In this document: in pieces, positions 1-64,000 of the stretch
Position numbering within the stretch: the stretch's first letter is position 1
Layout: every line of letters begins with the position of its first letter
NCBI GenBank assembly: GCA_965224245.1
Contig: OZ245046.1
Coordinates: 3,008,001-3,072,000, forward strand
Source of the DNA: Candidatus Eiseniibacteriota bacterium
GTDB taxonomy: Bacteria > Eisenbacteria > RBG-16-71-46 > CAZAMP01
Length of the DNA stretch: 64,000 nucleotides
Reading direction: 5' to 3'
Program-made: the position numbers and the translations under genes
The notes under the pieces: model-generated
Databases searched by the model: none
Seen by the model: the letters and a program-made list of their open reading frames with translations, nothing else
Told to the model about the DNA's origin: nothing

Positions 1-771
1 GCCGGCGTGCAGGAACTTGTTGCCGATGCGCCGATCCAGGCCCATCCCACGCTCGACGACCTTGATGTCGGCGCCCACCACGTCGCAGAGGTTGGCGATG
101 CTGTTGATGAACGAGATCTTCGTGGCGAGAAACGCGTTGGCCGCGTACTTGATCAGCTCGGCGCTCTGCACGGTGGTGCGGATCATCGGGGTCTCGTTCA
201 GGAACAGCGGCCGGTACAGGTCCGAGAGCCGCTCCTCGGCCCGCGGGCTCCACGTTCCGATGACCACCCGATCGGGGCGCATGAAGTTCTCGACCGCCGA
301 CCCCTCGCGCAGGAACTCCGGATTGGAGGCGACGTCGAACGGGACCGGCGAGGGCAGATTCTCCTCGATGATCTTCTTCACGCGCTGCCCGGTGCCGACG
401 GGCACCGTGCTCTTCTGAACGACGACCTTGTACCGCGTGATGTTCCTGGCCACCTGGGCGGCGACTCCGAGGACCTGAGAGAGATCGGCCTCGCCGGAGT
501 CGGTCATCGGCGTACCCACCGTGATGAACACGATGTCGTTGTCACGAACGGCCTGGTCCAGCTCGTTCGTGAAGTGTAGCCGTCCCTCGGCCAGCCCCTT
601 TCGCAGCAACCCTTCGAGGCCGAACTCGTAGAACGGGACCTTGCCGGCGCGCAGGACCTCGAGCTTGTCCACGTCGTTGTCGACGCACGTCACCTGGTTT
701 CCGAAGTCAGCCAGGCAAGCCCCCGTCACGAGTCCCACATACCCCGTGCCGACTACACAGACTTTTTGCAT
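1..771 (-). CDS. ugd: UDP-glucose/GDP-mannose 6-dehydrogenase (3' end runs off the window)
   Basis: Manual minus-strand translation from ATG at 771: MQKVCVVGTGYVGL...VQKSTVPVGTG...SNPEFLREGSAV...AELIKYAANAFLATKISFIN. Not in the ORF track because the frame is open at the window edge. Confidence 0.95.
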   Translation of the reverse strand, partial: MQKVCVVGTGYVGLVTGACLADFGNQVTCVDNDVDKLEVLRAGKVPFYEFGLEGLLRKGLAEGRLHFTNELDQAVRDNDIVFITVGTPMTDSGEADLSQVLGVAAQVARNITRYKVVVQKSTVPVGTGQRVKKIIEENLPSPVPFDVASNPEFLREGSAVENFMRPDRVVIGTWSPRAEERLSDLYRPLFLNETPMIRTTVQSAELIKYAANAFLATKISFINSIANLCDVVGADIKVVERGMGLDRRIGNKFLHAG

Positions 772-1007
772 GGCGCTGGAGCTCCACTTTGTCCCGCCGC
801 GCGGGATTGCGCGGAGGAAACGAACCCGGGGACTTTACTTCCCCGGGCTCGGGGCGGTCAAAACTTCCCCGGCGCCGGACGGTGCGCGCGCGTGCCCTTT
901 TCTGTCATCGGCGCACCGCGAGGTGATCCAAACCCCTCGATCGGGCTTCGGTCCCGCCGGCGGCGGCGTGGGAGCCGGCCCCGAGACGCCGGGCGTCGGG
1001 TCCGGCC

Positions 1008-2693
1008 TCAGTCGTCCACCCGAACGGGGGTCGACTGGACGCCGGCGGAGTCCCGTGCGGCGCGCGCCCTCAGGAACGCCTGGATCGCATCCGGATCGCG
1101 AGGATCGGGCACCCGTGGCACGACGCCGGCGCTGTCGCTCCGTCCGGGTACGGTGGCCCGGGCTCCCGCGGTCTCGCGCGCCGCGTCGTCCACCGGAGAC
1201 CCCGTGGCCCCGGCCGGTCCATCGGCTCCTTCGGTCGGGTCGCCGGGGTCGGAGGCGTCCGGCACGGGCTCGATCAGGTCCATGGCCCCCTCGGGGATCC
1301 GGTCCGCGAGCCCCTGCGCGATCAGGTACTCGCCGGCCTGCACGGCCTGCTCGGTGCCGGGATACACGTGGAGGATGCGCTCGAAGGACGCCACGATCGA
1401 GTCGGGCGCCGCGTCCCGGGCGCGATGGATCCACGCGCGCGCGAACGCGGCACGCGCCGCCACATCCGAGCCGGCGAACAGGCTCTCGACGCGCGCGTAC
1501 TGCTGAAGCGACCGCAGCGTGTCGGCGTCCTGGAAGAGAAACTGCTCGGCCAGCAGGAACGCGCCCTCTGCATCCACGTCGACGCCGCCCTGGGCGTCCC
1601 GGGTCGTGATGCCGGCCGACACGAGCGGTCGGAGGCGAGCCACGCGCGACTCCGCCTGCTCCGCGAAGACCGATCGCGCCCCGCGCAGGGCCAGCATCTC
1701 GTCGTAGGTGGCCAGCGCCGTCTCGTACTCGCCGTAGCGCATCTCCTGGATGAAGCCGATGCGGAAGAGCGCCTCGCCCGCGTACACGGTGCCCGCGTAG
1801 GTCTCCGCGATCACCCGGTAGTCCGCGATCGCCGCCTCGTGATCACCGAGCTCGCTCCGACACTCGGCGATCTTGAGCTCGATCGGCGCCCGCTTCTCCC
1901 GCGAGAGATCCCGCCCCACGTCGAGCGCCGTGCGATAGGTCTCGAGCCCATCGGCGATCCGGCCGGCTCGGAACAGCGCGTCCCCGGACAGCACGCGCGC
2001 GTCGAGACGGACCTCGAAGGCATCGGCCGTGCGCGTGACCTCGTCGAAGGCCACGTACGCGCTGTCGAACCGCTCGGCCTGCATGTAGAGCTCGCCGAGC
2101 TCCAGAAGCGTCTCCACCCGCTCGCGGTTGCCGGGGTGGCGCTCGATCAGACGCCGGTACGTGACGAGGGCCTCGTCGATCTGATCGGCATCCATGAAGG
2201 CCTTCGCCTCGACGCGAAGGATCTCGGCCTCGCGCGAGGGGGGAATGCCTTCGGCGCGGAGCTGCTGGAAGGTCCGCTTGCCCTCCTCGATGCGACCCAT
2301 GCGGTAGTACGTCACGCCCGCCCAGAACGTCGCCTCCTGTCGGAGGTTGGTGTCGGGATAGCGCTCGACGAGGGCGCGGAACTTGTCGAGCGCCTCGGGA
2401 TAGACGCGCTTGCCGAAGTACGCGCGTCCCATCAGGAGGATGGCGTCGTCCACCCACCGCGATCCGGCGTGACGCTGGATGACCTTGTTGCACTTCTCGA
2501 TCGTCAGGTCGTACTCGGTGACCGCGGAGCCGGCGACCGTCTCGTCGCCGGGGGGGCGCGACTCCTGGATGCGCTCGGCCTTGTCGAAGTGCGCCTGCGC
2601 GTTGTAGAACGTGTTGAAGTACGCGCAGCCGGACACGAGCGCGATCAGGCCGAGCGCTCCGACGACGAGATCAGACCATCGCGTGCTGCTCAC
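1008..2693 (-). CDS. TPR-repeat lipoprotein (PorW/SprE- or BamD-like outer-membrane assembly protein)
   Basis: Lipobox-like LVSGC followed by AYFNTFYNA; many TPR helical pairs (e.g. SRWVDDAILLMGRAYF); low-complexity C-terminus. Confidence 0.75.
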   Translation of the reverse strand: MSSTRWSDLVVGALGLIALVSGCAYFNTFYNAQAHFDKAERIQESRPPGDETVAGSAVTEYDLTIEKCNKVIQRHAGSRWVDDAILLMGRAYFGKRVYPEALDKFRALVERYPDTNLRQEATFWAGVTYYRMGRIEEGKRTFQQLRAEGIPPSREAEILRVEAKAFMDADQIDEALVTYRRLIERHPGNRERVETLLELGELYMQAERFDSAYVAFDEVTRTADAFEVRLDARVLSGDALFRAGRIADGLETYRTALDVGRDLSREKRAPIELKIAECRSELGDHEAAIADYRVIAETYAGTVYAGEALFRIGFIQEMRYGEYETALATYDEMLALRGARSVFAEQAESRVARLRPLVSAGITTRDAQGGVDVDAEGAFLLAEQFLFQDADTLRSLQQYARVESLFAGSDVAARAAFARAWIHRARDAAPDSIVASFERILHVYPGTEQAVQAGEYLIAQGLADRIPEGAMDLIEPVPDASDPGDPTEGADGPAGATGSPVDDAARETAGARATVPGRSDSAGVVPRVPDPRDPDAIQAFLRARAARDSAGVQSTPVRVDD

Positions 2694-3984
2694 GTGCGAA
2701 CGTGACCTTTCCGTTGACGACCGTCAGGATGGCGCGGCCCCGGAGCGAGCGCCCGTAGAACGGCGTGTTCGAGGAGCGCGAGAACACGTCCTCGGGGGAC
2801 ACCACCCAGCCCAGCGTCGGGTTCCACACGGTCACCGAGCAGCTCTCGTCGATGGCCAGCCGGTCCCCACCCAGGCCCAGGATCCGGCGCGGGTGGATCG
2901 ACAGCTTTCGGACCACGTCGGCCTCGCTCAGCACGCCGCGCTCCATCAGCTCGGTGACCGTCAGCCCCAGGGCGGTCTCGAGACCCAGGATGCCGAACGG
3001 TGCCCGATCGAACTCCGCCTCCTTCTCCTCGGGGGTGTGCGGGGCGTGGTCGGTGGCGATCGCATCCAGCGTGCCGTCGGCGAGCCCCTCGATGACGGCG
3101 GCGACGTCGTCGGCCGTCCGGAGCGGAGGGTTCATCTTGGCGTCGGTCCGGTAGCCGATCACCGCGTCCTCGGTCAGCGTGAAGTGATGCGGCGTCGCCT
3201 CGGCGGTCACGCGCACCCCTCGGGTCTTCGCCCGCCGGATCGCCTCGACCGACCCGCGCGTCGAGACGTGGCAGATGTGGAGCGCGCATCCGGTCAGGCG
3301 CGAGACGAGGATGTCGCGCACCACGCCGAGCTCCTCGGCCTCGCCCGGCACGCCCTTCAGTCCCAGGCGCAGCGACAGTGCGCCCTCGTTCATGACGCCG
3401 CCGTCGGAGAGCGACAGATCCTCGGCGTGTGAGATGATCGGCCTGTCCAGCGATGCGGCGTACTCCATCGCGCGCCGGAGCAGGTTCGAGTCGCTGACCG
3501 GAAAGCCGTCGTCGGAGAAGCCGACGGCGCCGCCCTCGACCAGCTCGGCCATCTCCGAGAGCGCCTCGCCCTTCTGGCCCTTGGTGATCGCCGCGATCAC
3601 GTGCACGTCGGTGTGCGCGCGCTCGGCCAGCGTCAGGACGCGCTCCAGCCCCCCGATGGTGTCGATCGGTGGAACCGTGTTCGGCATGCACGCCACCGCG
3701 GTGAAGCCGCCCGACGCCGCGGCCAGCGTTCCGGTCTCGATCGTCTCCTTGTGCTCCTGGCCGGGCTCGCGCAGGTGCACGTGCATGTCGACGAACCCGG
3801 GACTGATGATGCACCCGGAGATGTCCAGCGTAGGTACGTCGGCGTTGATCGAGAGCGTCGGGGACGCCGCGCGCAGGCGTCCGTCCTCGACGTAGACGTC
3901 GCACGGGCCTTCACCCAGACCGAGGGGATCCACCACGCGACCGCCGCGCAGTACGAACGTCGTCCGGCCCTGCCATTCGTTCAT
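2671..3984 (-). CDS. pyrC: dihydroorotase
   Basis: PGFVDMHVHLREPG, MPNT, KMNPPLR and IATDHAPH motifs; follows pyrB. Start set at ATG 3984 (GTG 4002 is an alternative). Confidence 0.95.
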   Translation of the reverse strand: MNEWQGRTTFVLRGGRVVDPLGLGEGPCDVYVEDGRLRAASPTLSINADVPTLDISGCIISPGFVDMHVHLREPGQEHKETIETGTLAAASGGFTAVACMPNTVPPIDTIGGLERVLTLAERAHTDVHVIAAITKGQKGEALSEMAELVEGGAVGFSDDGFPVSDSNLLRRAMEYAASLDRPIISHAEDLSLSDGGVMNEGALSLRLGLKGVPGEAEELGVVRDILVSRLTGCALHICHVSTRGSVEAIRRAKTRGVRVTAEATPHHFTLTEDAVIGYRTDAKMNPPLRTADDVAAVIEGLADGTLDAIATDHAPHTPEEKEAEFDRAPFGILGLETALGLTVTELMERGVLSEADVVRKLSIHPRRILGLGGDRLAIDESCSVTVWNPTLGWVVSPEDVFSRSSNTPFYGRSLRGRAILTVVNGKVTFAREQHAMV

Positions 3985-3998
3985 CGCTTCATGTCCTT

Positions 3999-4955
3999 TC
4001 ACGACGCCTCGACCTCGGCCACGACGCGCTTGGTTTCCTCGGCCTTCAGTCCGCTCAGGAGATACAGCACCGCCATCCGAACCGCCACGCCGTTTCGGAC
4101 CTGATCGAGAATGACCGAGTACGGACCGTCGGCCACCTCGGGCTCCAGCTCGACGCCGCGATTGATCGGGCCGGGATGCATGATGACCGGCGAGTGCGAG
4201 AGCTTGGCCAGACGGGCACGCGTGATCCCGTAGGAGCGCGCGTACTCCCGCACGGTCGGGACGTATCCGCCGTGCATGCGCTCGAACTGGATGCGGAGCG
4301 TCATGATGACGTCCGCCCCGGCGATCGCCGCGTCGAGGTCGGTGACCCGTTCCACGCCCATCGACTCGATCTCGCGGGGCAGGAGCGTGGCGGGACCGCA
4401 CACGGTGACGTTGGCCCCGAGCTTCGTGAGCCCCCAGATGTTCGAACGCGCGACCCGGCTGTGGAGGATGTCGCCGATGATCGTCACGTTCAACCCCTCG
4501 AACTCGCCGACGCGCTCCCCGATCGTGAACAGATCCAGCAGGCCCTGCGTGGGGTGCTCGTGCGTTCCGTCACCGGCGTTCACGACCGCCGATCGGAGAT
4601 GGCGCGCGAGGTAGTGCGGCGCGCCGCTCATTCCGTGGCGGATCACGACCATGTCGATCTCCATGGCCTCCAGGTTGCGCACGGTGTCGCGCAGCGTCTC
4701 GCCCTTGGAGACCGACGACATCGTGGAGCTGAAGTTCACGACGTCGGCCGACAGTCGCTTCTCGGCCAGCTCGAACGAGATCCGGGTGCGCGTGGAGGAC
4801 TCGTAGAAGAGGTTCACCACGGTGCGATTGCGCAGCGCGGGCACCTTCTTCACCGGACGATCCAGAACCTCTCGAAATGCTTGCGCGGAGTTGAGGATGC
4901 TCAGGATGTCCTCCCGAGTCAGATCCTCCAGCCCCAAGAGGTGCTTCTGCTCCAT
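3999..4955 (-). CDS. pyrB: aspartate carbamoyltransferase catalytic subunit
   Basis: FYESSTRTRISFE, NAGDGTHEHPTQ and MHPGP motifs. Confidence 0.97.
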   Translation of the reverse strand: MEQKHLLGLEDLTREDILSILNSAQAFREVLDRPVKKVPALRNRTVVNLFYESSTRTRISFELAEKRLSADVVNFSSTMSSVSKGETLRDTVRNLEAMEIDMVVIRHGMSGAPHYLARHLRSAVVNAGDGTHEHPTQGLLDLFTIGERVGEFEGLNVTIIGDILHSRVARSNIWGLTKLGANVTVCGPATLLPREIESMGVERVTDLDAAIAGADVIMTLRIQFERMHGGYVPTVREYARSYGITRARLAKLSHSPVIMHPGPINRGVELEPEVADGPYSVILDQVRNGVAVRMAVLYLLSGLKAEETKRVVAEVEAS

Positions 4956-4957
4956 GA

Positions 4958-5503
4958 CTAGTCCATCTCCCGGATGTAGACCGCGTCCTGTCCGTCGATC
5001 TCCTCGAGCTTGACCGAGATGACCTCGCGTCGCGCCGTCGGCACGTTCTTGCCCACGAAGTCGGCCTTGATCGGCAGCTCGCGATGGCCGCGGTCGACCA
5101 GGACCGCGAGCTGAATGGCCTGCGGACGGCCGTAGTCGATGATCGCGTCGAGCGCCGAACGCACCGTGCGCCCCGTGTACAGGACGTCGTCGACCAGGAC
5201 CACGACCATGTCCTCGAGATCGAACATGATGTCGGTGGTGCTCAGCACCGGCTGGTGCGCGATCTTCTCCAGGTCGTCGCGATAGAAGGTGATGTCGAGG
5301 CTTCCGATCGGAAGCTCGACGCCCTCGAACTTCGCGATCTGATCGCGAAGCCGCTCGGCCAGCGGAACACCGCGCCGCCGGATCCCGACGAGCGCGACCC
5401 GATCGGTGCCCTTGTTCCGCTCGACGATCTCGTGCGCGATGCGCACGGTCATGCGCGCCATCTCCTTGGCGTCGATGATCAGGGCCTTCTCTTTCAGGTG
5501 CAC
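4958..5503 (-). CDS. pyrR: bifunctional pyr operon regulator / uracil phosphoribosyltransferase
   Basis: [40 protein letters not shown]. Confidence 0.97.
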
Positions 5504-5605
5504 GTGGGGTCTCCGTCCTCGGACCGGTGGGATGCCAGAGGACGCGCGGGGCCGAGCCGGGTCCCGCGCCGGCGCGGCGGGGATCTCCCGTCGGCGCCGA
5601 CGTGC

Positions 5606-5640
5606 GTCCTTTCCGACCTCACCGGATCGGGTTAAAGGAC
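5606..5640 (-). promoter_or_regulatory. PyrR-binding RNA stem-loop in the pyrR leader
   Basis: Minus strand reads GUCCUUUAACCCGAUCCGGUGAGGUCGGAAAGGAC: CUUUAA plus an AUCCnGnGAGGU-type upper stem-loop and a closing GUCCUUU/AAAGGAC stem, about 100 nt upstream of pyrR. Confidence 0.9.
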
Positions 5641-5795
5641 CGTCGTTCGATGACGCGACGACTCTATCACAGTCGCGCGCCGTCCCGGCGATCCGTTTTC
5701 GTCACCGTGTGGCCAGCGACGGGGGGTTCCGTCACCCACGGACCGGACTGTCGCGATGTTCCGACACACAGCTGGGACCGAGGCGCCACCGGTCG

Positions 5796-5814
5796 GTGGA
5801 TACGAGGTTCCCAC
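5796..5814. promoter_or_regulatory. 19-bp imperfect palindrome, putative enhancer (UAS) for a sigma-54 activator
   Basis: GTGGATACGAGGTTCCCAC, about 150 bp upstream of the -24/-12 site at 5966; resembles three copies at 23729-23846. Confidence 0.55.
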
Positions 5815-5965
5815 CCGTAATCGATTTCGACAGCACCACATACGACGATCGGCGGGGGTGGCGGGTACGCGTGTATCCCCTCGTCCGGCGAGGGCGCCCG
5901 GATGCGTGAATACGGTCGACCGGCTATGACGTGCCCCGCGAGCAAGTTACCGGCGGCGACGAATC

Positions 5966-5980
5966 TGGCACACGCATTGC
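5966..5980 (+). promoter_or_regulatory. sigma-54 (-24/-12) promoter
   Basis: TGGCAC-ACGCA-TTGC is an exact match to TGGCAC-N5-TTGC and lies in an intergenic region. Confidence 0.75.
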
Positions 5981-5991
5981 GTTATGACAGG

Positions 5992-6406
5992 CGCGTGTGG
6001 ATGGGTGGTGTGGATGTGTTAGGCAAAGCCCCGGAATGGACGCGGATGGAGCGCCGGGCGCGAGTGGGAGAAAAGAGCACGGGTCGAGGGAGTTCCGCGC
6101 TCGATGTTCCAGTCGTTTCCATTCCGGTGGCGGCGCCTTCTCTGACGGATGTGCGGAAAGCTCTCGCACGGCGACTACGACACCCGACGAGTGGCTGCCC
6201 GGTTCTGTGAGGCTCCCCCGACTGCTGGATGGTGCCCAGTCCGACTCCGCCTGGTTGCCGGGATGTCACTCTCGCTCGACACGTCGATCTCGCGACCAGG
6301 CGTCCGCGAACGCGAGAGCTTTCCCTTTCGAGTTGAAGGTGGGGCCGACCTCTCGGGCTGATGTTTTGGGAGGGGCGGTCTTGGGGGCCGGCCTTCACCT
6401 TCTTTT
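5992..6406 (+). ncRNA. putative structured non-coding RNA of unknown family
   Basis: Long-range helices CCGGAATGGA(6031-6040)/TCCATTCCGG(6118-6127) and GGAAAGCTCTCGC(6155-6167)/GCGAGAGCTTTCC(6312-6324); terminal hairpin 6335-6402 followed by TTTT; no convincing protein. The 5' end is inferred from the sigma-54 site. Confidence 0.55.
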
Positions 6407-6486
6407 CCCCGAACTCACCACCGACGCCGTCCGACTCTCGCCGCCATCACCGCCACCACCGCGCGTCACGCCGACTCTCACGCACG

Positions 6487-7278
6487 TCACGAGCCCGGCC
6501 TCGCCGCGGGCGCCGCCATCGTCCGTCCCAGTGTCTTCAAGGACTTGAGGCCCCGATACCGCTCCACGTGGTGGGCAATGAAACGCTCCAGAACGCCGGC
6601 CACCTCCGTGGCTGCCGGACGCATCTCGGCCGAGTACGCCCGGGCCACCTCGAGGGCGCGAGCACGCAGGAGAAACCGGAACACGCCGGCGGCCTCGGAC
6701 GACATCGCGTCGGCGGGCGTTCCACTGGACACGCAGGCCGCGCACACGAAGCCGCCGGCGGCGGCCGAGAACAGGCGCGCGGCGCCGGCATCGCCCTCGC
6801 ACACGGCACAGCTCTCGAGCTCGGGCAGGATCCCGAAGCGCGCGCATGCACGCGCCTGAAACCCGCGAAACGTCACCGCGGCGCGCGCTCCGGTGGTCGC
6901 GGCCAGCACCGACAGCGTCTCGGCGAGATCGGCGTAGACGGCGGGCTCGGCATCGTCCTCGGCCAGGAGCAGGTCACACAGCTCGAGCGCGGCGGACGCG
7001 TAGAAGTAGCGCGTGAGATCGCTCTCGAGGCCGTCGTGGTAGTGCAGCACGTCGGCGTGCGCGGCGAGCTGGAGCTCGCGATCGGGGCGATGGTAGTAAA
7101 TCAGCTCGATCTCGCGAAACGGCTCCAGCGCACCCGTGCACGGGTTCCTCGGGGTGCGATAGCCCTTCGAGATGACCCTGAGCTTGCCGACGTCCTCGCC
7201 GAAGAGCACCGCGATTCGGCTCGTGTCGCCGAACGGGATCCGCTTCAGGAGATAGGCTCTCGTCCGGCGTAGCGCCAT
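6487..7278 (-). CDS. recO: DNA repair protein RecO
   Basis: N-terminal OB-fold pattern (LLKRIPFGDTSRIAVLF), ALEPF, and Zn-finger CAVC...FVCAAC. Confidence 0.92.
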   Translation of the reverse strand: MALRRTRAYLLKRIPFGDTSRIAVLFGEDVGKLRVISKGYRTPRNPCTGALEPFREIELIYYHRPDRELQLAAHADVLHYHDGLESDLTRYFYASAALELCDLLLAEDDAEPAVYADLAETLSVLAATTGARAAVTFRGFQARACARFGILPELESCAVCEGDAGAARLFSAAAGGFVCAACVSSGTPADAMSSEAAGVFRFLLRARALEVARAYSAEMRPAATEVAGVLERFIAHHVERYRGLKSLKTLGRTMAAPAARPGS

Positions 7279-7318
7279 CGTGGGAATCCGGGGTTTCGGA
7301 CCATCGACCGCGAGCGGG

Positions 7319-8536
7319 TCAGGCCCCGAACTTCGCCAGGCGCCCCGCCGAGGCGAGCAGCACCGGCATCAGGTACCGGCTCGGCATCGTGCCGAGAAGA
7401 CCGGAGACCGCGTTCCGCTCGGTGAACCGCGCCAGACCGTCGCCGCCGGCACGCTCGGCGTGGACGAGCACCGGCACCGGCTGCCACCCGTGCGCCGCGT
7501 ACGCGACGGGGGTCGAGTGGTCGCCCGTGATCGCCAGCACCCCCGGCGCGGTGTCGAGGAGAGCCGGCAGGGCCGCATCGACCTCCTCGATCGCGGCCGT
7601 CTTGGCGTCGAAGTTGCCGTCCTCGCCGTACATGTCCGTGGCCTTGATGTGGATGAACGCGAAGTCGTAGCGCGTTCGCACCGACGCGTAGGTCGCGAAC
7701 TCGGCCTCGGGTCCGTTCTCGGTCCGGAGCGTGGTCATGCCGACCAGCTGCGCGAGACCCCGGTACATCGGATACGCGGCGATCGCGACCGGCGTCAGAC
7801 CGAATCGCGCCGGGAACGAGTCGAGCTCCGGCAGTCCGCCGATGCCCCGCATCAGCATCCCGTTCGCGGGCTCGTGACCGGCGAGGCGGGCACCCGCCTC
7901 GGCGAGGAAGCGCGTGACGATCGACGCGGTGTGGCGCGTCGCGGGCGAGTCGGACACGGGCTGCACCGGCCTGGGCTCGACCCCCTCGCGCCCGGGATCG
8001 GAGTCGCAGAGCGGTCCCTCGAGCCCCGGACCCCGGAAACGCACCACGAACCGGTGCCCCTTGCCCGGACGAACCGTCACCCCCACCCCCTCGATCTCCC
8101 GGATGTCGGCCAGCAGCTCGCACCGCGCCACGTTCTCGGCGTCCGAGATCCGGCCCGCCCGTCGATCCACCACGCGCCCGTCGGCGTCGAGGGTGGCGAA
8201 GTTGGCCCGCGCGGCGACGTCCCCCGGTGCCACGTCGAGGTCCACGCCCAGCGCCTCGATGACACCGCGCCCGACCTCGACCTCGAGCGGATCGTAGCCG
8301 AACAGCCCGAGGTGCCCGGGGCCGCTCCCCGGCGTGATCGCGGGCGCCACCGGGATGAGCCGCCCCAGGGAAGATTCGGGTGCGAGCCGGTCCAGGTTCG
8401 GTGTTCGCGCCGCCTCCAGCGGTGTGCGATACGATGTGCTCGCCGCCGGGACGTCCGCCAGACCGTCCAGGACGAGGAGCACGATCGACGGGCCGTCCGG
8501 GTCGCGAAGCGATCGGATCACGTCGACGTAGGACAT
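7319..8536 (-). CDS. apgM: 2,3-bisphosphoglycerate-independent phosphoglycerate mutase (ApgM type)
   Basis: LLVLDGLAD, TPLEAARTPNLD, TPGSGPGHLGLFGYDP, HIKATD, TGDHSTP; start at ATG 8536 with a GAGGAG RBS. Confidence 0.92.
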   Translation of the reverse strand: MSYVDVIRSLRDPDGPSIVLLVLDGLADVPAASTSYRTPLEAARTPNLDRLAPESSLGRLIPVAPAITPGSGPGHLGLFGYDPLEVEVGRGVIEALGVDLDVAPGDVAARANFATLDADGRVVDRRAGRISDAENVARCELLADIREIEGVGVTVRPGKGHRFVVRFRGPGLEGPLCDSDPGREGVEPRPVQPVSDSPATRHTASIVTRFLAEAGARLAGHEPANGMLMRGIGGLPELDSFPARFGLTPVAIAAYPMYRGLAQLVGMTTLRTENGPEAEFATYASVRTRYDFAFIHIKATDMYGEDGNFDAKTAAIEEVDAALPALLDTAPGVLAITGDHSTPVAYAAHGWQPVPVLVHAERAGGDGLARFTERNAVSGLLGTMPSRYLMPVLLASAGRLAKFGA

Positions 8537-8620
8537 CGTGAGCTTCTCCTCGATGGGGTTCGCGCCCGGTGACAGTATCAAATCGCCGGGGCCCGGTGCG
8601 CGGGACGGTGGGGACATCGC

Positions 8621-8649
8621 TTGACGCCGATCGGTCCCGCTGCTAGCCT
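8621..8649 (+). promoter_or_regulatory. sigma-70-type promoter of the acyl-CoA dehydrogenase gene
   Basis: TTGACG-N17-TAGCCT with an extended -10 TG. Confidence 0.55.
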
Positions 8650-8744
8650 CAACGGGTTATCTCTTTCTGTAACAATGATTTCCACGCTCGCGGATCCGTA
8701 ACGACGGAGCCCGAGCCGGCGTTCCGAACCGAGAGGAGTGCGTC

Positions 8745-9959
8745 GTGGGGCTTCTCACCGAGCAGAACCGGATGTGGCGCGACAAAGCCCGCTCGATCGC
8801 CGAGGAGGTCGTGCGTCCGCTCGCACGCAAGTACGACGAGGCCCAGGAGTATCCGTGGGAGATCAAAGATGCGCTCCAGGGGGCGGGGCTCCTGGGTGTG
8901 TGGATTCCCGAGGAGTACGGCGGTGCCGGTGGCACGGTGCTCGACCTCTGCCTGTGCGTCGAGGAGCTCTCGCGCGCCTGCGGCGGCGTCGGGGTCATGT
9001 ACTGCGTGAACGCGCTCGGCTCGTTCCCGATTCTCGTCGCCGGCACCGAGGAACAGAAGAAGGCGTACCTGCCCCGCATCGCATCGGGCGAGAAGCTGAT
9101 CGCGTTCTGCCTGTCCGAGAAGTTCGCGGGCTCCGACGCGGCGAGCCTCCGCACGCCGGCGGTTCGTGACGGCGACCACTACGTCATCACCGGCGAGAAG
9201 AAATGGACCACGAACGGCGGCGCGGCCGACCTCTACACGGTCTTCGCGGTGACCGATCCCTCGTCGCGGAGCCGGCGCATCTCGGCGTTCATCGTCGAGA
9301 AGGGGGCACCGGGGTTCTCGATCGGCAAGGTCGAGGACAAGATGGGCATTCGCTGCGTCCCGGTCGTCGAGACCTGCTTCGAGGGCGTGCGGGTCGGGGC
9401 CGACGCGCTCCTCGGTGGACAGCCCGGATACGGCTTCAAGCACGCGATGGCCACCCTCGACAAGGCGCGTCCCGGCGTCGCGGCGCAGGCCCTGGGCCTC
9501 GCGCAGGGTGCGCTCGACTACGCACTGGTGTACACGAACCGTCGCCGGCAGTTCGGACAGTCCATCTCCAGCTTTCAGATGATCCAGGGCATGCTGGCGG
9601 AGATGGCGTGCAAGGTGGAGGCCGCGCGCGCTCTCGTCTACACGGCCGCGACCGCGATCGACGAGGGCGACCCGGCGTCGAACCGCCTGGCCGCGCAGTG
9701 CAAGTACGTGGCCACCGAGGTGGCGATGGAGGTCACCACGAAGGCCGTGCAGCTGTTCGGCGGCTACGGCTACATGCGCGACTACCCGATCGAGAAGTAC
9801 ATGCGCGACGCCAAGATCACGCAGATCTACGAGGGAACCAACCAAGTGCAACTGATGGTGGTGGCGCGAAACCTGATCAAGTCGGTCGGCGAGCTGAAGC
9901 ACCTGGCCGCCTACCTCCCGACCGAGGTGCAACGCGGCGTGAGCGAGGACGACGTCTGA
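8745..9959 (+). CDS. acyl-CoA dehydrogenase
   Basis: IPEEYGGAG, AFCLSEKFAGSDA, GEKKWTTNG, QLFGGYGY, IYEGTNQVQ. Confidence 0.95.
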   Translation: MGLLTEQNRMWRDKARSIAEEVVRPLARKYDEAQEYPWEIKDALQGAGLLGVWIPEEYGGAGGTVLDLCLCVEELSRACGGVGVMYCVNALGSFPILVAGTEEQKKAYLPRIASGEKLIAFCLSEKFAGSDAASLRTPAVRDGDHYVITGEKKWTTNGGAADLYTVFAVTDPSSRSRRISAFIVEKGAPGFSIGKVEDKMGIRCVPVVETCFEGVRVGADALLGGQPGYGFKHAMATLDKARPGVAAQALGLAQGALDYALVYTNRRRQFGQSISSFQMIQGMLAEMACKVEAARALVYTAATAIDEGDPASNRLAAQCKYVATEVAMEVTTKAVQLFGGYGYMRDYPIEKYMRDAKITQIYEGTNQVQLMVVARNLIKSVGELKHLAAYLPTEVQRGVSEDDV

Positions 9960-9986
9960 GGCCGGGCGTCGGAGGCGTCGGCCCGG

Positions 9987-10637
9987 TCAGCCGGGGCGAC
10001 GCTCCGAGGCCGGCTCTTCGCCCGGCGGTGCCATCCGTACCGGTCGGGCCGGCCCCTCCGGCACCACCGACCCGGCCGAGATCACCATCTTCAGGCCGTC
10101 CTCGACCGAGATGCTCAGCTCGATGATGTCCGACTCGGGCACGAGGAGCAGGTATCCGGACGTGGGATTGGGCGTCGTGGGCAGGAAGACCGAGACGAGA
10201 TCCTCGCCGACCCGCTGGCACATCTCCTCCGCCGCGCGCTCGGTGCGAAACGCGAGCACATGGCATCCCCGCCTCGGAAACTCGATCAGGACCACCTTGC
10301 GGAACTTGTGTGTGTCGCTGGCGAAGACCGCCTCGGCGATCTGCTTGGTGCCGATGAACACCCGGTTCAGGATGGGGATCCGGGCCAGCACGCGCTCGTA
10401 GAGCTCGACCGCCTTGCGACCCAGCGTCTTCGACGCCAGCATCCCCACGAGGAGGATGATCAGGAGCAGGCTCACGAGCCCCAGACCGGGCACGCCGCCG
10501 GGGCGAATCCACTCGCCGCGGAACACGCCGCCCAGGATGCCGTCGAGCTGGTCGCCGATCACGTACAGCACGTAGAACGTGACCACCGGCGGCACCACGA
10601 CCACGAGCCCCGCCAGGAAGTAACGTCTGAAGTTCAT
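9987..10637 (-). CDS. DUF502 family membrane protein
   Basis: Two TM segments, VVLIEFPR, VFLPTTPNPTSG, GLKMVISAG. Confidence 0.88.
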   Translation of the reverse strand: MNFRRYFLAGLVVVVPPVVTFYVLYVIGDQLDGILGGVFRGEWIRPGGVPGLGLVSLLLIILLVGMLASKTLGRKAVELYERVLARIPILNRVFIGTKQIAEAVFASDTHKFRKVVLIEFPRRGCHVLAFRTERAAEEMCQRVGEDLVSVFLPTTPNPTSGYLLLVPESDIIELSISVEDGLKMVISAGSVVPEGPARPVRMAPPGEEPASERRPG

Positions 10638-11728
10638 CGCACGACCTTTCGGTTCACGACGATCTGCACCGATTCGATCCGCCGTCGAGAGGCGGTCAAC
10701 ACCTCGAACTCGGCACCGTCCCAGGCCACCCGATCTCCCCGCGTGGGAATGCGCCCGAACTCCTCCAGGAGGAACCCGGCCAGCGTCTCGTAGTCTCCCT
10801 CGGGGAGCGTGAGCCCGATCCGCTCCGAGAGCTCGTCCAGCGGGATCGTCGCGTCGGACACGTACACGTCTCGCCCGATGCGGCGCACACGTACCGCCTC
10901 GCGCTCGTGCTCGTCCCAGATCTCGCCGATCATCTCCTCGACCAGGTCCTCGGTGGTGACCACCCCCGACGTACCGCCGTACTCGTCCACGACGACGGCG
11001 AACTCGTGTCCCCCCTCGACCATCTCGGTCAGGAGCTCCGGACCCTGCTTGCCTTCCGGCACCATCAGGACCGGACGGACGTGGGCGGCGAAGCTCCGCT
11101 CGTCGTCGTCGAGGGCCAGGAGATCGAACACGCTCACGTATCCCGTGATCCGATCCTCGTCCCCCACGTAGACCGGATAGCGCGAGTGACGATGCTCCTC
11201 GACGATCGCGAGAAGCTCGTCGAGATCCGCGTCGCGACTGATGGCGACCATGTCCGAGCGTGGCACCATGATCTCGGTGATCTCGGTCTCACCGAAGCGC
11301 AGCATCCGGTCGGCCAGGACCCGCTCGTCCAGGGGGTCCACCGTCTCCCGGCGCGGCGTGGCGGCGGCGGTCCCGACCGGCGTGTGTGCGCGTCGTCCCA
11401 GCAGGCGCCCGAGCATGCGGACGCCGACCGGGGCGCGCCCGGGGGTGTCCCGGGGCAACGGCACCGGCAGCACCAGCGTCAACGTCAGGACCAGCGCTCC
11501 CAGCGTGATCCACAGCACGACGCCCCCCGTTCCCATGGCCAGCGCGAGCGTCGCGAACGCCGACAACAACAGCAGCTCGGACACCACGAACGCGGGGCGG
11601 GCATGCTCGGCCTCGATCAGGAGCCCGCCCTCGGCATCGGGGTCCACGACCAGCATGCGCGCGGCCGCCTGTCGTCGCACGATCGTCAGGACCACGATCC
11701 CGAGCGTGGTGAGCACCCAGAGCGTCAT
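10634..11728 (-). CDS. hemolysin/CorC-family CBS-domain membrane protein
   Basis: N-terminal TMs; EIMVPR, HSRYPVY, VVVDEYGGTSGVVTTEDLVEE; CorC C-terminal YETLAG. Confidence 0.88.
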   Translation of the reverse strand: MTLWVLTTLGIVVLTIVRRQAAARMLVVDPDAEGGLLIEAEHARPAFVVSELLLLSAFATLALAMGTGGVVLWITLGALVLTLTLVLPVPLPRDTPGRAPVGVRMLGRLLGRRAHTPVGTAAATPRRETVDPLDERVLADRMLRFGETEITEIMVPRSDMVAISRDADLDELLAIVEEHRHSRYPVYVGDEDRITGYVSVFDLLALDDDERSFAAHVRPVLMVPEGKQGPELLTEMVEGGHEFAVVVDEYGGTSGVVTTEDLVEEMIGEIWDEHEREAVRVRRIGRDVYVSDATIPLDELSERIGLTLPEGDYETLAGFLLEEFGRIPTRGDRVAWDGAEFEVLTASRRRIESVQIVVNRKVVR

Positions 11729-12660
11729 GAGTCGGTCTCCGAGAGCGCGCGACGCAGGAGATCGTCCATCGTGATCAGCCCGGCGCTCCGGCCGTACTCG
11801 TCGAGTACCACCGCGACGTGCAGCCGCTGGCTCTGGAACTGATGAAGCAGCCTGTCGAGCCGCTGGTTGGCCGGTATGTACAGGACGTCCCGCATCACGC
11901 TCTTCACGAACACACCGCTCTGGCGGGACCGCATCAAGAGCAGCAGGTCCTTCGTGTGCACGAGCCCCACGACGTCGCCGGTGCGTCCCACGACCGGGAT
12001 TCGCGCATATGCCTGCCGCGCGATCGCCGAGACTGCCCGGCTGACCGACCAGTCCTCGCGCACGGCGCAGAGCTCCTTGCGGGGCACCATTGCCCGGCCC
12101 GCCGTCAATCGCTTCAGGGCCAAGAGCCCGCGCATGTAGCGCTTCAGCTCGGGATCGAACAGCTCGTGTCCATCCACGCTGGTGACGATGGTCTCCTCGA
12201 ACCCGTCGGCGTCCTCGTCGGGCACGTCGCCGGACGCACCGCCGATGCGGGCGGCGCCCCGGGCCACGGCCCGGAGCACCTCGGCGTCGACGCGCGACAT
12301 GCGCGGAGACTGCCGCGAGGTCAGTCGCGTGAAGATCTCGGGCAGCGCCAGCACGGCGAGCGTGCCGACTCCCACGATCGGCCAGGCGAGGTGGGCCGAC
12401 GTCGCGTCGGCGGCCAGGACCAGCACCATCGTCAGCACGATCCGGATCACCGTGCCCAGCAGCGCGAGCGCGAAGTAGGACAGCCTCGGCGTGGTCAAGA
12501 CGGGCCTCAGGTCGACACCCGACGGCAGGTCCAGCTGCGAAGGCACCAGAGGCGCCTCGTTCAGGAGGAGGCGGACGTTGGCGGTGAGCCGGGCATGAAG
12601 GACCAGCGAGATCACCAGCGCGACCGCGAGCATGGCGTACACGGCGATCAGGACGTTCAT
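11725..12660 (-). CDS. CNNM/CBS-domain membrane protein (no CorC domain)
   Basis: TM segments, AMVPR, YARIPV, VVLDEYGRSAGLITMDDLL. Confidence 0.8.
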   Translation of the reverse strand: MNVLIAVYAMLAVALVISLVLHARLTANVRLLLNEAPLVPSQLDLPSGVDLRPVLTTPRLSYFALALLGTVIRIVLTMVLVLAADATSAHLAWPIVGVGTLAVLALPEIFTRLTSRQSPRMSRVDAEVLRAVARGAARIGGASGDVPDEDADGFEETIVTSVDGHELFDPELKRYMRGLLALKRLTAGRAMVPRKELCAVREDWSVSRAVSAIARQAYARIPVVGRTGDVVGLVHTKDLLLLMRSRQSGVFVKSVMRDVLYIPANQRLDRLLHQFQSQRLHVAVVLDEYGRSAGLITMDDLLRRALSETDS

Positions 12661-13118
12661 GTGATCTCCGTCAGGCGCCCGCGCAGACGCTCGATCCAGG
12701 CCCGAAGGCGCTCGACGTGCGCACGCTCGGCCAGTCGCATCCTCCGGCGTCCCGCCGACGTGTCGTGCTCGTAGCCGAGAAGGTGCAGGAGGCCGTGCAC
12801 GAGAAGCCGCGTCAGCTCGTCGGCCACGTCGTGGCGATAGCGCGGCGCCTGGGCGATGGCGCGGTCGGTGCTGATGATCACCTCACCGATGTGGCGATGC
12901 GGGCCGAGCGAGTCGCTCGGGAACGCCAGCACGTCCGTGGGGCGCGGCTTTCCGCGATACATCTCGTTCAAGGATGCGAGCAGCGCATCGTCTCCGAGCA
13001 CGACACTCACCTCGTCGACGTCGGGCGCCTCGGCAACCACGATGCGCCGCGTCATCGCACCGACGATGCGGCCCGATCGGGGCAGGCGTTTCTGGCGATC
13101 AGCGACCGAGACGTCCAC
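12657..13118 (-). CDS. ybeY: rRNA maturation endoribonuclease YbeY
   Basis: LNEMYRGKPRPTDVLAFP and HGLLHLLGYEH; start inferred at GTG 13118. Confidence 0.93.
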   Translation of the reverse strand: MDVSVADRQKRLPRSGRIVGAMTRRIVVAEAPDVDEVSVVLGDDALLASLNEMYRGKPRPTDVLAFPSDSLGPHRHIGEVIISTDRAIAQAPRYRHDVADELTRLLVHGLLHLLGYEHDTSAGRRRMRLAERAHVERLRAWIERLRGRLTEIT

Positions 13119-15513
13119 GGGCGGCTCCCCGAGTCCTGGTCGCCGAGCGCCGGGCATCGGCCCCGTCGCCGTCGCCGCCGACCACCTCGAGATCCGACGT
13201 CCGCGGGGGCCGGGCCGCCAGCGTGTCCACGTCCGATCCGCTGCGCACGTCCACCGGCTCGGCGTTGGCCAGCGCCGCGTCGGGCGAGATCGCGTCACGA
13301 TCCAGCGTCTCGACCTCCGGCGGCGAGGTCCCGCCGTCGGAATCGGTCGGGTAGCGGACGCGACCGTGGAACATCCCCGTCAGGACCAGTACGAACGCCT
13401 CCCGGATCCGGGCGAGGTCGGCCAGCGTGAGACCGCACTCCTCGAGCTCGCCGGCCTCGACACGCGACTCGATGATCCGCGTCACGAGCCCGCGAATGCG
13501 CGACGGCTTGGGATCGGTCAGCACGCGGCTGGCCGCCTCCACGCCGTCGGCCAGCATCACGGTCGCGGTCTCCTTGCTTCGGGGACGTGGCCCGGGGTAA
13601 CGGAAGTCGTCGCGATCCACGTTCGGATCGGCGGCCTTGGCCTTCTGGTAGAAGAACGCCATCTCCGAGGTGCCGTGATGCTCGCGAATCGCGTCGATCA
13701 GAACCTCGGGGAGCTTGTGCTCCTTGGCGAGCTGTACGCCCTCGCGCACGTGGCTCTCGAGAATGAGACAGCTCATCGACGGCGTGAGCCGATCGTGCGG
13801 GTTTCTGGCCCTCGGGTTCATCGCGATGTTCTCGATGAAGTACTCCGGCTTCTGCACCTTGCCGATGTCGTGGTAGTAGCACATGACCCGTCCGAGCAAC
13901 GAGTTCGCGCCCACCTGCTCGCATCCGGCCTCGACGAGCGTCCCCATGACCATGCTGTGGTGGTACGTCCCCGGCGCCTCCAGCATCAGTCGCTTCAAGA
14001 GGGGTCGATTGAGATCGGAGAGCTCCAGCAGCCGGAGATCGGTGGTGACGCCGCACACGACCTCCAGGATCGGCATCAGCGTGATGGCGATCACGGTCGA
14101 GAGCGCGGCGTTCACGAGCGCCCAGCCGCTGTCGGTGACCATGTCGAGACCCAGATCCCCGCGCATCATGGCCAGGGCGGACACCGTGAACACGTACGCC
14201 ATCGACACCAGGAGGAGCGCCCGGAACACCTCGGAGCGATGACGGACCCGCTGAACCGCGTACACGCCGGTGAACCCGCCGACCAGGGAGCCGGCCACGA
14301 AGTCGAGCCCGAGCCCCGCGTTGAGCGCGAGCATCACGACCGACACGAGGGTGAAGAACACTCCCAGCTGAGCGTCGATCAGAAGGCTCACCACCATCGA
14401 CCCCGCGGCAACCGGGATCAGGAGCCACGGTAGCTGGATCGCGTTCAGCACCACCGCCGCGCTGCCGAACACCACCAGCGCCGTGATCGCCAGGAGCATC
14501 AGCTTGCCGGTGTCGGCGTACACGCGCGGGCGGTGCAGTCGGATGTAGACGATGCAGAACACCAGAATGGCGGCACTCAGGAGCACCCGGCCGGCGACGG
14601 CGATCCCGGACTTCCAGCGCGCGTCCATCCCACGCCGGGACTCGAGCTCGGCCTGGAGCGCTCCGAGCATCTGTACGACGTCGGGCGTGATGCGATGTCC
14701 ACCCTCGACGATGTTCTCGTTGGGCAGCACGCGGCGCGCGACCGGAGACACCGACGCGATCTCGGTGGCCTCGGCCCGCTCGGTCGTGACCCGGTCGTAG
14801 ACCAGATTGGGCTCCAGGAACGCGGTCACCAGCGCGCGGAAGGCGGCGCCGGCGAGATCGTCGTCCCGGAACTCCAGGCGCGCGAGCGCCTGGGCATCGC
14901 GCGCGATGCGGCTGTCGTTGTAGATCTCGCCGCGCAGGTTCACCAGTGAGTAGCGTCCCTCGGACCACAGCATGTGACGCATCGAGGTGCGGACCTTCTG
15001 CGCGGCCACCTCGTCGGCGTAGCCGGCACGGAGCACGTCGTCGATGAAGCTCCGGGCCACGCGCATGACCTCGGCGCGGCGCTCGTCGTCGAGTAGCGCG
15101 CGGCGGGAGCGGTCCGGCAGATCCACGCCGGCCTCGCCCAGGTGGATCAGCGCGGTGAGCGTGTCCGACCTCGACTCGGTCGCGATCGCGTCCGCGCGCG
15201 CGCGATAGTCGTCGAACCTGGCCAGGACGCGCGCCTTCACCGGCTCCGAGCGCTGGAAGTAGGCGGGGACGTCTTCCAGGGCGCGCTTGCGTTCGGCGGC
15301 CAGCTGGGCGTCGCTCTTGGGGACGTCGAACTCGAAGGGCGCCACGATCGTCTCGGGCGCGATGCCACCCTCGTGAAACCCCTCGAAGTGAGAGACCTCG
15401 GTCTGATCGGGAAACAGGAAGATGGCCGCGGCCAGAACCACCACCGCCAGCGCGAACCGGCGCAGCTGGAGCCAGCGCGACCGGAGCCCCTTGCCGCCGG
15501 TGCCCGACCTCAT
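13099..15513 (-). CDS. 7TM-HD phosphohydrolase (PgpH-like, HDIG domain)
   Basis: Extracytoplasmic domain, multiple TMs, APGTYHHS, YYHDIGK, HHGT, FRYPGPRP, MLADGVEAA. Start ATG 15513 overlaps the phoH stop. Confidence 0.9.
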   Translation of the reverse strand: MRSGTGGKGLRSRWLQLRRFALAVVVLAAAIFLFPDQTEVSHFEGFHEGGIAPETIVAPFEFDVPKSDAQLAAERKRALEDVPAYFQRSEPVKARVLARFDDYRARADAIATESRSDTLTALIHLGEAGVDLPDRSRRALLDDERRAEVMRVARSFIDDVLRAGYADEVAAQKVRTSMRHMLWSEGRYSLVNLRGEIYNDSRIARDAQALARLEFRDDDLAGAAFRALVTAFLEPNLVYDRVTTERAEATEIASVSPVARRVLPNENIVEGGHRITPDVVQMLGALQAELESRRGMDARWKSGIAVAGRVLLSAAILVFCIVYIRLHRPRVYADTGKLMLLAITALVVFGSAAVVLNAIQLPWLLIPVAAGSMVVSLLIDAQLGVFFTLVSVVMLALNAGLGLDFVAGSLVGGFTGVYAVQRVRHRSEVFRALLLVSMAYVFTVSALAMMRGDLGLDMVTDSGWALVNAALSTVIAITLMPILEVVCGVTTDLRLLELSDLNRPLLKRLMLEAPGTYHHSMVMGTLVEAGCEQVGANSLLGRVMCYYHDIGKVQKPEYFIENIAMNPRARNPHDRLTPSMSCLILESHVREGVQLAKEHKLPEVLIDAIREHHGTSEMAFFYQKAKAADPNVDRDDFRYPGPRPRSKETATVMLADGVEAASRVLTDPKPSRIRGLVTRIIESRVEAGELEECGLTLADLARIREAFVLVLTGMFHGRVRYPTDSDGGTSPPEVETLDRDAISPDAALANAEPVDVRSGSDVDTLAARPPRTSDLEVVGGDGDGADARRSATRTRGAARGRLGR

Positions 15514-16493
15514 GGCTCGTCGCCCGCGACGCCGTCCGCCGCGGCCGTGTCGAACGCCCGGATGATGTCCTTGACCAGCTGGTGGCGCACCACGTCGACG
15601 TCGGTGAAGTGCACGAACGAGACACCGTCGACCTCGGACAGGATCGGCTCGATCTGGATCAGGCCCGAGTCCGACCGAACGGGGAGGTCCACCTGCGTCA
15701 CGTCGCCGGTGACGACCGCGCGCGATCCCAGCCCCAGCCGGGTCAGGAACATCTTCATCTGCCGGAGCGTGCTGTTCTGGGCCTCGTCGAGAATCACGAA
15801 CGAGCGCGCGAGCGTGCGGCCGCGCATGAAGGCCAGCGGCACGATCTCGATCACGTTCGTGGTCAGGAGCTTCTGCAGTCGTTCGTACGTGATCACGTCC
15901 TCGAGTGCGTCGTAGAGCGGACGCAGGTAAGGATCGATCTTCTCCTGGAGATCGCCCGGCAGGTACCCGAGCTTCTCTCCGGCCTCGACGGCGGGACGCG
16001 CCAGGACGAGGCGATCCACTTGACGAGCCTTGAGCGCCGAGACCGCCATCGCCACCGCGAGATAGGTCTTCCCGGTGCCGGCCGGCCCGATCCCGAACAC
16101 GATGTCGTTGGACGCGATCCGTCGCAGGTACTCCGCCTGCATCGAGGTGCGGGGCTTGACGACCTTGCGGTCGAAATGGAGGACGAGATCGTCGTCGGCG
16201 TCCGGCGCCCCACCGACGTCCCGGCGTCCGGTCAGGAAGTCCTGGAAGTCGGTCTCGGAGAGCGGGCGTCCGGATCGGACGCGCTCGAGCAGCCCGACGA
16301 TGAAGCGCTCGGCACGATCGAGCGAATCTCCGTGCCCGAACACCCGGAGCGTCCCGTTCCGGACGACGACGGAGACGTCGAAGGTCTTCTCGATGGCACG
16401 GAGATTCTGGTCGCGCTGGCCGAGCAGCGTCAGCGAGTCGGCGCCGTCCAGCGCGATCGTGCGCGAGGCGGGTTCCGATCGATCTTCGTGCAT
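15510..16493 (-). CDS. phoH: PhoH family ATPase
   Basis: GPAGTGKTYLA, RPAVEAGE, PLAFMRGRT, ILDEAQN. Confidence 0.95.
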   Translation of the reverse strand: MHEDRSEPASRTIALDGADSLTLLGQRDQNLRAIEKTFDVSVVVRNGTLRVFGHGDSLDRAERFIVGLLERVRSGRPLSETDFQDFLTGRRDVGGAPDADDDLVLHFDRKVVKPRTSMQAEYLRRIASNDIVFGIGPAGTGKTYLAVAMAVSALKARQVDRLVLARPAVEAGEKLGYLPGDLQEKIDPYLRPLYDALEDVITYERLQKLLTTNVIEIVPLAFMRGRTLARSFVILDEAQNSTLRQMKMFLTRLGLGSRAVVTGDVTQVDLPVRSDSGLIQIEPILSEVDGVSFVHFTDVDVVRHQLVKDIIRAFDTAAADGVAGDEP

Positions 16494-18307
16494 CAGCTCC
16501 CCGAGTTGGGCGATCGGCTCGACGGGCCGTCGTCGAGCTCGATCCGGACGCGAAGCTCGTGGAGCTCCGCGGCGTCGACCGGCGCCGGCGATCCATCCAT
16601 CAGGGACGCCGCGCTCGTGGTCTTCGGGAACGCGACGGTGTCTCGAATGGACGTCGACCCGGATAGAATCATGATAATACGCTCGAGCCCCAGCGCAATA
16701 CCCCCGTGCGGCGGTGCGCCGTAGTCGAATGCTCTCAAGAGGAACCCGAAGCGGCGGTGGGCCTCCTCGATGTCCATGCCGATGAGCCCCAGGATCTTCT
16801 CCTGCAGCGTGCGCTCGTGGATCCGGATGCTACCCGAGCCCAGCTCGACACCATCCAGCACCAGATCGTAGAGCTGGGCGCGCACCGCGTCGGGCTCGGA
16901 GTCCAGCATCGCGATGTGGTCGGCCCTCGGCATCGTGAAGATGTGATGGCACGGCGCAAGCGCGCCGGTCACCGGATCCCGCTCCAGCAGCGGGAAATCG
17001 TTCACCCACAGGATCCGGTGATCGCCCGGCGCCGGTGGATGGAACGCGCGCCCGAGGTCCAGGCGCACCGCCCCCAGAGCCGTGCACGCGGTGGACCAGG
17101 CATCGGCCACGAACAGGAGCGTGTCCCCGTCGGAGGCCCCGCACGCGCCCAGGATCGCGCGCTGCTCGCTGAGCGAGAGGAACTTGGCGATGCCCGAGTC
17201 GAGCGTGTCGCCCGCGACCTTCGTCCGCGCGAGACCCTTGGCGCCGTAGCGCTTGGCGGTTGCCTCGAGCTCGTCGAGCGCCTTCCGGGACAGCGTGTGC
17301 TCGGCGGGCACGCGGAGCCCCTTGACGACTCCACCCGCCTCGATCGCGCCCGCGAACGCCCGGAACTCGGTGCCGCGAACCGCGTCGGTCACGTCCGCCA
17401 GGTGCAGCTCGAACCGGATGTCCGGCTTGTCGGATCCGTACGTGTTCATCGCATCGTGATAGCCGAGTCGCGGAAACGGCGTCTCGAGCTCGAGGCCGGC
17501 CGCCTCGGAGAAGATGGCCGCCATCAGTCCTTCGACCAGCGCGTAGACGTCCTCCTCCTGGACGAAGCTCATCTCGAGGTCGATCTGGCTGAACTCGGGC
17601 TGCCGGTCGGCCCGCAGGTCCTCGTCGCGCATGCACCGGGCGATCTGGTAGTAGCGATCGAAGCCCGCGACCATCAGGATCTGCTTGTAGAGCTGGGGCG
17701 ACTGCGGCAGCGCGTAGAACGATCCCGGCCTGATCCGGCTGGGCACGACGTAGTCCCGTGCCCCTTCCGGCGTCGGGCGGACGAGCATCGGCGTCTCGAT
17801 CTCGGCGAACGATTCGCGATTCAGGTAGCGTCGCGTGGCCTGGCAGACCTCGTGACGCCGCATGAGGATCGCCTGCAGCGCGGGCCGCCGGAGGTCGAGG
17901 TAGCGGTACTTGAGGCGCAGGTCCTCGGACGCGGAGTCGTGCTCGTCCAGTCCGAACGGCGGCACCTCGGAGGCGTTCAGGATCTCCAGCGCCTCGGCCC
18001 GCAGCTCGATCGCGCCGGTCGCCAGCTCGGCGTTCTGCATCTCGCCCGGCCGTGCCGCGACCACGCCCTCGACGGCCACCACGAACTCGCTCCGGAGCTT
18101 GGCGGCCGTCTGCATGACCGTCTCGGGCACCTCGGTCGCATCGAACGTGACCTGCGTCAACCCGTACCGGTCTCTGAGGTCCACGAACACGACGCCACCT
18201 TTGTCGCGATGACGATGCACCCAGCCGTTGAGGCGGACGCGCTGTCCCTCGTGCTCGCGGCGCAGCTCGCCGCACGTATGTGTTCGCGACCGAGTCCCCG
18301 TGCCCAT
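16493..18307 (-). CDS. aspS: aspartate--tRNA ligase
   Basis: RTHTCGELR, FVDLRDRYG, RLKYRYLDLRR, YALPQSPQLYKQ, RDEDLRADRQPEF, GAPPHGGIALG; start ATG 18307. Confidence 0.97.
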   Translation of the reverse strand: MGTGTRSRTHTCGELRREHEGQRVRLNGWVHRHRDKGGVVFVDLRDRYGLTQVTFDATEVPETVMQTAAKLRSEFVVAVEGVVAARPGEMQNAELATGAIELRAEALEILNASEVPPFGLDEHDSASEDLRLKYRYLDLRRPALQAILMRRHEVCQATRRYLNRESFAEIETPMLVRPTPEGARDYVVPSRIRPGSFYALPQSPQLYKQILMVAGFDRYYQIARCMRDEDLRADRQPEFSQIDLEMSFVQEEDVYALVEGLMAAIFSEAAGLELETPFPRLGYHDAMNTYGSDKPDIRFELHLADVTDAVRGTEFRAFAGAIEAGGVVKGLRVPAEHTLSRKALDELEATAKRYGAKGLARTKVAGDTLDSGIAKFLSLSEQRAILGACGASDGDTLLFVADAWSTACTALGAVRLDLGRAFHPPAPGDHRILWVNDFPLLERDPVTGALAPCHHIFTMPRADHIAMLDSEPDAVRAQLYDLVLDGVELGSGSIRIHERTLQEKILGLIGMDIEEAHRRFGFLLRAFDYGAPPHGGIALGLERIIMILSGSTSIRDTVAFPKTTSAASLMDGSPAPVDAAELHELRVRIELDDGPSSRSPNSGS

Positions 18308-18321
18308 CGAGTCCCTCTCCT

Positions 18322-18717
18322 TCAACCCGCGAAACGTCCCGGCCACCCGTGCGACCAGAACGACTTCCCGAAGACCACGCCCGAGACGACACCCACCGCA
18401 TCGGCGAGAAGGTCCCCGACCGATGCGTCCCGGCCCGGCACGTGGCTCTGTATCCATTCGTCGGTCAGGCCCACCGCGATCCCGATCGCGATCGCGATCG
18501 TCGCCGCCGTGATTCCCGTCCCCGTGCGCGGTCCGGATGCCCGCCACAGCAGAAGACCCAGGACGCCGTATGCGGTCGCATGAAGGACCTTGTCCAGCCC
18601 GTAGACGTCGGGGCCCGCCGCCGACGGCCGGGAGGAGGCGACCAGGAGGAGCGCCGCGTAGGCGATCGCCGGGCCTCGTCGGGAGAGCCACCCGGTGCGA
18701 CTCGCGCCCTCGGACAT
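18322..18717 (-). CDS. VanZ family membrane protein
   Basis: DKVLHATAYG, DEWIQSHVPGR, DLLADAVG. Confidence 0.85.
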   Translation of the reverse strand: MSEGASRTGWLSRRGPAIAYAALLLVASSRPSAAGPDVYGLDKVLHATAYGVLGLLLWRASGPRTGTGITAATIAIAIGIAVGLTDEWIQSHVPGRDASVGDLLADAVGVVSGVVFGKSFWSHGWPGRFAG

Positions 18718-19190
18718 CACGCGCGTGACGCCTCTTCCTTTCGGGCGATCGCGGCAATCGCATCCTGGGGCGTCCGGACCGACAGCAGCCGGCTTTGCAA
18801 CTCGCCATCGTAGAGCAACTTCGAAACGCGGGCGAGCACCCGGACGAAGCCGCCCCGCTCTTCCGGACCCAGAATCATGAAGACCAGGTTGACCGGGCGG
18901 CCGTCCAGCGCCTCGAATTCGATCGGCGTCGAGGGTCGGACGAGCCCCACCGCGAGCCGCTTGACCGCCGAGCACTGGGCGTGCGGAATGGCCACGCCGC
19001 CGCCGATCCCGGTGGACATGACCCGCTCACGCTTCATCACCGCCTCCAGCGCGGCCGCGGCGTCGGTGGTCAGATCCGCCTCGCGAAAGAGCTCGATGGA
19101 GTCGTGGATGAGCGCTTCTTTCGTTCGAACGCTCGCCCCCAGGGACACGCAGCGCTCGTCGATGAGGTCCACGAGCTTGAGTGTGATCAC
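18717..19190 (-). CDS. PTS EIIA domain protein (PtsN/fructose-type IIA)
   Basis: KRERVMSTGIGGGVAIPHA (phospho-His motif), FEALDGRPV; start approximate. Confidence 0.9.
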   Translation of the reverse strand: MITLKLVDLIDERCVSLGASVRTKEALIHDSIELFREADLTTDAAAALEAVMKRERVMSTGIGGGVAIPHAQCSAVKRLAVGLVRPSTPIEFEALDGRPVNLVFMILGPEERGGFVRVLARVSKLLYDGELQSRLLSVRTPQDAIAAIARKEEASRA

Positions 19191-19329
19191 GTTGCAGTCC
19201 CCGTGCCCTCGTCGAGGCACTCGGCTAAGAGTCCATCCGGTGCGACGTTCGAAATCGAAGGCAGCGAATTTAGCACGCTCACGGGAGCGGTCCAAGCCGG
19301 ATTCCGGCCCCACATACGGCTTTTGACGG

Positions 19330-20061
19330 CTAATCGGGATCGAACACGACGCGGATCGACGTCCAGGCCGCATGTGGGCGACCGCCCCGACGGGCCGGCT
19401 CGAAGCGCGCGCGCGACGCCACGGCCAGTGCCGGGGCCCGGAACTCGTCCGGGACCGCGACCGCATCGTCGGGAATCTCGGCGTCGGAGACCCGGCCGTC
19501 GGCATCGACCCTCACGCGAACCTCGACCACGACCACGCCCCGCGACCGCGAGGCCTCGGGGTAGTGGGCCGCCGGAAGGGCGACGACGACCGGGCGCGTG
19601 GCGTCGCCCTGGCCGCCCGATTCGGTGACGGACGACAGGGCCGGGCGCGCCGCGGACGATCGTGTTCCGTCGAGCCGCTCCCACGCGGCGCGGGCGGCCG
19701 GCCCTTCGGACCGCTCGGACGGACCGGTCACCTCCGGAGGGGTCTGGAGCGGGGTGTCCGCCGGCTCGGGGCGGGGCTCGGGCGGAGGCTCGGCCACGTC
19801 CGGGAGATCCGGAGGGTGTGCGAGATCATCCGCCCCGGTGGGTGCGCCATCGGCGGACGGGATGGATTCGCGGGCGATCGCGACGACGTGAATGGGATCG
19901 TGCGAGGCGAACGACACCGATGCAGCGCCGATGGCGCCCCGATCGGTGTCGCCGAGCGAGCGGACGAGGTCGGCGGGAACGAGCCAGAGCACGGCACCGT
20001 GGATCACGCAGGCCGCCGCCGTCGATGCGATCCGGTGTCGACGAGGCGGTCGCCGGCGCAT
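19330..20061 (-). CDS. TonB-like energy transducer
   Basis: N-terminal TM with His (CVIHGAVLW), Pro-rich linker, C-terminal YPEASRSRGVVVVEVRVRVDADGRV...FEPA. Confidence 0.75.
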   Translation of the reverse strand: MRRRPPRRHRIASTAAACVIHGAVLWLVPADLVRSLGDTDRGAIGAASVSFASHDPIHVVAIARESIPSADGAPTGADDLAHPPDLPDVAEPPPEPRPEPADTPLQTPPEVTGPSERSEGPAARAAWERLDGTRSSAARPALSSVTESGGQGDATRPVVVALPAAHYPEASRSRGVVVVEVRVRVDADGRVSDAEIPDDAVAVPDEFRAPALAVASRARFEPARRGGRPHAAWTSIRVVFDPD

Positions 20062-20068
20062 GATCGGG

Positions 20069-23000
20069 TCAGGCGCGGCGGTCCAACCCGTAGCGCGCGA
20101 TCTTGTTCTTGAGTCCCTTGCGACTGAGACCCAGCGCCACCGCGGCCCGGCTCTTGTTCCAGGCGTTGTCCTCGAGCGCACGCTGGACGATCTGGCGCTC
20201 GATGCCGTCGAGCTGCTCGCGGAGCGAGACTCCAGTGCGAGCCGGCGGCTCGGGGGCGAGCGTCACCTCGCTTTCCAGAAGACGCGACGGCAGCAGGTCG
20301 ATTCCGATGGTCTCGTTCTCGTCGGCGAGCGTCACCGCCCGACGCATGACCTTCTCCAGCTCGCGCACGTTTCCGGGCCAGTCGTACTCGACGAGCTTCT
20401 GCATGGCGATGCGGGAGATGCCCTTGATTGTCTTGTCCAGCTTCTGGGCGAAGACGTCCGAGAAGAACTCGGCCAGGAGCGGAATGTCGTCCTTGCGACG
20501 ACGCAGCGACGGGACGTGGATCGTGATGTCGTTCAGGCGGAAGTAGAGGTCCTTCAGGAACCGTCCCTCGGCCACCTCACGCCGGAGATCGGCGGACGTC
20601 GCGCAGACGATCCGGATGTCCAGGGGACGGTAGGCGTGGCCGCCCACGGCCCGGACCTCGCCCGAGTCGAGCAGGTGCAGGAAGCGCCGCTGGACCTCGA
20701 GCGTGGTCTTGTCGATCTCGTCGATGAACACCGTGCCGCCCTCGGCCTCCTCCAGGATGCCCTTGCGATCGTGTGTGGCGCCGGTGAACGCGCCCTTCAC
20801 GTGACCGAAGAGCTCGCTCTCGAGCACCGATTCCGACAGAGCCGCGCAGTCCACGGTCGTCAGCGCGGCGTCCGCGCGCGAGCTGCAGAGATGAAGCGCG
20901 CGCGCGATCAGCTTCTTGCCGGTCCCGGTCTCGCCCTGGAGCAGCACGCTGAGGTCGCTGTCGGCCACGCGGCTGACGAGGCCGAGGATCGAGCGCATCT
21001 CGGCGTTCTCGGTGACGATGTCCGCCAGCGCGATGGACCGGTCGATGCGATCGAGCTCCCGCAGGCCGCGACGGTTTCGAATGCTCGCTTCCTCCAGGAA
21101 CCCCGCCAGCTGCCGGGCCAGCGTCATGCAGTAGCTGACCTCGGCCTGATGGAACTCCGGATTGCCGGCGTCCAGCACGCGGTCGACGTAGAGCACGCTC
21201 CACACGCCGGCGCTCTCGCGCAGGGGTACCGCGATCGCGGACTCGACCTCACGCCCGCTGGCCAGGGGGCCCAGGCTGCGTCGCTTGTTCCCACTGGCCA
21301 TGCCCAGGAACACCGCCGGACGGTCGCTGGCCGGCCAGCCGGCCGTGAACGCCGACGGGCGGGCGAACGACCTGCCGATGGAGAGCGCCGGGATGCCGTG
21401 GGCGCCGATCACTCTCACGTCCGTGCTCGCCACGTCGAGCATGCTCGCACCGGCACACGGGATCGTGGCGGTGAGCACGCCGAGGAACTCGGAGATCTTG
21501 TCGTCGAAGGACCGATCGGACTTCAGCACGCGCTCCATCTTCTGGTGCGCGTCGAGGCTGTCCTTCGTCGACACGGCGTTCTCGACGAACGTGCACTCCA
21601 GACGCTGCTGCACCTCGCTCAGCTGATCGTCGAGCGCTCGGGCCCCGTCGAGCGTGCCCAGGAGCTCACGTGCCCGTCCGAGACGCTCGGCCGCGCGATC
21701 GACGGCGCGGTGCCGGATGTCCTCGTCGGCGATCGCCAGGAGGGTGCGGAACTCGGCCCGCGGGTGACGCAGCGCGCGGTACCCGTCGAGCGCGTCCTGG
21801 AGGTGCTGGACGCCGCTGATGCGGGTGCGGTCGTCGGTGGACTCGAGCTCCAGGCGTCCCCGGAACTCGATGACGCGGGTGAGCCAGAACGACTCGCCGG
21901 CGCGGCGCAGGATCTCGACCGCCTGGCGAGCGGCCTCATCGGCCCGCGCGTGATCTCCGGCTCCGGCGTGCAGCTCACCGATCGTCAGGAGGAGGCGCGC
22001 TTCCAGAAGCCGGTTGCTGGTGGTCCTGGCGGACTCGAGCCCGCGGGACGCCACCGTGAACGCCTCGCCCTCGCGTCCCTCCAGCGCCCTGACCCGTGCG
22101 ATGACGCGGTCCAGCTCGCCCTCGAGACGGTTGCGCCCCAGGCGCGCCGAGATGTCGGCCGCCTTGGCCGCGAAACCGGCTGCGTCCGCCGCGTTGCCGG
22201 CGCCCAGCGCCGACTCGGTGAGACCGAGATACGCGGACAGCATGCCGTAGAGGTGCTGCTGCAGGGCGCTCAGCTCGAGCGCGCTCCAGAACAGCTCGCG
22301 CGCGCGATCGTATTCCTCGCGCATCAGATGAACGTCGGCCTTGCCCGCCAGCGCGAGCGCGGAGCTCGCCGCGTCGCCGATCTCGCGGGACTTGCGGTGC
22401 GATTGCTCGAAGTCGTCGAGGGCCTCGTCGAGCTGACCCAGCATGGTGTGCAGGATGCCCTGGGTCTGGAGCACGGCCGGCAGCCCGGAGTAGTCCCCCT
22501 CGATCGACATGAGGTTCTGGGAGACCTGGCAACACTCGAGCGCGCGGCTCCAGTTGCACGCGCGGCGGTGAAGCATGCCGATGTTTCGGTAGATGCGCGC
22601 GACGTTGGACAGGCTCCCGAGATCCTTGAAGACGGTCAGGGCGTCCTGGTACATGCGCATGGCCGTGTCGACGTCGTCGCCGCGGTGGGCGATGCTGCCA
22701 CGCAGCTGGAGTGCCTGGCCCAGCTCGAGGCACGGCTCGGTGTCGACGAGGAGGTGCATGGCCGCGTCGACGTTCCGGGTCGCCTCGCCCAGCTGGCCGC
22801 GGCGGGTGCGAACCCGCGCGAGCTGAAGCTCGATCCGCACGCGCTCGATCAGCGGCGTGGCCTCGGTCATCGCGTGAGCGGCCTCGAGCGCCGTCGACTG
22901 CGCGTCGACGGCCTCTCCCAGACGAAGCTGGCAGTCGCTGATGCGACGCAGCACGGACGCGCGCAGCCGGGCGCCGTCACCGTTCAACGTCGCGAGTGCT

Positions 23001-23167
23001 TCGCGATAGTGCTGGACGGCGCCGGCGAAGTCGGCGCTCTCTGCGGAGAGGTCGCCGAGCTCGATCAGCCGCGCGCCGGTCGGTCGCGATCGGTCGGTGT
23101 CGTTGGGATCGCCGGCGGACGGCGCCTGGGCGGTCCGGTCGACGTTTCGAGCCTCATGCGTAGCCAT
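20069..23167 (-). CDS. sigma-54-dependent enhancer-binding protein with N-terminal TPR array, GAF-like region, AAA+ and Fis-type HTH
   Basis: Walker A GETGTGK, ESELFGHVKGAFTGA (intact GAFTGA), Walker B VFIDEI, WPGNVREL, HTH NKSRAAVALGLSR; roughly 550 aa of TPR-like helices at the N-terminus and no receiver domain. Confidence 0.93.
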   Translation of the reverse strand: MATHEARNVDRTAQAPSAGDPNDTDRSRPTGARLIELGDLSAESADFAGAVQHYREALATLNGDGARLRASVLRRISDCQLRLGEAVDAQSTALEAAHAMTEATPLIERVRIELQLARVRTRRGQLGEATRNVDAAMHLLVDTEPCLELGQALQLRGSIAHRGDDVDTAMRMYQDALTVFKDLGSLSNVARIYRNIGMLHRRACNWSRALECCQVSQNLMSIEGDYSGLPAVLQTQGILHTMLGQLDEALDDFEQSHRKSREIGDAASSALALAGKADVHLMREEYDRARELFWSALELSALQQHLYGMLSAYLGLTESALGAGNAADAAGFAAKAADISARLGRNRLEGELDRVIARVRALEGREGEAFTVASRGLESARTTSNRLLEARLLLTIGELHAGAGDHARADEAARQAVEILRRAGESFWLTRVIEFRGRLELESTDDRTRISGVQHLQDALDGYRALRHPRAEFRTLLAIADEDIRHRAVDRAAERLGRARELLGTLDGARALDDQLSEVQQRLECTFVENAVSTKDSLDAHQKMERVLKSDRSFDDKISEFLGVLTATIPCAGASMLDVASTDVRVIGAHGIPALSIGRSFARPSAFTAGWPASDRPAVFLGMASGNKRRSLGPLASGREVESAIAVPLRESAGVWSVLYVDRVLDAGNPEFHQAEVSYCMTLARQLAGFLEEASIRNRRGLRELDRIDRSIALADIVTENAEMRSILGLVSRVADSDLSVLLQGETGTGKKLIARALHLCSSRADAALTTVDCAALSESVLESELFGHVKGAFTGATHDRKGILEEAEGGTVFIDEIDKTTLEVQRRFLHLLDSGEVRAVGGHAYRPLDIRIVCATSADLRREVAEGRFLKDLYFRLNDITIHVPSLRRRKDDIPLLAEFFSDVFAQKLDKTIKGISRIAMQKLVEYDWPGNVRELEKVMRRAVTLADENETIGIDLLPSRLLESEVTLAPEPPARTGVSLREQLDGIERQIVQRALEDNAWNKSRAAVALGLSRKGLKNKIARYGLDRRA

Positions 23168-23213
23168 TTCGACAAGTCCCCCCGGGACGCACGAGAATCG
23201 GACGACTAGCCTT

Positions 23214-23516
23214 CTACGGGGCCGTCCAACGCAAGACGCTGAGCGTGATCAATGCGACGAGTCTCGAGAGCGACAGCGACCGCTGCCGGACCGGAGTGGA
23301 CTCGTCCTCGAGCACCGTGAACTGACCGACACGATCGAACGGCTCGTCGGGCTCTCCCTGGCAGTTGAGCTCCGGCTCGGGATCGCCGGGCCCCATGTAC
23401 GTCCCGCCGCCGTCGTTCGGCTTCACCTGCTCCCACTCGGCGTGCGCGCTGGGCACGGCAAGCAATGTCGCTCCGAGGAGCGCCATGACGAGCCCGACCT
23501 TACACACCTTCCACAT
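23214..23516 (-). CDS. small secreted peptide/protein (100 aa) with G[DE]P[DE] repeats and a hydrophobic C-terminal helix
   Basis: RBS GGAGGT before ATG 23516; Sec-type signal MWKVCKVGLVMALLGATLLAVPSAHA|E; co-oriented 46 bp upstream of the enhancer-binding protein gene. Confidence 0.75.
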   Translation of the reverse strand: MWKVCKVGLVMALLGATLLAVPSAHAEWEQVKPNDGGGTYMGPGDPEPELNCQGEPDEPFDRVGQFTVLEDESTPVRQRSLSLSRLVALITLSVLRWTAP

Positions 23517-23614
23517 CGCACCTACCTCCAGGATCGTCGCCATTCACAGCGGGCCGCCAGGTGTGGCGGGCTGGGCTGCGGCGACACGTGAGCATCACAC
23601 GTCCCCATTGCATA

Positions 23615-23629
23615 ACAAGTTCCGGGCCA
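23615..23629 (-). promoter_or_regulatory. sigma-54-like promoter of the peptide gene
   Basis: Minus strand TGGCCC-GGAAC-TTGT: correct spacing, two mismatches to TGGCAC-N5-TTGC, about 100 bp upstream of the ATG. Confidence 0.5.
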
Positions 23630-23728
23630 ACGGCGGCCGTTCCGGACGCGATCGTGGAAGTGGGAGCGAACGTGACGTTTGGCGATCTGGCTCCCACGTC
23701 GTCACCGGGACCGCGACGGGCAACCGGG

Positions 23729-23846
23729 GTGGTTACTTCCTAACCACTCTCGCAGTGTAGCCGAGAACATCATTCATTCCAAAGGTTTTGCAGATGTATC
23801 CACGGTAACCACCCCGAATCTCGCGAGGTGAGTCCAAGGTACCCAC
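23729..23846. promoter_or_regulatory. three 19-bp imperfect palindromes (putative UAS cluster)
   Basis: GTGGTTACTTCCTAACCAC (23729-23747), ATGTATCCACGGTAACCAC (23794-23812) and GTGAGTCCAAGGTACCCAC (23828-23846) in an AT-richer intergenic stretch. Confidence 0.6.
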
Positions 23847-23922
23847 CGGAACACGCGCGCCACCGGCCCCGGCTGTGTGATAAACTCCCATCCAGTCATC
23901 ACTTCCGGCAACAGCCCGCGAT

Positions 23923-25284
23923 ATGGATCGACCCAGCATGAGTCGTCAGCGCATCGATTATCGCCGCCTGCTTGCCGAGGTGATCCCGCGCGGTCCCCTG
24001 CCGGACGACGTTCGGGTGGCCGTGGATACGGCGCTGGCGTCCCCGACCGAGCCGGCGTGCGAGCGTGTCGCCCGGCTGGCCATCGACTCCCTGGTCGCGG
24101 TGGGGCGCCTCGAACGTCTCGACGACCCCGACCCGCAGCGCGCGGTCGAGCGCTACGTCGATACGGCGACCGGTGACACGATCACCGTCCAGTGGACGGT
24201 GGCCACCCGGGCCGAGCGGATCGTGCGCGTGGCGATCCCCCCCGACGCCGGACGCCACGCGCTCGATCTGGAATCGGTCCGCGAGATACTCGACATCGAT
24301 CAGCACCTGTTCCAGGCCGACGGCCGGTCCCCGAACCCGTACGGCGAGATCGTCCGGGCCGCGCTGGCGCGGGTCACTCAGCTCACGGGAGCGGACTTCG
24401 TCACGTTCGTGCCCGCAGAGCGCCTCTCACACCCGGGGACGCCGGACTTCGGCCTCCCCGAGACCCCGCCGGAACGCGTTGCGCCGCTCAGGCGACTGGC
24501 CCCCCCGGCCGAACGGTCGGCGGTATACGTCCCGGACGTCGCGTACGACGATGATCTCGTCGCGATCGCGCCGGCGGCGGACTTCGCCTCGGTCGCGTTC
24601 GCCGGGGTCGGACGCGATGCGACCTCCATCGATGGGTACCTGGAGGCGTGGAGCCGCTCGCGCGACTTCCTGGATGCCGACGGGCTGACGGCGTTCGCGC
24701 TGTTCGCCGATCGCCTCTCGGCCACGCTGCGCAAGGCCTCGGTGCTCGAGCTGCTCGTGTACCACGACGCGCTGACCGGGCTCCACAATCGCAGCTACTT
24801 CAACCAGCAGATCGCCAAGGAGGTCGCACGCGCGCGCCGTGCGGGCCAGAGCTTCGCGCTCGCGATCGCCGACATCGACGACTTCAAGGGGATCAACACC
24901 CGGTACGGGTACCACGGCGGGAACGACGTTCTCGAGCAGGTGGGGCGCCTCGTCCGCGCGTCGGTGCGGCCGTTCGACGTGGCCGCACGCTGGGGCGGCG
25001 AGGAGTTCGCCCTGGTCCTGACCGCCCCCATCGACGAGCAGGGCGCGATCGCGGTCAGCAACCGGATCCGCGAGTCGGTCAAGGCCACGTCGTTCGCCGT
25101 GACCGACCTGGAGCAGACTACCCACGTCGTGCCGATCACGATCTCGGTGGGCGTCTCGGTGTTTCCATCCGACGCGAGCGCGCCCGAGGAGCTCTGGGCC
25201 ACGGCCAACGCGGCGCTCGGACAGGCCAAGCGCCGGGGCAAGAACCGGGTCGTCGCCGCCTCCTCGCGGGGTGAGGTCGCCTGA
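23923..25284 (+). CDS. GAF-like sensor diguanylate cyclase
   Basis: HDALTGLHNR, DIDDFKGIN, RPFDVAARWGGEEF (active site plus RxxD I-site), AKRRGKNRV. Confidence 0.92.
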   Translation: MDRPSMSRQRIDYRRLLAEVIPRGPLPDDVRVAVDTALASPTEPACERVARLAIDSLVAVGRLERLDDPDPQRAVERYVDTATGDTITVQWTVATRAERIVRVAIPPDAGRHALDLESVREILDIDQHLFQADGRSPNPYGEIVRAALARVTQLTGADFVTFVPAERLSHPGTPDFGLPETPPERVAPLRRLAPPAERSAVYVPDVAYDDDLVAIAPAADFASVAFAGVGRDATSIDGYLEAWSRSRDFLDADGLTAFALFADRLSATLRKASVLELLVYHDALTGLHNRSYFNQQIAKEVARARRAGQSFALAIADIDDFKGINTRYGYHGGNDVLEQVGRLVRASVRPFDVAARWGGEEFALVLTAPIDEQGAIAVSNRIRESVKATSFAVTDLEQTTHVVPITISVGVSVFPSDASAPEELWATANAALGQAKRRGKNRVVAASSRGEVA

Positions 25285-25313
25285 GGGCGGCCGGGGCGAG
25301 CGGGCCGGACAGA

Positions 25314-25350
25314 CGAGAGCCCCTCTCGCCATCGGCGCGAGGGGCCCTCG
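25314..25350. terminator. hairpin between the convergent DGC and HU genes
   Basis: CGAGAGCCCCTCTCGCC-ATC-GGCGCGAGGGGCCCTCG, an imperfect inverted repeat. Confidence 0.55.
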
Positions 25351-25369
25351 AGAACCGACTCGACCGGCT

Positions 25370-25636
25370 CTACAGGCTCTCTTTGAACGCCTTGCCCGGA
25401 CGGAAGCGGACGGTCTTCGAGGCCTTGATCTTGATCGCCTCGCCCGTCTGGGGATTACGACCGGTGCGGGCCTTGCGCTTGCTGACCTGCCACGAGCCGA
25501 AGCCCACGATGTTGACGCCACCCTTCTTCGTGTGACGGCGGATGAGGTCGAACGTGGTGTCGATGGCCGTCGACGCATCCTTCTTGGTCATCTGGCACTT
25601 GTCGGCAACGGCGTCGATGAGCTCTGCCTTGTTCAC
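25370..25636 (-). CDS. hup: HU family DNA-binding protein
   Basis: MNKAELIDAVA...GFGSW...RKARTGRNPQTGEAIKIKA...FRPGK. Confidence 0.96.
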   Translation of the reverse strand: MNKAELIDAVADKCQMTKKDASTAIDTTFDLIRRHTKKGGVNIVGFGSWQVSKRKARTGRNPQTGEAIKIKASKTVRFRPGKAFKESL

Positions 25637-25796
25637 GGAAACCTCCTGGTGAGTGTGTCACTCGGACACGTGAGAGAACTGCCGCGTTGGGAGTTACCAC
25701 TGCCACGAGAGGTCGTCAAGGCGAAAAGGGCGGAGAGACCGGAAAACAGGGCGTTTCACGGAACGTGATCGGCGAAACCCGTCCCGGTGGCGGCTG

Positions 25797-27818
25797 TCAG
25801 CGGATGGTGATTCCGAGAATCCGGTCGCCGACGTCCAGGCCGTCCACCACGGCCATCCCGCCCTCGACGCGGGCGAACACGGGATATCGGCCGTCCAGCG
25901 CGGAGACCGACCGGAGCGTGATCAGGAAAGCCCCGCCCGGCCCGGCGGCGGTGGGATCCAGCGCGAGCACGCTGCCCCGGGCCGTCCGCGTGACGCTCGT
26001 GTCGTCGACGTGCGCGGGAGCGAGCGGCTCGACGCCTCCCCCGCCGATCACGACGGAATCGAGGAAGGCGCCCACGAACGGGGTACCGTCCAGATCACCC
26101 GCCGCGACCCGGGACGCGAAGCCGGCGACCGTGTGGGGCGCGTCGGCCCCCAGCAGGCGAAGCTGAACGTCGCCGTGCGTCGTGTGGATGCTGGCGACCC
26201 GCGGGAGTTGATCGGTGGCCGGCATCGTGCGCGTACGGCGTAGCCGCACGCCGTCGAGCGACACGCGATCGGGCACCTCGCACCCCAGTGGGCCGCGTGT
26301 CCCCGCGAGGTCTCGAGCATGCCACAGCCGCGCGAACGCGAGCCGGCGCACGGCGAGGCTCTCGTGATCCAGAAAACGCGGCAGCTCGCACAGCCCATCC
26401 GCCCGGTCGGCGAGCGCGCGGACGAGCGCCGCGGCGACCCGGGGCTCCAGCCGATCTCGATAGAGGGTCGCGAGAACCTCGCTCGCCGGGCCGGATCCCT
26501 GTGCGCGTCCCAACGCCTCGATCGTGGCCACGACGACACGACCGTCCGCATCCCGAAGACGATCGATCAGCGCCTCCACGAGCGCCGGGTCGCCGTCGGG
26601 GCCCTCGAACCGGAGTCGGGTCACGCAGAGGGGGAGCGCAGCGGGATCGTCGGCCGCGAGCCGCTCCACCAGATCGGCGCTCGGCGCCTCGTCCACGAGG
26701 ACCTCCGCACGAACGATCGCCGCGGAGTCCGCGCGCATCTCGCCCAGACGGGCCCGAGCGCCGGCCGACCCCGCACGCCGGAGCGCGGGGACGACCGCGG
26801 CCCGCACGACCCCCCGGGGATCGTGGGAGAGGCTCAGGAGATCGTCCAGCGGGACGACGACGCCGTCGTGCGCCGCGACGGTGGCGAGCGCCAGGCGGAC
26901 GGCGGGGGACGGGGAGTGGACGTACGGCAGCAGCGAGCCCGACGCGGCGGCGCCTGCCGCGCGCCCGGCCGCGAGGATCGCGGGAACCAGCACCGAGGGC
27001 TCCCACTCGGCCCCTCCGATACGATCGGTGAGCGCGCGCAACGCAGCGGGGTCCGGCGACGCGCCCAGCGCGCGGCACGCCTCCGCACGCACCCGGGGAT
27101 CGGGGTCGGAGAGGGCCGGGACCAGATCCGACGAGGACCCTCCGTGGGCACCGAGCGTCTCGACGGCGTGGGCCCGGACGATCGGATCGGGATCCCCGAG
27201 CCGCGCCAGCACGGCTTCACGCGACGCGTCGTCCCAGTGTCGGACGAGTCCGAGGACGGCCTCGGCGCGAACCCCCGCGTCTCGGTCCGAGAGCGCGGCC
27301 GTCAGGTGGGCGACGATCCGACTCTCGAGGCCGTCTCCGGCGGGCCCCACGTCCGGGGAGGCCGCGAGCGCGCGGAGCACGGCGGCACGCGCCGCCCCGT
27401 AGATCACAGCGGCCCCGGGTGAGCCGTCACCGAACGGGCGATCCAGGCGATCGGCCAGCACGAGCCCGATCTGGCGCCGCCGACGCGGCTCGCGCGTCCC
27501 GATGCGCTCGAGCGCGTAGGCAGCCGCCGCGGCGACCTCGGGATCTCGGTCGCCCACGAGCGCGATCATGGCATCCAGGGCGTCCTCGCCCCCCATGCGG
27601 GCGGCGGCACGGCACGCGCGCACGCGAACACCACCGGACGGATGGTCGACGAACGCGGCGAGGCCGGCATCGTGTCCCCATCCCGATCGCTCGATCCTGG
27701 CGATTCGCTCGAGGTCCGACGGCGCCTGGCAGGCACAGACCAGGGCGACGACGAGCCCGAGACCTGCTCGCGTCGCGCGGGCGAGCACCGGGGGAGCATC
27801 GCGGCACGTGCGGTCCAT
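25797..27818 (-). CDS. HEAT-repeat lipoprotein with a C-terminal degenerate cyclophilin-like domain
   Basis: LVCAC lipobox-like; repeated LxDxDxxVR HEAT motifs; C-terminal IHTTHGDVQLRL...APHTV...YPVFARVEGGMAVV. Start approximate. Confidence 0.8.
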   Translation of the reverse strand: MDRTCRDAPPVLARATRAGLGLVVALVCACQAPSDLERIARIERSGWGHDAGLAAFVDHPSGGVRVRACRAAARMGGEDALDAMIALVGDRDPEVAAAAAYALERIGTREPRRRRQIGLVLADRLDRPFGDGSPGAAVIYGAARAAVLRALAASPDVGPAGDGLESRIVAHLTAALSDRDAGVRAEAVLGLVRHWDDASREAVLARLGDPDPIVRAHAVETLGAHGGSSSDLVPALSDPDPRVRAEACRALGASPDPAALRALTDRIGGAEWEPSVLVPAILAAGRAAGAAASGSLLPYVHSPSPAVRLALATVAAHDGVVVPLDDLLSLSHDPRGVVRAAVVPALRRAGSAGARARLGEMRADSAAIVRAEVLVDEAPSADLVERLAADDPAALPLCVTRLRFEGPDGDPALVEALIDRLRDADGRVVVATIEALGRAQGSGPASEVLATLYRDRLEPRVAAALVRALADRADGLCELPRFLDHESLAVRRLAFARLWHARDLAGTRGPLGCEVPDRVSLDGVRLRRTRTMPATDQLPRVASIHTTHGDVQLRLLGADAPHTVAGFASRVAAGDLDGTPFVGAFLDSVVIGGGGVEPLAPAHVDDTSVTRTARGSVLALDPTAAGPGGAFLITLRSVSALDGRYPVFARVEGGMAVVDGLDVGDRILGITIR

Positions 27819-27871
27819 CAGCAACGGGGCTCCTCCGGGGAGCGGCGCGTCGAGCCGCCCCCCGGGAGAGG

Positions 27872-30800
27872 TCAGTTCGACTCCGCCACGCGGGCGATCT
27901 TGCCTTGCTCGACGACCCGGGCGCCGTCGGGCTTCACGATCTCCAACCGATAGAAGTAGACGCCGCTCGCCACCAGATCGCCGTCCTCGTCCCGACCATC
28001 CCACGCGATGCGGTTCAGGTCCACAACGGGATCGGGTTGCTCGAGACGGCGGATCAGGCGCCCCGACAGCGTGTAGATCTTGACCGACGCGGACCGCGCC
28101 GCGCGCGTCACCCGGTAGAACACGTCGGTGTGGCGATCGAACGGATTCGGGAAGACGAAGTACCGCTCGAGCGAGAACGCGCCGACACTCTGCACCTCGA
28201 TCGACTCGGCGCGTTCCGAGGAGCCGGTCGACCAGCGGAGCCCGATCGCGTTGCTGCCGTGGTTGAGGACCTCGGACCCCAGGCCGGCCTCGACGACCCA
28301 GCCGAAGCTGGCCGCGCCCGCGACGATCCCGTCGTCCGCGGGGAGCTTGATCGCGTCCATCGGGTCGCCGTTCAGCGTCAGGTCGACCTCGTCGGCGCCC
28401 AGCCCCACCGGGCTGTCCAGCCGGGCGCGAATGACGGCCGTGGGCTCGATGAAGGACCCGGGCACGATCTCGCGCTCGTTGCCGTCGACGACCTCGTAGA
28501 AGCGAACGTCGACCACGGACGAGAGCGTCACCTCGCGAGGGCGACCGTAGAAGTCGGACACCTCGAACACGAGCTCGTAGTCGTCGGCCCGGAGCGGGGC
28601 GTCGTAGGCGAACGTCCACTCGCGCACGAGCCCCGAGAGCGGATCGACGCCGCTCTCGCGCCGCGTCACCGTGTACTCGCTCGGATCGAGCCAGTCGACG
28701 ACTCCGCCGGCACGCTCCCCGACGCGCACGTCCGCGGAGTCGATCGGCGCCTCGTCGAACACGTGGGCCGCGAAGTGCCGGAGCCGTGTGTCGGCGTCGG
28801 GACCGACCAGCTCGCTCCCGCTGGTGACCGGGTCGGGCGCACCGAGGTCGTCCCACGGCGCATCCCCGGCGTCCTGCCAGACGCGCAGCCGCGGCGGCGC
28901 GAAGTCGATGCGCGTGGCCGGATCACCGAGCGTCACGTACGACTCGACCATGCCGTCCAGCGTGCCCTCGCCTTCGGCCGCCAGGAGGTTCTTGGTCCCC
29001 AGCATGATCTCCCCGATAGTCAGGCCCGGATACCCGGTGTATTCGTCGGCCAGATACGGACGCGAGAACCACGACGAGAACACGGCCCGTTCGATGGGTG
29101 GGTTCGACGAGAGCCACTCGAACCCGCTGCTGGCCACGCTGGCCACGCCTCCGACCTCCGGCTTGGTCAGTAGCTGCTCGGCGATGCAGTCGCCGTCGCC
29201 GTTCTGTCCTTCCAGGCGGCTTCCGAACTCCGCCAGGTGACAGGCGAAGAAGAACCACACCGGGAGCCTGGCGTAGTTCTGGAGACGGTTCACGTCCTGG
29301 GCGAACCCGTCTCCTCCGCTCACGAACTGATTGACGATCAGCACCCACTCGTGGGCGGTCACCTTCCGGTTCCCGTGGCCGGAGAACGCAACGAACAGGT
29401 GCCCGCGGTTGACCGTATCCACGAACAGGCTGTCGAGGTTGAAGTCGTTGCGGAGGTGGCGGCGCGTGCAGGCCCAGTCGCAGCCGGGAGTCACGCAGTT
29501 CTCGGGATAGCCCGGCGTCCCGAATCCGCTGGTGTCGCGACCCAGTGCCGGTAGCCGGTCGATCAGGTCGGTCAGATAGAAGCGCTCGATGCCGAAGTCG
29601 GTGAACCCGGCGGCGCGAATCGTGTCGATCGCGGCCTCGTGGGTGCGGACAAACTCGAGCTCGCTCCGCTTGCAAGTGTAGCCGTCGGTGCCGCCGGTGC
29701 CGCCCAGTCCGCCCGAGTAGAAGTCGTCGGCGAAGAAGAGCCCCCGGTTACGCCACTCCTGGCTCTCGGGTGACGCCTGGAGATCGGTCTCGTAGCGGAT
29801 GATCTTCTCGGACATGGTCTCGGCCTCGGCCAACGATCCCGCCGGGAGCCGCCCCACCATCATCGAGTTGAACGTGTCGTCGTCCTCGACCCCGTCGGGA
29901 TCCTGGATGAACCAGTTGTCCGACTGGATGAAGGGCTTGGAGATGCCCGTGTCCGACACGTTGCCGAGCACGCTGAAGCTCGGGACGTAGTTGGGCTCGG
30001 CGGTGAAGGCGCCGGTCCCCGCGATGCGCGAGACCCCGTAGTAGTCCTCCGACGCGTCGCCGACCAGGAGGAGGTACTGGGGCGCCACGCCCCCCACGGC
30101 GGGCCGCATTCGATAGGCGAACCGCACGTACTCCCGGATCGCCTCGGGCGTGAAGAGCCCGCCCGCGAACTCGTCGTAGACGTCGCTGACGTTGGCCACC
30201 TCGCACCGGTGTCCCAGGCTCTGGCGATGCTGAACCAGGTCGTCGATCCCCGGAGCGAACGCGTCGTGGACCACGACGAGGTAGTCGGCATCGAGTGCGC
30301 CCGAGACCAGATCGGAGAGCGACGACGGCGTGTCCAGCTCGAGCGCCTCGTCGTCGATCTCGGGGATCCCCGCCACGGGCTGGACGACGTAGTCGCGCCG
30401 TCCGCCGACACTGGGGTCGTCGAACACGAGCGTGTTCCCCGCGCCCGCCTCGATGTCGAACCCGAAGAGGGACACCGGCAGATCGGGGTTGGTCGTGTCC
30501 AGGAGCACGACGTCGGCCGGGTTCGTCGTCGGCACGTTGCCGATCTGAAAGCGCACGTGGCCGGTGGCGATGTCGTTCGTGAAGTCGAGGTACCCGTCGT
30601 GCATGCGATAGAGCCGGCGATAGCCGGTCTCGAACCAGTTCACGGACATGTTCATGTTGGCCGGATCGGTGAGCGTCATGACCAGCTGATGGCGTCCGCT
30701 GCCGATGAACTCCGGTCTCAGCGTGAGCCCGCCGCTGTCGTACGTCTGCCGCGTGTCGCCCAGGAACGAGCGCGGCGTGGGGTCGAGGGGCCGGCCCATG

Positions 30801-32212
30801 TCGGTCGGGCTGTCTCCGATGACGATGAACGTCTGATACGTCTTGGCGTTCTGAAACAACCCGCGGTACTCGGCGCGGAATCCGAAGAGCGTGCCCGGCT
30901 CGGGATCGTGGACGTCGAACGGGAGGCGCAGTCCGTACTCGTCGGCGTCGATGAAGACCAGGTTCCAGTAGCTCATCAGCACGTGATCGACGCGCTGGCG
31001 CAGCCGGATGAGGTCGTCGTCGCGGAACGAGTACCAGTAGTAGTGTTCGTTCTCCTCGTGGTGCGTCCAGTGCGCGAACGACGTGGGCTCGGCGTCCGGG
31101 GTGCCGCTGGGCGCGACCGACCGGCTGGGCATGACCGACCCCTCGCCGGGGGCCACCGTGAGCCAGTAGACGTTCTCCGTGCCGTAGCGCGCCTCCGCCT
31201 CGGTGAAGTTCCGCTGCGTGGACGCGTCGCGACCGTAGAACACGAGGAAATCGTCGGCATCGAACATCCCGTCGGAGTCGACGTCGGTCACGCGGATCCC
31301 GATGGGTTCCCTCAGGAACGGGTTTCCGTCCACCTCGTCCAGCTCGGCGGGGTCGTAGGACCGGGAGGTCATCTGGAGATCGGAGAGCGCCGGCGTCTCG
31401 GTCCAGCCGATCGCGCGGAGCGACGCGTGGGATACCCGGACCAGCGCGTTGTCGTCGATGCGGATCTTCACCTCGGGGGCGCTCCCGAGCCGCCCGTGCC
31501 GCCGGAGCGCCGGAGACACCACCTGCGCGCGGCGGTGACGCCAGTGCCTGGCGTCCTCGTCGTTCAGGATGCGACCCCGATAGAACCGCTCGTCACCCCC
31601 TCCGGACGGAACCGAGGTGACCGCGACGCGGCGCGTGGGATCGGGCTCGAACCGCACCTCGAACACCACGCGACGCGTCACCACGAGAGCGGGATTCGCC
31701 CCGCCTCTCGTCCGGAACGGCGTCACCCGGACGCTCGCCACCGCTTGGTTGCGGATGTTGCCCGCCTCGCCGAGCATGGCCACCGAGGCCGGGTAGAGAT
31801 CGGACCGGTCGTACGTGGCGAGATCGGGATCGAAGGACTGCACGGGGGTCGGCATGCCGGCCGGATCGTCGGCCGGCAGGAAGCGTTCGGACGGAAACGG
31901 CGTCACCCGGACGCCGTCGATCTCCGCGAGGTCGGTCTCGAGCACGCGGACGCGGGCGAGCGTGTTGGCCGGAAGCCCGATCACGGTGGTGAAGACCGGG
32001 AGTCGCGGGCGTCCCTCTTCGCGGGTCCGTGCGATGTGGCCGCTCTCGATGTCGACGTAGCCCTCGAGGGCGCCCGGGACGAGCTCGTATGCGCCCAGCT
32101 CGAACGCGACGCGCACGTGCGTCTCGTCACTCTCGATCACCGAGAAGCCCGCGGCCAGCGCGGACGTCACGGCCGCACACTGGAGCAGCAAGAACGATAT
32201 CCAACCGCGCAT
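27872..32212 (-). CDS. C25 (gingipain) family cysteine peptidase, PorU-like, with C-terminal FlgD-Ig/T9SS-type domain
   Basis: Signal peptide, propeptide region, YLLLVGDAS, VGRLP, catalytic His (FSGHGN) and Cys (FACHL), C-terminal FPNPF...IYTLSGRLIR...WDGRDEDG...SGVYFY. Confidence 0.88.
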   Translation of the reverse strand: MRGWISFLLLQCAAVTSALAAGFSVIESDETHVRVAFELGAYELVPGALEGYVDIESGHIARTREEGRPRLPVFTTVIGLPANTLARVRVLETDLAEIDGVRVTPFPSERFLPADDPAGMPTPVQSFDPDLATYDRSDLYPASVAMLGEAGNIRNQAVASVRVTPFRTRGGANPALVVTRRVVFEVRFEPDPTRRVAVTSVPSGGGDERFYRGRILNDEDARHWRHRRAQVVSPALRRHGRLGSAPEVKIRIDDNALVRVSHASLRAIGWTETPALSDLQMTSRSYDPAELDEVDGNPFLREPIGIRVTDVDSDGMFDADDFLVFYGRDASTQRNFTEAEARYGTENVYWLTVAPGEGSVMPSRSVAPSGTPDAEPTSFAHWTHHEENEHYYWYSFRDDDLIRLRQRVDHVLMSYWNLVFIDADEYGLRLPFDVHDPEPGTLFGFRAEYRGLFQNAKTYQTFIVIGDSPTDMGRPLDPTPRSFLGDTRQTYDSGGLTLRPEFIGSGRHQLVMTLTDPANMNMSVNWFETGYRRLYRMHDGYLDFTNDIATGHVRFQIGNVPTTNPADVVLLDTTNPDLPVSLFGFDIEAGAGNTLVFDDPSVGGRRDYVVQPVAGIPEIDDEALELDTPSSLSDLVSGALDADYLVVVHDAFAPGIDDLVQHRQSLGHRCEVANVSDVYDEFAGGLFTPEAIREYVRFAYRMRPAVGGVAPQYLLLVGDASEDYYGVSRIAGTGAFTAEPNYVPSFSVLGNVSDTGISKPFIQSDNWFIQDPDGVEDDDTFNSMMVGRLPAGSLAEAETMSEKIIRYETDLQASPESQEWRNRGLFFADDFYSGGLGGTGGTDGYTCKRSELEFVRTHEAAIDTIRAAGFTDFGIERFYLTDLIDRLPALGRDTSGFGTPGYPENCVTPGCDWACTRRHLRNDFNLDSLFVDTVNRGHLFVAFSGHGNRKVTAHEWVLIVNQFVSGGDGFAQDVNRLQNYARLPVWFFFACHLAEFGSRLEGQNGDGDCIAEQLLTKPEVGGVASVASSGFEWLSSNPPIERAVFSSWFSRPYLADEYTGYPGLTIGEIMLGTKNLLAAEGEGTLDGMVESYVTLGDPATRIDFAPPRLRVWQDAGDAPWDDLGAPDPVTSGSELVGPDADTRLRHFAAHVFDEAPIDSADVRVGERAGGVVDWLDPSEYTVTRRESGVDPLSGLVREWTFAYDAPLRADDYELVFEVSDFYGRPREVTLSSVVDVRFYEVVDGNEREIVPGSFIEPTAVIRARLDSPVGLGADEVDLTLNGDPMDAIKLPADDGIVAGAASFGWVVEAGLGSEVLNHGSNAIGLRWSTGSSERAESIEVQSVGAFSLERYFVFPNPFDRHTDVFYRVTRAARSASVKIYTLSGRLIRRLEQPDPVVDLNRIAWDGRDEDGDLVASGVYFYRLEIVKPDGARVVEQGKIARVAESN

Positions 32213-32420
32213 GAAAACCCCCGTTTTGTCGGTGGTCTGGTGACTCGGCACAAACGTGAGGCTTCTCGGCCGTTCGGGGCTGTTGGTGTCTACACGCCCG
32301 GCATCGGGGCAGTTCCCCCCGCGGCGCCCGGGAGCCCCGGGCCGGGACCCCCGATTGTCCGCCAACCGGCAAACTGCTACATTCTCGCGCTTTCGGTCTC
32401 TCATCGAGGATCCAGTCATC

Positions 32421-33320
32421 GTGTCGTCACGGCTCCGCGTTTACTGGGCGTTCACGCGCCCGTTCACCCTGATCGCCCCGGCGCTGGGAATGTTCTCCGG
32501 CGGCGTCACGGGGCTCGGCGCCGAGCCCCACACGCCCTTCTCGGCCGCGGTCGCGATCAAGATCGCGCTCGGCACCCTGATGGCCGCGCTGCTCAACGGC
32601 GCGTCGAACACTCTAAATCAGATCTACGATCTCGAAAACGACCGTATCAACAAGCCGGGCCGGATGATCCCCAGCGGGATCGTCTCGGTCCGCGAGGCGG
32701 CCTGGGTCTCGGCCGTCCTCTACGCGGCGGCTCTGGCGCTGGCGGCCATCGTCTCGGCCCAGTGCCTCTTGCTGGCCGCCACGGCGGCGGTTCTGACGTA
32801 CATCTACTCGGCGCCGCCGCTTCGCACGAAGCGGACCGCCCTGGGCGCCAACCTGACCATCGCCGTCCCCCGGGGCGTCCTGCTGAAGGTGGCCGGGTGG
32901 TCCACCGTGAAGACGATCTGGGTCCACGAGGCGTGGACCGTGGGGGCCATCTTCGGGATCTTCTTGCTGGGCGCGACGACGACGAAGGACTTCGCCGACA
33001 TGGAAGGGGATCGGGCGGCCGGATGCCGGACCCTGCCGGTGGTCTTCGGCGTGCGGAAGGCCGCCTGGATCACCGCCCCCTTCTTCGTCGTGCCGTTCCT
33101 GTTCATGCCGCTGGGCGCCAGGCTCGGATTCCTGACCGGAAACGCGACCGCATTGACGGTCCTCGGCCTCGGATGCGCGGCCTGGGGGCTCTACGTCGCG
33201 CATCTGATCGTGCGCCGGCCCGAGGAGCTGGCCACCACCGAGAATCACGTCTCGTGGACGCACATGTACGCGATGATGTTCGTGTGCCAGATCGGCTTCG
33301 CGATCGCGTACCTGATCTGA
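32421..33320 (+). CDS. UbiA family prenyltransferase (DGGGP/chlorophyll synthase-like)
   Basis: NQIYDLENDRINKPGRMIPSG, YSAPPLRTK, KDFADMEGD; multiple TMs. Confidence 0.9.
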   Translation: MSSRLRVYWAFTRPFTLIAPALGMFSGGVTGLGAEPHTPFSAAVAIKIALGTLMAALLNGASNTLNQIYDLENDRINKPGRMIPSGIVSVREAAWVSAVLYAAALALAAIVSAQCLLLAATAAVLTYIYSAPPLRTKRTALGANLTIAVPRGVLLKVAGWSTVKTIWVHEAWTVGAIFGIFLLGATTTKDFADMEGDRAAGCRTLPVVFGVRKAAWITAPFFVVPFLFMPLGARLGFLTGNATALTVLGLGCAAWGLYVAHLIVRRPEELATTENHVSWTHMYAMMFVCQIGFAIAYLI

Positions 33321-33333
33321 CGAGGAGAGTCTG

Positions 33334-34062
33334 ATGCCTCGCATCCCGGAGGTCGCGATCGCGATCGGCGCCGGCGTGGCCGGCACGCTCGTCGCCGCGC
33401 TCGTGTCGAACGCATGGCTCTGGCCGGTGCTGGTGGCCACGGCGGTCTATCCGCTCTTCTACGCCGGCGTGCGCGACGGGCGCCTCGGGGCGACCGTGGC
33501 GCGGATGTGCGTGTGGGCGCTGTCGGTCACGGCGACGTTCTGGCTGGTCTGTGCCTGGCGCGGCCTGGAGGCGATCGGTCCCGACGTGATCCGGGGCCCG
33601 GCCTACGCCGACGAGATGCTGCACTGGGTCGCCACCGGCGAGGGTGCCGAGGGAAGTCCGGCGCAGTTTCTCCCGCTGCACGCGCGCCACTTCGGTGGGT
33701 TCGTGATCGCCAGCGCGCTCACCGGCGGCGCGGCCGGCCTCGTGTTCGGCTCCATCCTCCTGGACTACATGAACTTCTACGTGGCGAGCCTGGCCGCGGC
33801 ATCGACCACGCCGGCCCTGGCATACCTGATCGGGTGGCCCGTCTGGGCGATCGTGCGCGTGATCGGCTTCATCGCGGCCGGAACCGCGATCGCGCACCTC
33901 TTCGTGACGCGGGTGCTCCGGCGGGGCACCTGGGATGCGCGTGGCTTTCGCCGCTGGATGCTCGTGAGCGTGGCGTTGGTCCTGGCCGACGTCGTCCTGA
34001 AGTGGACGCTGGCGGAGCCCTGGCGCCATCTGCTTCAGAGCTGGGCGGGTGTGCTCGGCTGA
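33334..34062 (+). CDS. hypothetical polytopic membrane protein
   Basis: RBS GAGGAG, several hydrophobic segments, apparently operonic with the UbiA gene. Confidence 0.75.
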   Translation: MPRIPEVAIAIGAGVAGTLVAALVSNAWLWPVLVATAVYPLFYAGVRDGRLGATVARMCVWALSVTATFWLVCAWRGLEAIGPDVIRGPAYADEMLHWVATGEGAEGSPAQFLPLHARHFGGFVIASALTGGAAGLVFGSILLDYMNFYVASLAAASTTPALAYLIGWPVWAIVRVIGFIAAGTAIAHLFVTRVLRRGTWDARGFRRWMLVSVALVLADVVLKWTLAEPWRHLLQSWAGVLG

Positions 34063-35441
34063 CCCACGATCGCGCCGAGATCGGGCAGTCGCTCGGGATA
34101 GTAACGGACGTTCTCCTGCACCTCGAGCTGCTGCAGGAACTGATCGAGCCGCGCGCCCTGGCGCTGCCGGGTCGTCTGGTCCACGATCCGCCGAAGCCCG
34201 GCCTCGCCCGGGACCTCCATCCCCTGCCGCTCCATCTCCGCGGCGACCTCCTCCGGCGTGGGCTCGAGTCCGCGCCAGAGCTCGCGCAGGAGGGTGTTCG
34301 TGAAGAACTCGTCCCGCTTGCGCTCGACCCGCTCCACGATGTCCGGGCGCTGCACGAGACCCCGCTGCGCGGCGACCTCCTGGACGATGGCCGACAGGGC
34401 CCGCCGACGCGCCAGCACGTGGAGCTGATCGATCTCCTGACCTTTCTTCAGTGCCGACTGCTCCACGCCACCGAGCTCGGCCCAGAGCTCGGCCGCGGTG
34501 AACGAGCGCCCCAGCACGTCGAAGAAGGTGCGGCGTCGATCCTCCTCGGACAGGCGCGGGAGCCGCATGCGACTGGACTGCAGCCCCGACGCCTCCAGGC
34601 TGTCGCGGTGGCCGGCGATCCTGTCGGCGAGGAATCCGATGGTCGACGAGTCGGGCCGGAACATGCCCTGCAGCAGGAGCTCGGACTCGAGATCGGCCAT
34701 CTGACTCCGGCGAACGTCCACGCGCAGTGCGGCCACGATGTCGTCCCGCACGCTCTGGAACGGCTCACGCTCGCGTGAGACGCAGTGGAACAGGTGGGTG
34801 CCGTCGCTGGCGCGCACCGGGTCGCTGGTCGAGCCGACGGGCAACGACAGCGCGGCCTGCTCCAGCGTGGGGGGTAGCTCGCCCACGCCGATCCCACCGA
34901 GGCTCTGGGCGACGATCGTGGAGTCGGTCTCCGCGAGGGCGCGCGCGGCATCGGTGAAGCTCTCACCCCGGGCGAGTGCCGCCTGCATCGCGGCGGTCGC
35001 GGTCTCGTCTCCTCGAAAGTGAAGCAGGGTCGGCTTCTCGGCGTACGTCTCCTCGTGTCGGGCACGCAGCGTGGCCTCGTCGAACACCGGCGGCTCGGGG
35101 TACCGCGTGTCGAGCAGGGCCTCCTTGTAGAGCGTCTCGCGATAGAGCGCCAGCCGCGCATCGTCGCCCTCGGACAGGGCCGGCACGCGTCGCTTGGCCG
35201 CCTCGACCAGCATGCGCATCTGGACGACGCGCCGCAGGAACGCATCGGGCGTGAGCTGGAGGTCGGCCATCGTCTGCCCGTCTTCGAGCAGGAAATCCAG
35301 CTCCGCGACGATCTCGTCGGCGGTGATCTCGTGGTCGCCGTACGTTGCCACGGGCTCGTCGTCCCCGGGACATCCCAGGCCGGTCATCGCGGCCGCCATC
35401 GCGAGCGACGTGATCGCGAGCTGTCGAAGCCGTCTCGTCAC
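34035..35441 (-). CDS. PpiC/SurA-type peptidyl-prolyl isomerase lipoprotein (degenerate)
   Basis: TGLGC lipobox-like, VATYGDHEIT, GESFTDAARAL...SDPVRASDGTHLF. Confidence 0.75.
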   Translation of the reverse strand: MTRRLRQLAITSLAMAAAMTGLGCPGDDEPVATYGDHEITADEIVAELDFLLEDGQTMADLQLTPDAFLRRVVQMRMLVEAAKRRVPALSEGDDARLALYRETLYKEALLDTRYPEPPVFDEATLRARHEETYAEKPTLLHFRGDETATAAMQAALARGESFTDAARALAETDSTIVAQSLGGIGVGELPPTLEQAALSLPVGSTSDPVRASDGTHLFHCVSREREPFQSVRDDIVAALRVDVRRSQMADLESELLLQGMFRPDSSTIGFLADRIAGHRDSLEASGLQSSRMRLPRLSEEDRRRTFFDVLGRSFTAAELWAELGGVEQSALKKGQEIDQLHVLARRRALSAIVQEVAAQRGLVQRPDIVERVERKRDEFFTNTLLRELWRGLEPTPEEVAAEMERQGMEVPGEAGLRRIVDQTTRQRQGARLDQFLQQLEVQENVRYYPERLPDLGAIVGQPSTPAQL

Positions 35442-35521
35442 AAGATCCTCCCGGGCGCTGGGATCGTCCGCGCGCGCATGGTCTGGGCGCTCGAGGCGTC
35501 TCTCGCTTCGAGGCTCGCCCG

Positions 35522-37261
35522 TCAGTCGTGGGAGCCGTTCGCGCTTCCGGACGCCCCGATCAGCTCACCAATGAGCGTTTCGTTCCGTCGAACCGGGAAC
35601 TCCGTCCGCAGCTCCTCGAGCAGCGCGGCCTGCACCTCGGACCGGATCACCGCCTCGCAGCGCGAGAGCAACGTCTCGTCCGAGAGCTCGATCCGACGCA
35701 TCGGTCGCGGTGGACGTCGCTCGAGGACCTTGTAGATCTGGTATCCGTCGGAGACCGGGACGGGCTCGGAGATCGACCCGATCTCGCTCCCGAAGAGAAG
35801 CTCGTCGGACTCGGGGAACGCTCCCCGAGGAATGAACGGCGTGCGCGGGGCGTACTGAGCCTCGGGATCCACGTCGCGCGCGCGGAACGCGACGTCCTTG
35901 AAGTCCTCGCCGTCCATGAGCATGGCGTGGATCTCCTCGGCGTACGCCTCGTCCGACACGACGATGGCGGCGATGCTGACCTGCTCGGGTAGCATGAAGG
36001 CCTCGGGACGTTCCTCGAACATGCGCTCGGCGACCAGGGAATCCAGCCCGCTCAGGTCGGTCTCGGAGTCGAGGTACGTCTGTCCCATGAAACGGCCGAG
36101 CGTCGCGTCCACCCGACACAGCGCCTCGTCGGAGAGCGCGTACGTGCCGGCCCGGTACTCGCGATGCAGCATCATCGCGATGGCCAGCCGCGTCGCGGCC
36201 ACGCGGATGCTGAAGCGGTTGCGCGGCTTGGGCCAGTCCTCGATCTGGAGCGCCGGGAAGAGCTCGAAGAACTCCTCGACCGTGACCACCGGGCCGTCCT
36301 CGGTCGACACGACCGGCGTGTCGGTCGCCTCCCACGCGGGATCGCGGTGCGGCGGCCGGATCATCGAGGGCGTGGGGCGGAGGTGCGCGACGATCTCCTC
36401 GACGCCCTGATCGTGCACCGCGAGCCCGTAGTGCGCCACCCGTTCGTCGGTCCACGCGTCGACGGCCTCCAGATACGGCAGCCGCCGCCGGACGCTCCGC
36501 AGGCGATCGTTCGGAATCGTGACCGGATCCTCGATGGAGTAGAGCACGCTGTCGCAACGTGCGATGTGGTAGCCCAGTCGCGTGCGCACCGGGCCGCCGA
36601 CCTCGCCCTGGTCGAGGAGGCTGGCCATCAGCCGGTACAGCGATGGAAACGTGTCGCCGTACCGGGTCGGCATGAGCCGCCCGCCGGCCGCGCGCGTTCC
36701 GATGTCGATCGAGACCTCCTTGGCGAGCTCGCCGAAGTCCTCGCCGTCCTCGAGACGCTTCATGATCCCCGGGATCTCGTCCTCGCTCTCGACGACGATC
36801 TGACGGCCCATCCAGAGCAGCGAGCGATCGTCCCGGAACGACTCGATCGCCTCGTCGGTGAGGGCCTCCTCGTCGGGGTGGAAGGACGTCCGGACCGACT
36901 CCCAGATCTCGGCGATCTCGTCGTACCGACGCGCGCTGTCCTCGAGCGCCACGGCACCTTCCAGGTGGGCCCGGGCGCCGAGCCAGAGCAGGCGACGATC
37001 GATCAGATTGCCGAGGGCCTGCTCCTGGCGCGCGGCCTCGTCGGGAAGCGTCGGATCGGTGACCTCGGGGAGTTCCACGTCGAACGCGGTCCGCGTGATC
37101 GGCTCGTCGCCCACCGTGGCCAGAACGTCGGAGGGCATCGGGGTCGCGGCGGCCATGACCGGGCCGGCCAGGAACGCGCCGCTCGCGCAGACCACCCGCA
37201 CCCGCATGAGCGCCGACGACACGCGGAGCCGGATGTCGAGGCGCCCGTCAGCCATGCTCAC
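35522..37261 (-). CDS. PpiC/SurA-type peptidyl-prolyl isomerase with two parvulin-like domains
   Basis: LATVGDEPIT, GEDFGELAKEVSID...GGRL, GPVRTRLGYHI; second GEDFKDVA...ISEPV...GYQIYKV. Start uncertain. Confidence 0.8.
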   Translation of the reverse strand: MSMADGRLDIRLRVSSALMRVRVVCASGAFLAGPVMAAATPMPSDVLATVGDEPITRTAFDVELPEVTDPTLPDEAARQEQALGNLIDRRLLWLGARAHLEGAVALEDSARRYDEIAEIWESVRTSFHPDEEALTDEAIESFRDDRSLLWMGRQIVVESEDEIPGIMKRLEDGEDFGELAKEVSIDIGTRAAGGRLMPTRYGDTFPSLYRLMASLLDQGEVGGPVRTRLGYHIARCDSVLYSIEDPVTIPNDRLRSVRRRLPYLEAVDAWTDERVAHYGLAVHDQGVEEIVAHLRPTPSMIRPPHRDPAWEATDTPVVSTEDGPVVTVEEFFELFPALQIEDWPKPRNRFSIRVAATRLAIAMMLHREYRAGTYALSDEALCRVDATLGRFMGQTYLDSETDLSGLDSLVAERMFEERPEAFMLPEQVSIAAIVVSDEAYAEEIHAMLMDGEDFKDVAFRARDVDPEAQYAPRTPFIPRGAFPESDELLFGSEIGSISEPVPVSDGYQIYKVLERRPPRPMRRIELSDETLLSRCEAVIRSEVQAALLEELRTEFPVRRNETLIGELIGASGSANGSHD

Positions 37262-39002
37262 GCTCCCCCGGTTCGACCCTCGCCCGCAGCACGACCGACG
37301 TGTCCATCGAGGCCGAGAACTTGTCCCTGAGCTCGTCCAGCAGCGCTCGTGTCCGCTTCTCGCGCTGATCGATCGAGCAGTGCTGGAGCACGTGCATCTT
37401 CGCCTCGTCGAACGTCATCGGGATCGGATCGCCGACCGCCTCGATCCGCGCCGCGGTGAGCTTCCCGTCGATGGACGCACTGGCCGTCACGGCACCGACC
37501 TCGGGGTTGACGCCCCGCACCAGGTCGTCGAGACCGTCGTGTTGCGGGAAGTCGCGCTGCATGCCCGTGCGTGCGATGACCTCGACGTCCTCGTCACTCG
37601 CGTGACGCGCGTTCAGCTCCTCGGCGCTCTCACCGGCACGCAACGCCTCGATGAGCGCATTGAACGTGGGCGCGGCCGTGGCACGCACCACGCACAGGTC
37701 CAGATCGGGGGGGTGCTGGTAGTAGTCGTGATACTCCTCGAAGAACGCCTGCAGGTCCTCGGGCGTCGGCTCCACCTTCTGGACGACCTCGGTGCTGTAG
37801 AGCCGCTCGACCAGCGCGAACTCGACTCCTTCCTGCACGCGGCGGGCCTTGTCGGGATCCTCGGTGAGACCGGACGACTCGGCATGGGCCACGAGCGCCT
37901 GCAACGTGATCTTCTCCTGCAGCCACTTCCGATAGGCGTTCGGCTGAGTGATGTCGGGGCGGTCGCTGAGCGCGGTCTCCCAGATGTCGCTCGCCGCATC
38001 GCCGACGCGATACTGGACCTCACCCACCGTGGCGACCACGAGCGCCGCCTGCTCGTCGGTGGGCTCGGGCCCGCGCGGGAAGTTCAGGAAGTCCTCGCCG
38101 AGCGGCTTGCCCTCGGCCTGGATCCGCTTCGCGTCGCGCATCTTCGCCAGGTAGCGATCGCGGTAGTCGGTCTGGAGGGCCAACGCGGTCTCGTAGCCCT
38201 CCTGGTTCCAGCGGACGTCGAGCTTGCTCCAGAACCCGTCCAGGAACTGCGCCCACCGCTGACGTCCCAGCTTCTCGCCGTAATGGCGGTGGAACAGCCG
38301 CGGATCCTGCTCGACGGTCGTGCGCTCGCGCGGCCGCCGCCCCTCGACCTTCAGGATGTGCCAGCCCCGCTGGGTCCACGTGGGCCCGGAGACCTCGCCC
38401 ACCTCGAGCGGGAAGGCCGCCTCGTCGATGCCGGCCAGCGTGCCGTAGCCGAACCATCCCAGGTCGCCGCCGTTGGCCTTCGAGAACGCGTCGATGGAGT
38501 ACGTCTCGACCGCCTCCCCGAAGGCCAGACCACCTTCGATCTCCGCGTGAACCGACTCGGCCTCCTCGCGCGTGGCGAGCATCACGCTGCTGGCGCGGAC
38601 CTCCTCGCCGAGCCACTCGTAGATCTGGTCCATCTTCGCCGGGCTCAGATCCACCTTGGACAGCTCGTCCTCCATGTAGATCTGGATGATCAGCTGGTCG
38701 CGCCGGTGGGCGATGGCCTGGGTCATGCCGGTGGTGTCGCCGCGCGGGTAGTGAGTGGCTTCGTGAGCCATCACGTACTTGTCCAGGAGGCCGCTCGCGA
38801 AGTCGAGCAGGACCGAGTCACGCGTCTCCGGCGTGAAGTCGGCCGGCCCCCGCCGCGCGAACTCCTCCTCGATCACGGACAGAGGTACGGTCTGCCCGGC
38901 GTATCGAAGCGCGATCTCCGACTTCTCTTCCGAGGAGCAGCCGATCGCGCCGGCCACCATGGCGGCCACCAGCGCGGCATGCCGGGTGTTACGAGGACTC
39001 AA
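37248..39002 (-). CDS. PpiC/SurA-type peptidyl-prolyl isomerase lipoprotein
   Basis: GAIGC lipobox-like; YSIDAFSKANGGDLGWF...VSGPTWTQRGWHILKV. Confidence 0.85.
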   Translation of the reverse strand: MSPRNTRHAALVAAMVAGAIGCSSEEKSEIALRYAGQTVPLSVIEEEFARRGPADFTPETRDSVLLDFASGLLDKYVMAHEATHYPRGDTTGMTQAIAHRRDQLIIQIYMEDELSKVDLSPAKMDQIYEWLGEEVRASSVMLATREEAESVHAEIEGGLAFGEAVETYSIDAFSKANGGDLGWFGYGTLAGIDEAAFPLEVGEVSGPTWTQRGWHILKVEGRRPRERTTVEQDPRLFHRHYGEKLGRQRWAQFLDGFWSKLDVRWNQEGYETALALQTDYRDRYLAKMRDAKRIQAEGKPLGEDFLNFPRGPEPTDEQAALVVATVGEVQYRVGDAASDIWETALSDRPDITQPNAYRKWLQEKITLQALVAHAESSGLTEDPDKARRVQEGVEFALVERLYSTEVVQKVEPTPEDLQAFFEEYHDYYQHPPDLDLCVVRATAAPTFNALIEALRAGESAEELNARHASDEDVEVIARTGMQRDFPQHDGLDDLVRGVNPEVGAVTASASIDGKLTAARIEAVGDPIPMTFDEAKMHVLQHCSIDQREKRTRALLDELRDKFSASMDTSVVLRARVEPGEREHG

Positions 39003-39270
39003 GACGCTACCTCCAATGAGTGCGGACGGTCCGGCGCGTCGCTCGGACGGCTCGAGGGGCTTTTCGAACCGAGCGAGGATACCACCGGCCCCGCGCCGCC
39101 TTCAACCGCCACTGCGGGTCCTAAGTAATTCAGCCGCTGATGATTGCGGCCTCAGGGGCCGGGGACTTCCGGCTCTCGGTCCGTGGTGTCGACGGGGTAC
39201 TACCCCGCGCGGTCGCGGTTGCTCCCGGCGATCGGGGACGCCGGCCCCGGGCGAGGGTCCCCCGAACACG

Positions 39271-39307
39271 AGAAACGGCCGCGTCCGAGGGTTCCGGACG
39301 CGGCCGT
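39271..39307 (-). terminator. intrinsic terminator
   Basis: 13-bp perfect stem ACGGCCGCGTCCG/CGGACGCGGCCGT with a short U tail on the minus strand. Confidence 0.75.
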
Positions 39308-39339
39308 GCGCCGAGGCGTTCGAGATGTCTGGCCGAGGA

Positions 39340-40014
39340 CTAGTAGAGAGACTTGATCGCGCTCCAGCTCGCATTCTGAACCGGAGTGGCTTCGTCACAG
39401 GCGCGCCGTCCGTCGCCGGCCCCGTCGCCGGCGATGTCGGCGCTGGACCAGCCCTCGCCCCCGATCGGGTACACCGTGGCATCACCGGCCGCGATCAGTG
39501 CGTCGCCGATGCGCGGATCGGGGTTGACCGTCATCCGGCCGAAGCTGTCGGCGGCCACCACGAAGAACCCGACCTTGGCGAAGCCGTTCGACTGGAAGTA
39601 CTCGCCGCTCTCCCACGTGATCGCGTTTCCGGTCTCGGACTCGGGCCAGGAGCCGAGAAGCGGATCGTTCTGCGGGATCTCCGAGCCGCCCGTGCAGAGC
39701 GTCCACCCCGACACGACGACGTCCTCGTCGTACACGATGCCGAACTGGCAGGCGCCGATGCCGCGGGAGGCCGGCCAGCCCGGGATATCCTCCCACCCGT
39801 AGGCCAGGACGAACGCGAACTGGAGTCCGATGTCGGCTCCGTCGGGCATGATGTCGTCGCACGTGACCGTGTTGTCGTTCACGATTCCGCAGTTCGCGTA
39901 GTCGGGCGCTTCCATGTGCAGCAGGAATCCGTACGGGCTTCCACCCGCCTGCGCGCCGGCGGCGACGCCGATACTCAACAGCCCGGCGCCACAGATCCTT
40001 ACCAACTTCTGCAT
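39340..40014 (-). CDS. secreted beta-rich protein ending in TPVQNASWSAIKSLY
   Basis: Strong RBS (GAGGAGG), signal peptide ending AQA, several Cys, own terminator. Confidence 0.85.
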   Translation of the reverse strand: MQKLVRICGAGLLSIGVAAGAQAGGSPYGFLLHMEAPDYANCGIVNDNTVTCDDIMPDGADIGLQFAFVLAYGWEDIPGWPASRGIGACQFGIVYDEDVVVSGWTLCTGGSEIPQNDPLLGSWPESETGNAITWESGEYFQSNGFAKVGFFVVAADSFGRMTVNPDPRIGDALIAAGDATVYPIGGEGWSSADIAGDGAGDGRRACDEATPVQNASWSAIKSLY

Positions 40015-40236
40015 GCTTAGAGTCCCTCCTCGGGGCCGCGGGTCTCGGCGGCTCCCATCGAACGGCGCCTGGGCCGTCGCCGTTCACGTTGTTGGCCGGG
40101 AATTCCGGCTGATAGAGGCGTCTGCCAACGGGCGGAGGAGTATCAGATTCCCGGAGGACCGGCAACACCTTTCCCGTCAGGAAAGGGTGTGTGCTCCGAA
40201 CACCGTTGGAGGGCGGCGGGTCGGAGCGTGGGTACG

Positions 40237-40269
40237 AAAACGCCCCGGAGCGGCGAGGCTCCGGGGCGT
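40237..40269 (-). terminator. intrinsic terminator
   Basis: 12-bp stem ACGCCCCGGAGC/GCTCCGGGGCGT with TTTT on the minus strand. Confidence 0.75.
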
Positions 40270-40297
40270 GAGCGAACGAGCGAACCGAATGCCGTGC

Positions 40298-40897
40298 TTA
40301 CGGGCACTCCGTTCCGTTCAGGAACAGGCTCTGGAACACGACGAAGTCCGGAAGCGAGACGAACCCGTCGCAGTCATTAACCGGGTCAGGACCGGCCTTC
40401 AGGTCGTGGCAGTCGCTGGCCGTCAGGAACGCCGTCTGGAAGTTGACGAAGTCGGACAGGTTGGACTCGCCCGAGCCGTTGTTGTCGTTCGAGCCGACGG
40501 AGTCGTACACCGGAAGAAGCGTCACGGCACCGGGATCGGCCTCGATGGTGACCGAGGACGGGACGGCGCAGCAGCCACCGACGGCCGGCGCGAACGAGAA
40601 CGTGCCGTCGCCCGCGGTCGTCTGGGCGAGGACTGTCGGCTGCGAGCAATCCGCCAGATCAGAGTCCTGGACGAGGGCCGTGCAGCCACCGTTGAAGATG
40701 ACGCGAACCTCTTCGCCACCCAGAGGGTTGCCATCGGTACCCCGGACCTGGCCATCGAGCGTGAGCGCACCCGAGGGATCCAGGCGGACACACTGCGGGG
40801 TGATCGAGTTCGCCGGATCCGGAACGACGGCACCCGCCGAGCTGACGAGAGCGGCCGTACAAACGACGGCGCCAAGACCGCGCATGAAGCGAGTCAT
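40298..40897 (-). CDS. secreted Ig-like plus dockerin/EF-hand-like protein
   Basis: RBS GGAGG, signal peptide, VPDPANS..., duplicated DxNxxGxxxxxDF-like segments (DNNGSGESNLSDF; DCDGFVSLPDF). Confidence 0.8.
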   Translation of the reverse strand: MTRFMRGLGAVVCTAALVSSAGAVVPDPANSITPQCVRLDPSGALTLDGQVRGTDGNPLGGEEVRVIFNGGCTALVQDSDLADCSQPTVLAQTTAGDGTFSFAPAVGGCCAVPSSVTIEADPGAVTLLPVYDSVGSNDNNGSGESNLSDFVNFQTAFLTASDCHDLKAGPDPVNDCDGFVSLPDFVVFQSLFLNGTECP

Positions 40898-41032
40898 GTG
40901 ATGAAACCTCCACAACTTCGAACGAGATGAATACCCCAGCCTCAGGCCGGGATTACCGTTGATGCCTCCGAAGCGTAATGCTCCCGACGCCCTCCTTGTA
41001 GTGTAGACCGATGACCCTATCAATCGAGCCGC

Positions 41033-41061
41033 AGTATACCAGCGCGCGCCGGAACCGACAA
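41033..41061 (-). promoter_or_regulatory. sigma-70-type promoter
   Basis: Minus strand TTGTCG-N17-TATACT with an extended TG. Confidence 0.6.
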
Positions 41062-41231
41062 CCCCAAGCTGGTCAGGCGCGGGCAACAAGAGCGATCGGA
41101 GCGAGGCACGTCCTCCTGGCCTACGGAGGAGATGGCGGCGTCCCACGCCGCGCGCCCACCGGCAGCTATATCGACAAATCAGACTCGAAATCGGTCAACT
41201 GTAAAATATGGCGATTATTGCGACGAGATCC

Positions 41232-41247
41232 GGGGGGGGGGGGGGGG
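41232..41247. repeat. G16 homopolymer
   Basis: 16 consecutive G, read directly. Confidence 0.9.
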
Positions 41248-41287
41248 CGCCCCGGGGACGCCCTCCGCCGGCCGCGACGGACGATGC

Positions 41288-41364
41288 TGGTGGGCGAAAC
41301 AGGGCTCGAACCTGTGACCCCCTGCTTGTAAGGCAGGTGCTCTGACCAGCTGAGCTATTCGCCC
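41288..41364 (-). tRNA. tRNA-Val (TAC)
   Basis: GGGCGAATAGCTCAGCTGGTCAGAGCACCTGCCTTACAAGCAGGGGGTCACAGGTTCGAGCCCTGTTTCGCCCACCA: cloverleaf, anticodon TAC, encoded CCA. Confidence 0.97.
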
Positions 41365-41429
41365 GAATGCGTCACGTGTCGGATGAGCCGGGGCCGCTTC
41401 CCGGGGCCCCGGGCCCCAGGGGAAGATGA

Positions 41430-41678
41430 TCACCGTTTCAGAATGGCCAGCGGAACCAGCACCAGGTACCCGGCCACGAGGAGAATCGGCGCGAGGGTGA
41501 TGTCGTTCTGCGACAGCAGCACGAACCCGAGCGCGATCACGGCCAGCGCGACCCCGAAGAGCACGTAGTTCTTCCGCGCGAAGGCGGGGCCTTCGATCGT
41601 CCGCGCCGCCGCCTGGGGTGAGCGCGGCTCCGGACCGGTGGCGGCCGCCTCAGGTGCGGCCGGTCGCGTCTTCGTCAT
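41430..41678 (-). CDS. small two-TM membrane protein (DUF3098-like)
   Basis: FARKNYVLFGVALAVIALGF...ITLAPILLVAGY. Confidence 0.75.
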   Translation of the reverse strand: MTKTRPAAPEAAATGPEPRSPQAAARTIEGPAFARKNYVLFGVALAVIALGFVLLSQNDITLAPILLVAGYLVLVPLAILKR

Positions 41679-42537
41679 GGCTAAGTGCTCTCCCACCTTT
41701 ACGATACCCGCCGAGATCCAGCGTCACCCAATCGTACCCGAGCCGGGTCAGCTCGGCAACGACCTCCTCGCGCGCGGCCAGGATCCGGGACATCTCGGCC
41801 GGATCGGCCTCGATTCGCGCGGTCCGGTCGTGGTGACGGACCCGGACGTGTCGGACCCCGATCCGCTTCAACACCGCCTCGGCCGCCTCGACCCGACCGA
41901 GCCGCTCGGCGGTCACGGGGATCCCGGTGGCGATGCGAGAGGCCAGGCACGCCGCCTCCGGCTTGTCCCACGTCGAGAGCGTCATCTCTCGCGAGAGGTG
42001 CCGGATCTCGCGCTTGGTGAGCCCGACCTCGCGAAGCGGGCTCCGGACGTCCAGGTTCGAAGCCGCGGTCATCCCGGGGCGGTCGTCCCCGACGTCCGAC
42101 GCGTTGGTTCCGTCCACGACCGTGGCGCCGGGAACGTCCCGGGTCGCCTCGCGGATCCGCTCGTACAGCTCCGTCTTGCAAAAGAAGCAGCGGTCGCCCG
42201 CGTTGCGCACGTACCCGTCCACGTCGAGCTCGTGGGTGGCGACCCGTCGCGCGGGCACACCGAGGCGCTCGGCGAACGCGGTGGCTTCGGCGAGCTCGGC
42301 GGCGGCGAGGCTCGCCGAGACGCCGATGGCACCGACGACCGGCGGCGGCTCACGCGTCACGGCATCCGGGCCGACCGCTTCGGCCGCGGCCGCGAGCAGG
42401 AAGCTGGAATCGACCCCACCGGAGAGGGCCACCACGACCGGCGCCAGCTCGGCGAGTCGCGCCTTGAGGGCCGTGTACTTGGCCCCCGCGGCGGCGATCT
42501 CCGCTGCCGAAAGGGCCCTCGAGACGGTCGAGGTCAC
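41650..42537 (-). CDS. larE: ATP-dependent sulfur transferase, LarE family
   Basis: PP-loop ALSGGVDS, RCFFCK, DGTNASD, DRPG, WDKPEAACLASRI; start GTG 42537. Confidence 0.88.
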   Translation of the reverse strand: MTSTVSRALSAAEIAAAGAKYTALKARLAELAPVVVALSGGVDSSFLLAAAAEAVGPDAVTREPPPVVGAIGVSASLAAAELAEATAFAERLGVPARRVATHELDVDGYVRNAGDRCFFCKTELYERIREATRDVPGATVVDGTNASDVGDDRPGMTAASNLDVRSPLREVGLTKREIRHLSREMTLSTWDKPEAACLASRIATGIPVTAERLGRVEAAEAVLKRIGVRHVRVRHHDRTARIEADPAEMSRILAAREEVVAELTRLGYDWVTLDLGGYRKGGRALSHDEDATGRT

Positions 42538-42560
42538 GTGCGTCCGTTCCTCTCCGAGGG

Positions 42561-43559
42561 TCACTCCGAGCGAGCCCGGCGAAGGCGTCGCCGGGCGGCG
42601 ACGTGCTCGTCGAACGTCTCGGTGAAGATGTGGGTTCCGTCGGTCGATGCGACGAAGAACAGCGCCCGCGAATCGGGGTCCGGCCACAGCGCCGCATCCA
42701 CGGCGGCGTCGCCGGGGTTCCCGATCGGACCGGGCGGCAGCCCGTACGACGTGTAGGTATTGTAAGGCCCCGGGTCGGTCAGCTCCTCGCGCGATGGGCC
42801 TCGGCCCCGGACGCGCCGCCCGTACAGGAGCGTGGGGTCCGCCTGGAGCATCATGCCTCGCTTCAAGCGACGGTGGTAGACGGCACTCACCAGCGGTCGC
42901 TCCGACGGCACGCGGGTCTCCGCCTCCACGATGCTGGCCAGCGTGAGGACCTCGTGGCGGCTCAGGCCGAGGCTGTCCGCGCGCGCGGCCCGCTCGGGCG
43001 TCCAGCGTTGCTCCGAGGCCTCGAGGAGGCGCTCGACCACGTCGCCCGCGGACTCCGATCCCTCGAAGTCGTACGTGTCGGGGTGAAGGTATCCCTCCGG
43101 GTCGGTCGCCGGGATCCCGAACCGGGACAGACGGTGCCGGTCGGCCGCCGCCGCGACGACCTCGTCCGCCGTGACGTCCAGCGAATCGGCGATCACCTGG
43201 GCGATCTCGGTCAGCCAGAGCCCCTCGGGAATGACGACCCGCACCGGAAACGTCTCGCCCCCGGCCAGCATCTCGATCACCCGGGGCGTCGAGTACGACG
43301 GACTCAGGCGGTAGCGACCGGCCCGCAACGACTGCGCACGACCGGTGAGCCGGGCCCACGCCTGGAACGCCCGCGCGTCTCGCACGAGTCCATCATCGGC
43401 CAGGAGCCGCGCGATGCGGCCCGACGAGGACCCGGCCGGCACCAGCACGTCGCGATGGACGTCGCTGCCGCGGTCCACCGGCGAGAGCCGCCACCCCCCC
43501 AGCGCCAGCACCCCCACGAGGAGCGCGAGACCGCCCCAGACGGCGATTGGCCTCGGCAT
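42561..43559 (-). CDS. mltG: endolytic transglycosylase MltG
   Basis: N-terminal TM, IPEG, EGYLHPDTY, LASIVEAE, LQADPT, PYNTY, GLPPGPIGNPG. Confidence 0.95.
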   Translation of the reverse strand: MPRPIAVWGGLALLVGVLALGGWRLSPVDRGSDVHRDVLVPAGSSSGRIARLLADDGLVRDARAFQAWARLTGRAQSLRAGRYRLSPSYSTPRVIEMLAGGETFPVRVVIPEGLWLTEIAQVIADSLDVTADEVVAAAADRHRLSRFGIPATDPEGYLHPDTYDFEGSESAGDVVERLLEASEQRWTPERAARADSLGLSRHEVLTLASIVEAETRVPSERPLVSAVYHRRLKRGMMLQADPTLLYGRRVRGRGPSREELTDPGPYNTYTSYGLPPGPIGNPGDAAVDAALWPDPDSRALFFVASTDGTHIFTETFDEHVAARRRLRRARSE

Positions 43560-43981
43560 CAGTCGCTCGGCCCGGTGGCACGGGGTCCATCCAGGTAGGC
43601 CTGGAGGATGACGGCAGCCGCGACGGCATCGATGCCGGCCTTGGCGCCGGAGCCGGGAACGGTGTTCATCAGGGATTCGGCCTCGAGGGTGGTGGCGAAC
43701 TCGTCCTGGAGGATCACGGTAACACCGGTTCGCCGGGACAGCACCCCGGCGAAGCGCTCGACGCGCCGGGCGGCGTCGGTGACCTCGCCGGTCTCGGAAA
43801 GGGGATGTCCCAGGACGACGAGCTCGAACGCGTGGTCGCGGACGAGAGCCGTGAGCCGGCGCAGCGCATCGTCTCGACCGGAGACCGCGAGCGTGCGCCA
43901 GGCGTCCGCCAGCCGCCCGTCGTCGGTGGCCCTGGCCAGCCCGACGCGGCGGCGCCCGAAGTCCACGCCCAGGATCTTCAC
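43559..43981 (-). CDS. ruvX: Holliday junction resolvase-like RuvX/YqgF
   Basis: ILGVDFGRRRVGLA, QDEFATT, IDAVAAAVILQAYLD. Confidence 0.92.
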   Translation of the reverse strand: MKILGVDFGRRRVGLARATDDGRLADAWRTLAVSGRDDALRRLTALVRDHAFELVVLGHPLSETGEVTDAARRVERFAGVLSRRTGVTVILQDEFATTLEAESLMNTVPGSGAKAGIDAVAAAVILQAYLDGPRATGPSD

Positions 43982-43983
43982 GC

Positions 43984-44427
43984 TCAGGAGCCCTCGGCCT
44001 CCTGACCGGGGCGTTTCTTGAAGAGTCGTACCTCGGTCCCGCCGTCCGGCCCGAACTCGAACTGCACGTCGTCCATGAAGCTGCGCATCAGGAAGATTCC
44101 CCGGCCGCGCGAGTCCAGGAGATCGGGCCCCTCGTCGATCGTCTCGGTGGTGTCGAGGTCGAAGCCCGGTCCGCCGTCACGAACCCGAACGCACACCTCG
44201 TCGGAGCGGATCTCGAAGTGGAACTCGACCGGCGCGCTGCCGTTGCCCCCCGATCCGTGCTGGATGGCATTCGTGCCGGCCTCGATGACGGCGATCGCGA
44301 GCGCGTCGACGACCTCCTCCTCGAGATCCAGATAATCTCCGAGCTCGGAGATCGTGTGGTTGAGGATGCCGAGAAAGTCGAGGCGACTCGGCACCGTGAT
44401 GCTGATCGACTCGGCGGTACCGGGCAT
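43984..44427 (-). CDS. anti-sigma factor / serine kinase (RsbW-like)
   Basis: AVIEAGTNAIQHG, VRDGGPGFD, GRGIFLMRSFMD. Confidence 0.9.
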   Translation of the reverse strand: MPGTAESISITVPSRLDFLGILNHTISELGDYLDLEEEVVDALAIAVIEAGTNAIQHGSGGNGSAPVEFHFEIRSDEVCVRVRDGGPGFDLDTTETIDEGPDLLDSRGRGIFLMRSFMDDVQFEFGPDGGTEVRLFKKRPGQEAEGS

Positions 44428-44432
44428 GTCGC

Positions 44433-44774
44433 TCAGTCGCCGAAGCGCCCCAGCGCTTCGGCCTCGTCGTTGTACGACTCGAAGATCGTGTTCAGCTTGG
44501 TGACCATGAGGATACTCTCGATGCGTTTCGAGACGTTGAGCAGGCGCAGCATCCCACCCTCGCGCTTGAGCGTGGTGTAGTTCGCGATCAGGATTCCGAG
44601 CCCGGTGGAGTTCACCCACGACACCTTCCCGAGATCGACGAGCACGTTCTTCTGCCCGGCATCGATCGACTCGCGAATGGCGGTGTGAATCGAGTCCGCA
44701 TCGGGGCCGCCCATCAGCTTGCCCTCGAGGCGCAGGATCACGACGCCGTCCTGCTCGTCACGCTTGATCTTCAT
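44433..44774 (-). CDS. STAS anti-anti-sigma factor (RsbV-like)
   Basis: VDLGKVSWVNSTGLGIL (phospho-Ser motif). Confidence 0.92.
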   Translation of the reverse strand: MKIKRDEQDGVVILRLEGKLMGGPDADSIHTAIRESIDAGQKNVLVDLGKVSWVNSTGLGILIANYTTLKREGGMLRLLNVSKRIESILMVTKLNTIFESYNDEAEALGRFGD

Positions 44775-45810
44775 TCGACCCTCCATGGACGCCGGCACCG
44801 CGGTCGGTGTTCGCGCGGTCGTCGGCGATCGCACCCGATTCCCCGAGCGCCGCCACCAGGGCCGAGAAGTCGGCCGGAAGCGGCGCTTCGACGTGCACGT
44901 GCTCGTTCGTGAGGGGATGCTCGAACGTGAGGCTCCAGGCGTGGAGCGCCTGCCGTGTCATGCGGGACAACAGCCGACGACCCTCGCGTCGCGCCGGACC
45001 GGACACCTTCTGGAGCTGAGTCGACCGTCCCCCATACGTCGGATCCCCGAAGACGGGGCGTCCCTCGCTGGCCAAATGCACACGAATCTGGTGCGTTCGA
45101 CCGGTTTCCAATGTTAGTTCAACGTCGGAAACGAAGTCAAACCACTGAATTGTACGGTAGTGCGTGATCGCGGGTTTCCCCACGTCCGTTCGCACCGCCA
45201 TTCGCGTCCGGTGGTGCCGATCGCGGCCGATCGGCGCATCGACGATGCCCTCGCGCTCGAGATGCCCCCAGGCGATCGCGCGGTAGCGGCGGACCAGCGT
45301 TCGCGCCTTCAGCGCGGCCACGAGTCCGAGATAGGCCTCGTGCACCTTCGCCGCCACGATGAGCCCGCTGGTTCCCCTGTCCAGCCGGTGAACCAGACCG
45401 GGTCGCGCCACGCCACCGACGCCCCGGATCGACGGGCAGTGGTGCACGAGCCCGTTGACCAGCGTCCCTCGCCGAACGCCGGCGCCGGGGTGCACCACCA
45501 GCCCCGCAGGCTTGTCGACGACGATCAGCGCGTCGTCCTCGTACAGGACCGCCAGGTTCAGATCCTCGGGCTCGATGTGGCTGGGGGCCGGCTCCGGCAG
45601 CTCGATCTCGACCACGGATCCGGCCGAGACGGCGTAGCTCGCCTTTCGGCGCCGCCCGTCCACGAGCACGTGTCCCTCGTCGACGAGCCTCCGGATCCGG
45701 GACCGCGTGATCCCGAGCGCATCGGTCAGCACCCGGTCCAGCCGATCACCGTGCCGGTCGGCCGGGACCTCGACCCGTCTCGACTCGCCTCCCCGCTCAC
45801 CCCGGGTCAT
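44758..45810 (-). CDS. rluD: RluA-family pseudouridine synthase RluD
   Basis: S4 domain, VVDKPAGLVVHP, GLVHRLDRGTSG, LETGRTHQIRVH. Confidence 0.93.
   Translation of the reverse strand: MTRGERGGESRRVEVPADRHGDRLDRVLTDALGITRSRIRRLVDEGHVLVDGRRRKASYAVSAGSVVEIELPEPAPSHIEPEDLNLAVLYEDDALIVVDKPAGLVVHPGAGVRRGTLVNGLVHHCPSIRGVGGVARPGLVHRLDRGTSGLIVAAKVHEAYLGLVAALKARTLVRRYRAIAWGHLEREGIVDAPIGRDRHHRTRMAVRTDVGKPAITHYRTIQWFDFVSDVELTLETGRTHQIRVHLASEGRPVFGDPTYGGRSTQLQKVSGPARREGRRLLSRMTRQALHAWSLTFEHPLTNEHVHVEAPLPADFSALVAALGESGAIADDRANTDRGAGVHGGSNEDQA
45111..45140 (-). promoter_or_regulatory. internal sigma-70-type promoter inside rluD, upstream of the STAS/anti-sigma genes
   Basis: TTGACT-N18-TAACAT within a patch of atypical AT-ending codons. 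Confidence 0.5.
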
Positions 45811-46390
45811 CGGTGTCCCCCTGGGCCGACGCGTCGCCGTCGAGCGCGGCCGGGCGCCGGTTCACCGACAGAAGCAGCAGGATCACGCCCCCGGTGACCC
45901 CCGCGTCGGCCACGTTGAACGTCGGCCACCGATGGATCCCCACGCCGACGTCGATGAAGTCGACGACCTCGCCCAGCCGCACGCGGTCGTGGAGGTTGCC
46001 GAGCGCACCGCCCAGCACCAGGCCGAGCGCCAGCGCGTCCGACCGGCGCCGGCGAGAGCGAAAGGCCAGGATCAGGATCGCGACCACCGCGATCGTGGAC
46101 ACGACCGCGAAGTACGTCGCGTTTCCCGGCAACAGCCCGAAGAGACCGCCCGAGTTTCGGATGTGCCGGAACCGGAGGCCGTCGCCGAGGACCTGGATGC
46201 CGGGGCCGCCGGGCTCGAGGTTCGTGTTGACGACCGCCTTCGTCACCAGGTCCAGCCCGACCACGAGCACCGCGGCCAGCCAGAAGACGAGCGCGGGCGC
46301 TCCGCCGACTGGCCCGTCTCGCGGGGGCGCGGCGCGAGATGCCGCGGCGTCGGAGGCCGCAGCGGGGCGAGACCCGGGAGCCTCGGTCAC
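45797..46390 (-). CDS. lspA: lipoprotein signal peptidase II
   Basis: LDLVTK, RNSGGLFG, GGALGNLHDR, VVDFI, FNVAD. Confidence 0.93.
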   Translation of the reverse strand: MTEAPGSRPAAASDAAASRAAPPRDGPVGGAPALVFWLAAVLVVGLDLVTKAVVNTNLEPGGPGIQVLGDGLRFRHIRNSGGLFGLLPGNATYFAVVSTIAVVAILILAFRSRRRRSDALALGLVLGGALGNLHDRVRLGEVVDFIDVGVGIHRWPTFNVADAGVTGGVILLLLSVNRRPAALDGDASAQGDTDDPG

Positions 46391-47208
46391 AGCTCCGCGA
46401 TCGCGCGGGCGACCAGACGCGTGAGCTTCGGCTCCGCGCCCGCGGCGACCGCCAGGATGCGCGCGATGTCGACCGGCTCGAGCGTATCGGGCAGGCACAC
46501 GTCCGTGACCACCCCGAACGCCAGCACACGCATGCCCGCATGAGCCGCGACGATGCACTCGGGCACCGTGGACATGCCCACGATGTCGGCGCCGATCGCG
46601 CGGAGGAACCGGTACTCGGCACGCGTCTCGAGGTTGGGACCGGCCACGGCCACCAGCACGCCGTTCTCGATGCGGATCTTCTCCTCGATCGCGATGTCCC
46701 GGACCTTGGCCTTGAGCTCCGCGCAGTACGCGTCGGACATGTCCGGGAAGCGCGGCCCCAGCGAGTCGTCGTTCGGGCCGATGAGCGGATTGTCGCCCAT
46801 CAGGTTGATGTGGTCGTCGATCAGGACGATGCTGCCCAGCGGATGGAGCGGGTTCATCCCTCCGACCGCGCTGTTGAGGATCAGCGTCTCGGCGCCGAGC
46901 GCGTGCATCACGCGCACGCCGAACGTGACCTCGGCCATCGAATGACCCTCGTAGTAGTGCACGCGACCGCGCATCACGACGACCGGGCGATCGGACACAC
47001 GCCCGATGATCATCTGCCCCGCGTGGCTCTCGACCCCGGTCGTCGGCAGGTGCGGGATGTCCGCGTAGTCGATGGCCACCGGATCCTCGATCACGCCGGA
47101 CAGATCACCCAGACCCGTTCCGAGCACAATCGCGGCGACCGGTTTCACGTCGGTGACGCGGCGCACGGCGGCGACCGCGTCGTCGATCTGGGCTCGCAGA
47201 GCAGTCAT
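46387..47208 (-). CDS. purine-nucleoside phosphorylase (trimeric type)
   Basis: IVLGTGLG, GRVHYYEG, DHINL, GPRFPDMS, GPNLETRAE, VGMSTVPE. Confidence 0.93.
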   Translation of the reverse strand: MTALRAQIDDAVAAVRRVTDVKPVAAIVLGTGLGDLSGVIEDPVAIDYADIPHLPTTGVESHAGQMIIGRVSDRPVVVMRGRVHYYEGHSMAEVTFGVRVMHALGAETLILNSAVGGMNPLHPLGSIVLIDDHINLMGDNPLIGPNDDSLGPRFPDMSDAYCAELKAKVRDIAIEEKIRIENGVLVAVAGPNLETRAEYRFLRAIGADIVGMSTVPECIVAAHAGMRVLAFGVVTDVCLPDTLEPVDIARILAVAAGAEPKLTRLVARAIAEL

Positions 47209-47284
47209 CGGATCCGGACCTCGTGACGGGTGGTGGATGCGTCGCTCCAGCCGGCACGGCCGTACCGGCGGTCGGACGTCGCGC

Positions 47285-47932
47285 TCATCGATCGGATTCC
47301 TCCGACCCGAGGCCGAGGAAGTCCTCGGCCAGCGGGGCATCGGTCGCGCCCTCGCCCACCGCCCGGACCGCGCGAGACCCCGAGACCTCGGCCAGCGATG
47401 GTGTGGCGTCGTCCCCGCGATCGATCGGGGCGTACCGATCGGCGATCTGGTGGGCGGACTGGGCCAGCTCGCCGATGTCGTCGTCGCCATCGTGCTGGGA
47501 GAGCAGCTCGAGCTGCATGTTGACCAGCGACCGGAAGCGGTGAACGAAGACGTCCTTTCGCTTCTGAAGCTCGTCGATCTCCTCGGAGAGCTGCCGCAGA
47601 CGCGCACGCGCGTCGTCGAGCACGCGCTCGGCGCGGAGGTGCGCCTTGTGGATGATCAGCTCGCTCTCGCGGTGCGCGTGATCCTCGCTCTCGGTGCTGA
47701 TCTTCTCGGCGTGGACGAGCGTTCGCCGCAGCGTCTCCTCCATCGCCTTGTACTCGGTGAGGTCCCGATCACTGGAGTTCACGCGGTCCTTCAGTGCCGT
47801 GTTCTCGCGCTTGATCTCCTCCATCTCGTTGGCGACGAGATTGAGGAAATCCTGAACCTCCTCGGGATCCACGCCCCCGAGGCGCTTTCGCGCGAACGTG
47901 TGCTTTCGGATTTCCAGCGGCGTGAGTCTCAC
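47285..47932 (-). CDS. DivIVA domain protein
   Basis: MRLTPLEIRKHTF...GVDPEEVQDFL followed by coiled coil. Confidence 0.88.
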   Translation of the reverse strand: MRLTPLEIRKHTFARKRLGGVDPEEVQDFLNLVANEMEEIKRENTALKDRVNSSDRDLTEYKAMEETLRRTLVHAEKISTESEDHAHRESELIIHKAHLRAERVLDDARARLRQLSEEIDELQKRKDVFVHRFRSLVNMQLELLSQHDGDDDIGELAQSAHQIADRYAPIDRGDDATPSLAEVSGSRAVRAVGEGATDAPLAEDFLGLGSEESDR

Positions 47933-47948
47933 CGAGATACTCCTTGCC

Positions 47949-48647
47949 CTATGCCTGACGAGACGCGCGCGGCCCGCAGATCGCCGATCCCACGCGCACC
48001 ATCGTGGCTCCCTCTTCGATGGCGATCTCGAAGTCGCCGCTCATTCCCATGCTGAGCTCGCGGAGCGGCGCCCCGGGCAGCGCGGCGCGAGCCCGCGGGA
48101 GCAGCTCGCGCAGCGTCACGAACGAACGCCGGGCGCCCTCGTCGCCCCCCTCGAGTGGACCGATCGTCATCAGCCCGTCGACCGACAGGTGCGAGCATCG
48201 TCCGGCGGCGGCCGCGAGCGCGTCGAACGCGTCGACGGACGTGCCGTGCTTGGTCGCGTCACCGGACGTGTTGACCTCGAGCAGCACCCGCTGAATCTTG
48301 CCCGCCGCCTCCGCCCGACGATCCACGGCCTCGGCGAGGCGCGCGGAGTCGATCGAGTGGATGAGGTCGAACATCTCGACCGCCCGACCCGCCTTGTTCG
48401 TCTGCAGGTGGCCGATCAGATGCAGCGTGGCGCGACCCCGCAGCACGGGCCACTTCTCGCGCGCCTCCTGCACCCGGCTCTCGCCGACGTCGACGGCTCC
48501 CGCCCCGATCGCCTCGACCGCGACCGAGACGTCGAACCCCTTGGTCACGACGATCAGGCGCACGTCGTGGGGGTCGCGTCTCGCACGGCGACACGCCCGG
48601 TGCATCCGATCGCGCACGCGACCCAGATTGTCGGCGATGTGGGACAT
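47949..48647 (-). CDS. yggS: YggS family PLP homeostasis protein
   Basis: IVVTK, GESRVQE, HLIGHLQTNK, IHSIDS, GLMTI, LSMGMSGD, VRVGSAI. Confidence 0.93.
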   Translation of the reverse strand: MSHIADNLGRVRDRMHRACRRARRDPHDVRLIVVTKGFDVSVAVEAIGAGAVDVGESRVQEAREKWPVLRGRATLHLIGHLQTNKAGRAVEMFDLIHSIDSARLAEAVDRRAEAAGKIQRVLLEVNTSGDATKHGTSVDAFDALAAAAGRCSHLSVDGLMTIGPLEGGDEGARRSFVTLRELLPRARAALPGAPLRELSMGMSGDFEIAIEEGATMVRVGSAICGPRASRQA

Positions 48648-48845
48648 GATCGTCCACGATCCGAGAGGTGCCCTGCATCGTCCGGACGACGACGTCGAGA
48701 CGAGCGGCCGTCGGTCGAGCGGCGGAAGGATATCGGCCCGCGTTCGAGCCCAGCAAGGGAAAGATCGGTGGCTCACGCCGGCCGCGCCCGCACGGGGCCG
48801 CGGCCACGCGCGGCACCCGAGGACGGCCCGTCCGCAACGGCGCCG

Positions 48846-49640
48846 CTACTCCCGGGTCAGTACCAGGTTTCCCGACTCGTATCGCCGGAGCCCCGCACGA
48901 AACAGCAGCCCGGCCAGCCCGACCGAGACCATCGTGAACACGGCGAGCAGCGCAAACGTCGGCCACGAGAACTCGTGAATCAGGGTGACCGGCACGTAGG
49001 CCACGAACCCGGCCGGGATCACGGTGAAGAGCACGACCTTGATCGCGCCCCGGAAGATCACGGTGGGATAGGTCGAGAAGTTGATGAGCGCCCCCGAGAG
49101 CTGCGCCGCCAGGGCCTCGGCGTTTCCGAGGAAGAACGCGAGGCTCTGAGTGGCCACGCCGAACGACACGAAGATCGTGGCCGTCGTCAGCACGGTGACC
49201 CCGAACAGGATCCAGCCTTGCGGATCGGGGCGCACGATCCAGGCGAAGCCGATCACGCCGAACAGCACGTCGCCGGGAGCGGTGATGCTCATGCGGCTGA
49301 TCAGCAGGTGAGGCAGCACCGGCTTCGGCTGCGCGAGATAGAAGTCGAGCTCCCCGCGCATGATGGCCGTCGCCACCCGAAACAGGTTCCCGCAGAGCGT
49401 GGTGGCCACGCCGAAGCCCGCGGCGACGACGGCCCACAGCGTGACGATCTCGTCCCGCCCCCAGCCCTCGACCAGCGGGAACCGATCGAAGTACGCCAGC
49501 CAGAACACGAGCCACATCGCGTCGTTCAGCATCATCGCGAACACCTGGGTGAAGAACGACACGCGATACTCGAGCGCGCTCTGGACGTTGGCCCTGAGGT
49601 ACGCGCCAGCGAACCGGAGGAGATCACCCGCCTTGCGCAC
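48846..49640 (-). CDS. ABC-2 family transporter permease
   Basis: LEYRVSF, GELDFYLAQP, several TMs, RRYESG. Confidence 0.88.
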   Translation of the reverse strand: MRKAGDLLRFAGAYLRANVQSALEYRVSFFTQVFAMMLNDAMWLVFWLAYFDRFPLVEGWGRDEIVTLWAVVAAGFGVATTLCGNLFRVATAIMRGELDFYLAQPKPVLPHLLISRMSITAPGDVLFGVIGFAWIVRPDPQGWILFGVTVLTTATIFVSFGVATQSLAFFLGNAEALAAQLSGALINFSTYPTVIFRGAIKVVLFTVIPAGFVAYVPVTLIHEFSWPTFALLAVFTMVSVGLAGLLFRAGLRRYESGNLVLTRE

Positions 49641-50502
49641 TGACCCTCCTCGATCCCCGCGAGTAGATCGCGAGCAGCAGCACGAGACCGACGCCGCCGA
49701 AGAGAGCCTGCATCGCGAACACGGACGGTGCGCCGCTCGCGTCGGTGCTCAGGAACAGGCGGCTGGGCTGGTACAGGATGTACTGGAACGGCAGCGCCCT
49801 CGCGACGCGCTCCAGCCACTCGGGGTAGGCATCGAGCGGGATCATCAGCCCGCCGAGCAGCATGATGAAGCGGCGGAGCAGCAGATGGAGTCCGAAGGTG
49901 TCCTCGATCCAGAACGACGTCAGCGAGACCGAGAACGTCCAGAGCCAGTCGACCACGAACGCCAGGAGCGCGGCCGCCAGCGCCGCCGCGACGCCGATCG
50001 GGGACAGCGGGACGCCGCCGACGACGAGCGCGGCCACCGCACAGCCGATCGCCAGGTTCAGACCGAAGCGCACGAGCCGCTCACCGAGGTAGGTCCCCAG
50101 GTGAAAGAGCGGGTACGCGATCGGTCGGGCCAGCCGATACGCCAGCTCGCCGGAGCGGACCTCTCGATCCACGCCGACCTCTCCCACGCTCGGCCCGGAC
50201 AGGACGATCGCCTCGGTGAACGCGAGGTACCAGATCAGCTGCGCGATCGAGAAGCCCGTGAGCGCCGTCACGTCCTGTGATCGGTTGGTGGCGCTCCAGA
50301 GCTGCGTGAACGTGTACAGGATCAGGCCGAGGAAGATCGTGCGGGTCACGAACTCGCCCAGGTACGTCAGACGGGACGCCAGCGTCACCCGGATGATCGC
50401 CACCAGCTTGGACACCGTCGCGCCGAGCCCCCCCGGCTCGCGGAGCGGCGCGTCGAACGTCCGGAGCCGTGGCCGCCCGGGCGATGGGTCGTGGCCGGTC
50501 AT
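49624..50502 (-). CDS. ABC-2 family transporter permease
   Basis: VRSGELAYRLARP, GGLMIPL, LPFQYILYQP, QGG terminus. Confidence 0.88.
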   Translation of the reverse strand: MTGHDPSPGRPRLRTFDAPLREPGGLGATVSKLVAIIRVTLASRLTYLGEFVTRTIFLGLILYTFTQLWSATNRSQDVTALTGFSIAQLIWYLAFTEAIVLSGPSVGEVGVDREVRSGELAYRLARPIAYPLFHLGTYLGERLVRFGLNLAIGCAVAALVVGGVPLSPIGVAAALAAALLAFVVDWLWTFSVSLTSFWIEDTFGLHLLLRRFIMLLGGLMIPLDAYPEWLERVARALPFQYILYQPSRLFLSTDASGAPSVFAMQALFGGVGLVLLLAIYSRGSRRVSAQGG

Positions 50503-51542
50503 GTCCGGCTCTCCGCGTCGCGCTCCGGCGCCGGTGGCGGGCGCTCCCCTCGATCCTCGTAGATCGCGGCGATGATCTCCTCGGTGGGCGGATCCTCGAT
50601 CGTCACGTCCGCCAGCGGAAGGGCGCCGAGGTGGCCCACGACGTCGGCGATCGGGCGCACGTCGGTGTCGATCTCGAGCTTCAGCCCGTACTCGGTGGCG
50701 CGCAGCACCCGCACCCCCTCCAGCCGTGCGGGAGGCTCCACCGAACGCTTGAAGCGCAGCCGGACGATCTTGCGGCGAAGGTATCGCCGTCGGAGCGCGC
50801 TCACCCGATCGTCGAACACGCTACGACCGTGGTTGATCACGATCACGCGCTTGCACAGCTGCTCGATGTCTCCCGCGTCGTGCGAGGTCAGGAGCACCGT
50901 CACGCCCTCCTCGCGGTTCAGCTCGCGCACGAGCTCGCGAATCTGCTGCTTGGCGACCACGTCGAGCCCGATCGTCGGCTCGTCCAGGAACAGGACGCGC
51001 GGACGGTGCAGGAGCGACGCCACGATCTCGCACCGCATGCGCTGGCCGAGACTCAGCTTGCGCACCGACGTCCCCAGCAGCGGACCGAGGTCGAACCGCT
51101 CCACGAGCGCGGCCCGACGGGCTCGGTACTCGTCGCGGGGGATCTCGTAGATTCTCGACAGAAGCTCGAACGTCTCGCCGGCCGGCAGGTGGAACCACAG
51201 CTGTGAGCGCTGACCGAACACCGTGGCCACGTTCATCGCGAGCGTCGTGCGCCGCCGCCAGGGGACGAGACCGAGCACGCTCACCGTGCCCGCGGTCGGG
51301 TGCAGGATGCCGGTGAGGATCTTGATCGTCGTGCTCTTGCCGGCGCCGTTGGGGCCGATGAGCGCGAGGGACGCGCCGGCGTCCAGCTCGAAGCGGAGAC
51401 CCGACACCGCCTCGATGCACTCGTATTGCGGCCGCAGATACGACGACAGGATGCCGCTCAGACCCGGGCGCCGGATTCGCCGCTCGAACGTCTTCACGAG
51501 CCCGTCGACCGTGACCACCGCCGCCATCGTCGCCTCCGGCAC
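50499..51542 (-). CDS. ABC transporter ATP-binding protein
   Basis: GPNGAGKST, LSLGQRMR, LFLDEPT, TSHD. Confidence 0.93.
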   Translation of the reverse strand: MPEATMAAVVTVDGLVKTFERRIRRPGLSGILSSYLRPQYECIEAVSGLRFELDAGASLALIGPNGAGKSTTIKILTGILHPTAGTVSVLGLVPWRRRTTLAMNVATVFGQRSQLWFHLPAGETFELLSRIYEIPRDEYRARRAALVERFDLGPLLGTSVRKLSLGQRMRCEIVASLLHRPRVLFLDEPTIGLDVVAKQQIRELVRELNREEGVTVLLTSHDAGDIEQLCKRVIVINHGRSVFDDRVSALRRRYLRRKIVRLRFKRSVEPPARLEGVRVLRATEYGLKLEIDTDVRPIADVVGHLGALPLADVTIEDPPTEEIIAAIYEDRGERPPPAPERDAESRT

Positions 51543-51718
51543 TTCGGATCATCGGGTATTCCAAACACAGACGCGCTCGGGGCGCACGATGTTTCGCCGA
51601 AATCCGCGAGCTCGGTCCCGCCGCGGCATGCGCCGGCGAGCGCGGCCGGGATTGCGCGCGGCCGCACCTCGACGGTACGCTGCCGGCACGCTGTTCACTT
51701 CCGACTCCGAGGTGTTTC

Positions 51719-54700
51719 GTGCGCGATCCGGGCCATCATCGACGTGATCGACGCTCGGCGCGGCGCCGCCGATCCGGCCTCGCCCGCGTGCGCCGCGCGG
51801 CCGCGATCCTCGGGCCAGGCGCTCTCGCGGCACTCCTCGCGCTGTGGACGCTGGCGATTCCCTTTCCCGGACACGCGTTCGCGCCGCGCCCGTTCGAGGT
51901 CGAGCACGGACCTACGGGCCTCTCGGAGGTCTCGGACCTCCTCCGAGACGGCGAGTGGACCGACGCGGTCACCCGCGGACGAGAGCTGCTCTCGGAGGTG
52001 GAGAGCGAGTACGGGCCCGAGAGCCTGGAGACCGCGCTCGTCCTGGATCGGCTGGTCGAGGCGCTGTGGCGGGCCGGCAAAGCGGCCGATCCCGACGTGG
52101 TCGGCTACGCCGACCGTGCCCAGGCCATCCAGGAGCGCGTCCTCGGACCCGACCACCCCGAGGTGGCTCAGACCCTGCAGACGGCGGGCAATCTCTTCAG
52201 CCGGCGTGGCGAGTACGAGGAGGCCGAGACGCGGCTCACTCGCGCGCTGGCCATCCGGGAGGCCGCGCTGGGTCCCACGCACGAGCGCGTTGCCGGTACC
52301 CTGAACGATCTCGGGATCCTGGCCGGGCGACGGGGCGAACACGCGCGCGCGGCCACGTACCTCGAGCGCACGCTCGCCATCCGCGAGGAGATCCTTCCGC
52401 CCGGCCACCGTGAGCTCGCCGAGACCCTCGGCAACCTCGGCTGGCTGTACAACGAGTCGGCGGAGTACCCGAAGTCGATCGCGTACAGCCGCCGGGCGCT
52501 CTCGATCATGGAGAAGATCGAGGGCCCGATGCACCCGATGGTCCTGGGCCTGCGCAGCAACACCGCGGTCGCACTGCTCGGGTTCGGTGACCACGAGTCC
52601 GCGCTGTCCGAGTTCCGGGGCGTGCTGGCCGCGCTCCTCGAGTCGCTCGGGCCCGATCATCGCGAGACCGGAAAGGCCTATCACAACATCGCGGTGGTGA
52701 ACGAGATCAACGGAGATTACGCGGCCGCCTACGACTACGCACAGAAGGGGCTGGACGTCTTTCATCGCGCGCTCGGTCCGGACCATCCCATCCTGTTCAA
52801 CCCGATGACGTTCATGGGAGATCTGTCGCTCGAGCTGGGCGACGTGGATCGGGCCGAGCGGTGGTTCTCGGACGCGCTGGACCTCGCCCGCTCCATCGAT
52901 CCGACCCACCCGGACGTCGCATCCGCGCTGAAGTCGCTCGGCCGCGTGCACCTGCGTGCCGGTCGGCTCGACGAGGCGGAGACGGTCCTGACCGAGGCGC
53001 TCGCCATCGCCGAGAAGAACCCCGGGGCGGCGCGCGACGACGAGGGCGGGATCCTCGCGACGCTCAGCGATCTCGCCGACGCACGAGGTCAGCTCGACGC
53101 GGCCATCGACTACGCGGCACGGGCGGTCGAGACGTACGCCGAGGCCACCGGTGAGCGCAACGTGATCACGCTCACGGCGCTCCGGAATCTGGCCGTTCTC
53201 GAGGATCGCGGCGGCCACCACGACCGGGCCGTCGCCGAGCTCGAGCGCGTGGTGTCCGGCTTCGAGGACATGCTCGGCCCCGATCACCCGGAAGTCGGGC
53301 AGACGTTGATCGCCCTCGCCCGGGCCGAGATCGAGATCGACCCCGAGCGCGCGTTCGAGCTGGCGCTCGACGCCGAGGGCATCGTGCGCGAGCACCAGCG
53401 CATCGTCACGCGGGCGCTGCCCGAGGGCGTGGCGATCCGCTACGCGGCCGTGCGCGCGTCCGGACGCGACATCGCCCTGACGCTGGCGTCTCGCGCCGGC
53501 CCGTCGAACGCCGGCGGACGTGACGAGCGAGCCCTGGACGCGGTCATTCACTCCCGCGCGGTCGTGCTCGACGAGATGGCGTCGCGCCATCGCGCGATCT
53601 CGGGCGACGCCAACGTCGAGCTGATCGCCCTGCGCGAACGCGAGCGGCGAGCCCGGGCTCGGCTGGCCAACCTCGTCCTCCTGGGTCCCGAGAACATCGA
53701 CTCCGAGCACCATCGCCGACTCCTGGACGAGGCACGGGACGAGCGCGACGCCGCCGAGCGCGCGCTGGCGGCCGCCGGCGAGCTCTCTGCCAGCCCCGTG
53801 GTCGGGCTCGACGACGTGCGCCGGCACCTCGATCCGTCGCAGGCGCTGGTCTCGCTCGTTCGCTACGACGACGCCATCGACGAGCGCGGTCGCTATGCGG
53901 CGTTCGTCACGACGGCCGATCGTGTCACCCTCGTGCCGCTGGGCGACGCGGACGACGTCGACGCCGCGATCCGCCGCTGCCACGACGAGGCCGGCCTCGG
54001 TGCGCTCGTCCCCGGTCGCTCGGACGCCGAGGCCGAGGCGGCGTACGTCGCGGCGGCCGGCGAGCTGGCGGCGCTCGTGTGGACGCCCGTGCGGTCCCAC
54101 CTCGGCGCGGCCGCGCGCGTGTTCATCGTCCCCGACGGACTCACCAGCCTGATCGACGTGGCGGCGCTCCCCACCGGCGACGGAGACTACGTGATCGACG
54201 AGCCTCTGCTCGTCCATCTCGTCAGCGCCGAACGCGACCTCGTGCGCGACGAGCCCGACCCGCTCGGACACGGGCTCCTGGCGTTCGGCGCCCCCGAGTT
54301 CGATCGACAGGACGCCCTCGTCGCGGCGGCGGATCCGGCGAGCGCCGGCGCGGGGCCCGCGGTCTATCGCGGGTCGGCGCCGGGATGTCCCGAGTTTCGC
54401 GACGTGCGCTTCGAGTCGCTTCCGGCCGCGGCGACCGAGGTCGAGGACATCGAAGGGCTCTGGAGCGCCTTCGACCGGACCGACGACGTCACCGCGCGCA
54501 CCGGTGCCGCCGCGAGCGAGGCCGCGTTCAAGGCTCTCGCCCCCGGGCACCGCGTCCTGCACGTCGCGACGCACGGCTTCTTCGCGGGACGATTGTGTGC
54601 CGCCGACGCCGGGGGTACGCGCGGCCTCGGCGGACTGACGCACGCGACCGCGTCCACCGGATCCGCTCGGATCTCGTCGACCAATCCGCTGACGCTCTCG

Positions 54701-55117
54701 GGGCTCGTGTTCGCCGGCGCGAATGCGCGCGATGCCTCCGGGCCGGACGACGAGGACGGCCTCTTGACCGCCGAGGAGATCTCGGCGCTCGACCTCCGCG
54801 GGGTCGAGTGGGCCGTGCTGTCGGCGTGCGAGACCGGTCGCGGCGAGATACACGACGCCGAAGGCGTCCTCGGCCTGCGACGCGCGTTCCAGGTCGCGGG
54901 CGCCCGCACCGTCGTCATGAGCCTGTGGCCGATCGACGATCGGTTCGCGCGTGACTGGATGATCGCACTCTACCGCGCACGGCTCGCCGAAGGCCTCGGC
55001 ACCGCAGAGGCGGTGAAGGCCGCCTCTCGCGCGAGCCTCGAACGACGGCGGGCGGCGGGCGCCAGCACGCACCCGTACTACTGGGCCGGCTTCGTGGCCT
55101 CCGGAGACTGGCGCTGA
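51719..55117 (+). CDS. TPR-repeat CHAT (caspase-like) domain protein
   Basis: Repeated LGPDHP TPR units; LHVATHG and VLSACETG catalytic motifs; SLWPIDD; HPYYWAGF. Start uncertain. Confidence 0.9.
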   Translation: MRDPGHHRRDRRSARRRRSGLARVRRAAAILGPGALAALLALWTLAIPFPGHAFAPRPFEVEHGPTGLSEVSDLLRDGEWTDAVTRGRELLSEVESEYGPESLETALVLDRLVEALWRAGKAADPDVVGYADRAQAIQERVLGPDHPEVAQTLQTAGNLFSRRGEYEEAETRLTRALAIREAALGPTHERVAGTLNDLGILAGRRGEHARAATYLERTLAIREEILPPGHRELAETLGNLGWLYNESAEYPKSIAYSRRALSIMEKIEGPMHPMVLGLRSNTAVALLGFGDHESALSEFRGVLAALLESLGPDHRETGKAYHNIAVVNEINGDYAAAYDYAQKGLDVFHRALGPDHPILFNPMTFMGDLSLELGDVDRAERWFSDALDLARSIDPTHPDVASALKSLGRVHLRAGRLDEAETVLTEALAIAEKNPGAARDDEGGILATLSDLADARGQLDAAIDYAARAVETYAEATGERNVITLTALRNLAVLEDRGGHHDRAVAELERVVSGFEDMLGPDHPEVGQTLIALARAEIEIDPERAFELALDAEGIVREHQRIVTRALPEGVAIRYAAVRASGRDIALTLASRAGPSNAGGRDERALDAVIHSRAVVLDEMASRHRAISGDANVELIALRERERRARARLANLVLLGPENIDSEHHRRLLDEARDERDAAERALAAAGELSASPVVGLDDVRRHLDPSQALVSLVRYDDAIDERGRYAAFVTTADRVTLVPLGDADDVDAAIRRCHDEAGLGALVPGRSDAEAEAAYVAAAGELAALVWTPVRSHLGAAARVFIVPDGLTSLIDVAALPTGDGDYVIDEPLLVHLVSAERDLVRDEPDPLGHGLLAFGAPEFDRQDALVAAADPASAGAGPAVYRGSAPGCPEFRDVRFESLPAAATEVEDIEGLWSAFDRTDDVTARTGAAASEAAFKALAPGHRVLHVATHGFFAGRLCAADAGGTRGLGGLTHATASTGSARISSTNPLTLSGLVFAGANARDASGPDDEDGLLTAEEISALDLRGVEWAVLSACETGRGEIHDAEGVLGLRRAFQVAGARTVVMSLWPIDDRFARDWMIALYRARLAEGLGTAEAVKAASRASLERRRAAGASTHPYYWAGFVASGDWR

Positions 55118-55216
55118 TCGGGCACGGGTCGTACGCGGGTCGAGCGCGGGCCGCACGCTCCCGGTACGGCATCGATTTCGCTCGACCCGAGAGCCCGAAA
55201 TAGTATCGTGCGCGCC

Positions 55217-55966
55217 ATGGAGACCATCCCCGACCCGGCCATCCTGACGGTGCTCGGCTACGCGTCGCTCGCGGCCATCATCGCGGCGTTCGGCACGCTC
55301 CCCTTCATCGTCCGCGACCACGTCCCGGTTCGCTGGGTCGGCTGGGCCTACGCGCTCGCCTCGGGTCTGATGATCGGCGCCGGCTACGTGCTGATGACCG
55401 AGGGACTCCACCGGGCGGTGTGGCCCGTGGCCCTCGGCGCGCTCGCGGGGGTCGGGTTCACGTTCGCCATGCAGTCCTACACGGGCACGCGCGAGCTCGA
55501 GACGAGCCCCGACGCCGCGCTCGACTCCGGGTACATCGTGAAGTTCGTGCTCCTGAACGCCCTCCACTCGGCGTCGGAAGGCGTCGCCATCGGAGTCGCG
55601 ATGGCGGTGAACCTGACGCTCGGGGCGTTCGTGGCCCTGAGCCTCGCGGTGCACAACGTGGCCGAGGCGCTGGTGCTCACCGACGTGCTGAGGCGCCACG
55701 ACATGCGGGTCCGCCAGGCCGCTCCGCTCTCGATCATCACGAACATCCCGATGGTGCTGATGGCCATCGTGACGTTCGCGCTGGTCCCCGCCGTTCCCGG
55801 TGTGTTGCCGTGGCTGCTGGGGGTGAACGCGGGGGCCCTTCTGTACCTGGTCATGACCGAGCTCCTTCCGTCCGCGTACGAACGCAGCGGACGCACCGCG
55901 ATCGCGGTGATGGTCAGCGTGACCGCCGGGGGCGTCGTGTTTCTGCGCGACTTCTTCGTCAGGTAG
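55217..55966 (+). CDS. ZIP (ZupT/GufA) family metal transporter, divergent copy
   Basis: ALASGLMIGA, LHSASEG, VHNVAEA, ELLP. Confidence 0.82.
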   Translation: METIPDPAILTVLGYASLAAIIAAFGTLPFIVRDHVPVRWVGWAYALASGLMIGAGYVLMTEGLHRAVWPVALGALAGVGFTFAMQSYTGTRELETSPDAALDSGYIVKFVLLNALHSASEGVAIGVAMAVNLTLGAFVALSLAVHNVAEALVLTDVLRRHDMRVRQAAPLSIITNIPMVLMAIVTFALVPAVPGVLPWLLGVNAGALLYLVMTELLPSAYERSGRTAIAVMVSVTAGGVVFLRDFFVR

Positions 55967-55974
55967 GTCCGAGG

Positions 55975-56706
55975 ATGGAAGCCACGATCCTGCTGGTGTT
56001 CGTGTTCGGGCTGATCACGGCGCTGGCCACCGGGCTCGGCGCCGTCCCGTTCGCGTTCATGCGCAACGTGAGCCCGCGGACGACGGCCCAGGCACAGGCC
56101 ATCGCCGCCGGCCTGATGCTGGGCGCGAGCTTCGGTCTGATCGTCGAGGGCTCCGCCTACGCGACGTGGCAGACGATCGCCGGCGCCGCCGTCGGCGTGG
56201 TGTTCATCCAGGTCGGTCAGGCGGTGCTGGGTCATCAGGAGATCGAGTTCGGCGGCCTCGGCGGCGCGGGGGCCCGTCAGACCGTGCTGATCCTCGTGGC
56301 CATGACCGTCCACTCGTTCGCCGAGGGCGTCGCGGTGGGCGTCGCGTTCGGGGGTGGTCAGACGCTCGCGGCGCTGATCACGGTCGCGATCGCGATCCAC
56401 AACGTTCCCGAGGGGCTGGCGATCAGCGCGGTCATGCGCCCCAAGGGAGCGAGCGTGCTCGCGTGCGCGGGCTGGAGCATCTTCTCGTCTCTCCCGCAGC
56501 CGCTGATGGCCGTGCCGGCGTTCCTGTTCGTCGAGCACTTTCGCGCCGTCCTCCCCTACGGCCTCGGCTTCGCGGCCGGCGCGATGGTGTACATGGTCTT
56601 CCTGGAGATTCTGCCCGACGCCTACCGCGTGGCCCGGAAGTCCGAGGTCGGGCTACTGGTCAGCCTCACGCTGGGGGCGATGATCCTGTTCCAGCTCCAG
56701 CTCTGA
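55975..56706 (+). CDS. ZIP (ZupT/GufA) family metal transporter
   Basis: ATGLGAVP, VHSFAEG, IHNVPEGLA, GFAAGAM. Confidence 0.92.
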   Translation: MEATILLVFVFGLITALATGLGAVPFAFMRNVSPRTTAQAQAIAAGLMLGASFGLIVEGSAYATWQTIAGAAVGVVFIQVGQAVLGHQEIEFGGLGGAGARQTVLILVAMTVHSFAEGVAVGVAFGGGQTLAALITVAIAIHNVPEGLAISAVMRPKGASVLACAGWSIFSSLPQPLMAVPAFLFVEHFRAVLPYGLGFAAGAMVYMVFLEILPDAYRVARKSEVGLLVSLTLGAMILFQLQL

Positions 56707-56827
56707 CGCACCGGCTCCCGCCGGGTCCTACGGGGAATCCGCAGTTGTGCGCGAGGGCCGCGTTGCTACCATCGTCGCCCCGGTTGACGGCGGGTCCTCG
56801 CGGACCCCGCCGGAGAGGAGGTGACGC

Positions 56828-58528
<1,701 letters not shown>

Positions 58529-58595
58529 TGGCGTCAGGATCGAGCGTCGAGCCGCACGATGCGGCCCGGTCCAATCCCGAAGGAGACTGGTCGAC

Positions 58596-58847
58596 ATGAA
58601 GGACGTGATCCTCGAGTACGTTCGCAACGAATACCTCGACGAGGACGACGACGACGACATCGAGCTGAACGAGAACACGCCGCTCATCTCGAGCGGCATC
58701 GTGGACAGCTTCTCGATGGTGAGCCTAAAGCGCTTCCTGGAGAAGAAGTACGACATCACGATTCCCGATGCCGAGGCCACGCCGGACGCCTTCGACACGG
58801 TCGAGAAGATCGTCGTCCTCGTCGAGCGATTCCAGAAGGAGGGATAG
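58596..58847 (+). CDS. acyl carrier protein
   Basis: Acidic 83-aa protein with the GIVDSF phosphopantetheinylation Ser; RBS AAGGAG. Confidence 0.88.
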   Translation: MKDVILEYVRNEYLDEDDDDDIELNENTPLISSGIVDSFSMVSLKRFLEKKYDITIPDAEATPDAFDTVEKIVVLVERFQKEG

Positions 58848-58851
58848 CGCC

Positions 58852-60099
58852 ATGGCCTACCCGGCCGCGTTCAAGAAGGCCTGGGAATCCGAGCTGGCCG
58901 ACATGCGCGAGAAGGGCATCTACAAGGAAGAGCGCTTCATCCACTCGCCCCAGGCCGCGGGCATTCGTGTGGAGTATCCGGCGGGATCCGAGCTGAAGGA
59001 GGTCATCAACCTCTGCTCGAACAACTACCTCGGGCTCTCGAGCCACCCCGACGTCGTTCGGGCCGCCCACGAGGGGCTGGACGAGCGCGGCTTCGGGCTG
59101 TCCAGCGTCCGCTTCATCTGCGGCACGCAGGACATCCATCGCAAGCTCGAGAACGCGGTCACCGAGTTCCTGGGCACCGAGGACACGATCCTGTTCCCGA
59201 GCTGTCTCGACGCGAACGCCGGCGTCTTCGAGGCCATCCTGGGCCCAGAGGACATCATCATCTCCGATCGCCTGGTGCACGCCTCGATCGTGGACGGCAT
59301 CCGCCTGTGCAAGGCGCAGACGGACACCTACAAGCACGCGAACATGGCGCACCTCGAGCAGAAGCTCGAGGAGCACCAGGACAAGCGCATGCGGATGATC
59401 GTCACCGACGGCGTCTTCTCGATGGACGGCGACCTGGCTCCGATGGACCAGATCGTCGCGCTCGGCGAGAAGTACGACGCGCTCGTGTTCAGCGACGAGT
59501 GCCACTCCTCGGGCTTCATCGGCAAGACGGGTCGCGGCGTGCCCGAGCACTTCGGCGTCCACGGCAAGCTCGACGTGATCACCACCACGTTCGGCAAGGG
59601 CCTCGGCGGCGCGTCGGGCGGATGCGTCTCGGGTCGCCAGGCGGTCGTCGACCTGTGTCGCCAGCGGGCGCGCCCGTACCTCTTCTCGAACACGATGGCG
59701 CCGCCGGTGGTCGCGGGAACGCTGAAGGTGCTGGATATCCTGTCGCACACGACCGAGCGCCGCGACAAGCTGGAGGAGAACACGCGCTTCTGGCGCAAGG
59801 GGCTCGCGGAGGCCGGCTTCGTCCTGAAGGAGGGCGACAGCCCGATCGTCCCCGTGATGCTGTTCAACGCCAAGCTCAGCCAGGACGTGGCGCGCGACCT
59901 CTACGCCGAGGGTGTCTACGTCATCGGGTTCTTCTTCCCGGTGGTGGCCCAGGGCCAGGCGCGGATCCGGACGCAGCTCTCGGCCGACCACGACATCCCG
60001 ACGCTGGAGCGCGCGCTGGCCGCGTTCCGCAAGGTCGGCGAGAGGTACGGCATCCTCGGGCTGAGCAAGAAGGAGATCATCGAGACGTTCGGCGCATGA
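58852..60099 (+). CDS. kbl: glycine C-acetyltransferase-like alpha-oxoamine synthase
   Basis: NLCSNNYLGL, SVRFICGTQ, HASIVDG, DGVFSMDG, DECH, TFGKGLGG, RPYLFSN. Confidence 0.9.
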   Translation: MAYPAAFKKAWESELADMREKGIYKEERFIHSPQAAGIRVEYPAGSELKEVINLCSNNYLGLSSHPDVVRAAHEGLDERGFGLSSVRFICGTQDIHRKLENAVTEFLGTEDTILFPSCLDANAGVFEAILGPEDIIISDRLVHASIVDGIRLCKAQTDTYKHANMAHLEQKLEEHQDKRMRMIVTDGVFSMDGDLAPMDQIVALGEKYDALVFSDECHSSGFIGKTGRGVPEHFGVHGKLDVITTTFGKGLGGASGGCVSGRQAVVDLCRQRARPYLFSNTMAPPVVAGTLKVLDILSHTTERRDKLEENTRFWRKGLAEAGFVLKEGDSPIVPVMLFNAKLSQDVARDLYAEGVYVIGFFFPVVAQGQARIRTQLSADHDIPTLERALAAFRKVGERYGILGLSKKEIIETFGA

Positions 60100-60253
60100 C
60101 CGGTACCGGGGGCCCGGAGTCGAGATGCTACACTGCCCTGCCGCACGGGTGGACCCGCGCGGCGAGCGACCCCTCGCCTCGCGCGGGAGCACGCGCGGGG
60201 CCGGCGGGCGCGGCCAGGTGCGCCACGACTCCGAGCCCGAGGACGCGTCGACG

Positions 60254-62518
60254 GTGAACGATCATCGCGATCTCTGGTGGCCGTCTCCGACGATCACCCA
60301 CGGCCAGGCCGTCCGCCTGGACCTGTCCGAGCCGTTCACGGCGCACCACGGCGGAACGCTCACCGACATCCAGGTGAGCTATCAGAGCTGGGGCCCCTCG
60401 GCGGCCGCCGCCGAGGACACGGTCCTCGTCGTACATCCGATGACGGCCGACTGCCACGTCACCGGGGAGGCCTTCGGACACGATCCCGGCTGGTGGGAGC
60501 CCCTCGTGGGTCCCGGCCGCGCCATCGATACCGACCGGCACTTCGTGGTGTGCCCCAACCTCATCGGCGGCTGCTACGGCACCACGGGACCGCGCTTCCC
60601 CGCGCCTGACGGATCCCCCTACTTCGATCGCTTCCCGCTGTTGACACCGCGCGACATGATGCGCGTGCAGCGGCTCTTCCTCGACGCGATCGGCGTGCGC
60701 CACCTCCGGATGGTGATCGGCCCGTCCATGGGCGGCATGATCGCCTGGGAGTGGGCGATCGAGGCGTCGGACTGGGTCGATCGCGTCGTCGTGGTGGCGG
60801 CGCCGCTCCGGACCAGCGCCCATCAGATCGGGCTGAACTGGCTCCAGCGGCGCGGAATCGAGACCGACCTCGACGGCAACGAGGTCGTGGCCAAGGTCGG
60901 GCAGCTCCTCGCGCGGGGCGTGGGCATGCTCAGCTACCGATCCCCGGCGGGTCTCGAGGCGAAGTTCGGCCGGGAGTGGTTCACCGAGCCCGGCTCGACC
61001 CTCGGTGAGCGCGGCATGTTCAACGTGGAGTCGTGGCTCCGCCATCACGGCAAGCGCATCGCGAAGCGCTTCGATCCCTACACGTACCTGCTGTTCAGCC
61101 GCGCCATGGATCTCCACGACGTGTCGGACGGACGCGGAGACGTCATCGCCGTGCTGGACCGCGTGCGGACACGCGTCGAGGTCGTGGGGATCAGCACCGA
61201 CGCGCTCTACTCCCCAGAGGAGGTCCACTTCGGCGCGCACGTGCTCGGGCACCTGGGGCGCGACGTGCACTACTCGGAGATCCGCTCGCCGCATGGTCAC
61301 GACGCGTTCCTCCTGGAGACCGAGCAGATCGACGCGATCCTCCGCGCGGGCGACGACCGCGGACACGCGAGACCGGTCGTGGCGTCCGAGCGCCTGCGTG
61401 GCGTGCGCGTCGCGATCCTCGGCGCCGGGCGGGTGGCTCGCTCGTTCGTGGGGCTCTGCCGCGAGCGCCGCGACGGCATCGCCGATCGCAACGGCCTGGC
61501 CCTCGAGCTGACCGCGGTGGCCGACCTGGAGGAAGCCGCCCTGTCGGATCCGGCGTTCGACGGACTCGACCGCGTCCGGGATCCGGACGCGCTGGTCGAT
61601 CGCGAGGACGTGGACGTGATCGTCGACCTGACCCGGGGTCTCGGCGCGAAGCCGTTCATCGAGCGCGCCCTCCGGAGCCAACGACCCGTGGTCACCCCCA
61701 ACAAGCCGCTGGTGCGCGCGTTCGGCGACGAGCTGGAGCGGCTGGCCCTTCAGAGCGGCGTCCGCATCGCGTTTCACGACTCCATCGCCGCGGGCTGGCC
61801 CTTGATCTACACGGTCGAGCGACCGCTGGACGAGGGTCGCATCACGGGGATCCGGGCCATGCTGTCCAGCTCGATGAACGTCGCTCTGGAGGCGATCGAG
61901 AGCGGCGCCTCATTCGAGGACGCGATGGTCGACGTCGTGTCGCGCGGGCTCACCGAGCCCGATCCGGAGCTGGACGTCGTGGGCTGGGACTCGGCCCAGA
62001 AGCTGGCCATCCTCCTCGCCCACGCGCTCGAGCGCCGCTACCACGGAGACGACCTCTCGGTGCGCGGCGTCGCCGATCTCGACGTGCGCCTCGTCCGCGG
62101 CGCGGGCGAGCGCGGCTATCGCATCAAGCTCGTGGCCGCGGCCGAGTGCCGGGGCGATGAGTCCCGGGCGGCGGTGAGCCCGATGGCGGTGCGCGCCGAC
62201 GGTCACCTGGGCAGCGTGCGCGGGACCGATCACGTCGTGCTCCTGGAGACGGCCGACGGAGAGCTCGCGTACTTCGGGGCGGGCGCGGGGACGTTGCCGG
62301 TCGCGACGGCGGTCCTGAACGATCTCGTGGGGCTCTTCGATTCGTCGCACAGCTGGACCGGGACGTATCCGAGGGCGAGCGCGCCGCTCCCCGGCCTCGG
62401 GTTCTCGCGCTGGCTCACGATCGGGGAGTCGGGGAAGACGTCGATCCTGGAGACTGCCCCCACCGCGGTGACGGGGTCGCCCGATGGCCGCGCAGTCCCG
62501 ATCCTGTCCACCGACTGA
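60254..62518 (+). CDS. homoserine O-acyltransferase (MetX-like) fused to a homoserine dehydrogenase-like domain
   Basis: WWEPLVGPG, NLIGGCYGTTGP, GPSMGG, HGHDAFLLE; then ILGAGRVA, VVTPNK, TEPDPELDVVGWDSAQK. Start inferred at GTG 60254. Confidence 0.85.
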   Translation: MNDHRDLWWPSPTITHGQAVRLDLSEPFTAHHGGTLTDIQVSYQSWGPSAAAAEDTVLVVHPMTADCHVTGEAFGHDPGWWEPLVGPGRAIDTDRHFVVCPNLIGGCYGTTGPRFPAPDGSPYFDRFPLLTPRDMMRVQRLFLDAIGVRHLRMVIGPSMGGMIAWEWAIEASDWVDRVVVVAAPLRTSAHQIGLNWLQRRGIETDLDGNEVVAKVGQLLARGVGMLSYRSPAGLEAKFGREWFTEPGSTLGERGMFNVESWLRHHGKRIAKRFDPYTYLLFSRAMDLHDVSDGRGDVIAVLDRVRTRVEVVGISTDALYSPEEVHFGAHVLGHLGRDVHYSEIRSPHGHDAFLLETEQIDAILRAGDDRGHARPVVASERLRGVRVAILGAGRVARSFVGLCRERRDGIADRNGLALELTAVADLEEAALSDPAFDGLDRVRDPDALVDREDVDVIVDLTRGLGAKPFIERALRSQRPVVTPNKPLVRAFGDELERLALQSGVRIAFHDSIAAGWPLIYTVERPLDEGRITGIRAMLSSSMNVALEAIESGASFEDAMVDVVSRGLTEPDPELDVVGWDSAQKLAILLAHALERRYHGDDLSVRGVADLDVRLVRGAGERGYRIKLVAAAECRGDESRAAVSPMAVRADGHLGSVRGTDHVVLLETADGELAYFGAGAGTLPVATAVLNDLVGLFDSSHSWTGTYPRASAPLPGLGFSRWLTIGESGKTSILETAPTAVTGSPDGRAVPILSTD

Positions 62519-62550
62519 ATGGGGTGCGCCCGGTCCGACACCGGGTCGGA

Positions 62551-62870
62551 CTACGGTGCGACGCCGTCGACGATCGTCACTCGTCCCGCCCCGACGCGCT
62601 CCCCGGTGATCGCGCGCACCTCGACGAAGCCCCCCCGGCGGCACGTGCTCCCCGTAGCGGTCCCGGCCATCCCAGCTCACCACGCCCCCGGCGACACCGC
62701 CGTCACCCGCATCGCACGGCGACGGCCCGACGCGTCGAACACCGAGAGACAAACGTGAACCCCGACGGGGAGTCCCCGAGGGAGATCCACACCGCGCCGC
62801 GGGACGCGTTCGGTTGCACCCGGGTATTGATCGGCGGCCACGTCTCGTCCGGAACGCTCACGACGCCACA
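62551..62870 (-). pseudogene. frameshifted remnant of a FlgD-Ig/T9SS-type C-terminal domain
   Basis: Pieces in successive frames: VSVPD...RVQPNASRGAVWISL / LSVFDASGRR / VSWDGRDRYGEHVPPG / FVEVRAITGERVGAGRVTIV...TAG. Confidence 0.7.
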
Positions 62871-63020
62871 TCCGACTTGTAGCCGCCGGATGTCGTCGCC
62901 TCCTCGCGGCGCACGCACTGTGATCATGGGAGTTCAGCAACGACAACTAAGGAACCCACACGATCTTCGCGATAATCTCGACCCGAGTACCCGAGCCGTA
63001 GCACGTTTCGTACATCACCC

Positions 63021-64000
63021 CTAACGCAGGAGGACCGTCTTCAGGACGTGCCGTGCCCCGCGATCGGTCTCGACTCGCCACCAGTACACACCGGGGAGCG
63101 GCCGATCGGTCACATCCGACAGCGACACGAGAACCATCCCACTCCCGAATGAACGAACGAGCTGCCCGAGTCGCCGGCCCGTCACATCGAACAGTGTCAC
63201 CGAGACCTTGCCTGCGCTCGGACTGAAGAACCCCACACGATCCGATCCGATGATCATGGGCATCGCCACGGCCCGCGGAGCGCCCCACGAGAAGACGTCG
63301 TATGTGGGTGCGTCGTCGGCCACCGAGACGAGCTTGACGACAGTGCTCACAGCGCCCTCGCCGCCGTACGCCCGATAGGCAATCCAGACATTGCCATCAC
63401 CGTCCGCTGTCATCGCGATGGAGAGCTTCCCCTCGGGTGCGACCTCATTCGGGACGTCGTTCACCTGCTGGAGAGGGGACCAGAGTCCCGTGATGTGATC
63501 CCGGTACGTGTACACGATGTCGACCGACCCGAACGGGTGGTTCGTCAGCGCCGCGAGGTGGAGGTTCCCGGCTTCGTCGATAGCAAGGTGGGGTAAGTAT
63601 ACGTTCCGATCTGGTAACGCGATCTCGTGGTCTTTCGAGTACGTCCACTCATTCCCTTCCTGCGTGAACTCGACTATCTCCACGAACGCGCGGGCCTCAT
63701 GCCGGTTCCAAGCGGCCCAGAGGCACCCCCGTTCTCGATCGACCTGGATCCACGGATCGAGTCGTGTGGCTCGATCGAGCACGAACGTTCTCGCAGACCA
63801 GCCCGTAGACGTCTCCCATACCCGCAGGGTAACGTCGGTTGCCCCGTCAGGTCGGTACGACTCGGCAACGGTCAGAAACACCGCGGCGCCCTGCCATCGC
63901 TGGAGCTGCGACATGAATGACGGCGTGAAGGTTTCGCCGATGTCGAGTCGCTCATCCTCCGACCAACCGATGCGTGGATCGCCAGACACGAAAGTCCTCA
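63021..64000 (-). CDS. secreted beta-propeller-like protein with a T9SS-type C-terminal domain (5' end outside the window)
   Basis: Frame open to the window edge; LAIDEAGNLHLA and MTADGDGNVWIAY blade-like motifs; C-terminal TLFDVTGRRL...PGVYWWRV...KTVLLR; codons appear less GC-rich than the neighbours. Confidence 0.75.
   Translation of the reverse strand, partial: RTFVSGDPRIGWSEDERLDIGETFTPSFMSQLQRWQGAAVFLTVAESYRPDGATDVTLRVWETSTGWSARTFVLDRATRLDPWIQVDRERGCLWAAWNRHEARAFVEIVEFTQEGNEWTYSKDHEIALPDRNVYLPHLAIDEAGNLHLAALTNHPFGSVDIVYTYRDHITGLWSPLQQVNDVPNEVAPEGKLSIAMTADGDGNVWIAYRAYGGEGAVSTVVKLVSVADDAPTYDVFSWGAPRAVAMPMIIGSDRVGFFSPSAGKVSVTLFDVTGRRLGQLVRSFGSGMVLVSLSDVTDRPLPGVYWWRVETDRGARHVLKTVLLR

Follow-up and report, generated by a model that had tools for sequence, protein, structure and literature searches.

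The gap of about 950-980 nt between pyrR and recO in the Eisenbacteria genome analyzed here (G000, 68.6% G+C overall) probably holds a sigma-54-dependent RNA gene that is functional in one way or another. Working from the window, by which we mean the whole 64,000-nt (64-kb) stretch of DNA that was analyzed, the initial annotation had proposed a novel regulatory RNA at this locus. A noncoding unit with a sigma-54-type promoter, which falls into no Rfam family and appears to be under purifying selection, stands from that proposal, whereas the regulatory function and the action in trans, like transcription itself, both transcript ends and base pairing, are inferred from sequence. The locus comprises the following features:

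4958-5503, minus strand: pyrR, one flank of the RNA locus
5966-5980, plus strand: sigma-54 (-24/-12) promoter, an exact TGGCAC-N5-TTGC motif and the sole match in the window
5992-6406, plus strand: predicted transcript of about 415 nt, its start placed by the geometry of the -12 GC and its end by the hairpin and T-rich tail
6031-6127, plus strand: 5' rod domain with outer helix 6031-6045/6113-6127, supported by the fold z-score, by RNAalifold and by two metagenome contigs (X5 and X6)
6071-6097, plus strand: invariant 27-nt apical block, AAAAGAGCACGGGTCGAGGGAGTTCCG, an apical loop with AGGGA that is predicted to be largely unpaired
6143-6156, plus strand: second short conserved block, TGACGGA-N3-GCGG, identical except for the 3 middle bases in the alignment (A2) with the related genome G001
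6155-6324, plus strand: lineage-specific 170-nt rod with a perfect 13-bp closing helix (6155-6167/6312-6324), present in the minimum free energy (MFE) fold (z = -2.57)
6334-6406, plus strand: 3' hairpin with T-rich tail, a putative intrinsic terminator that contains the conserved block 6368-6393
6487-7278, minus strand: recO, the other flank, with Pfam matches RecO_N/RecO_C

The promoter sequence TGGCACACGCATTGC, on the plus strand at 5966-5980, is the exact motif that had been read there initially. Its single occurrence in the window compares with 0.07 matches expected, and at least one match was present in 7 of 100 shuffles. The 6.94-Mb genome was found to contain 14 strict TGGCAC-N5-TTGC sites and 22 sites of the form TGGCAY-N5-TTGC, the site at 5966-5980 among them. 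Elsewhere in G000 the latter consensus appears to mark credible promoters: a GC3-rich ORF lies within 130 nt downstream at 16 of the 22 sites, 8 of them have one or more of the 32 enhancer-binding-protein genes no more than 2.5 kb away, where chance would place about 0.5, and 3 flank the flagellar flgN-fliW-csrA cluster. The promoter at 5966 is among the few of the 22 that have no ORF behind them. RpoN is encoded by G000 and by G001, the sole other genome of the same order; in G000 one Sigma54_DBD match (220 bits) is accompanied by 42 Sigma54_activat matches, 35 of these at E<=1e-40. At the syntenic position of G001 the counterpart promoter reads TGGCAT-N5-TTGC. The sediment metagenome contig X5 carries a 25-nt loose end that opens with CACACGCATTGC, corresponding to the -12 half of the promoter at an equal distance, and thereafter 10 of 13 positions differ around the presumed start. 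Transcription from promoters of this type starts about 12 nt past the promoter GC.

The RNA had also been proposed as the possible output of a peptide/activator cassette, and for this no tie was found. The nearest enhancer-binding-protein gene, which is TPR-containing (20069-23167, minus strand), lies 14.8 kb away within a block of about 30 kb that is syntenic as a whole. As to an activator-binding site upstream of 5966, no inverted repeat or shared k-mer stood out in G000, in G001 or among the other 21 promoters.

Region 5500-6460 is noncoding. Its GC-frame spread does not exceed 0.18, compared with 0.45-0.65 in pyrR and 0.22-0.60 in recO, and the 7 ORFs that overlap the gap were all without a Pfam match at E<=0.1, which bears out the earlier statement that no credible protein follows the promoter. 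A 13-codon ORF at 6104-6145, reading MFQSFPFRWRRLL, had been suggested to make the RNA dual-function. This frame is indeed present, but it is unconserved, since the 13-codon frame of G001 encodes an unrelated peptide. More generally, it is very improbable that the transcript encodes a small protein, either from this ORF or from a frame of about 57 codons that opens at a TTG at 6381. A 13-codon frame ends at the conserved TGACGGA in both genomes, and in both a TTG situated 6-7 nt past GGGAGG opens a frame of 57-59 codons; however, the peptides of G000 and G001 are unrelated, the spacing between the Shine-Dalgarno (SD)-like element and the start differs between the genomes (11 nt vs 4 nt), and neither the flat GC-frame nor the Pfam searches point to a protein. 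Furthermore, the identity of the 27-mer extends over all codon positions, so that the nucleic acid, and not a protein, would seem to be what is constrained.

At gathering thresholds, Rfam returned only tRNA for the whole window. At E<=10, region 5450-6550 gave only a sub-threshold PyrR site at 5606-5640 (minus strand) together with spurious miRNA and snoRNA hairpin matches, and the G001 copy likewise yielded no family beyond a sub-threshold PyrR site and spurious hairpins. This comparison, proposed in the initial annotation as a check, placed neither 5966-6406 nor its G001 copy in a known family.

The order is represented by two species genomes only, G000 and G001. About 30 kb of the G001 contig C2 is syntenic with window positions 1-25,000, with the RNA located between pyrR and recO in G000 as well as in G001. 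When the two intergenic regions of about 1 kb were compared by blastn, three blocks only were obtained at E<=0.01. The first is the 27-mer at 6071-6097, identical in G001 at 27/27 positions and located there about 95 nt downstream of the promoter; the second is the PyrR-binding hairpin (29/31 identical), a functional RNA site that serves as a positive control; and the third is the 3' hairpin block at 6368-6393 (23/27 identical). Two metagenome contigs add to this comparison. X5 aligns over 5994-6168 and differs by 7 substitutions and 2 indels, and X6, of aquatic origin, aligns over 6035-6168 and differs by 6 substitutions and 3 indels; neither has a variant listed within the 27-mer, and likeness to the window ends after 6168. 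The coverage and divergence of these contigs imply that the 5' domain was kept at about 95% identity while its flanks fell below the 80% likeness threshold. Judged from these alignments, the apex, the outer helix and the 3' hairpin are under purifying selection.

The distribution of the element is narrow. A BLAST search of the region against 41 relatives gave G001 as the only real match. The class and phylum counts that follow include the unpublished genome G053, for negative results only. A 23-mer searched with up to 3 mismatches matched 4 of 206 class genomes, the real matches being G000 and G001 only; the other class matches all had 3 mismatches, the level of the reversed-pattern control. 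A 24-mer matched 2 of 172 phylum genomes (the same set as for the class). A PyrR match was present in 56 other class genomes; in 28 of these, about 1.5 kb to either side of the PyrR locus was searched, and neither promoter nor motif was found upstream of pyrR. Scanning metagenomes with a 22-mer resulted in 4 loci, all due to chance (promoter absent, flanks unshared), and scanning genome contigs with the promoter and loop resulted in 17, of which 16 were due to chance and the sole real one was the record of G001 itself. Paralogues were detected at the BLAST level in neither G000 nor G001, each of which has one copy. The homologue search that the initial annotation had recommended has thus shown the element to be conserved in G001 and in the X5 and X6 fragments, with no match beyond the order. 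On the basis of these searches, the RNA family is known from one small bacterial order only and belongs to no catalogued RNA family.

The 5' domain folds as a rod in both genera. The 10-bp helix reported at 6031/6127, formed by CCGGAAUGGA (6031-6040) and UCCAUUCCGG (6118-6127), was recovered in the MFE fold. Compared with shuffled sequences, the 5' domain has z-scores of -4.45 in G000 and -4.55 in G001, values that, like those of the other sub-domains, are flattered by the choice of windows on their helices. RNAalifold applied to a two-row alignment kept 22 pairs, of which 13 are unchanged, 4 are changed on one side, 5 are compensatory and 0 are broken; the alignment was self-made, with gaps placed so as to give the best consensus energy, a choice biased towards pairing. 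Four of the 5 compensatory pairs fall in the outer helix (6031-6045/6113-6127); these pair changes come from two divergent sequences and two near-identical fragments, too few for statistical covariation. MAFFT misaligned the outer helix. A substitution shared by X5 and X6, C>T at 6059, converts a G-C pair into G-U. The plus strand folds 7-14 kcal/mol more stably than the antisense strand owing to G-U pairs, and this advantage agrees with the direction of the promoter. The apical fold differs between the two MFE structures: that of G001 has an apical hairpin presenting GUCGAGGGAGUU, and the same hairpin in G000 costs 3.9 kcal/mol over the MFE.

The locus had been described as highly structured, which applies to sub-domains cut at their helices but not to the whole. 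The entire 421-nt stretch folds at -191 kcal/mol as compared to -188.8 kcal/mol for shuffles (z = -0.34), and 33 of 100 shuffles were as good. In the middle of the transcript, the perfect 13-bp helix 6155/6324 is confirmed by the MFE fold, whereas the internal rod pairings described with it, GAGUGGC/GUCACUC and CCCGGU/GCCGGG, are possible yet lie outside that fold. An unrelated linker of about 65 nt takes the place of the 170-nt rod in G001, and no second copy of the rod was found in G000; it is read as a lineage-specific expansion. The three-domain anatomy of the initial annotation is therefore not general, as the rod is missing in G001 and diverged in X5 and X6. The G001 transcript would have a length of about 290-300 nt. 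At the 3' end, a terminator-like site (6382-6397) is followed by the tail CCTTCTTTTC, the two spanning 6382-6406, where a terminal hairpin with a U tract had been noted. The 3' hairpin has z-scores of -3.09 in G000 and -2.10 in G001, compared with -0.05 on the antisense strand of G001. The T tail is weak in G000 and weaker in G001 (AGTTTCC).

The surroundings of the 3' end differ between the genomes. In G000, recO is convergent to the RNA and no plus-strand gene lies downstream of the RNA, while in G001 the RNA and recO are separated by one additional gene, which encodes an aminotransferase. It is conceivable, although improbable, that the RNA is a cis-acting leader or the relic of one, its downstream gene having been kept in G001 and lost in G000. 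The G001 aminotransferase has the same orientation and lies about 205 nt past the 3' hairpin, and this hairpin pairs CCUCYC with GGGAGG, as an SD-sequestering expression platform would. Yet G000 is without a downstream plus-strand gene, and its sole aminotransferase homologue is only 35% identical and 2.7 Mb away. The G000-like X5 and X6 contigs still hold the 5' domain, and the frames that open at the TTG after GGGAGG encode unrelated peptides with a GC3 of about 71% (counted by hand) as opposed to about 90% in real genes. In addition, an AT-richer stretch and a TACAAT-like box, seen by eye before the G001 aminotransferase, suggest that this gene has its own promoter. The synteny of the block as a whole, which places the RNA between pyrR and recO, and the convergent orientation of the next gene in G000 argue for a stand-alone gene.

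Another reading takes the promoter as real and the RNA as having no function of its own, the constraint being due to protein sites at the DNA level or the transcription serving to interfere with the divergent pyrR or the convergent recO. It is consistent with target searches that yielded no candidate, with a z-score near zero for the whole transcript and with a transcript middle that is freely replaceable between genera; the weak terminator could conceivably allow read-through into antisense recO in G000. We consider this unlikely. Enhancer sites would be expected upstream of the promoter, but the conserved blocks are found 90-400 nt downstream of it, and the pairing of the outer helix was kept through changes on both strands. 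The greater stability of the plus-strand folds also argues for an RNA that is itself functional, as do the separation of recO from the RNA in G001 and the duplex with the pyrR leader, which in G001 was no better than shuffles (28 of 40 as good). For the same reason the pyrR leader was rejected as a pairing partner of the RNA.

A further set of observations concerns the GGA motifs. The eight GGA triplets that had been counted in 5999-6091 are present, compared with a genome mean of 1.83 per 93-nt window, and 0.03% of windows reach 8. G001 has 7 GGA within the first 92 nt. In both genomes A-N-GGA occurs in both invariant short blocks, as AGGGA at 6087 and ACGGA at 6145. According to the partition function, 3 of the 8 GGAs of the 5' domain of G000 have an unpaired probability of 0.00-0.01 and three more have one of at most 0.47; most are paired, being part of the purine strand in the stable rod helix. 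Two only are exposed in both species, namely, the apical AGGGA (unpaired probability of 0.63 in G000 and 0.72 in G001) and the GGGAGG of the 3' hairpin (0.60 and 0.97, respectively). CsrA, whose presence had been suggested as a point to verify, is encoded by both genomes, and the single csrA of G000 directly follows fliW. The flgN-fliW-csrA operon begins 41 nt past a TGGCAC-N5-TTGC site.

These observations raise the question of whether the RNA acts on a protein. From the modelled structures, it might be a protein decoy or platform that uses two SD-like GGGAG elements, one in the apical loop and one in the 3' hairpin, CsrA being the candidate that is titrated or delivered; we regard this as a serious although rather unlikely alternative. 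It would account for the extreme GGA density in G000 and the similar density in G001, for the A-N-GGA in both invariant blocks and for the presence of CsrA in both genomes. The promoter ahead of flgN-fliW-csrA suggests that CsrA and the RNA may share sigma-54 control, and the 27-nt identity, which includes stem bases, resembles that of the protein-bound PyrR hairpin nearby (29/31). Against it, most GGAs are paired, leaving the two that are exposed in both species, and no Rfam CsrB/Rsm model matched even at E<=10. According to the excerpted text of PMC7652899, CsrA sites are GGA motifs in the loops of short hairpins, mostly hexaloops on stems of up to 4 bp, and paired GGA or added loop bases weaken the affinity for CsrA; the loop here, in contrast, has 12 nt and sits on a long, stable rod. 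The same excerpt describes the FliW protein as the known CsrA antagonist where FliW exists, and csrA adjoins fliW here. A two-site interaction with CsrA is possible. A more specific version, in which the RNA is an antagonist of FliW-type CsrA, is sigma-54-driven like flgN-fliW-csrA and captures one CsrA dimer through the two GGGAG elements, appears decidedly unlikely. Mimicry of a flagellin leader was also looked for: the sole Flagellin_N match, located after csrA, carries a single ACGGAGGA at the SD, and in G001 csrA is followed by another gene.

The analogy with CsrB/Rsm RNAs drawn in the initial annotation is therefore weak, given that most GGAs are buried in a helix, CsrA is linked to fliW and no Rfam model matched at E<=10. 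CsrB, CsrC and RsmX-Z share with the RNA described here the high GGA density, here with two invariant A-N-GGA and CsrA in both genomes. The promoters of CsrB/Rsm RNAs are GacA/UvrY-dependent, unlike the sigma-54-type promoter here. Repeats of CsrB are located in loops or single strands in the excerpted text of PMC7652899, in contrast to the mostly helix-paired GGAs of this RNA; membership in the family was rejected because the GGAs are not displayed in loops and the curated models did not match. The comparison with 6S RNA, suggested by the rod of about 170 nt, fails as well. A true 6S RNA was identified at C1:1389857-1390043 (66.2 bits vs a cut-off of 46.4), and the rod here, unlike 6S RNA, is unconserved and has no RF00013 match.

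Our working interpretation, which we put forward tentatively, is that of a stand-alone trans-acting sigma-54-dependent RNA whose invariant apex would base pair with C/U-rich mRNA segments. The sigma-54 RNA polymerase would transcribe the RNA from 5966-5980 once a putative enhancer-binding protein fires, and transcription would stop at the 3' hairpin (6334-6406). The working part would be the 5' rod (6031-6127), with the 27-nt apex exposing a G-rich, Shine-Dalgarno-like loop (GUCGAGGGAGUU). The apex may find its pairing partners in C/U-rich stretches of target mRNAs, such as the anti-SD arm in a leader that inhibits itself. Base pairing is favoured because anti-antisense activation would be in keeping with a G-rich SD-like loop and because most known sigma-54-dependent sRNAs, such as Qrr, GlmZ and NcS25, act by base pairing. 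However, sRNAs usually target ribosome-binding sites, and with these a G-rich loop is unable to pair, which counts against the base-pairing interpretation. Further points against it are the weak T tail, the ordinary stability of the whole transcript, the differing apical folds of G000 and G001, the failure to recognize an enhancer-binding site upstream and the negative search for Hfq in G000. A genome-wide search of G000 for complements of the 27-mer gave matches of up to 14 nt, which is chance level. The ribosome-binding site of rsgA has a 14-nt identity to the loop in G000, which is absent from the rsgA of G001, and rsgA was rejected.

Parallels exist between this proposed sigma-54-dependent, base-pairing RNA and known sRNAs. 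Like the sigma-54/LuxO-dependent Qrr RNAs of Vibrio, it would be a stand-alone sRNA gene with a -24/-12 promoter, and both have a long, fully conserved internal block amid diverging sequence, of about 32 nt in Qrr and of 27 nt here. In contrast to Qrr, the RNA is 3-4 times longer, carries a G-rich block on the apex of a rod and is present in one copy, and no Hfq was found. The latter, a check already named in the initial annotation, refers to a search with PF17209 in G000, which is 97.4% complete; together with the lack of a Qrr model match at E<=10 it led us to reject membership in the Qrr family. The GlmY/GlmZ pair of Enterobacteriaceae, in which one RNA frees a ribosome-binding site by anti-antisense pairing and the other is a protein decoy, has a sigma-54-type promoter in common with the RNA, whereas size and fold differ. 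Membership in that family was likewise rejected, as no Rfam family model matched the G000 or G001 copy. NcS25 of Burkholderia is, as proposed here, a lineage-restricted sigma-54-dependent base-pairing sRNA; it belongs to a proteobacterial, Hfq-type system, and no sequence or model similarity to it was detected.

A literature search on Eisenbacteria, an uncultured phylum, returned no regulatory RNA among the matches listed, which were ecological or genomic surveys. The RNA probably represents a new sRNA family restricted to one order, a finding that is useful rather than surprising. The genome encodes a single RpoN alongside about 35 strong enhancer-binding proteins, which makes it clear that sigma-54 signalling holds a central place in the biology of this bacterium; a conserved RNA under sigma-54 control would give that network a post-transcriptional output. 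Should the RNA prove to antagonize CsrA, an RNA input would join a partner-switch circuit that is now thought to be controlled by FliW only, in a phylum whose riboregulation is not known to have been studied. The RNA provides a concrete small target for work on transcriptomes or cultures of this order.

The csrA and flagellar genes of the window's own genome (G000) appear, from the arrangement of sites around them, to be under sigma-54 control, because promoter sites and an enhancer-binding-protein gene border the cluster. One TGGCAC-N5-TTGC site lies 41 nt ahead of its start, and two further such sites, together with the enhancer-binding-protein gene, are found directly downstream. Another site of this type, a second "orphan" beyond the window, is followed by no ORF for about 250 nt, and a strong GC hairpin and TTTTTGTGTG lie about 140 nt 3' of it. 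It may drive a second sigma-54-dependent small RNA, for which a comparison by eye revealed no sequence likeness to the RNA under study. G000 also possesses a canonical 6S RNA, detected at 66.2 bits with the full model covered.

L030 283-2672 (G000:C1:1316921-1319310): flgN-like, fliW, csrA and flagellin-like genes
G000:C1:4044640, + strand: second orphan TGGCAC-N5-TTGC, candidate small RNA locus
L089 (G000:C1:1389857-1390043), + strand: canonical 6S RNA

Several features are shared with G001, a genome of the same order but another genus. The PyrR-binding hairpin of the pyrR leader is identical at 29/31 positions across both genera and scored 28.5 bits in the window and 31.1 bits in G001, below the Rfam cut-off of 54; the PyrR hairpins of this phylum seem to be under-scored by the Rfam PyrR model. 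The syntenic block also includes the 7TM-HD receptor and diguanylate cyclase genes, as well as a 1032-aa enhancer-binding protein (N-terminal TPR repeats, Sigma54_activat, AAA_lid_14 and HTH_8), whose gene adjoins that of a PtsN-like PTS EIIA-2 protein, a pair that is syntenic in G001.

Window 5606-5640, - strand: PyrR-binding attenuator hairpin, sub-threshold Rfam match
Window 13099-16596, - strand: 7TM receptor, 1165 aa, with intracellular HD hydrolase domain
Window 18717-23167, - strand: enhancer-binding protein and PTS EIIA-2 genes
Window 23923-25284, + strand: GGDEF diguanylate cyclase

At the RNA locus itself, the two genomes differ by one aminotransferase gene, which separates the RNA from recO in G001 and is missing at this position from G000, where the closest homologue is 35% identical and 2.7 Mb away. 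This difference is an insertion or loss, set in a block of some 30 kb that is collinear apart from it.

L002 3-1121, - strand: aminotransferase gene of G001
L002 ~1538-1562, - strand: degenerate second copy of the GGGAG-purines-GGTCGAGGG unit, 5' domain of the G001 RNA

The degenerate copy, 80% identical over 25 nt to window 6066-6090, is located immediately upstream of the invariant block, and its presence suggests that the apex of the 5' domain originated or expanded through tandem duplication.

Follow-up and report, generated by a model that had tools for sequence, protein, structure and literature searches.

Activators of sigma-54-dependent transcription are normally switched by phosphorylation, by small ligands or by cytoplasmic partner proteins. 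The window analysed here, a stretch of 64,000 nucleotides from a Candidatus Eiseniibacteriota bacterium, encodes an enhancer-binding protein (EBP) of this class, and directly before its gene lies a gene for a small protein that carries an export signal. What, then, is an exported protein doing next to a cytoplasmic regulator: is it the signal that the regulator reads, one of the regulator's products, or a chance neighbour? The presence of an exported small protein directly before the EBP in every related locus examined suggests that the two constitute an undescribed signalling pair. A sequence-only reading of the locus had gone further and postulated an autoregulated peptide circuit resembling the RRNPP systems; the gene pair that it observed is confirmed, and its interpretation as an RRNPP-like peptide circuit is partly supported.

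The EBP gene (20069..23167, minus strand) encodes a protein of 1032 amino acids, which is composed of a TPR array (approximately residues 45-540), a GAF-like segment (approximately 560-700), a sigma-54 AAA+ domain (717-884), a lid and a Fis-type HTH (989-1026). Pfam assigned Sigma54_activat (PF00158, E 7.5e-59) to residues 717-884, HTH_8 (E 9.5e-10) to residues 989-1026 and TPR_12 (E 2.3e-17) plus other TPR models to approximately residues 150-420, and also matched AAA_lid_14. The translation shows the Walker A and B sequences GETGTGK and DEID as well as GAFTGA, and the genome harbours one rpoN (C1:2094700-2095176); the AAA+ domain with these motifs, the HTH and the presence of rpoN mark the protein as a sigma-54 activator. 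The input region had been described as a long TPR array plus a GAF-like segment. The array was borne out by Pfam, whereas the GAF-like segment stayed below threshold (PF01590, E 0.0095, 16.9 bits vs a gathering cut-off of 22.4), its best PDB sequence match being the PtsP GAF domain (3ci6, E 0.27). The TPR profile matches to PDB entries are generic and comprise LGN/Pins, kinesin light chain, AfsR and OGT. As had been stated from the sequence alone, the EBP contains no receiver domain by Pfam, and neither a kinase nor a receiver was detected among its neighbours (Pfam, 9987-32419 except 13299-15509). Judged from these domains, the EBP is a one-component activator, whose only predicted input modules are the long TPR array and the GAF-like segment. 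Related EBPs are open frames of approximately 1010-1100 amino acids, and the EBP profile (A2) is present in 205 of the 206 genomes of the phylum, i.e., the protein is a phylum-wide core regulator with predicted promoter and enhancer elements.

The small gene (23214..23516, minus strand; stop codon 23214-23216) encodes 100 amino acids starting with MWKV and is separated by a gap of 46 nt from the EBP start codon (ATG, 23167) on the same strand. A Shine-Dalgarno sequence, GGAGG (23525..23529, minus strand), lies 8 nt 5' of its ATG; an alternative, longer reading of the frame starts at 23543 and yields 109 amino acids. By inspection, the N-terminus has the n-h-c layout of a signal peptide (residues 1-26; 23439..23516, minus strand), with an n-region that contains K, followed by a hydrophobic core and by AHA ahead of the predicted cleavage AHA/EW. 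Across the small-protein family the N-terminal 18-residue Kyte-Doolittle mean reaches at least 1.6 in 41 of 41 members, which is typical of transmembrane (TM) or signal segments, and positions -1 and -3 are small residues throughout the family alignment (A1). The ribosome-binding site, the Sec-type signal and the 46-bp distance to a 1032-residue EBP had all been claimed at the outset; the first and the last proved accurate, and the N-terminus looks like a Sec signal by inspection.

Conservation of a small signal-peptide ORF of the G[DE]P[DE] type upstream of homologous EBPs had been named beforehand as a check. Among the EBP loci of the phylum, the best 30 all have a small signal-peptide ORF with a motif of this type directly upstream on the same strand (29 identified by script, L029 by eye), and the absence that would have refuted the reading was not observed. 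In the reverse direction, 20 loci were seeded solely by the small-protein profile, and the EBP follows immediately downstream in 18 of them; the remaining two are a false positive and a contig end. The EBP tree separates two clades, A and B, the window's EBP belonging to clade A. The paralogous clade-B EBPs likewise adjoin a small signal-peptide ORF (12/12 loci, one of them in this genome), and G-D-P-D is invariant in all 12 of these partners. An hhalign comparison of A1 with A3 gave a probability of 90.6% over 12 columns, which correspond to the G-D-P-D-type core motif. The A1 profile retrieved only the window's ORF from the 6.9-Mb genome (E 8e-12; next best 0.67), and a scan of the genome for a signal-like N-terminus, [GA]DPD and a hydrophobic tail returned the clade-B partner only; by these profile and motif scans each EBP paralogue has one small partner, and there are no unlinked copies. 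That the small gene and the EBP gene are a cognate, co-inherited pair, which exists in two paralogous versions, each with a small partner of its own, is well supported by these comparisons.

How might such a pair work? We propose that it is a signalling pair, in which the TPR array of the EBP would read the exported small protein, whole or as a released fragment, as an input or modulator. In clade A the EBP would in turn act via an upstream palindromic enhancer on a sigma-54 promoter before the pair and thus create positive feedback. To this reading as a whole we assign a probability slightly short of even. Since the small protein is exported and the TPR array is cytoplasmic, a step of uptake or retention must be assumed, which tells against this reading, as do the generic TPR matches and the length of the small proteins compared to validated RRNPP propeptides.

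The regulatory elements fit such feedback in part of the family. In clade A a canonical sigma-54 promoter (consensus TGGCAYG-N5-TGC) precedes the small ORF by 10-132 nt, counted from the listed starts, in 15 of 20 loci, compared to one site in 85.8 kb of control sequence. Three copies of a palindromic box, TGGNTAC-N3-GTANCCA, occupy 23730..23845 in the window (23829-23845, 23795-23811 and 23730-23746), in the interval that separates the small gene from the divergently transcribed GGDEF gene, and are a candidate UAS (enhancer). The palindrome gave 28 matches in 18.3 kb of upstream regions vs none in 94.9 kb of control sequence, and it is located 200-315 nt upstream in 17 of the 19 clade-A loci scanned; some of the loci counted had also served to define its pattern. 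Only four matches with at most one mismatch occur in the 6.9-Mb genome, a search that produced no further convincing targets. The clade-A promoters together with the upstream palindrome are consistent with autoregulation in those lineages, and the predicted elements are amenable to E. coli, a sigma-54 host.

In the window itself, the position of the relatives' canonical promoter is taken by a degenerate sigma-54-like site, TGGCCCGGAACTTGTT (23614..23629, minus strand), with GT rather than GC at -12. The sigma-54-like promoter that had been predicted before the pair exists as a site at 23629-23614, whereas its -12 element deviates and sites with two mismatches are no more frequent in the window than expected (9 sites vs 12.1 expected); in the nearest relative (L014) a sigma-54 site before the small ORF is absent. 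The claim of an autoregulated circuit is in a similar position, as promoters with the palindrome precede the pair in those 15 clade-A loci, whereas the window's promoter is degenerate. Because this promoter appears to have decayed, positive feedback in the present genome is doubtful. The nearest relative does not share another sigma-54-like site of the window, which lies before a PtsN-like gene (19208-19193), and Rfam yielded no match at E<=1 in the region 23100-24000.

The same promoters bear on another explanation, according to which the EBP's target operon simply begins with the small gene and the small protein acts as an effector in the envelope or at the surface, while the EBP senses some other input, such as a small molecule or c-di-GMP, through its GAF-like segment. 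The clade-A promoter indeed drives the small gene first. The divergent gene (23923..25284, plus strand) encodes a diguanylate cyclase (GGEEF, by Pfam) and keeps its synteny with the pair in each of the 14 clade-A loci compared for context; together with the conserved GAF-like segment it allows a small-molecule input, which counts against a peptide. Moreover, the clade-B EBP seems to have exported lipoproteins as its further sigma-54 targets. Yet in clade B the canonical promoter lies approximately 200-250 nt downstream of the EBP (14/14 loci with sequence there) and never before the small gene (0/12), and nevertheless the two genes stay joined, which argues that the small protein is a partner rather than an output. 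The one-to-one match of partners and EBP paralogues, with no copies elsewhere, speaks against a mere target gene as well, and we regard this explanation as unlikely.

Alternatively, the small protein might be a periplasmic feedback modulator that acts on an envelope component relaying to the EBP, in the manner of ZraP with ZraSR or CpxP with CpxAR. ZraP, which is small and periplasmic, is made from a sigma-54 promoter, and here, too, an exported, acidic and co-regulated small protein adjoins a sigma-54 activator. An envelope link might be seen in a TonB-family gene (19330..20058, minus strand), which starts 7 nt past the EBP stop codon and probably belongs to the same operon in this genome; no terminator-like site was found in 18500-24200. 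However, this linkage is not conserved across the clade, being seen in four further context loci (L043, L044, L047 and L048), and across the families compared the locus holds neither a histidine kinase nor another conserved membrane protein. ZraP works through such a kinase, and there is none near the EBP. Furthermore, NCBIfam and Pfam models run against 29 family members gave no match, including those for CpxP/ZraP-type proteins, PEP-CTERM and other sorting domains; membership in the CpxP/ZraP family was rejected on this ground, and a modulator of this type is distinctly improbable.

The remaining explanations depend on the build of the small protein. Two copies of the G[DE]P[DE] motif, GDPE (residues 44-47) and GEPD (residues 54-57), are present as had been noticed in the sequence. 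The second copy is part of the core motif GEPDEPF (residues 54-60; 23337..23357, minus strand), whose counterpart in relatives reads [GA]-D-[PGN]-D. The hydrophobic C-terminal helix was likewise recovered: a hydrophobic stretch, LVALITLSVLRW, is found at the C-terminus, where alignment A1 defines a hydrophobic or amphipathic helix (residues 80-97; 23226..23279, minus strand) with a conserved tryptophan, W97. D57 and W97 are conserved in at least 90% of A1; apart from the motif, conservation is highest in the hydrophobic segments at the two ends of the protein. Family members measure 87-125 amino acids. Their tails reach TM-like hydropathy in only 5 of 41 cases, with a median uncharged run of 9 residues, and a membrane hairpin or tail-anchor topology was rejected in view of these mostly non-TM-like tails. 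A lipoprotein was likewise rejected, as the window's protein has no lipobox cysteine. By these features the small proteins represent a previously unnamed family, defined by a predicted signal peptide, an acidic, G/P/D-rich middle part, a G-D/E-P-D core and a C-terminal helix with a conserved Trp.

The conservation of the two hydrophobic segments might be taken to mean that the TPR array binds the precursor prior to export, so that EBP activity would report export flux. Extended or helical stretches of peptide are common ligands of TPR arrays, and in type III secretion TPR chaperones bind substrates before export. Sec substrates normally leave quickly, however, and this analogy carries us to a very small probability only. 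Even less credible is the idea that the small protein, unrelated to the EBP input, is sorted to the surface, its C-terminal segment serving as a membrane anchor or as a PEP-CTERM-like sorting signal. The sequence of motif, hydrophobic helix and terminal basic residue does recall sorting signals, and in the shortest member the motif is only 4 residues ahead of the helix. Usually, though, 30-50 residues lie between them, few of the tails are TM-like and none of the sorting-domain models, PEP-CTERM included, gave a match; given the lack of a model match and the distance of motif and helix, a PEP-CTERM-like sorting signal was rejected.

The small ORF is a real gene, as documented by purifying selection, coding-like composition and a conserved position, architecture and motif. 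Its GC content at the three codon positions (0.66/0.47/0.87) resembles that of the EBP (0.72/0.47/0.90) and is thus coding-like. Within the family dN/dS amounts to 0.15-0.38 for the 8 pairs that are 68-91% identical and to 0.63-0.68 for two that are 41-45% identical; for the window's protein and that of L014 it is 0.27, with dS saturated. Searches with the single sequence of the window's small protein found no homologue and returned only itself, as would be expected of an open frame arising by chance in GC-rich DNA, but conservation at all loci examined, selection and composition refute this notion, which retains practically no credence. A profile built from the positionally found ORFs recovered 49 representatives at E<=1e-3. 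The family is new and of a kind missed by ordinary homology searches, and this holds even without the mechanism.

The proposed signalling pair invites comparison with RRNPP systems (Rap/Phr, NprR/NprX, PlcR/PapR, Rgg/SHP, AimR/AimP), in which a Sec-type exported small-protein gene also adjoins a cytoplasmic TPR regulator. Both comprise paralogous cognate pairs in one genome, and an autoregulatory promoter is found in part of the family. The small-protein/TPR reading would make the pair a functional analogue of propeptide/receptor pairs. The five-criterion RRNPP signature, as set out in PMC10075063, includes a Sec-secreted propeptide of 10-100 amino acids (tool range; 21-50 validated) and a TPR-containing receptor of 250-500 amino acids, the genes being -60 to 400 bp apart. 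Measured by that signature, the EBP has the TPRs and the 46-nt gap is within range, with adjacency in 30/30 and 12/12 loci; the window's protein of 100 residues is at the upper limit, all family members exceed the validated size, and the receptor, with 1032 residues, is too large. No RNPP-type Pfam model matched at E<=0.01, and the 60 top-ranking profile matches in the PDB include no RRNPP receptor. Of the likeness that had been claimed, TPRs and adjacency stand, whereas homology and receptor size do not. Judged by the lack of detectable homology, the 1032-residue receptor and small proteins of up to approximately 125 residues, the pair is outside RRNPP. It further differs in its output through a sigma-54 AAA+ motor instead of an HTH or phosphatase alone, in the conserved GDPD core and C-terminal helix of its 87-125-residue small protein, and, compared to the systems of Bacillota, in a small gene upstream of the receptor gene and a host from a diderm candidate phylum. 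It is by analogy with RRNPP systems that we infer that the pair may sense a peptide.

Among sigma-54 activators, the EBP resembles the GAF-type proteins NifA, NorR and FhlA in its AAA+ domain with GAFTGA, the Fis-type HTH, the missing receiver and a GAF-like segment before AAA+. It differs from them by the array of approximately 500 residues preceding that segment, by the sub-threshold GAF match and by its obligate exported neighbour. Small proteins encoded alongside set the activators in NifL-NifA, PspA-PspF and HrpV-HrpS, as may be the case here, but NifL, PspA and HrpV are cytoplasmic, whereas the small partner described here is exported. The PEP-CTERM/exosortase system with PrsK-PrsR-PrsT, reportedly described by Haft et al. 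in 2006, resembles the pair in linking regulation by sigma-54 and a TPR protein to exported proteins that bear a short acidic, Pro-containing motif and a C-terminal hydrophobic segment. Here, in contrast, the motif does not adjoin the helix, which is mostly non-TM-like, no PEP-CTERM model matched, and TPR and EBP are united in one polypeptide with no kinase. Our literature searches found no paper with a TPR array as EBP input or with an obligate exported-protein partner of an EBP.

Should the exported protein be the signal, cytoplasmic peptide sensing, to our knowledge so far a speciality of Bacillota, would reach into a diderm phylum and would be coupled to enhancer-dependent transcription. 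The most far-reaching version of this reading is tentative and rather unlikely: the TPR-sigma-54 receptors of Ca. Eiseniibacteriota would read self-made exported peptides in an independent, RRNPP-like autoinduction with two orthogonal pairs per genome, and the invariant G-D-P-D core would be a processing site that releases the Trp-containing helix at the C-terminus or the acidic N-terminal part as the signal. Asp-Pro bonds can self-cleave, e.g., in GDPH motifs.

The pair under study lies on the minus strand of the window. The small ORF (23516-23214) encodes a protein of 100 aa that starts with MWKV and is preceded, 8 nt upstream, by a ribosome-binding-type GGAGG; an alternative ATG at 23543 would yield 109 aa. 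By inspection, the N-terminus comprises a lysine-containing n-region, a hydrophobic core and a cleavage-type site between AHA and EW. The mature part abounds in G, P, D and E, carries GDPE at 44-47 and GEPD at 54-57, and includes the C-terminal stretch LVALITLSVLRW. The sequence-only reading had described exactly such a gene, with a strong ribosome-binding site, a Sec signal, a repeated G[DE]P[DE] motif and a hydrophobic C-terminus, 46 bp before a 1032-aa enhancer-binding protein (EBP), and on all these points it was borne out: the EBP (23167-20069, minus) starts 46 nt downstream. Codon-position GC is similar in the small ORF (0.66/0.47/0.87) and the EBP (0.72/0.47/0.90); the window as a whole has 69% GC.

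The EBP is a bona fide enhancer-binding protein: Pfam assigns TPR_12 and other TPR models to residues ~150-420, Sigma54_activat to 717-884 (E 7.5e-59; AAA_lid_14 also matched) and HTH_8 to 989-1026, and the translation contains GETGTGK, DEID and GAFTGA. The window's genome harbours a single rpoN and 42 Sigma54_activat matches. Of the proposed input region, a long TPR array plus a GAF-like segment, the TPR part stands; between TPRs and AAA+ the GAF match remains sub-threshold (E 0.0095; 16.9 versus 22.4 bits), with the GAF domain of PtsP as top, weak PDB sequence match (E 0.27). In the PDB, the TPR profile retrieves TPR proteins of a generic kind. Pfam detects no receiver domain in the EBP, and a scan of ORFs in 9987-32419 outside 13299-15509 revealed neither a kinase nor a receiver, in agreement with the earlier claim. 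Among enhancer-binding proteins, GAF-type one-component activators come closest.

Single-sequence searches with the small protein retrieved only the protein itself, both from 61 related genomes and among 12 candidates from an index of 5.8 billion proteins, and tblastn found no paralogue in its own genome. The N-terminal 700 residues of the EBP yielded full-length relatives (8 with a sigma-54 domain among 33 protein matches) and match 100 of the 206 genomes of the class at E<=1e-20. At 29 of the 30 best loci a script located a co-oriented ORF of ~98-125 aa, ending 28-290 nt before the EBP match; every one starts signal-like, is rich in G, P and D in the middle and ends in a hydrophobic stretch. 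Start codons were chosen by the analyst and signal peptides judged by inspection and hydropathy. The thirtieth locus, L029 (= L052), contains a 123-aa ORF with GADPNDF, identified by eye. A small signal-peptide ORF directly upstream of homologous activators, the conservation that had been proposed as a check, is therefore present at 30 of the 30 best loci.

The alignment of the 29 script-found sequences (A1) shows 15-30% identity to the window's protein and at least 90% conservation at two positions, Asp D57 and Trp W97. Its members have no meaningful match among Pfam and NCBIfam models. Searched against 1.84 billion representatives, the A1 profile returned 49 proteins at a cut-off of E<=1e-3, of which 17 also pass E<=1e-10 (lengths 96-165 aa), with the window's protein at E 2.8e-7; where sources name family members, they read "hypothetical protein". 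The dN/dS ratio is 0.15-0.38 in eight gene pairs at 68-91% identity and 0.63 and 0.68 in two pairs at 41-45% identity; for the window's gene and that of L014 it is 0.27, but dS is saturated at 3.15. The small ORF is a genuine gene, and its family is small and evolves fast.

The A1 profile matches 70 of the 206 genomes, nearly always once per genome, and among 45,312 six-frame ORFs of the window's own genome it matches the small ORF only (E 8e-12; runner-up 0.67). When 20 loci were seeded by A1 matches outside the training set, 18 featured a same-strand EBP directly downstream; in this as in all other locus counts given here the loci are not independent events, since the genomes are kin. One match (L080) was rejected as a false positive within a cytochrome-like protein, and the seeded locus L082 stops at a contig edge. 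The profile of the EBP N-terminus (A2) is found at E<=1e-30 in 205 of 206 genomes, including 121 of the 121 of high quality; "phylum" and "class" searches cover these same 206 genomes, which include the unpublished G053, and the loci used all come from other genomes.

The window's own 6.9-Mb genome contains one full-length EBP paralogue (C1:2409080-2412307), directly preceded by a small ORF that begins signal-like, contains GSGDPDDYD and has a hydrophobic tail. This second pair (G000:C1:2409080-2412630 = L010:4078-7627, minus) combines the GDPD protein with a TPR-GAF-like EBP of 1022 aa, and 11 further paralogue loci from three other families share the arrangement (12/12). The sole invariant block in the alignment of these partners (A3) is G-D-P-D, and only this motif aligns in a profile-profile comparison of A1 with A3 (probability 90.6%, 12 columns). 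A whole-genome scan for a signal-like N-terminus, [GA]DPD, a hydrophobic tail within 90 residues and coding-like composition returned the paralogue's partner only; the window's protein reads GEPD and falls outside the pattern. A FastTree phylogeny of EBP N-termini, rooted at the midpoint, splits into clade A (window, L014-L030, L040 and L042; 20 loci) and clade B (paralogue, L084-L094 and the f8/f9 loci, the latter among the 30 best). The pair therefore predates the split, and in both clades each activator kept its own small partner.

In four family f7 partners of clade B (L084, L089, L093 and L088) the GDPD motif occurs as a tandem duplicate, GDPDQYANGAQGDPDQYAG, which resembles intragenic duplications reported for RRNPP propeptides. 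L054 and L057-L062 (clade B, f8/f9) contain another EBP gene at a distance of ~5 kb from that of the TPR-EBP. Three shorter ORFs of the own genome (738-768 aa; C1:3299985-3302288, 4952206-4954419 and 3292390-3294666) match the TPR part of A2 and Sigma54_activat, and the genome therefore encodes further, different TPR-EBP architectures; a regex scan found no GDPD-type small ORF adjoining them.

Gene order around the pair is partly conserved. In the window, a TonB-family gene starts 7 nt past the EBP stop (minus), followed on the same strand by PTS EIIA-2 (PtsN-like), VanZ, AspS and PhoH, while a GGEEF diguanylate cyclase gene and then HU lie upstream, divergent from the pair. A divergent GGDEF gene occurs at 14 of 14 clade-A context loci and a downstream PtsN-like gene at 12 of 14. 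The gene right after the EBP varies: in the window's family and at one locus of f11 it encodes TonB_C, in f7, f11 and f14 a protein of 660-770 aa with weak TPR similarity, and in clade B fn3-like and DUF4384 proteins. The sole constant neighbour of the EBP across loci is the small gene. The exported small protein and the one-component TPR-array sigma-54 activator form a cognate, co-inherited pair, which is universal in the phylum and exists in two paralogous versions.

The promoters of the two versions are placed differently. Sites of the form TGG[CT]A[CT]-N6-TGC precede the small ORF at 14 of 29 loci, at distances of 10-132 nt from the start as listed, and L029 adds one at 53 nt; the control, same-strand EBP coding sequence, contains a single site in 85.8 kb. 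All positive loci belong to clade A, of whose 20 loci they make up 15, the others being the window, L014 (its only family relative), L030, L040 and L042. As to the sigma-54-like promoter proposed for the window, the orthologous position (23629-23614) carries a degenerate site, TGGCCCGGAACTTGTT, with GT as its -12 element; sites as good as this one are no more frequent in the window than expected (9 versus 12.1). Clade B has none ahead of the small gene (0/12); a canonical one lies ~200-250 nt past the EBP stop at all 14 loci with sequence there (nine f8 loci, the own paralogue locus and 4/4 further loci). The own paralogue locus has two (L010:3844-3829 and 3306-3291), then a lipoprotein gene; the two are ~500 nt apart with no obvious ORF between. 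At L054 and L057-L062, the promoter past the EBP precedes fn3-like and DUF4384 genes.

Clade A also features a 17-bp palindrome (TGGNTAC-N3-GTANCCA, up to 2 mismatches), which sits 200-315 nt ahead of the small ORF at 17 of 19 loci scanned, with 28 matches in 18.3 kb upstream versus none in 94.9 kb taken from EBP coding sequence and the DNA downstream of it. The pattern itself stems from alignments of part of the loci counted; L025, L027 and L042, not used in its derivation, carry it too. Three copies are present in the window (23829-23845, 23795-23811 and 23730-23746), and the whole genome contains only four sites with up to 1 mismatch.

An 18-residue Kyte-Doolittle mean of 1.6 is attained by 41 of 41 N-termini and 5 of 41 C-terminal tails. 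In most members the C-terminal segment is not long enough, and too broken up by charges, to span a membrane, and the mature protein is therefore probably released or peripheral rather than anchored. The small protein or a fragment of it is a putative TPR input, a reading to which we give slightly less than even weight. The simplest way for an exported protein to reach a TPR array in the cytoplasm would be re-entry of a fragment, as the sequence-only reading suggested; strict import, a subset of the TPR-input reading, is putative and rather doubtful. Alternatively, though improbably, the TPR array could bind the small protein before export. The protein could also act as an envelope feedback modulator through an unseen relay, and no conserved membrane relay between it and the EBP was found. 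The C-terminal segment, seldom able to span a membrane, is very unlikely to be a sorting signal. That the small protein is merely the activator's product is disfavoured, because the sigma-54 promoter shifts from before the pair (clade A) to after the EBP (clade B) and the small gene stays with the EBP; we infer that it is the activator's partner or input.

As a yardstick for RRNPP systems we used the five-point signature as excerpted from PMC10075063. The pair shows the adjacency and the receptor TPRs of that excerpt, Sec export is likely by inspection and hydropathy, the propeptide size is borderline, and the EBP departs from the receptor size. No homology to RRNPP was found. The pair may function in the manner of RRNPP systems, as originally proposed, but it does not belong to that family. 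Among the papers listed by full-text searches, none describes an EBP that takes its input through TPRs and has a secreted partner, although supplements of architecture surveys (e.g., PMC12316311) may list TPR-EBPs; among titles and abstracts, nothing relevant pairs RRNPP with sigma-54 or bEBP with TPR.

Several neighbouring features deserve mention. The diguanylate cyclase (23923-25284, plus) is cytoplasmic with a ~270-aa uncharacterised N-terminal region, and at f7 loci its side of the spacer shows TTGACC-N17-TATAAT on the opposite strand, close to the sigma-70 promoter consensus. Just upstream of the PtsN-like EIIA-2 gene (18717-19178, minus), which lies downstream of the EBP and TonB genes, GGGCACGGGGACTGCA occurs at 19193-19208 (minus) and is not kept in the nearest relative. 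The ORF at 27872-32419 (minus) encodes a gingipain-type Peptidase_C25 of 1515 aa that also has a propeptide domain and, at its C-terminus, an FlgD_ig-like domain. At 25797-27599 (minus), a HEAT-repeat protein is fused to a cyclophilin-type peptidyl-prolyl isomerase domain, its true start probably lying downstream of the listed 1019-aa ORF start.

Follow-up and report, generated by a model that had tools for sequence, protein, structure and literature searches.

The TPR regulators of the RRNPP(A) group of Bacillota (NprR/NprX, PlcR/PapR, and Rap/Phr) lie beside genes for small exported peptides. Among sigma-54 systems, PrsR, which is associated with the PEP-CTERM-box, controls secreted proteins that carry a C-terminal sorting tag, and at glnA (glnAp1/p2) a sigma-70 promoter is interleaved. 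Bacterial enhancer-binding proteins have been described as binding tandem palindromes upstream of −24/−12 elements, with looping that is often helped by IHF and a GAFTGA loop that touches sigma-54 (PMC7057263). LuxO in Vibrio is a sigma-54 activator with noncoding RNAs (Qrr) as its main outputs, as outlined in PMC12101431, and its site, TTGCAWWWTGCAA, is palindromic around a spacer of 3 bases (PMC10162802). The overview that covers LuxO (PMC12101431) describes agr/RNAIII of S. aureus as a system whose regulator, linked to a peptide, drives expression of its own operon and of a long RNA with regulatory function.

The locus described here lies in a 64,000-nucleotide stretch (hereafter the window) of the chromosome (C1) of a Candidatus Eiseniibacteriota genome (G000), and is centered on a peptide-activator-TonB operon on the minus strand. 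The first gene (23214..23543, likely start 23516) encodes a small exported protein with a signal peptide, an acidic G(D/E)PD motif, and an amphipathic C-terminal end. It has no Pfam or NCBIfam family, and both the G(D/E)PD core and the amphipathic tail are found again across an alignment of 23 orthologs. The second gene (20069..23167) encodes a sigma-54 activator of 1032 amino acids with the organization TPR-(GAF-like)-AAA+-Fis-type HTH. PF00158 and PF02954 are matched and GAFTGA is intact, indicating that the AAA+ domain, its loop, and the Fis-type HTH are all present; the HTH spans about residues 975–1032, and its recognition helix reads LSRKGLKNKIA. Among solved HTH structures, FleQ and 2M8G come closest, each matching weakly. 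The TPR region gives just generic TPR and weak MalT-like TPR matches, and the GAF-like assignment is a reading by eye of a region with no Pfam GAF match. A TonB C-terminal-domain protein (19330..20007, minus; PF03544, TIGR01352) follows the activator; similar C-terminal ends follow it in three related genomes (G001, G011, and G037) and not at most other loci. A divergent GGDEF gene (23938..25284, plus; PF00990) shares the intergenic region. The window scan found no sigma-54 element before this gene, and a GGDEF-like divergent reading frame was also seen, by eye, at loci without the palindrome; it is probably a conserved neighbor and not a regulon target.

The resemblance to RRNPP(A) and agr/RNAIII is one of layout only. 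Unlike in RRNPP(A), the TPR region forms the N-terminal part of a fusion with an AAA+ sigma-54 activator, and the host, as its TonB genes indicate, is bounded by an outer membrane; binding of the peptide is hypothetical. Unlike agr, the operon has neither a membrane histidine kinase nor an AgrB-like gene, is predicted to be sigma-54 dependent, and belongs to a diderm, with peptide signaling being hypothetical. The likeness to LuxO/Qrr lies in the predicted RNA outputs and in the 3-base spacer of the palindrome. However, the input is a TPR region rather than a receiver (LuxO model NF041946 scores 226 bits against a cut-off of 800, with no receiver match), the site is different, and the peptide operon would be autoregulated. 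The RNAs are also longer and without an Rfam relation (no Qrr-family RNA at E up to 1 in 16 loci searched), and Hfq was not found in the G000 genome, which is 97% complete. In contrast to NtrC-type control, there is no two-component input, the sites are about 65 bp apart and 170–210 bp upstream, and the sigma-70 promoter is weak and putative. Two targets end in a SWSAIRKFF-like tail, reminiscent of PrsR, but the activator scores 283 with TIGR02915 (cut-off 503) and only one tailed gene occurs among five promoters. The literature as covered (titles and abstract starts, outside subscription journals and preprint supplements such as RNA-motif catalogues) held nothing on the motif, activator, or RNAs, and no paper pairing 'Eisenbacteria' with 'sigma-54'. 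The class of mechanism is known; the motif, regulon, RNA2 family, and predicted specificity residue are new within the reach of these searches.

The palindrome, GTGGNTAC-N3-GTANCCAC, very likely serves as upstream activating sequence for the TPR-AAA+-HTH activator (20069–23167), which would act on its promoters through sigma-54 and looping. The case is computational, built from the motif, its spacing, its conservation, the set of targets, and covariation between helix and base. By analogy with known sigma-54 biology, from which binding, looping, and activation are taken over, activator dimers would occupy a primary site about 170–210 bp upstream of the −24/−12 element and, in many cases, another one some 65 bp nearer to it. 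The DNA would be bent by IHF-like elements, and the AAA+ ring, with its GAFTGA intact, would open the sigma-54 closed complex. The activator would thereby switch on its own operon, a positive autoregulation, together with two RNAs (RNA1 and RNA2), a TonB-family gene (C1:4223199-4222612), and a secreted protein of 211 amino acids (C1:5763135-5763770). The regulon most likely comprises the operon that encodes the activator and its secreted peptide, genes of uptake type, and two structured RNAs that are uncatalogued, with five promoters in this genome. TPR-gated sigma-54 activators are an unstudied class, met here in an uncultured phylum, and they would thus gain a regulon concrete enough to be tested, along with a motif for binding, a residue predicted to set specificity (Asn pairing with A, and Gly/Ala/Ser with C), and an RNA family spread over eight families.

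A sequence-only reading of the window had placed three copies of the palindrome upstream of the peptide gene and one upstream of an orphan RNA, and the four 19-mers are indeed found there, beginning at 23729, 23794, 23828, and 5796. With distances counted between the first base of a site and the T of TGG, the three lie 118, 183, and 217 bp from the peptide promoter and the fourth lies 170 bp from that of RNA1. The weakest-looking of them, at 23794..23812 (matrix score 11.9), is the one at the conserved spacing, 183 bp compared with 181–209 bp in orthologs, and is taken as the predicted primary enhancer site. The predicted second site (23729..23747, score 22.1) is 65 bp closer to the promoter, and the third (23828..23846, score 14.6) appears to be accessory. 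The primary site of RNA1 (5796..5814, score 21.4) is kept in the sister genus (G001), at 178 bp. The RNA promoter had been taken as having a single site, overlooking a degenerate second site with a 4-base spacer (5861..5880, read by eye) 65 bp downstream of 5796; the G001 RNA1 promoter likewise has its second-best score 65 bp downstream. The arms at 23725–23736 and 23805–23816, reported as a perfect 12-bp inverted repeat, are exact reverse complements. They have no separate meaning, since the sites at 23794 and 23729 form a 65-bp tandem pair whose outer half-sites account for the repeat.

The −24/−12 element claimed for the peptide gene is present at 23629–23615 on the minus strand (TGGCCC-N5-TTGT, score 9.4), though it is not canonical, having TTGT at −12. 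G001 shares this feature, while other families have canonical TGC at the orthologous place; of the first 11 orthologous promoters compared, 9 end in it. The element of RNA1 (5966..5980, plus) is canonical and perfect, and is the only match in the window at one mismatch or fewer. Between the two main sites upstream of the peptide gene is a possible weak sigma-70 promoter, TTGGAA-17-TACACT (23754..23782, minus; 8 of 12 consensus bases). It falls below the cut-off of the sigma-70 scanner, which made no call; any basal expression that it would give is speculative. Operons of family f11 have TTGACA-17-TATnnT upstream. The window sequence is not an obvious assembly artifact: contigs of two samples from one study, one of which may be the source sample, cover 21674–24181 with zero differences.

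A weight matrix was built from 11 sites in genomes other than G000 and scanned across the 6.45-Mb chromosome of G000. The sites at 23729, 5796, 23828, and 23794 ranked 1, 2, 9, and 18, respectively. Enrichment of the motif upstream of −24/−12 elements was also evident, as a sigma-54 element lies 165–215 bp from three of the 14 top-scoring sites in the genome (0.0018 for a random position; 0 in 10 control windows). The site is specific to a subset of promoters: just four of the 109 strong sigma-54 elements in intergenic DNA carry it. These four belong to RNA1, RNA2 (C1:5841107), the secreted protein (C1:5763053; 211 amino acids, no family), and the TonB-family gene (C1:4223335; two sites). The peptide promoter, which is under the score cut-off for strong elements, is the fifth of the regulon. 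A site at C1:6147077 (score 16.8, promoter at 237 bp) was not counted, as it is inside a predicted gene. The regulon proposed in the sequence-only reading, namely the activator's own operon and RNA1, is supported in both its members but is incomplete, the predicted regulon being larger and including RNA2 outside the window.

Phylogenetic footprinting drew on 206 genomes of the phylum, all from one class; the search for related loci returned generic activators only. Upstream DNA was present for 18 of the first 20 activator loci taken, and the palindrome was found at 12 of these (G000, L002–L011, and L015) and was absent from six (L012, L014, L016, and the paralog-type L018–L020). Of the loci that have the Asn helix described below or belong to the Asn clade, the 13 that scored above 19 all have the site upstream of the activator operon, and so do further loci of G004, G025, G028, G043, G047, and G051; this scoring covered families other than f8, f9, f17, and f18. 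Neither the site nor a matched sigma-54 promoter was found at the 13 scored operons of f13 and f15, including the Asn-keeping G033 and G076, so autoregulation is not universal. A strict pattern combining site and promoter matched 10 of the 206 genomes and none in the control. A looser pattern allowing two mismatches was noisy (93 matches versus 63 in the control, in 28 genomes); 28 loci were picked from it by hand, and four (L096, L097, L098, and L104) were dropped as in-gene or non-canonical. Targets in relatives comprise the orthologous operon, RNA2, a TonB-dependent-receptor-like gene (G011, G025, and G037; plug and carboxypeptidase-regulatory domains were found for G037), and small secreted proteins (G001 and G011). 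By eye, the gene after RNA2 in f7 genomes (L093, L094, L095, and L105) resembles the TonB-family target at C1:4223199.

The helix of the activator reads LSRKGLK-N-K in f1, f4, f6, f7, f11, and f14, and mostly K-G/A/S-K in f13 and f15. Sites were picked by half-site positions 1–4 and 8 only, and position 7 was then read. It is A in 26, T in three, G in one, and C in none of 30 half-sites from 15 Asn genomes, and C in 27 and A in five of 32 half-sites from 16 Gly/Ala/Ser genomes. The comparison leaves aside G018, G028, G043, and G112 (helix not obtained), G021 (A/A), and G031 (contig end). Exceptions are G094 (Gly), which has A/A, and G020, G118, and G124, which are mixed. One residue of the recognition helix thus appears to track one base, Asn going with A and Gly/Ala/Ser with C, and Asn-adenine contacts are a common recognition pair. 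In a tree with a midpoint root and two paralog outgroups, Asn looks ancestral, with about 3–4 changes; with so few independent events, the covariation is suggestive and not a statistical proof.

This covariation bears on the most serious alternative, in which another sigma-54 activator, conserved in the same families, uses the palindrome and controls the operon and the RNAs. The genome has about 35 sigma-54 activators (CsrA is also present), the operons of f13 and f15 are without the site, and shared ancestry alone can yield both co-occurrence and covariation. Against this, just one of the 35 has a strong site near its gene, and this is the window activator (22.1; next 9.3). Within f15, moreover, the base change follows this particular helix, as G033 has Asn with A/A and G076 has Asn with G/A, while most of their neighbors have C. 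On the evidence of sites near activator genes and of this helix, control by another activator is considered unlikely. The earlier proposal that the palindrome is the site of the TPR activator, defining a regulon of its own operon and the RNA, is supported by footprinting, ranking, specificity with respect to both activators and promoters, and covariation.

The spacing of sites and promoters weighs on a second alternative, that the palindrome is the operator of a regulator unrelated to sigma-54 (LexA-like or another repressor) or an architectural site, with the nearness of sigma-54 elements being incidental. One site in G000 is upstream of the divergent uvrA, and the weak sigma-70-like promoter overlaps the window sites. 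However, no site is found upstream of lexA (best score, −0.3) or recA (6.1), which does not fit a LexA/SOS box, and the neighbors of RNA2 differ between genomes. The association with so few of the strong sigma-54 elements also argues against an operator, as does the position of the primary site, which is 168–209 bp before −24 across 41 promoters, these having been selected partly on that spacing. An operator or architectural site is very improbable. In 25 of the 41 promoters the best secondary score is 63–67 bp downstream of the primary site, where four would be expected, with kin among these not being independent. A loose IHF pattern, run with no shuffle control, occurs at 40–79 bp (19 promoter counts) and 140–199 bp (17) among the 41, and at none of four tested G000 promoters.

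Chance matches, or a DNA or RNA hairpin arising from the 12-bp repeat, are hardly credible and largely refuted: two of the four sites have 2–3 mismatches and the original consensus was built from these same sites, but the independently trained matrix gives ranks 1 and 2, the best scores are reached by 0 of 300 shuffles each, the strict pattern has its hits, the motif is conserved in other families, and orthologous promoters keep the tandem spacing and not the long inverted repeat. With up to two mismatches to the consensus, the window has three matches versus 0.11 expected, a number reached by 0 of 100 shuffles. With up to one mismatch there are only three sites genome-wide, two of them among the four window 19-mers. 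The palindrome is real.

RNA2, which lies outside the window, is the most conserved target of the predicted regulon and its putative ancestral output. The predicted transcript (C1:5841134-~5841385; with its promoter, G000:C1:5841108-5841385, L124) is about 250 nt long with, like RNA1, a long hairpin, has a terminator-like end, is divergent from uvrA, and has a sigma-54 promoter with an enhancer 181 bp upstream. Members in f7 and f14 are about 440 nt and have extra conserved 3' motifs. The RNA contains an invariant stretch, CCAACCCCGGCA, which includes the loop CCAACCCC; the loop is predicted to be mostly unpaired in most members outside f7 and paired in five of six f7 members. Its basal stem has compensatory changes at four of six pairs, with 96.7% of cells paired as compared with 20–56% in slid controls. 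No Rfam match was found (E up to 1; 16 loci searched), and RNA2 merits its own family description.

The query for RNA2 consisted of promoter and loop, with the enhancer left out. RNA2 occurs in 37 of 206 genomes (36 of f1, f6, f7, f11, f13, f14, and f15, plus G004 of f4), and the palindrome is upstream of it in all 36 genomes for which upstream DNA is available. These families are those with the closest HTH matches; weaker HTH matches occur in nine genomes of f9, f17, and f18. Nineteen genomes matching the RNA2 pattern with one mismatch (f5, f8, f9, f16, f17, and f18) were treated as chance, because controls match at a similar rate. Among distinct metagenome matches, partly from the same organisms as the genomes, the site is present in 12 of 20 with an RNA2-like stem and 0 of 25 without. 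The neighbors of RNA2 vary among genomes. A second RNA2 copy, in G058 (C7:1491455-1491529, L299), has a near-consensus sigma-54 element to itself.

The most likely role of RNA2 is regulation by base pairing through its exposed C-rich loop. In RNAIII, C-rich loops serve as seeds. The complement of the loop, GGGTTGG, occurs in the operon leader region in 11 of 17 genomes. In f7 it falls at the ribosome-binding site of the activator, and in f11 and f6 it precedes the peptide. The leaders of G000, G001, G004, G014, G033, and G051 do not contain it. The RNA2-leader duplex has p below 0.05 in only 4 of the 17 genomes and is not significant in G000 or G001, and the seed complement shows no enrichment ahead of predicted gene starts in G000 (2 of 142, with a home-made gene caller). 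Feedback of RNA2 on the operon leader is for these reasons only a tentative lead. A 13-base complement of RNA2 at C1:4387569 lies between divergent genes, off any called start, and was set aside.

RNA1 (predicted, 5992..6410, plus) has a long 5' hairpin carrying a 27-nt core (6071–6097) that is identical in G001. Site and promoter occur upstream of pyrR at only 2 of 30 loci (G000 and G001), both of which share the core, so the link to RNA1 is real but confined to one family. An exact 22-mer of RNA1 was found in 2 of 201 genomes. RNA1 has no Rfam match, and its whole-length folding z-score is about 0. Identification as 6S RNA was rejected, the 6S gene being elsewhere (C1:1389857). Duplexes between RNA1 and RNA2, considered under a sponge idea, fall at different places in G000 and G001. 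As to a possible CsrB/RsmZ-type sponge, RNA1 has 13 GGA motifs in G000 and 10 in G001, but just one in the conserved core; CsrA is encoded in the genome. On the minus strand, the core (window 6069–6103) reads as a hairpin followed by a U run, so that a terminator function is also conceivable; the plus strand is favored for RNA1 by G-U pairs within the long stem around the core. Also upstream of pyrR, a minus-strand stretch (window 5607–5640) is conserved in G001 and several other genomes. It resembles a PyrR-binding attenuator loop and has no Rfam match at gathering score.

Only gene order and the TonB genes in the regulon point, weakly, to control of the activator by the peptide, and suggestions as to the targets of the RNAs are similarly weak. 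A complex prediction for the TPR region (520 amino acids, 27-row alignment) with the peptide (45 amino acids, 23 rows) scored 0.02 and carries no weight either way. It is conceivable, though doubtful, that the system forms a cell-to-cell circuit in an outer-membrane phylum, in which the exported peptide returns to the cell with the aid of TonB and is sensed by the TPR region, with RNA2 being independent of Hfq and in some families feeding back on the ribosome-binding sites of the operon. The activator would then amplify its own peptide and uptake genes, and an RRNPP-type input, LuxO/Qrr-type wiring, and an RNAIII-type output would be joined in one system. If the peptide does control the activator, intracellular peptide signaling, known from Bacillota, would reach diderms by way of sigma-54 and regulatory RNAs. 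In a laboratory sigma-54 host, the RNA2 promoter would be a usable reporter for the peptide turning the activator on or off.

A gingipain-like C25 peptidase with a FlgD-type C-terminal domain (window 27872–32419, minus) is encoded 4 kb from the peptide gene, and this large enzyme is a possible candidate for processing the peptide. A second TPR sigma-54 activator in G000 (C1:2409080-2412700, L120; helix ISYPTLLAKV) likewise lies behind the gene of a small exported peptide. This peptide carries a GDPDD motif, its gene has the promoter TTGACG-17-TAAAGT, and no site of the palindrome motif is near the activator. Paralogs like L120 occur across the class. The tails SWSAIRKFFSDD and SAEAIKRLFSDD end the 211-amino acid target in G000 (C1:5763135-5763770) and a 57-amino acid target in G001 (C64, L102), respectively, the latter being nearly just signal peptide and tail. 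A related C-terminal pattern occurs in 71 of 4867 predicted G000 genes, and the shared pattern suggests a sorting signal. Elsewhere in G000, two copies of an inverted-repeat element, GGGGTTGGGCCTTCAACCAACCCC (C1:2492831-2492860 and 2493783-2493810), lie about 950 bp apart.
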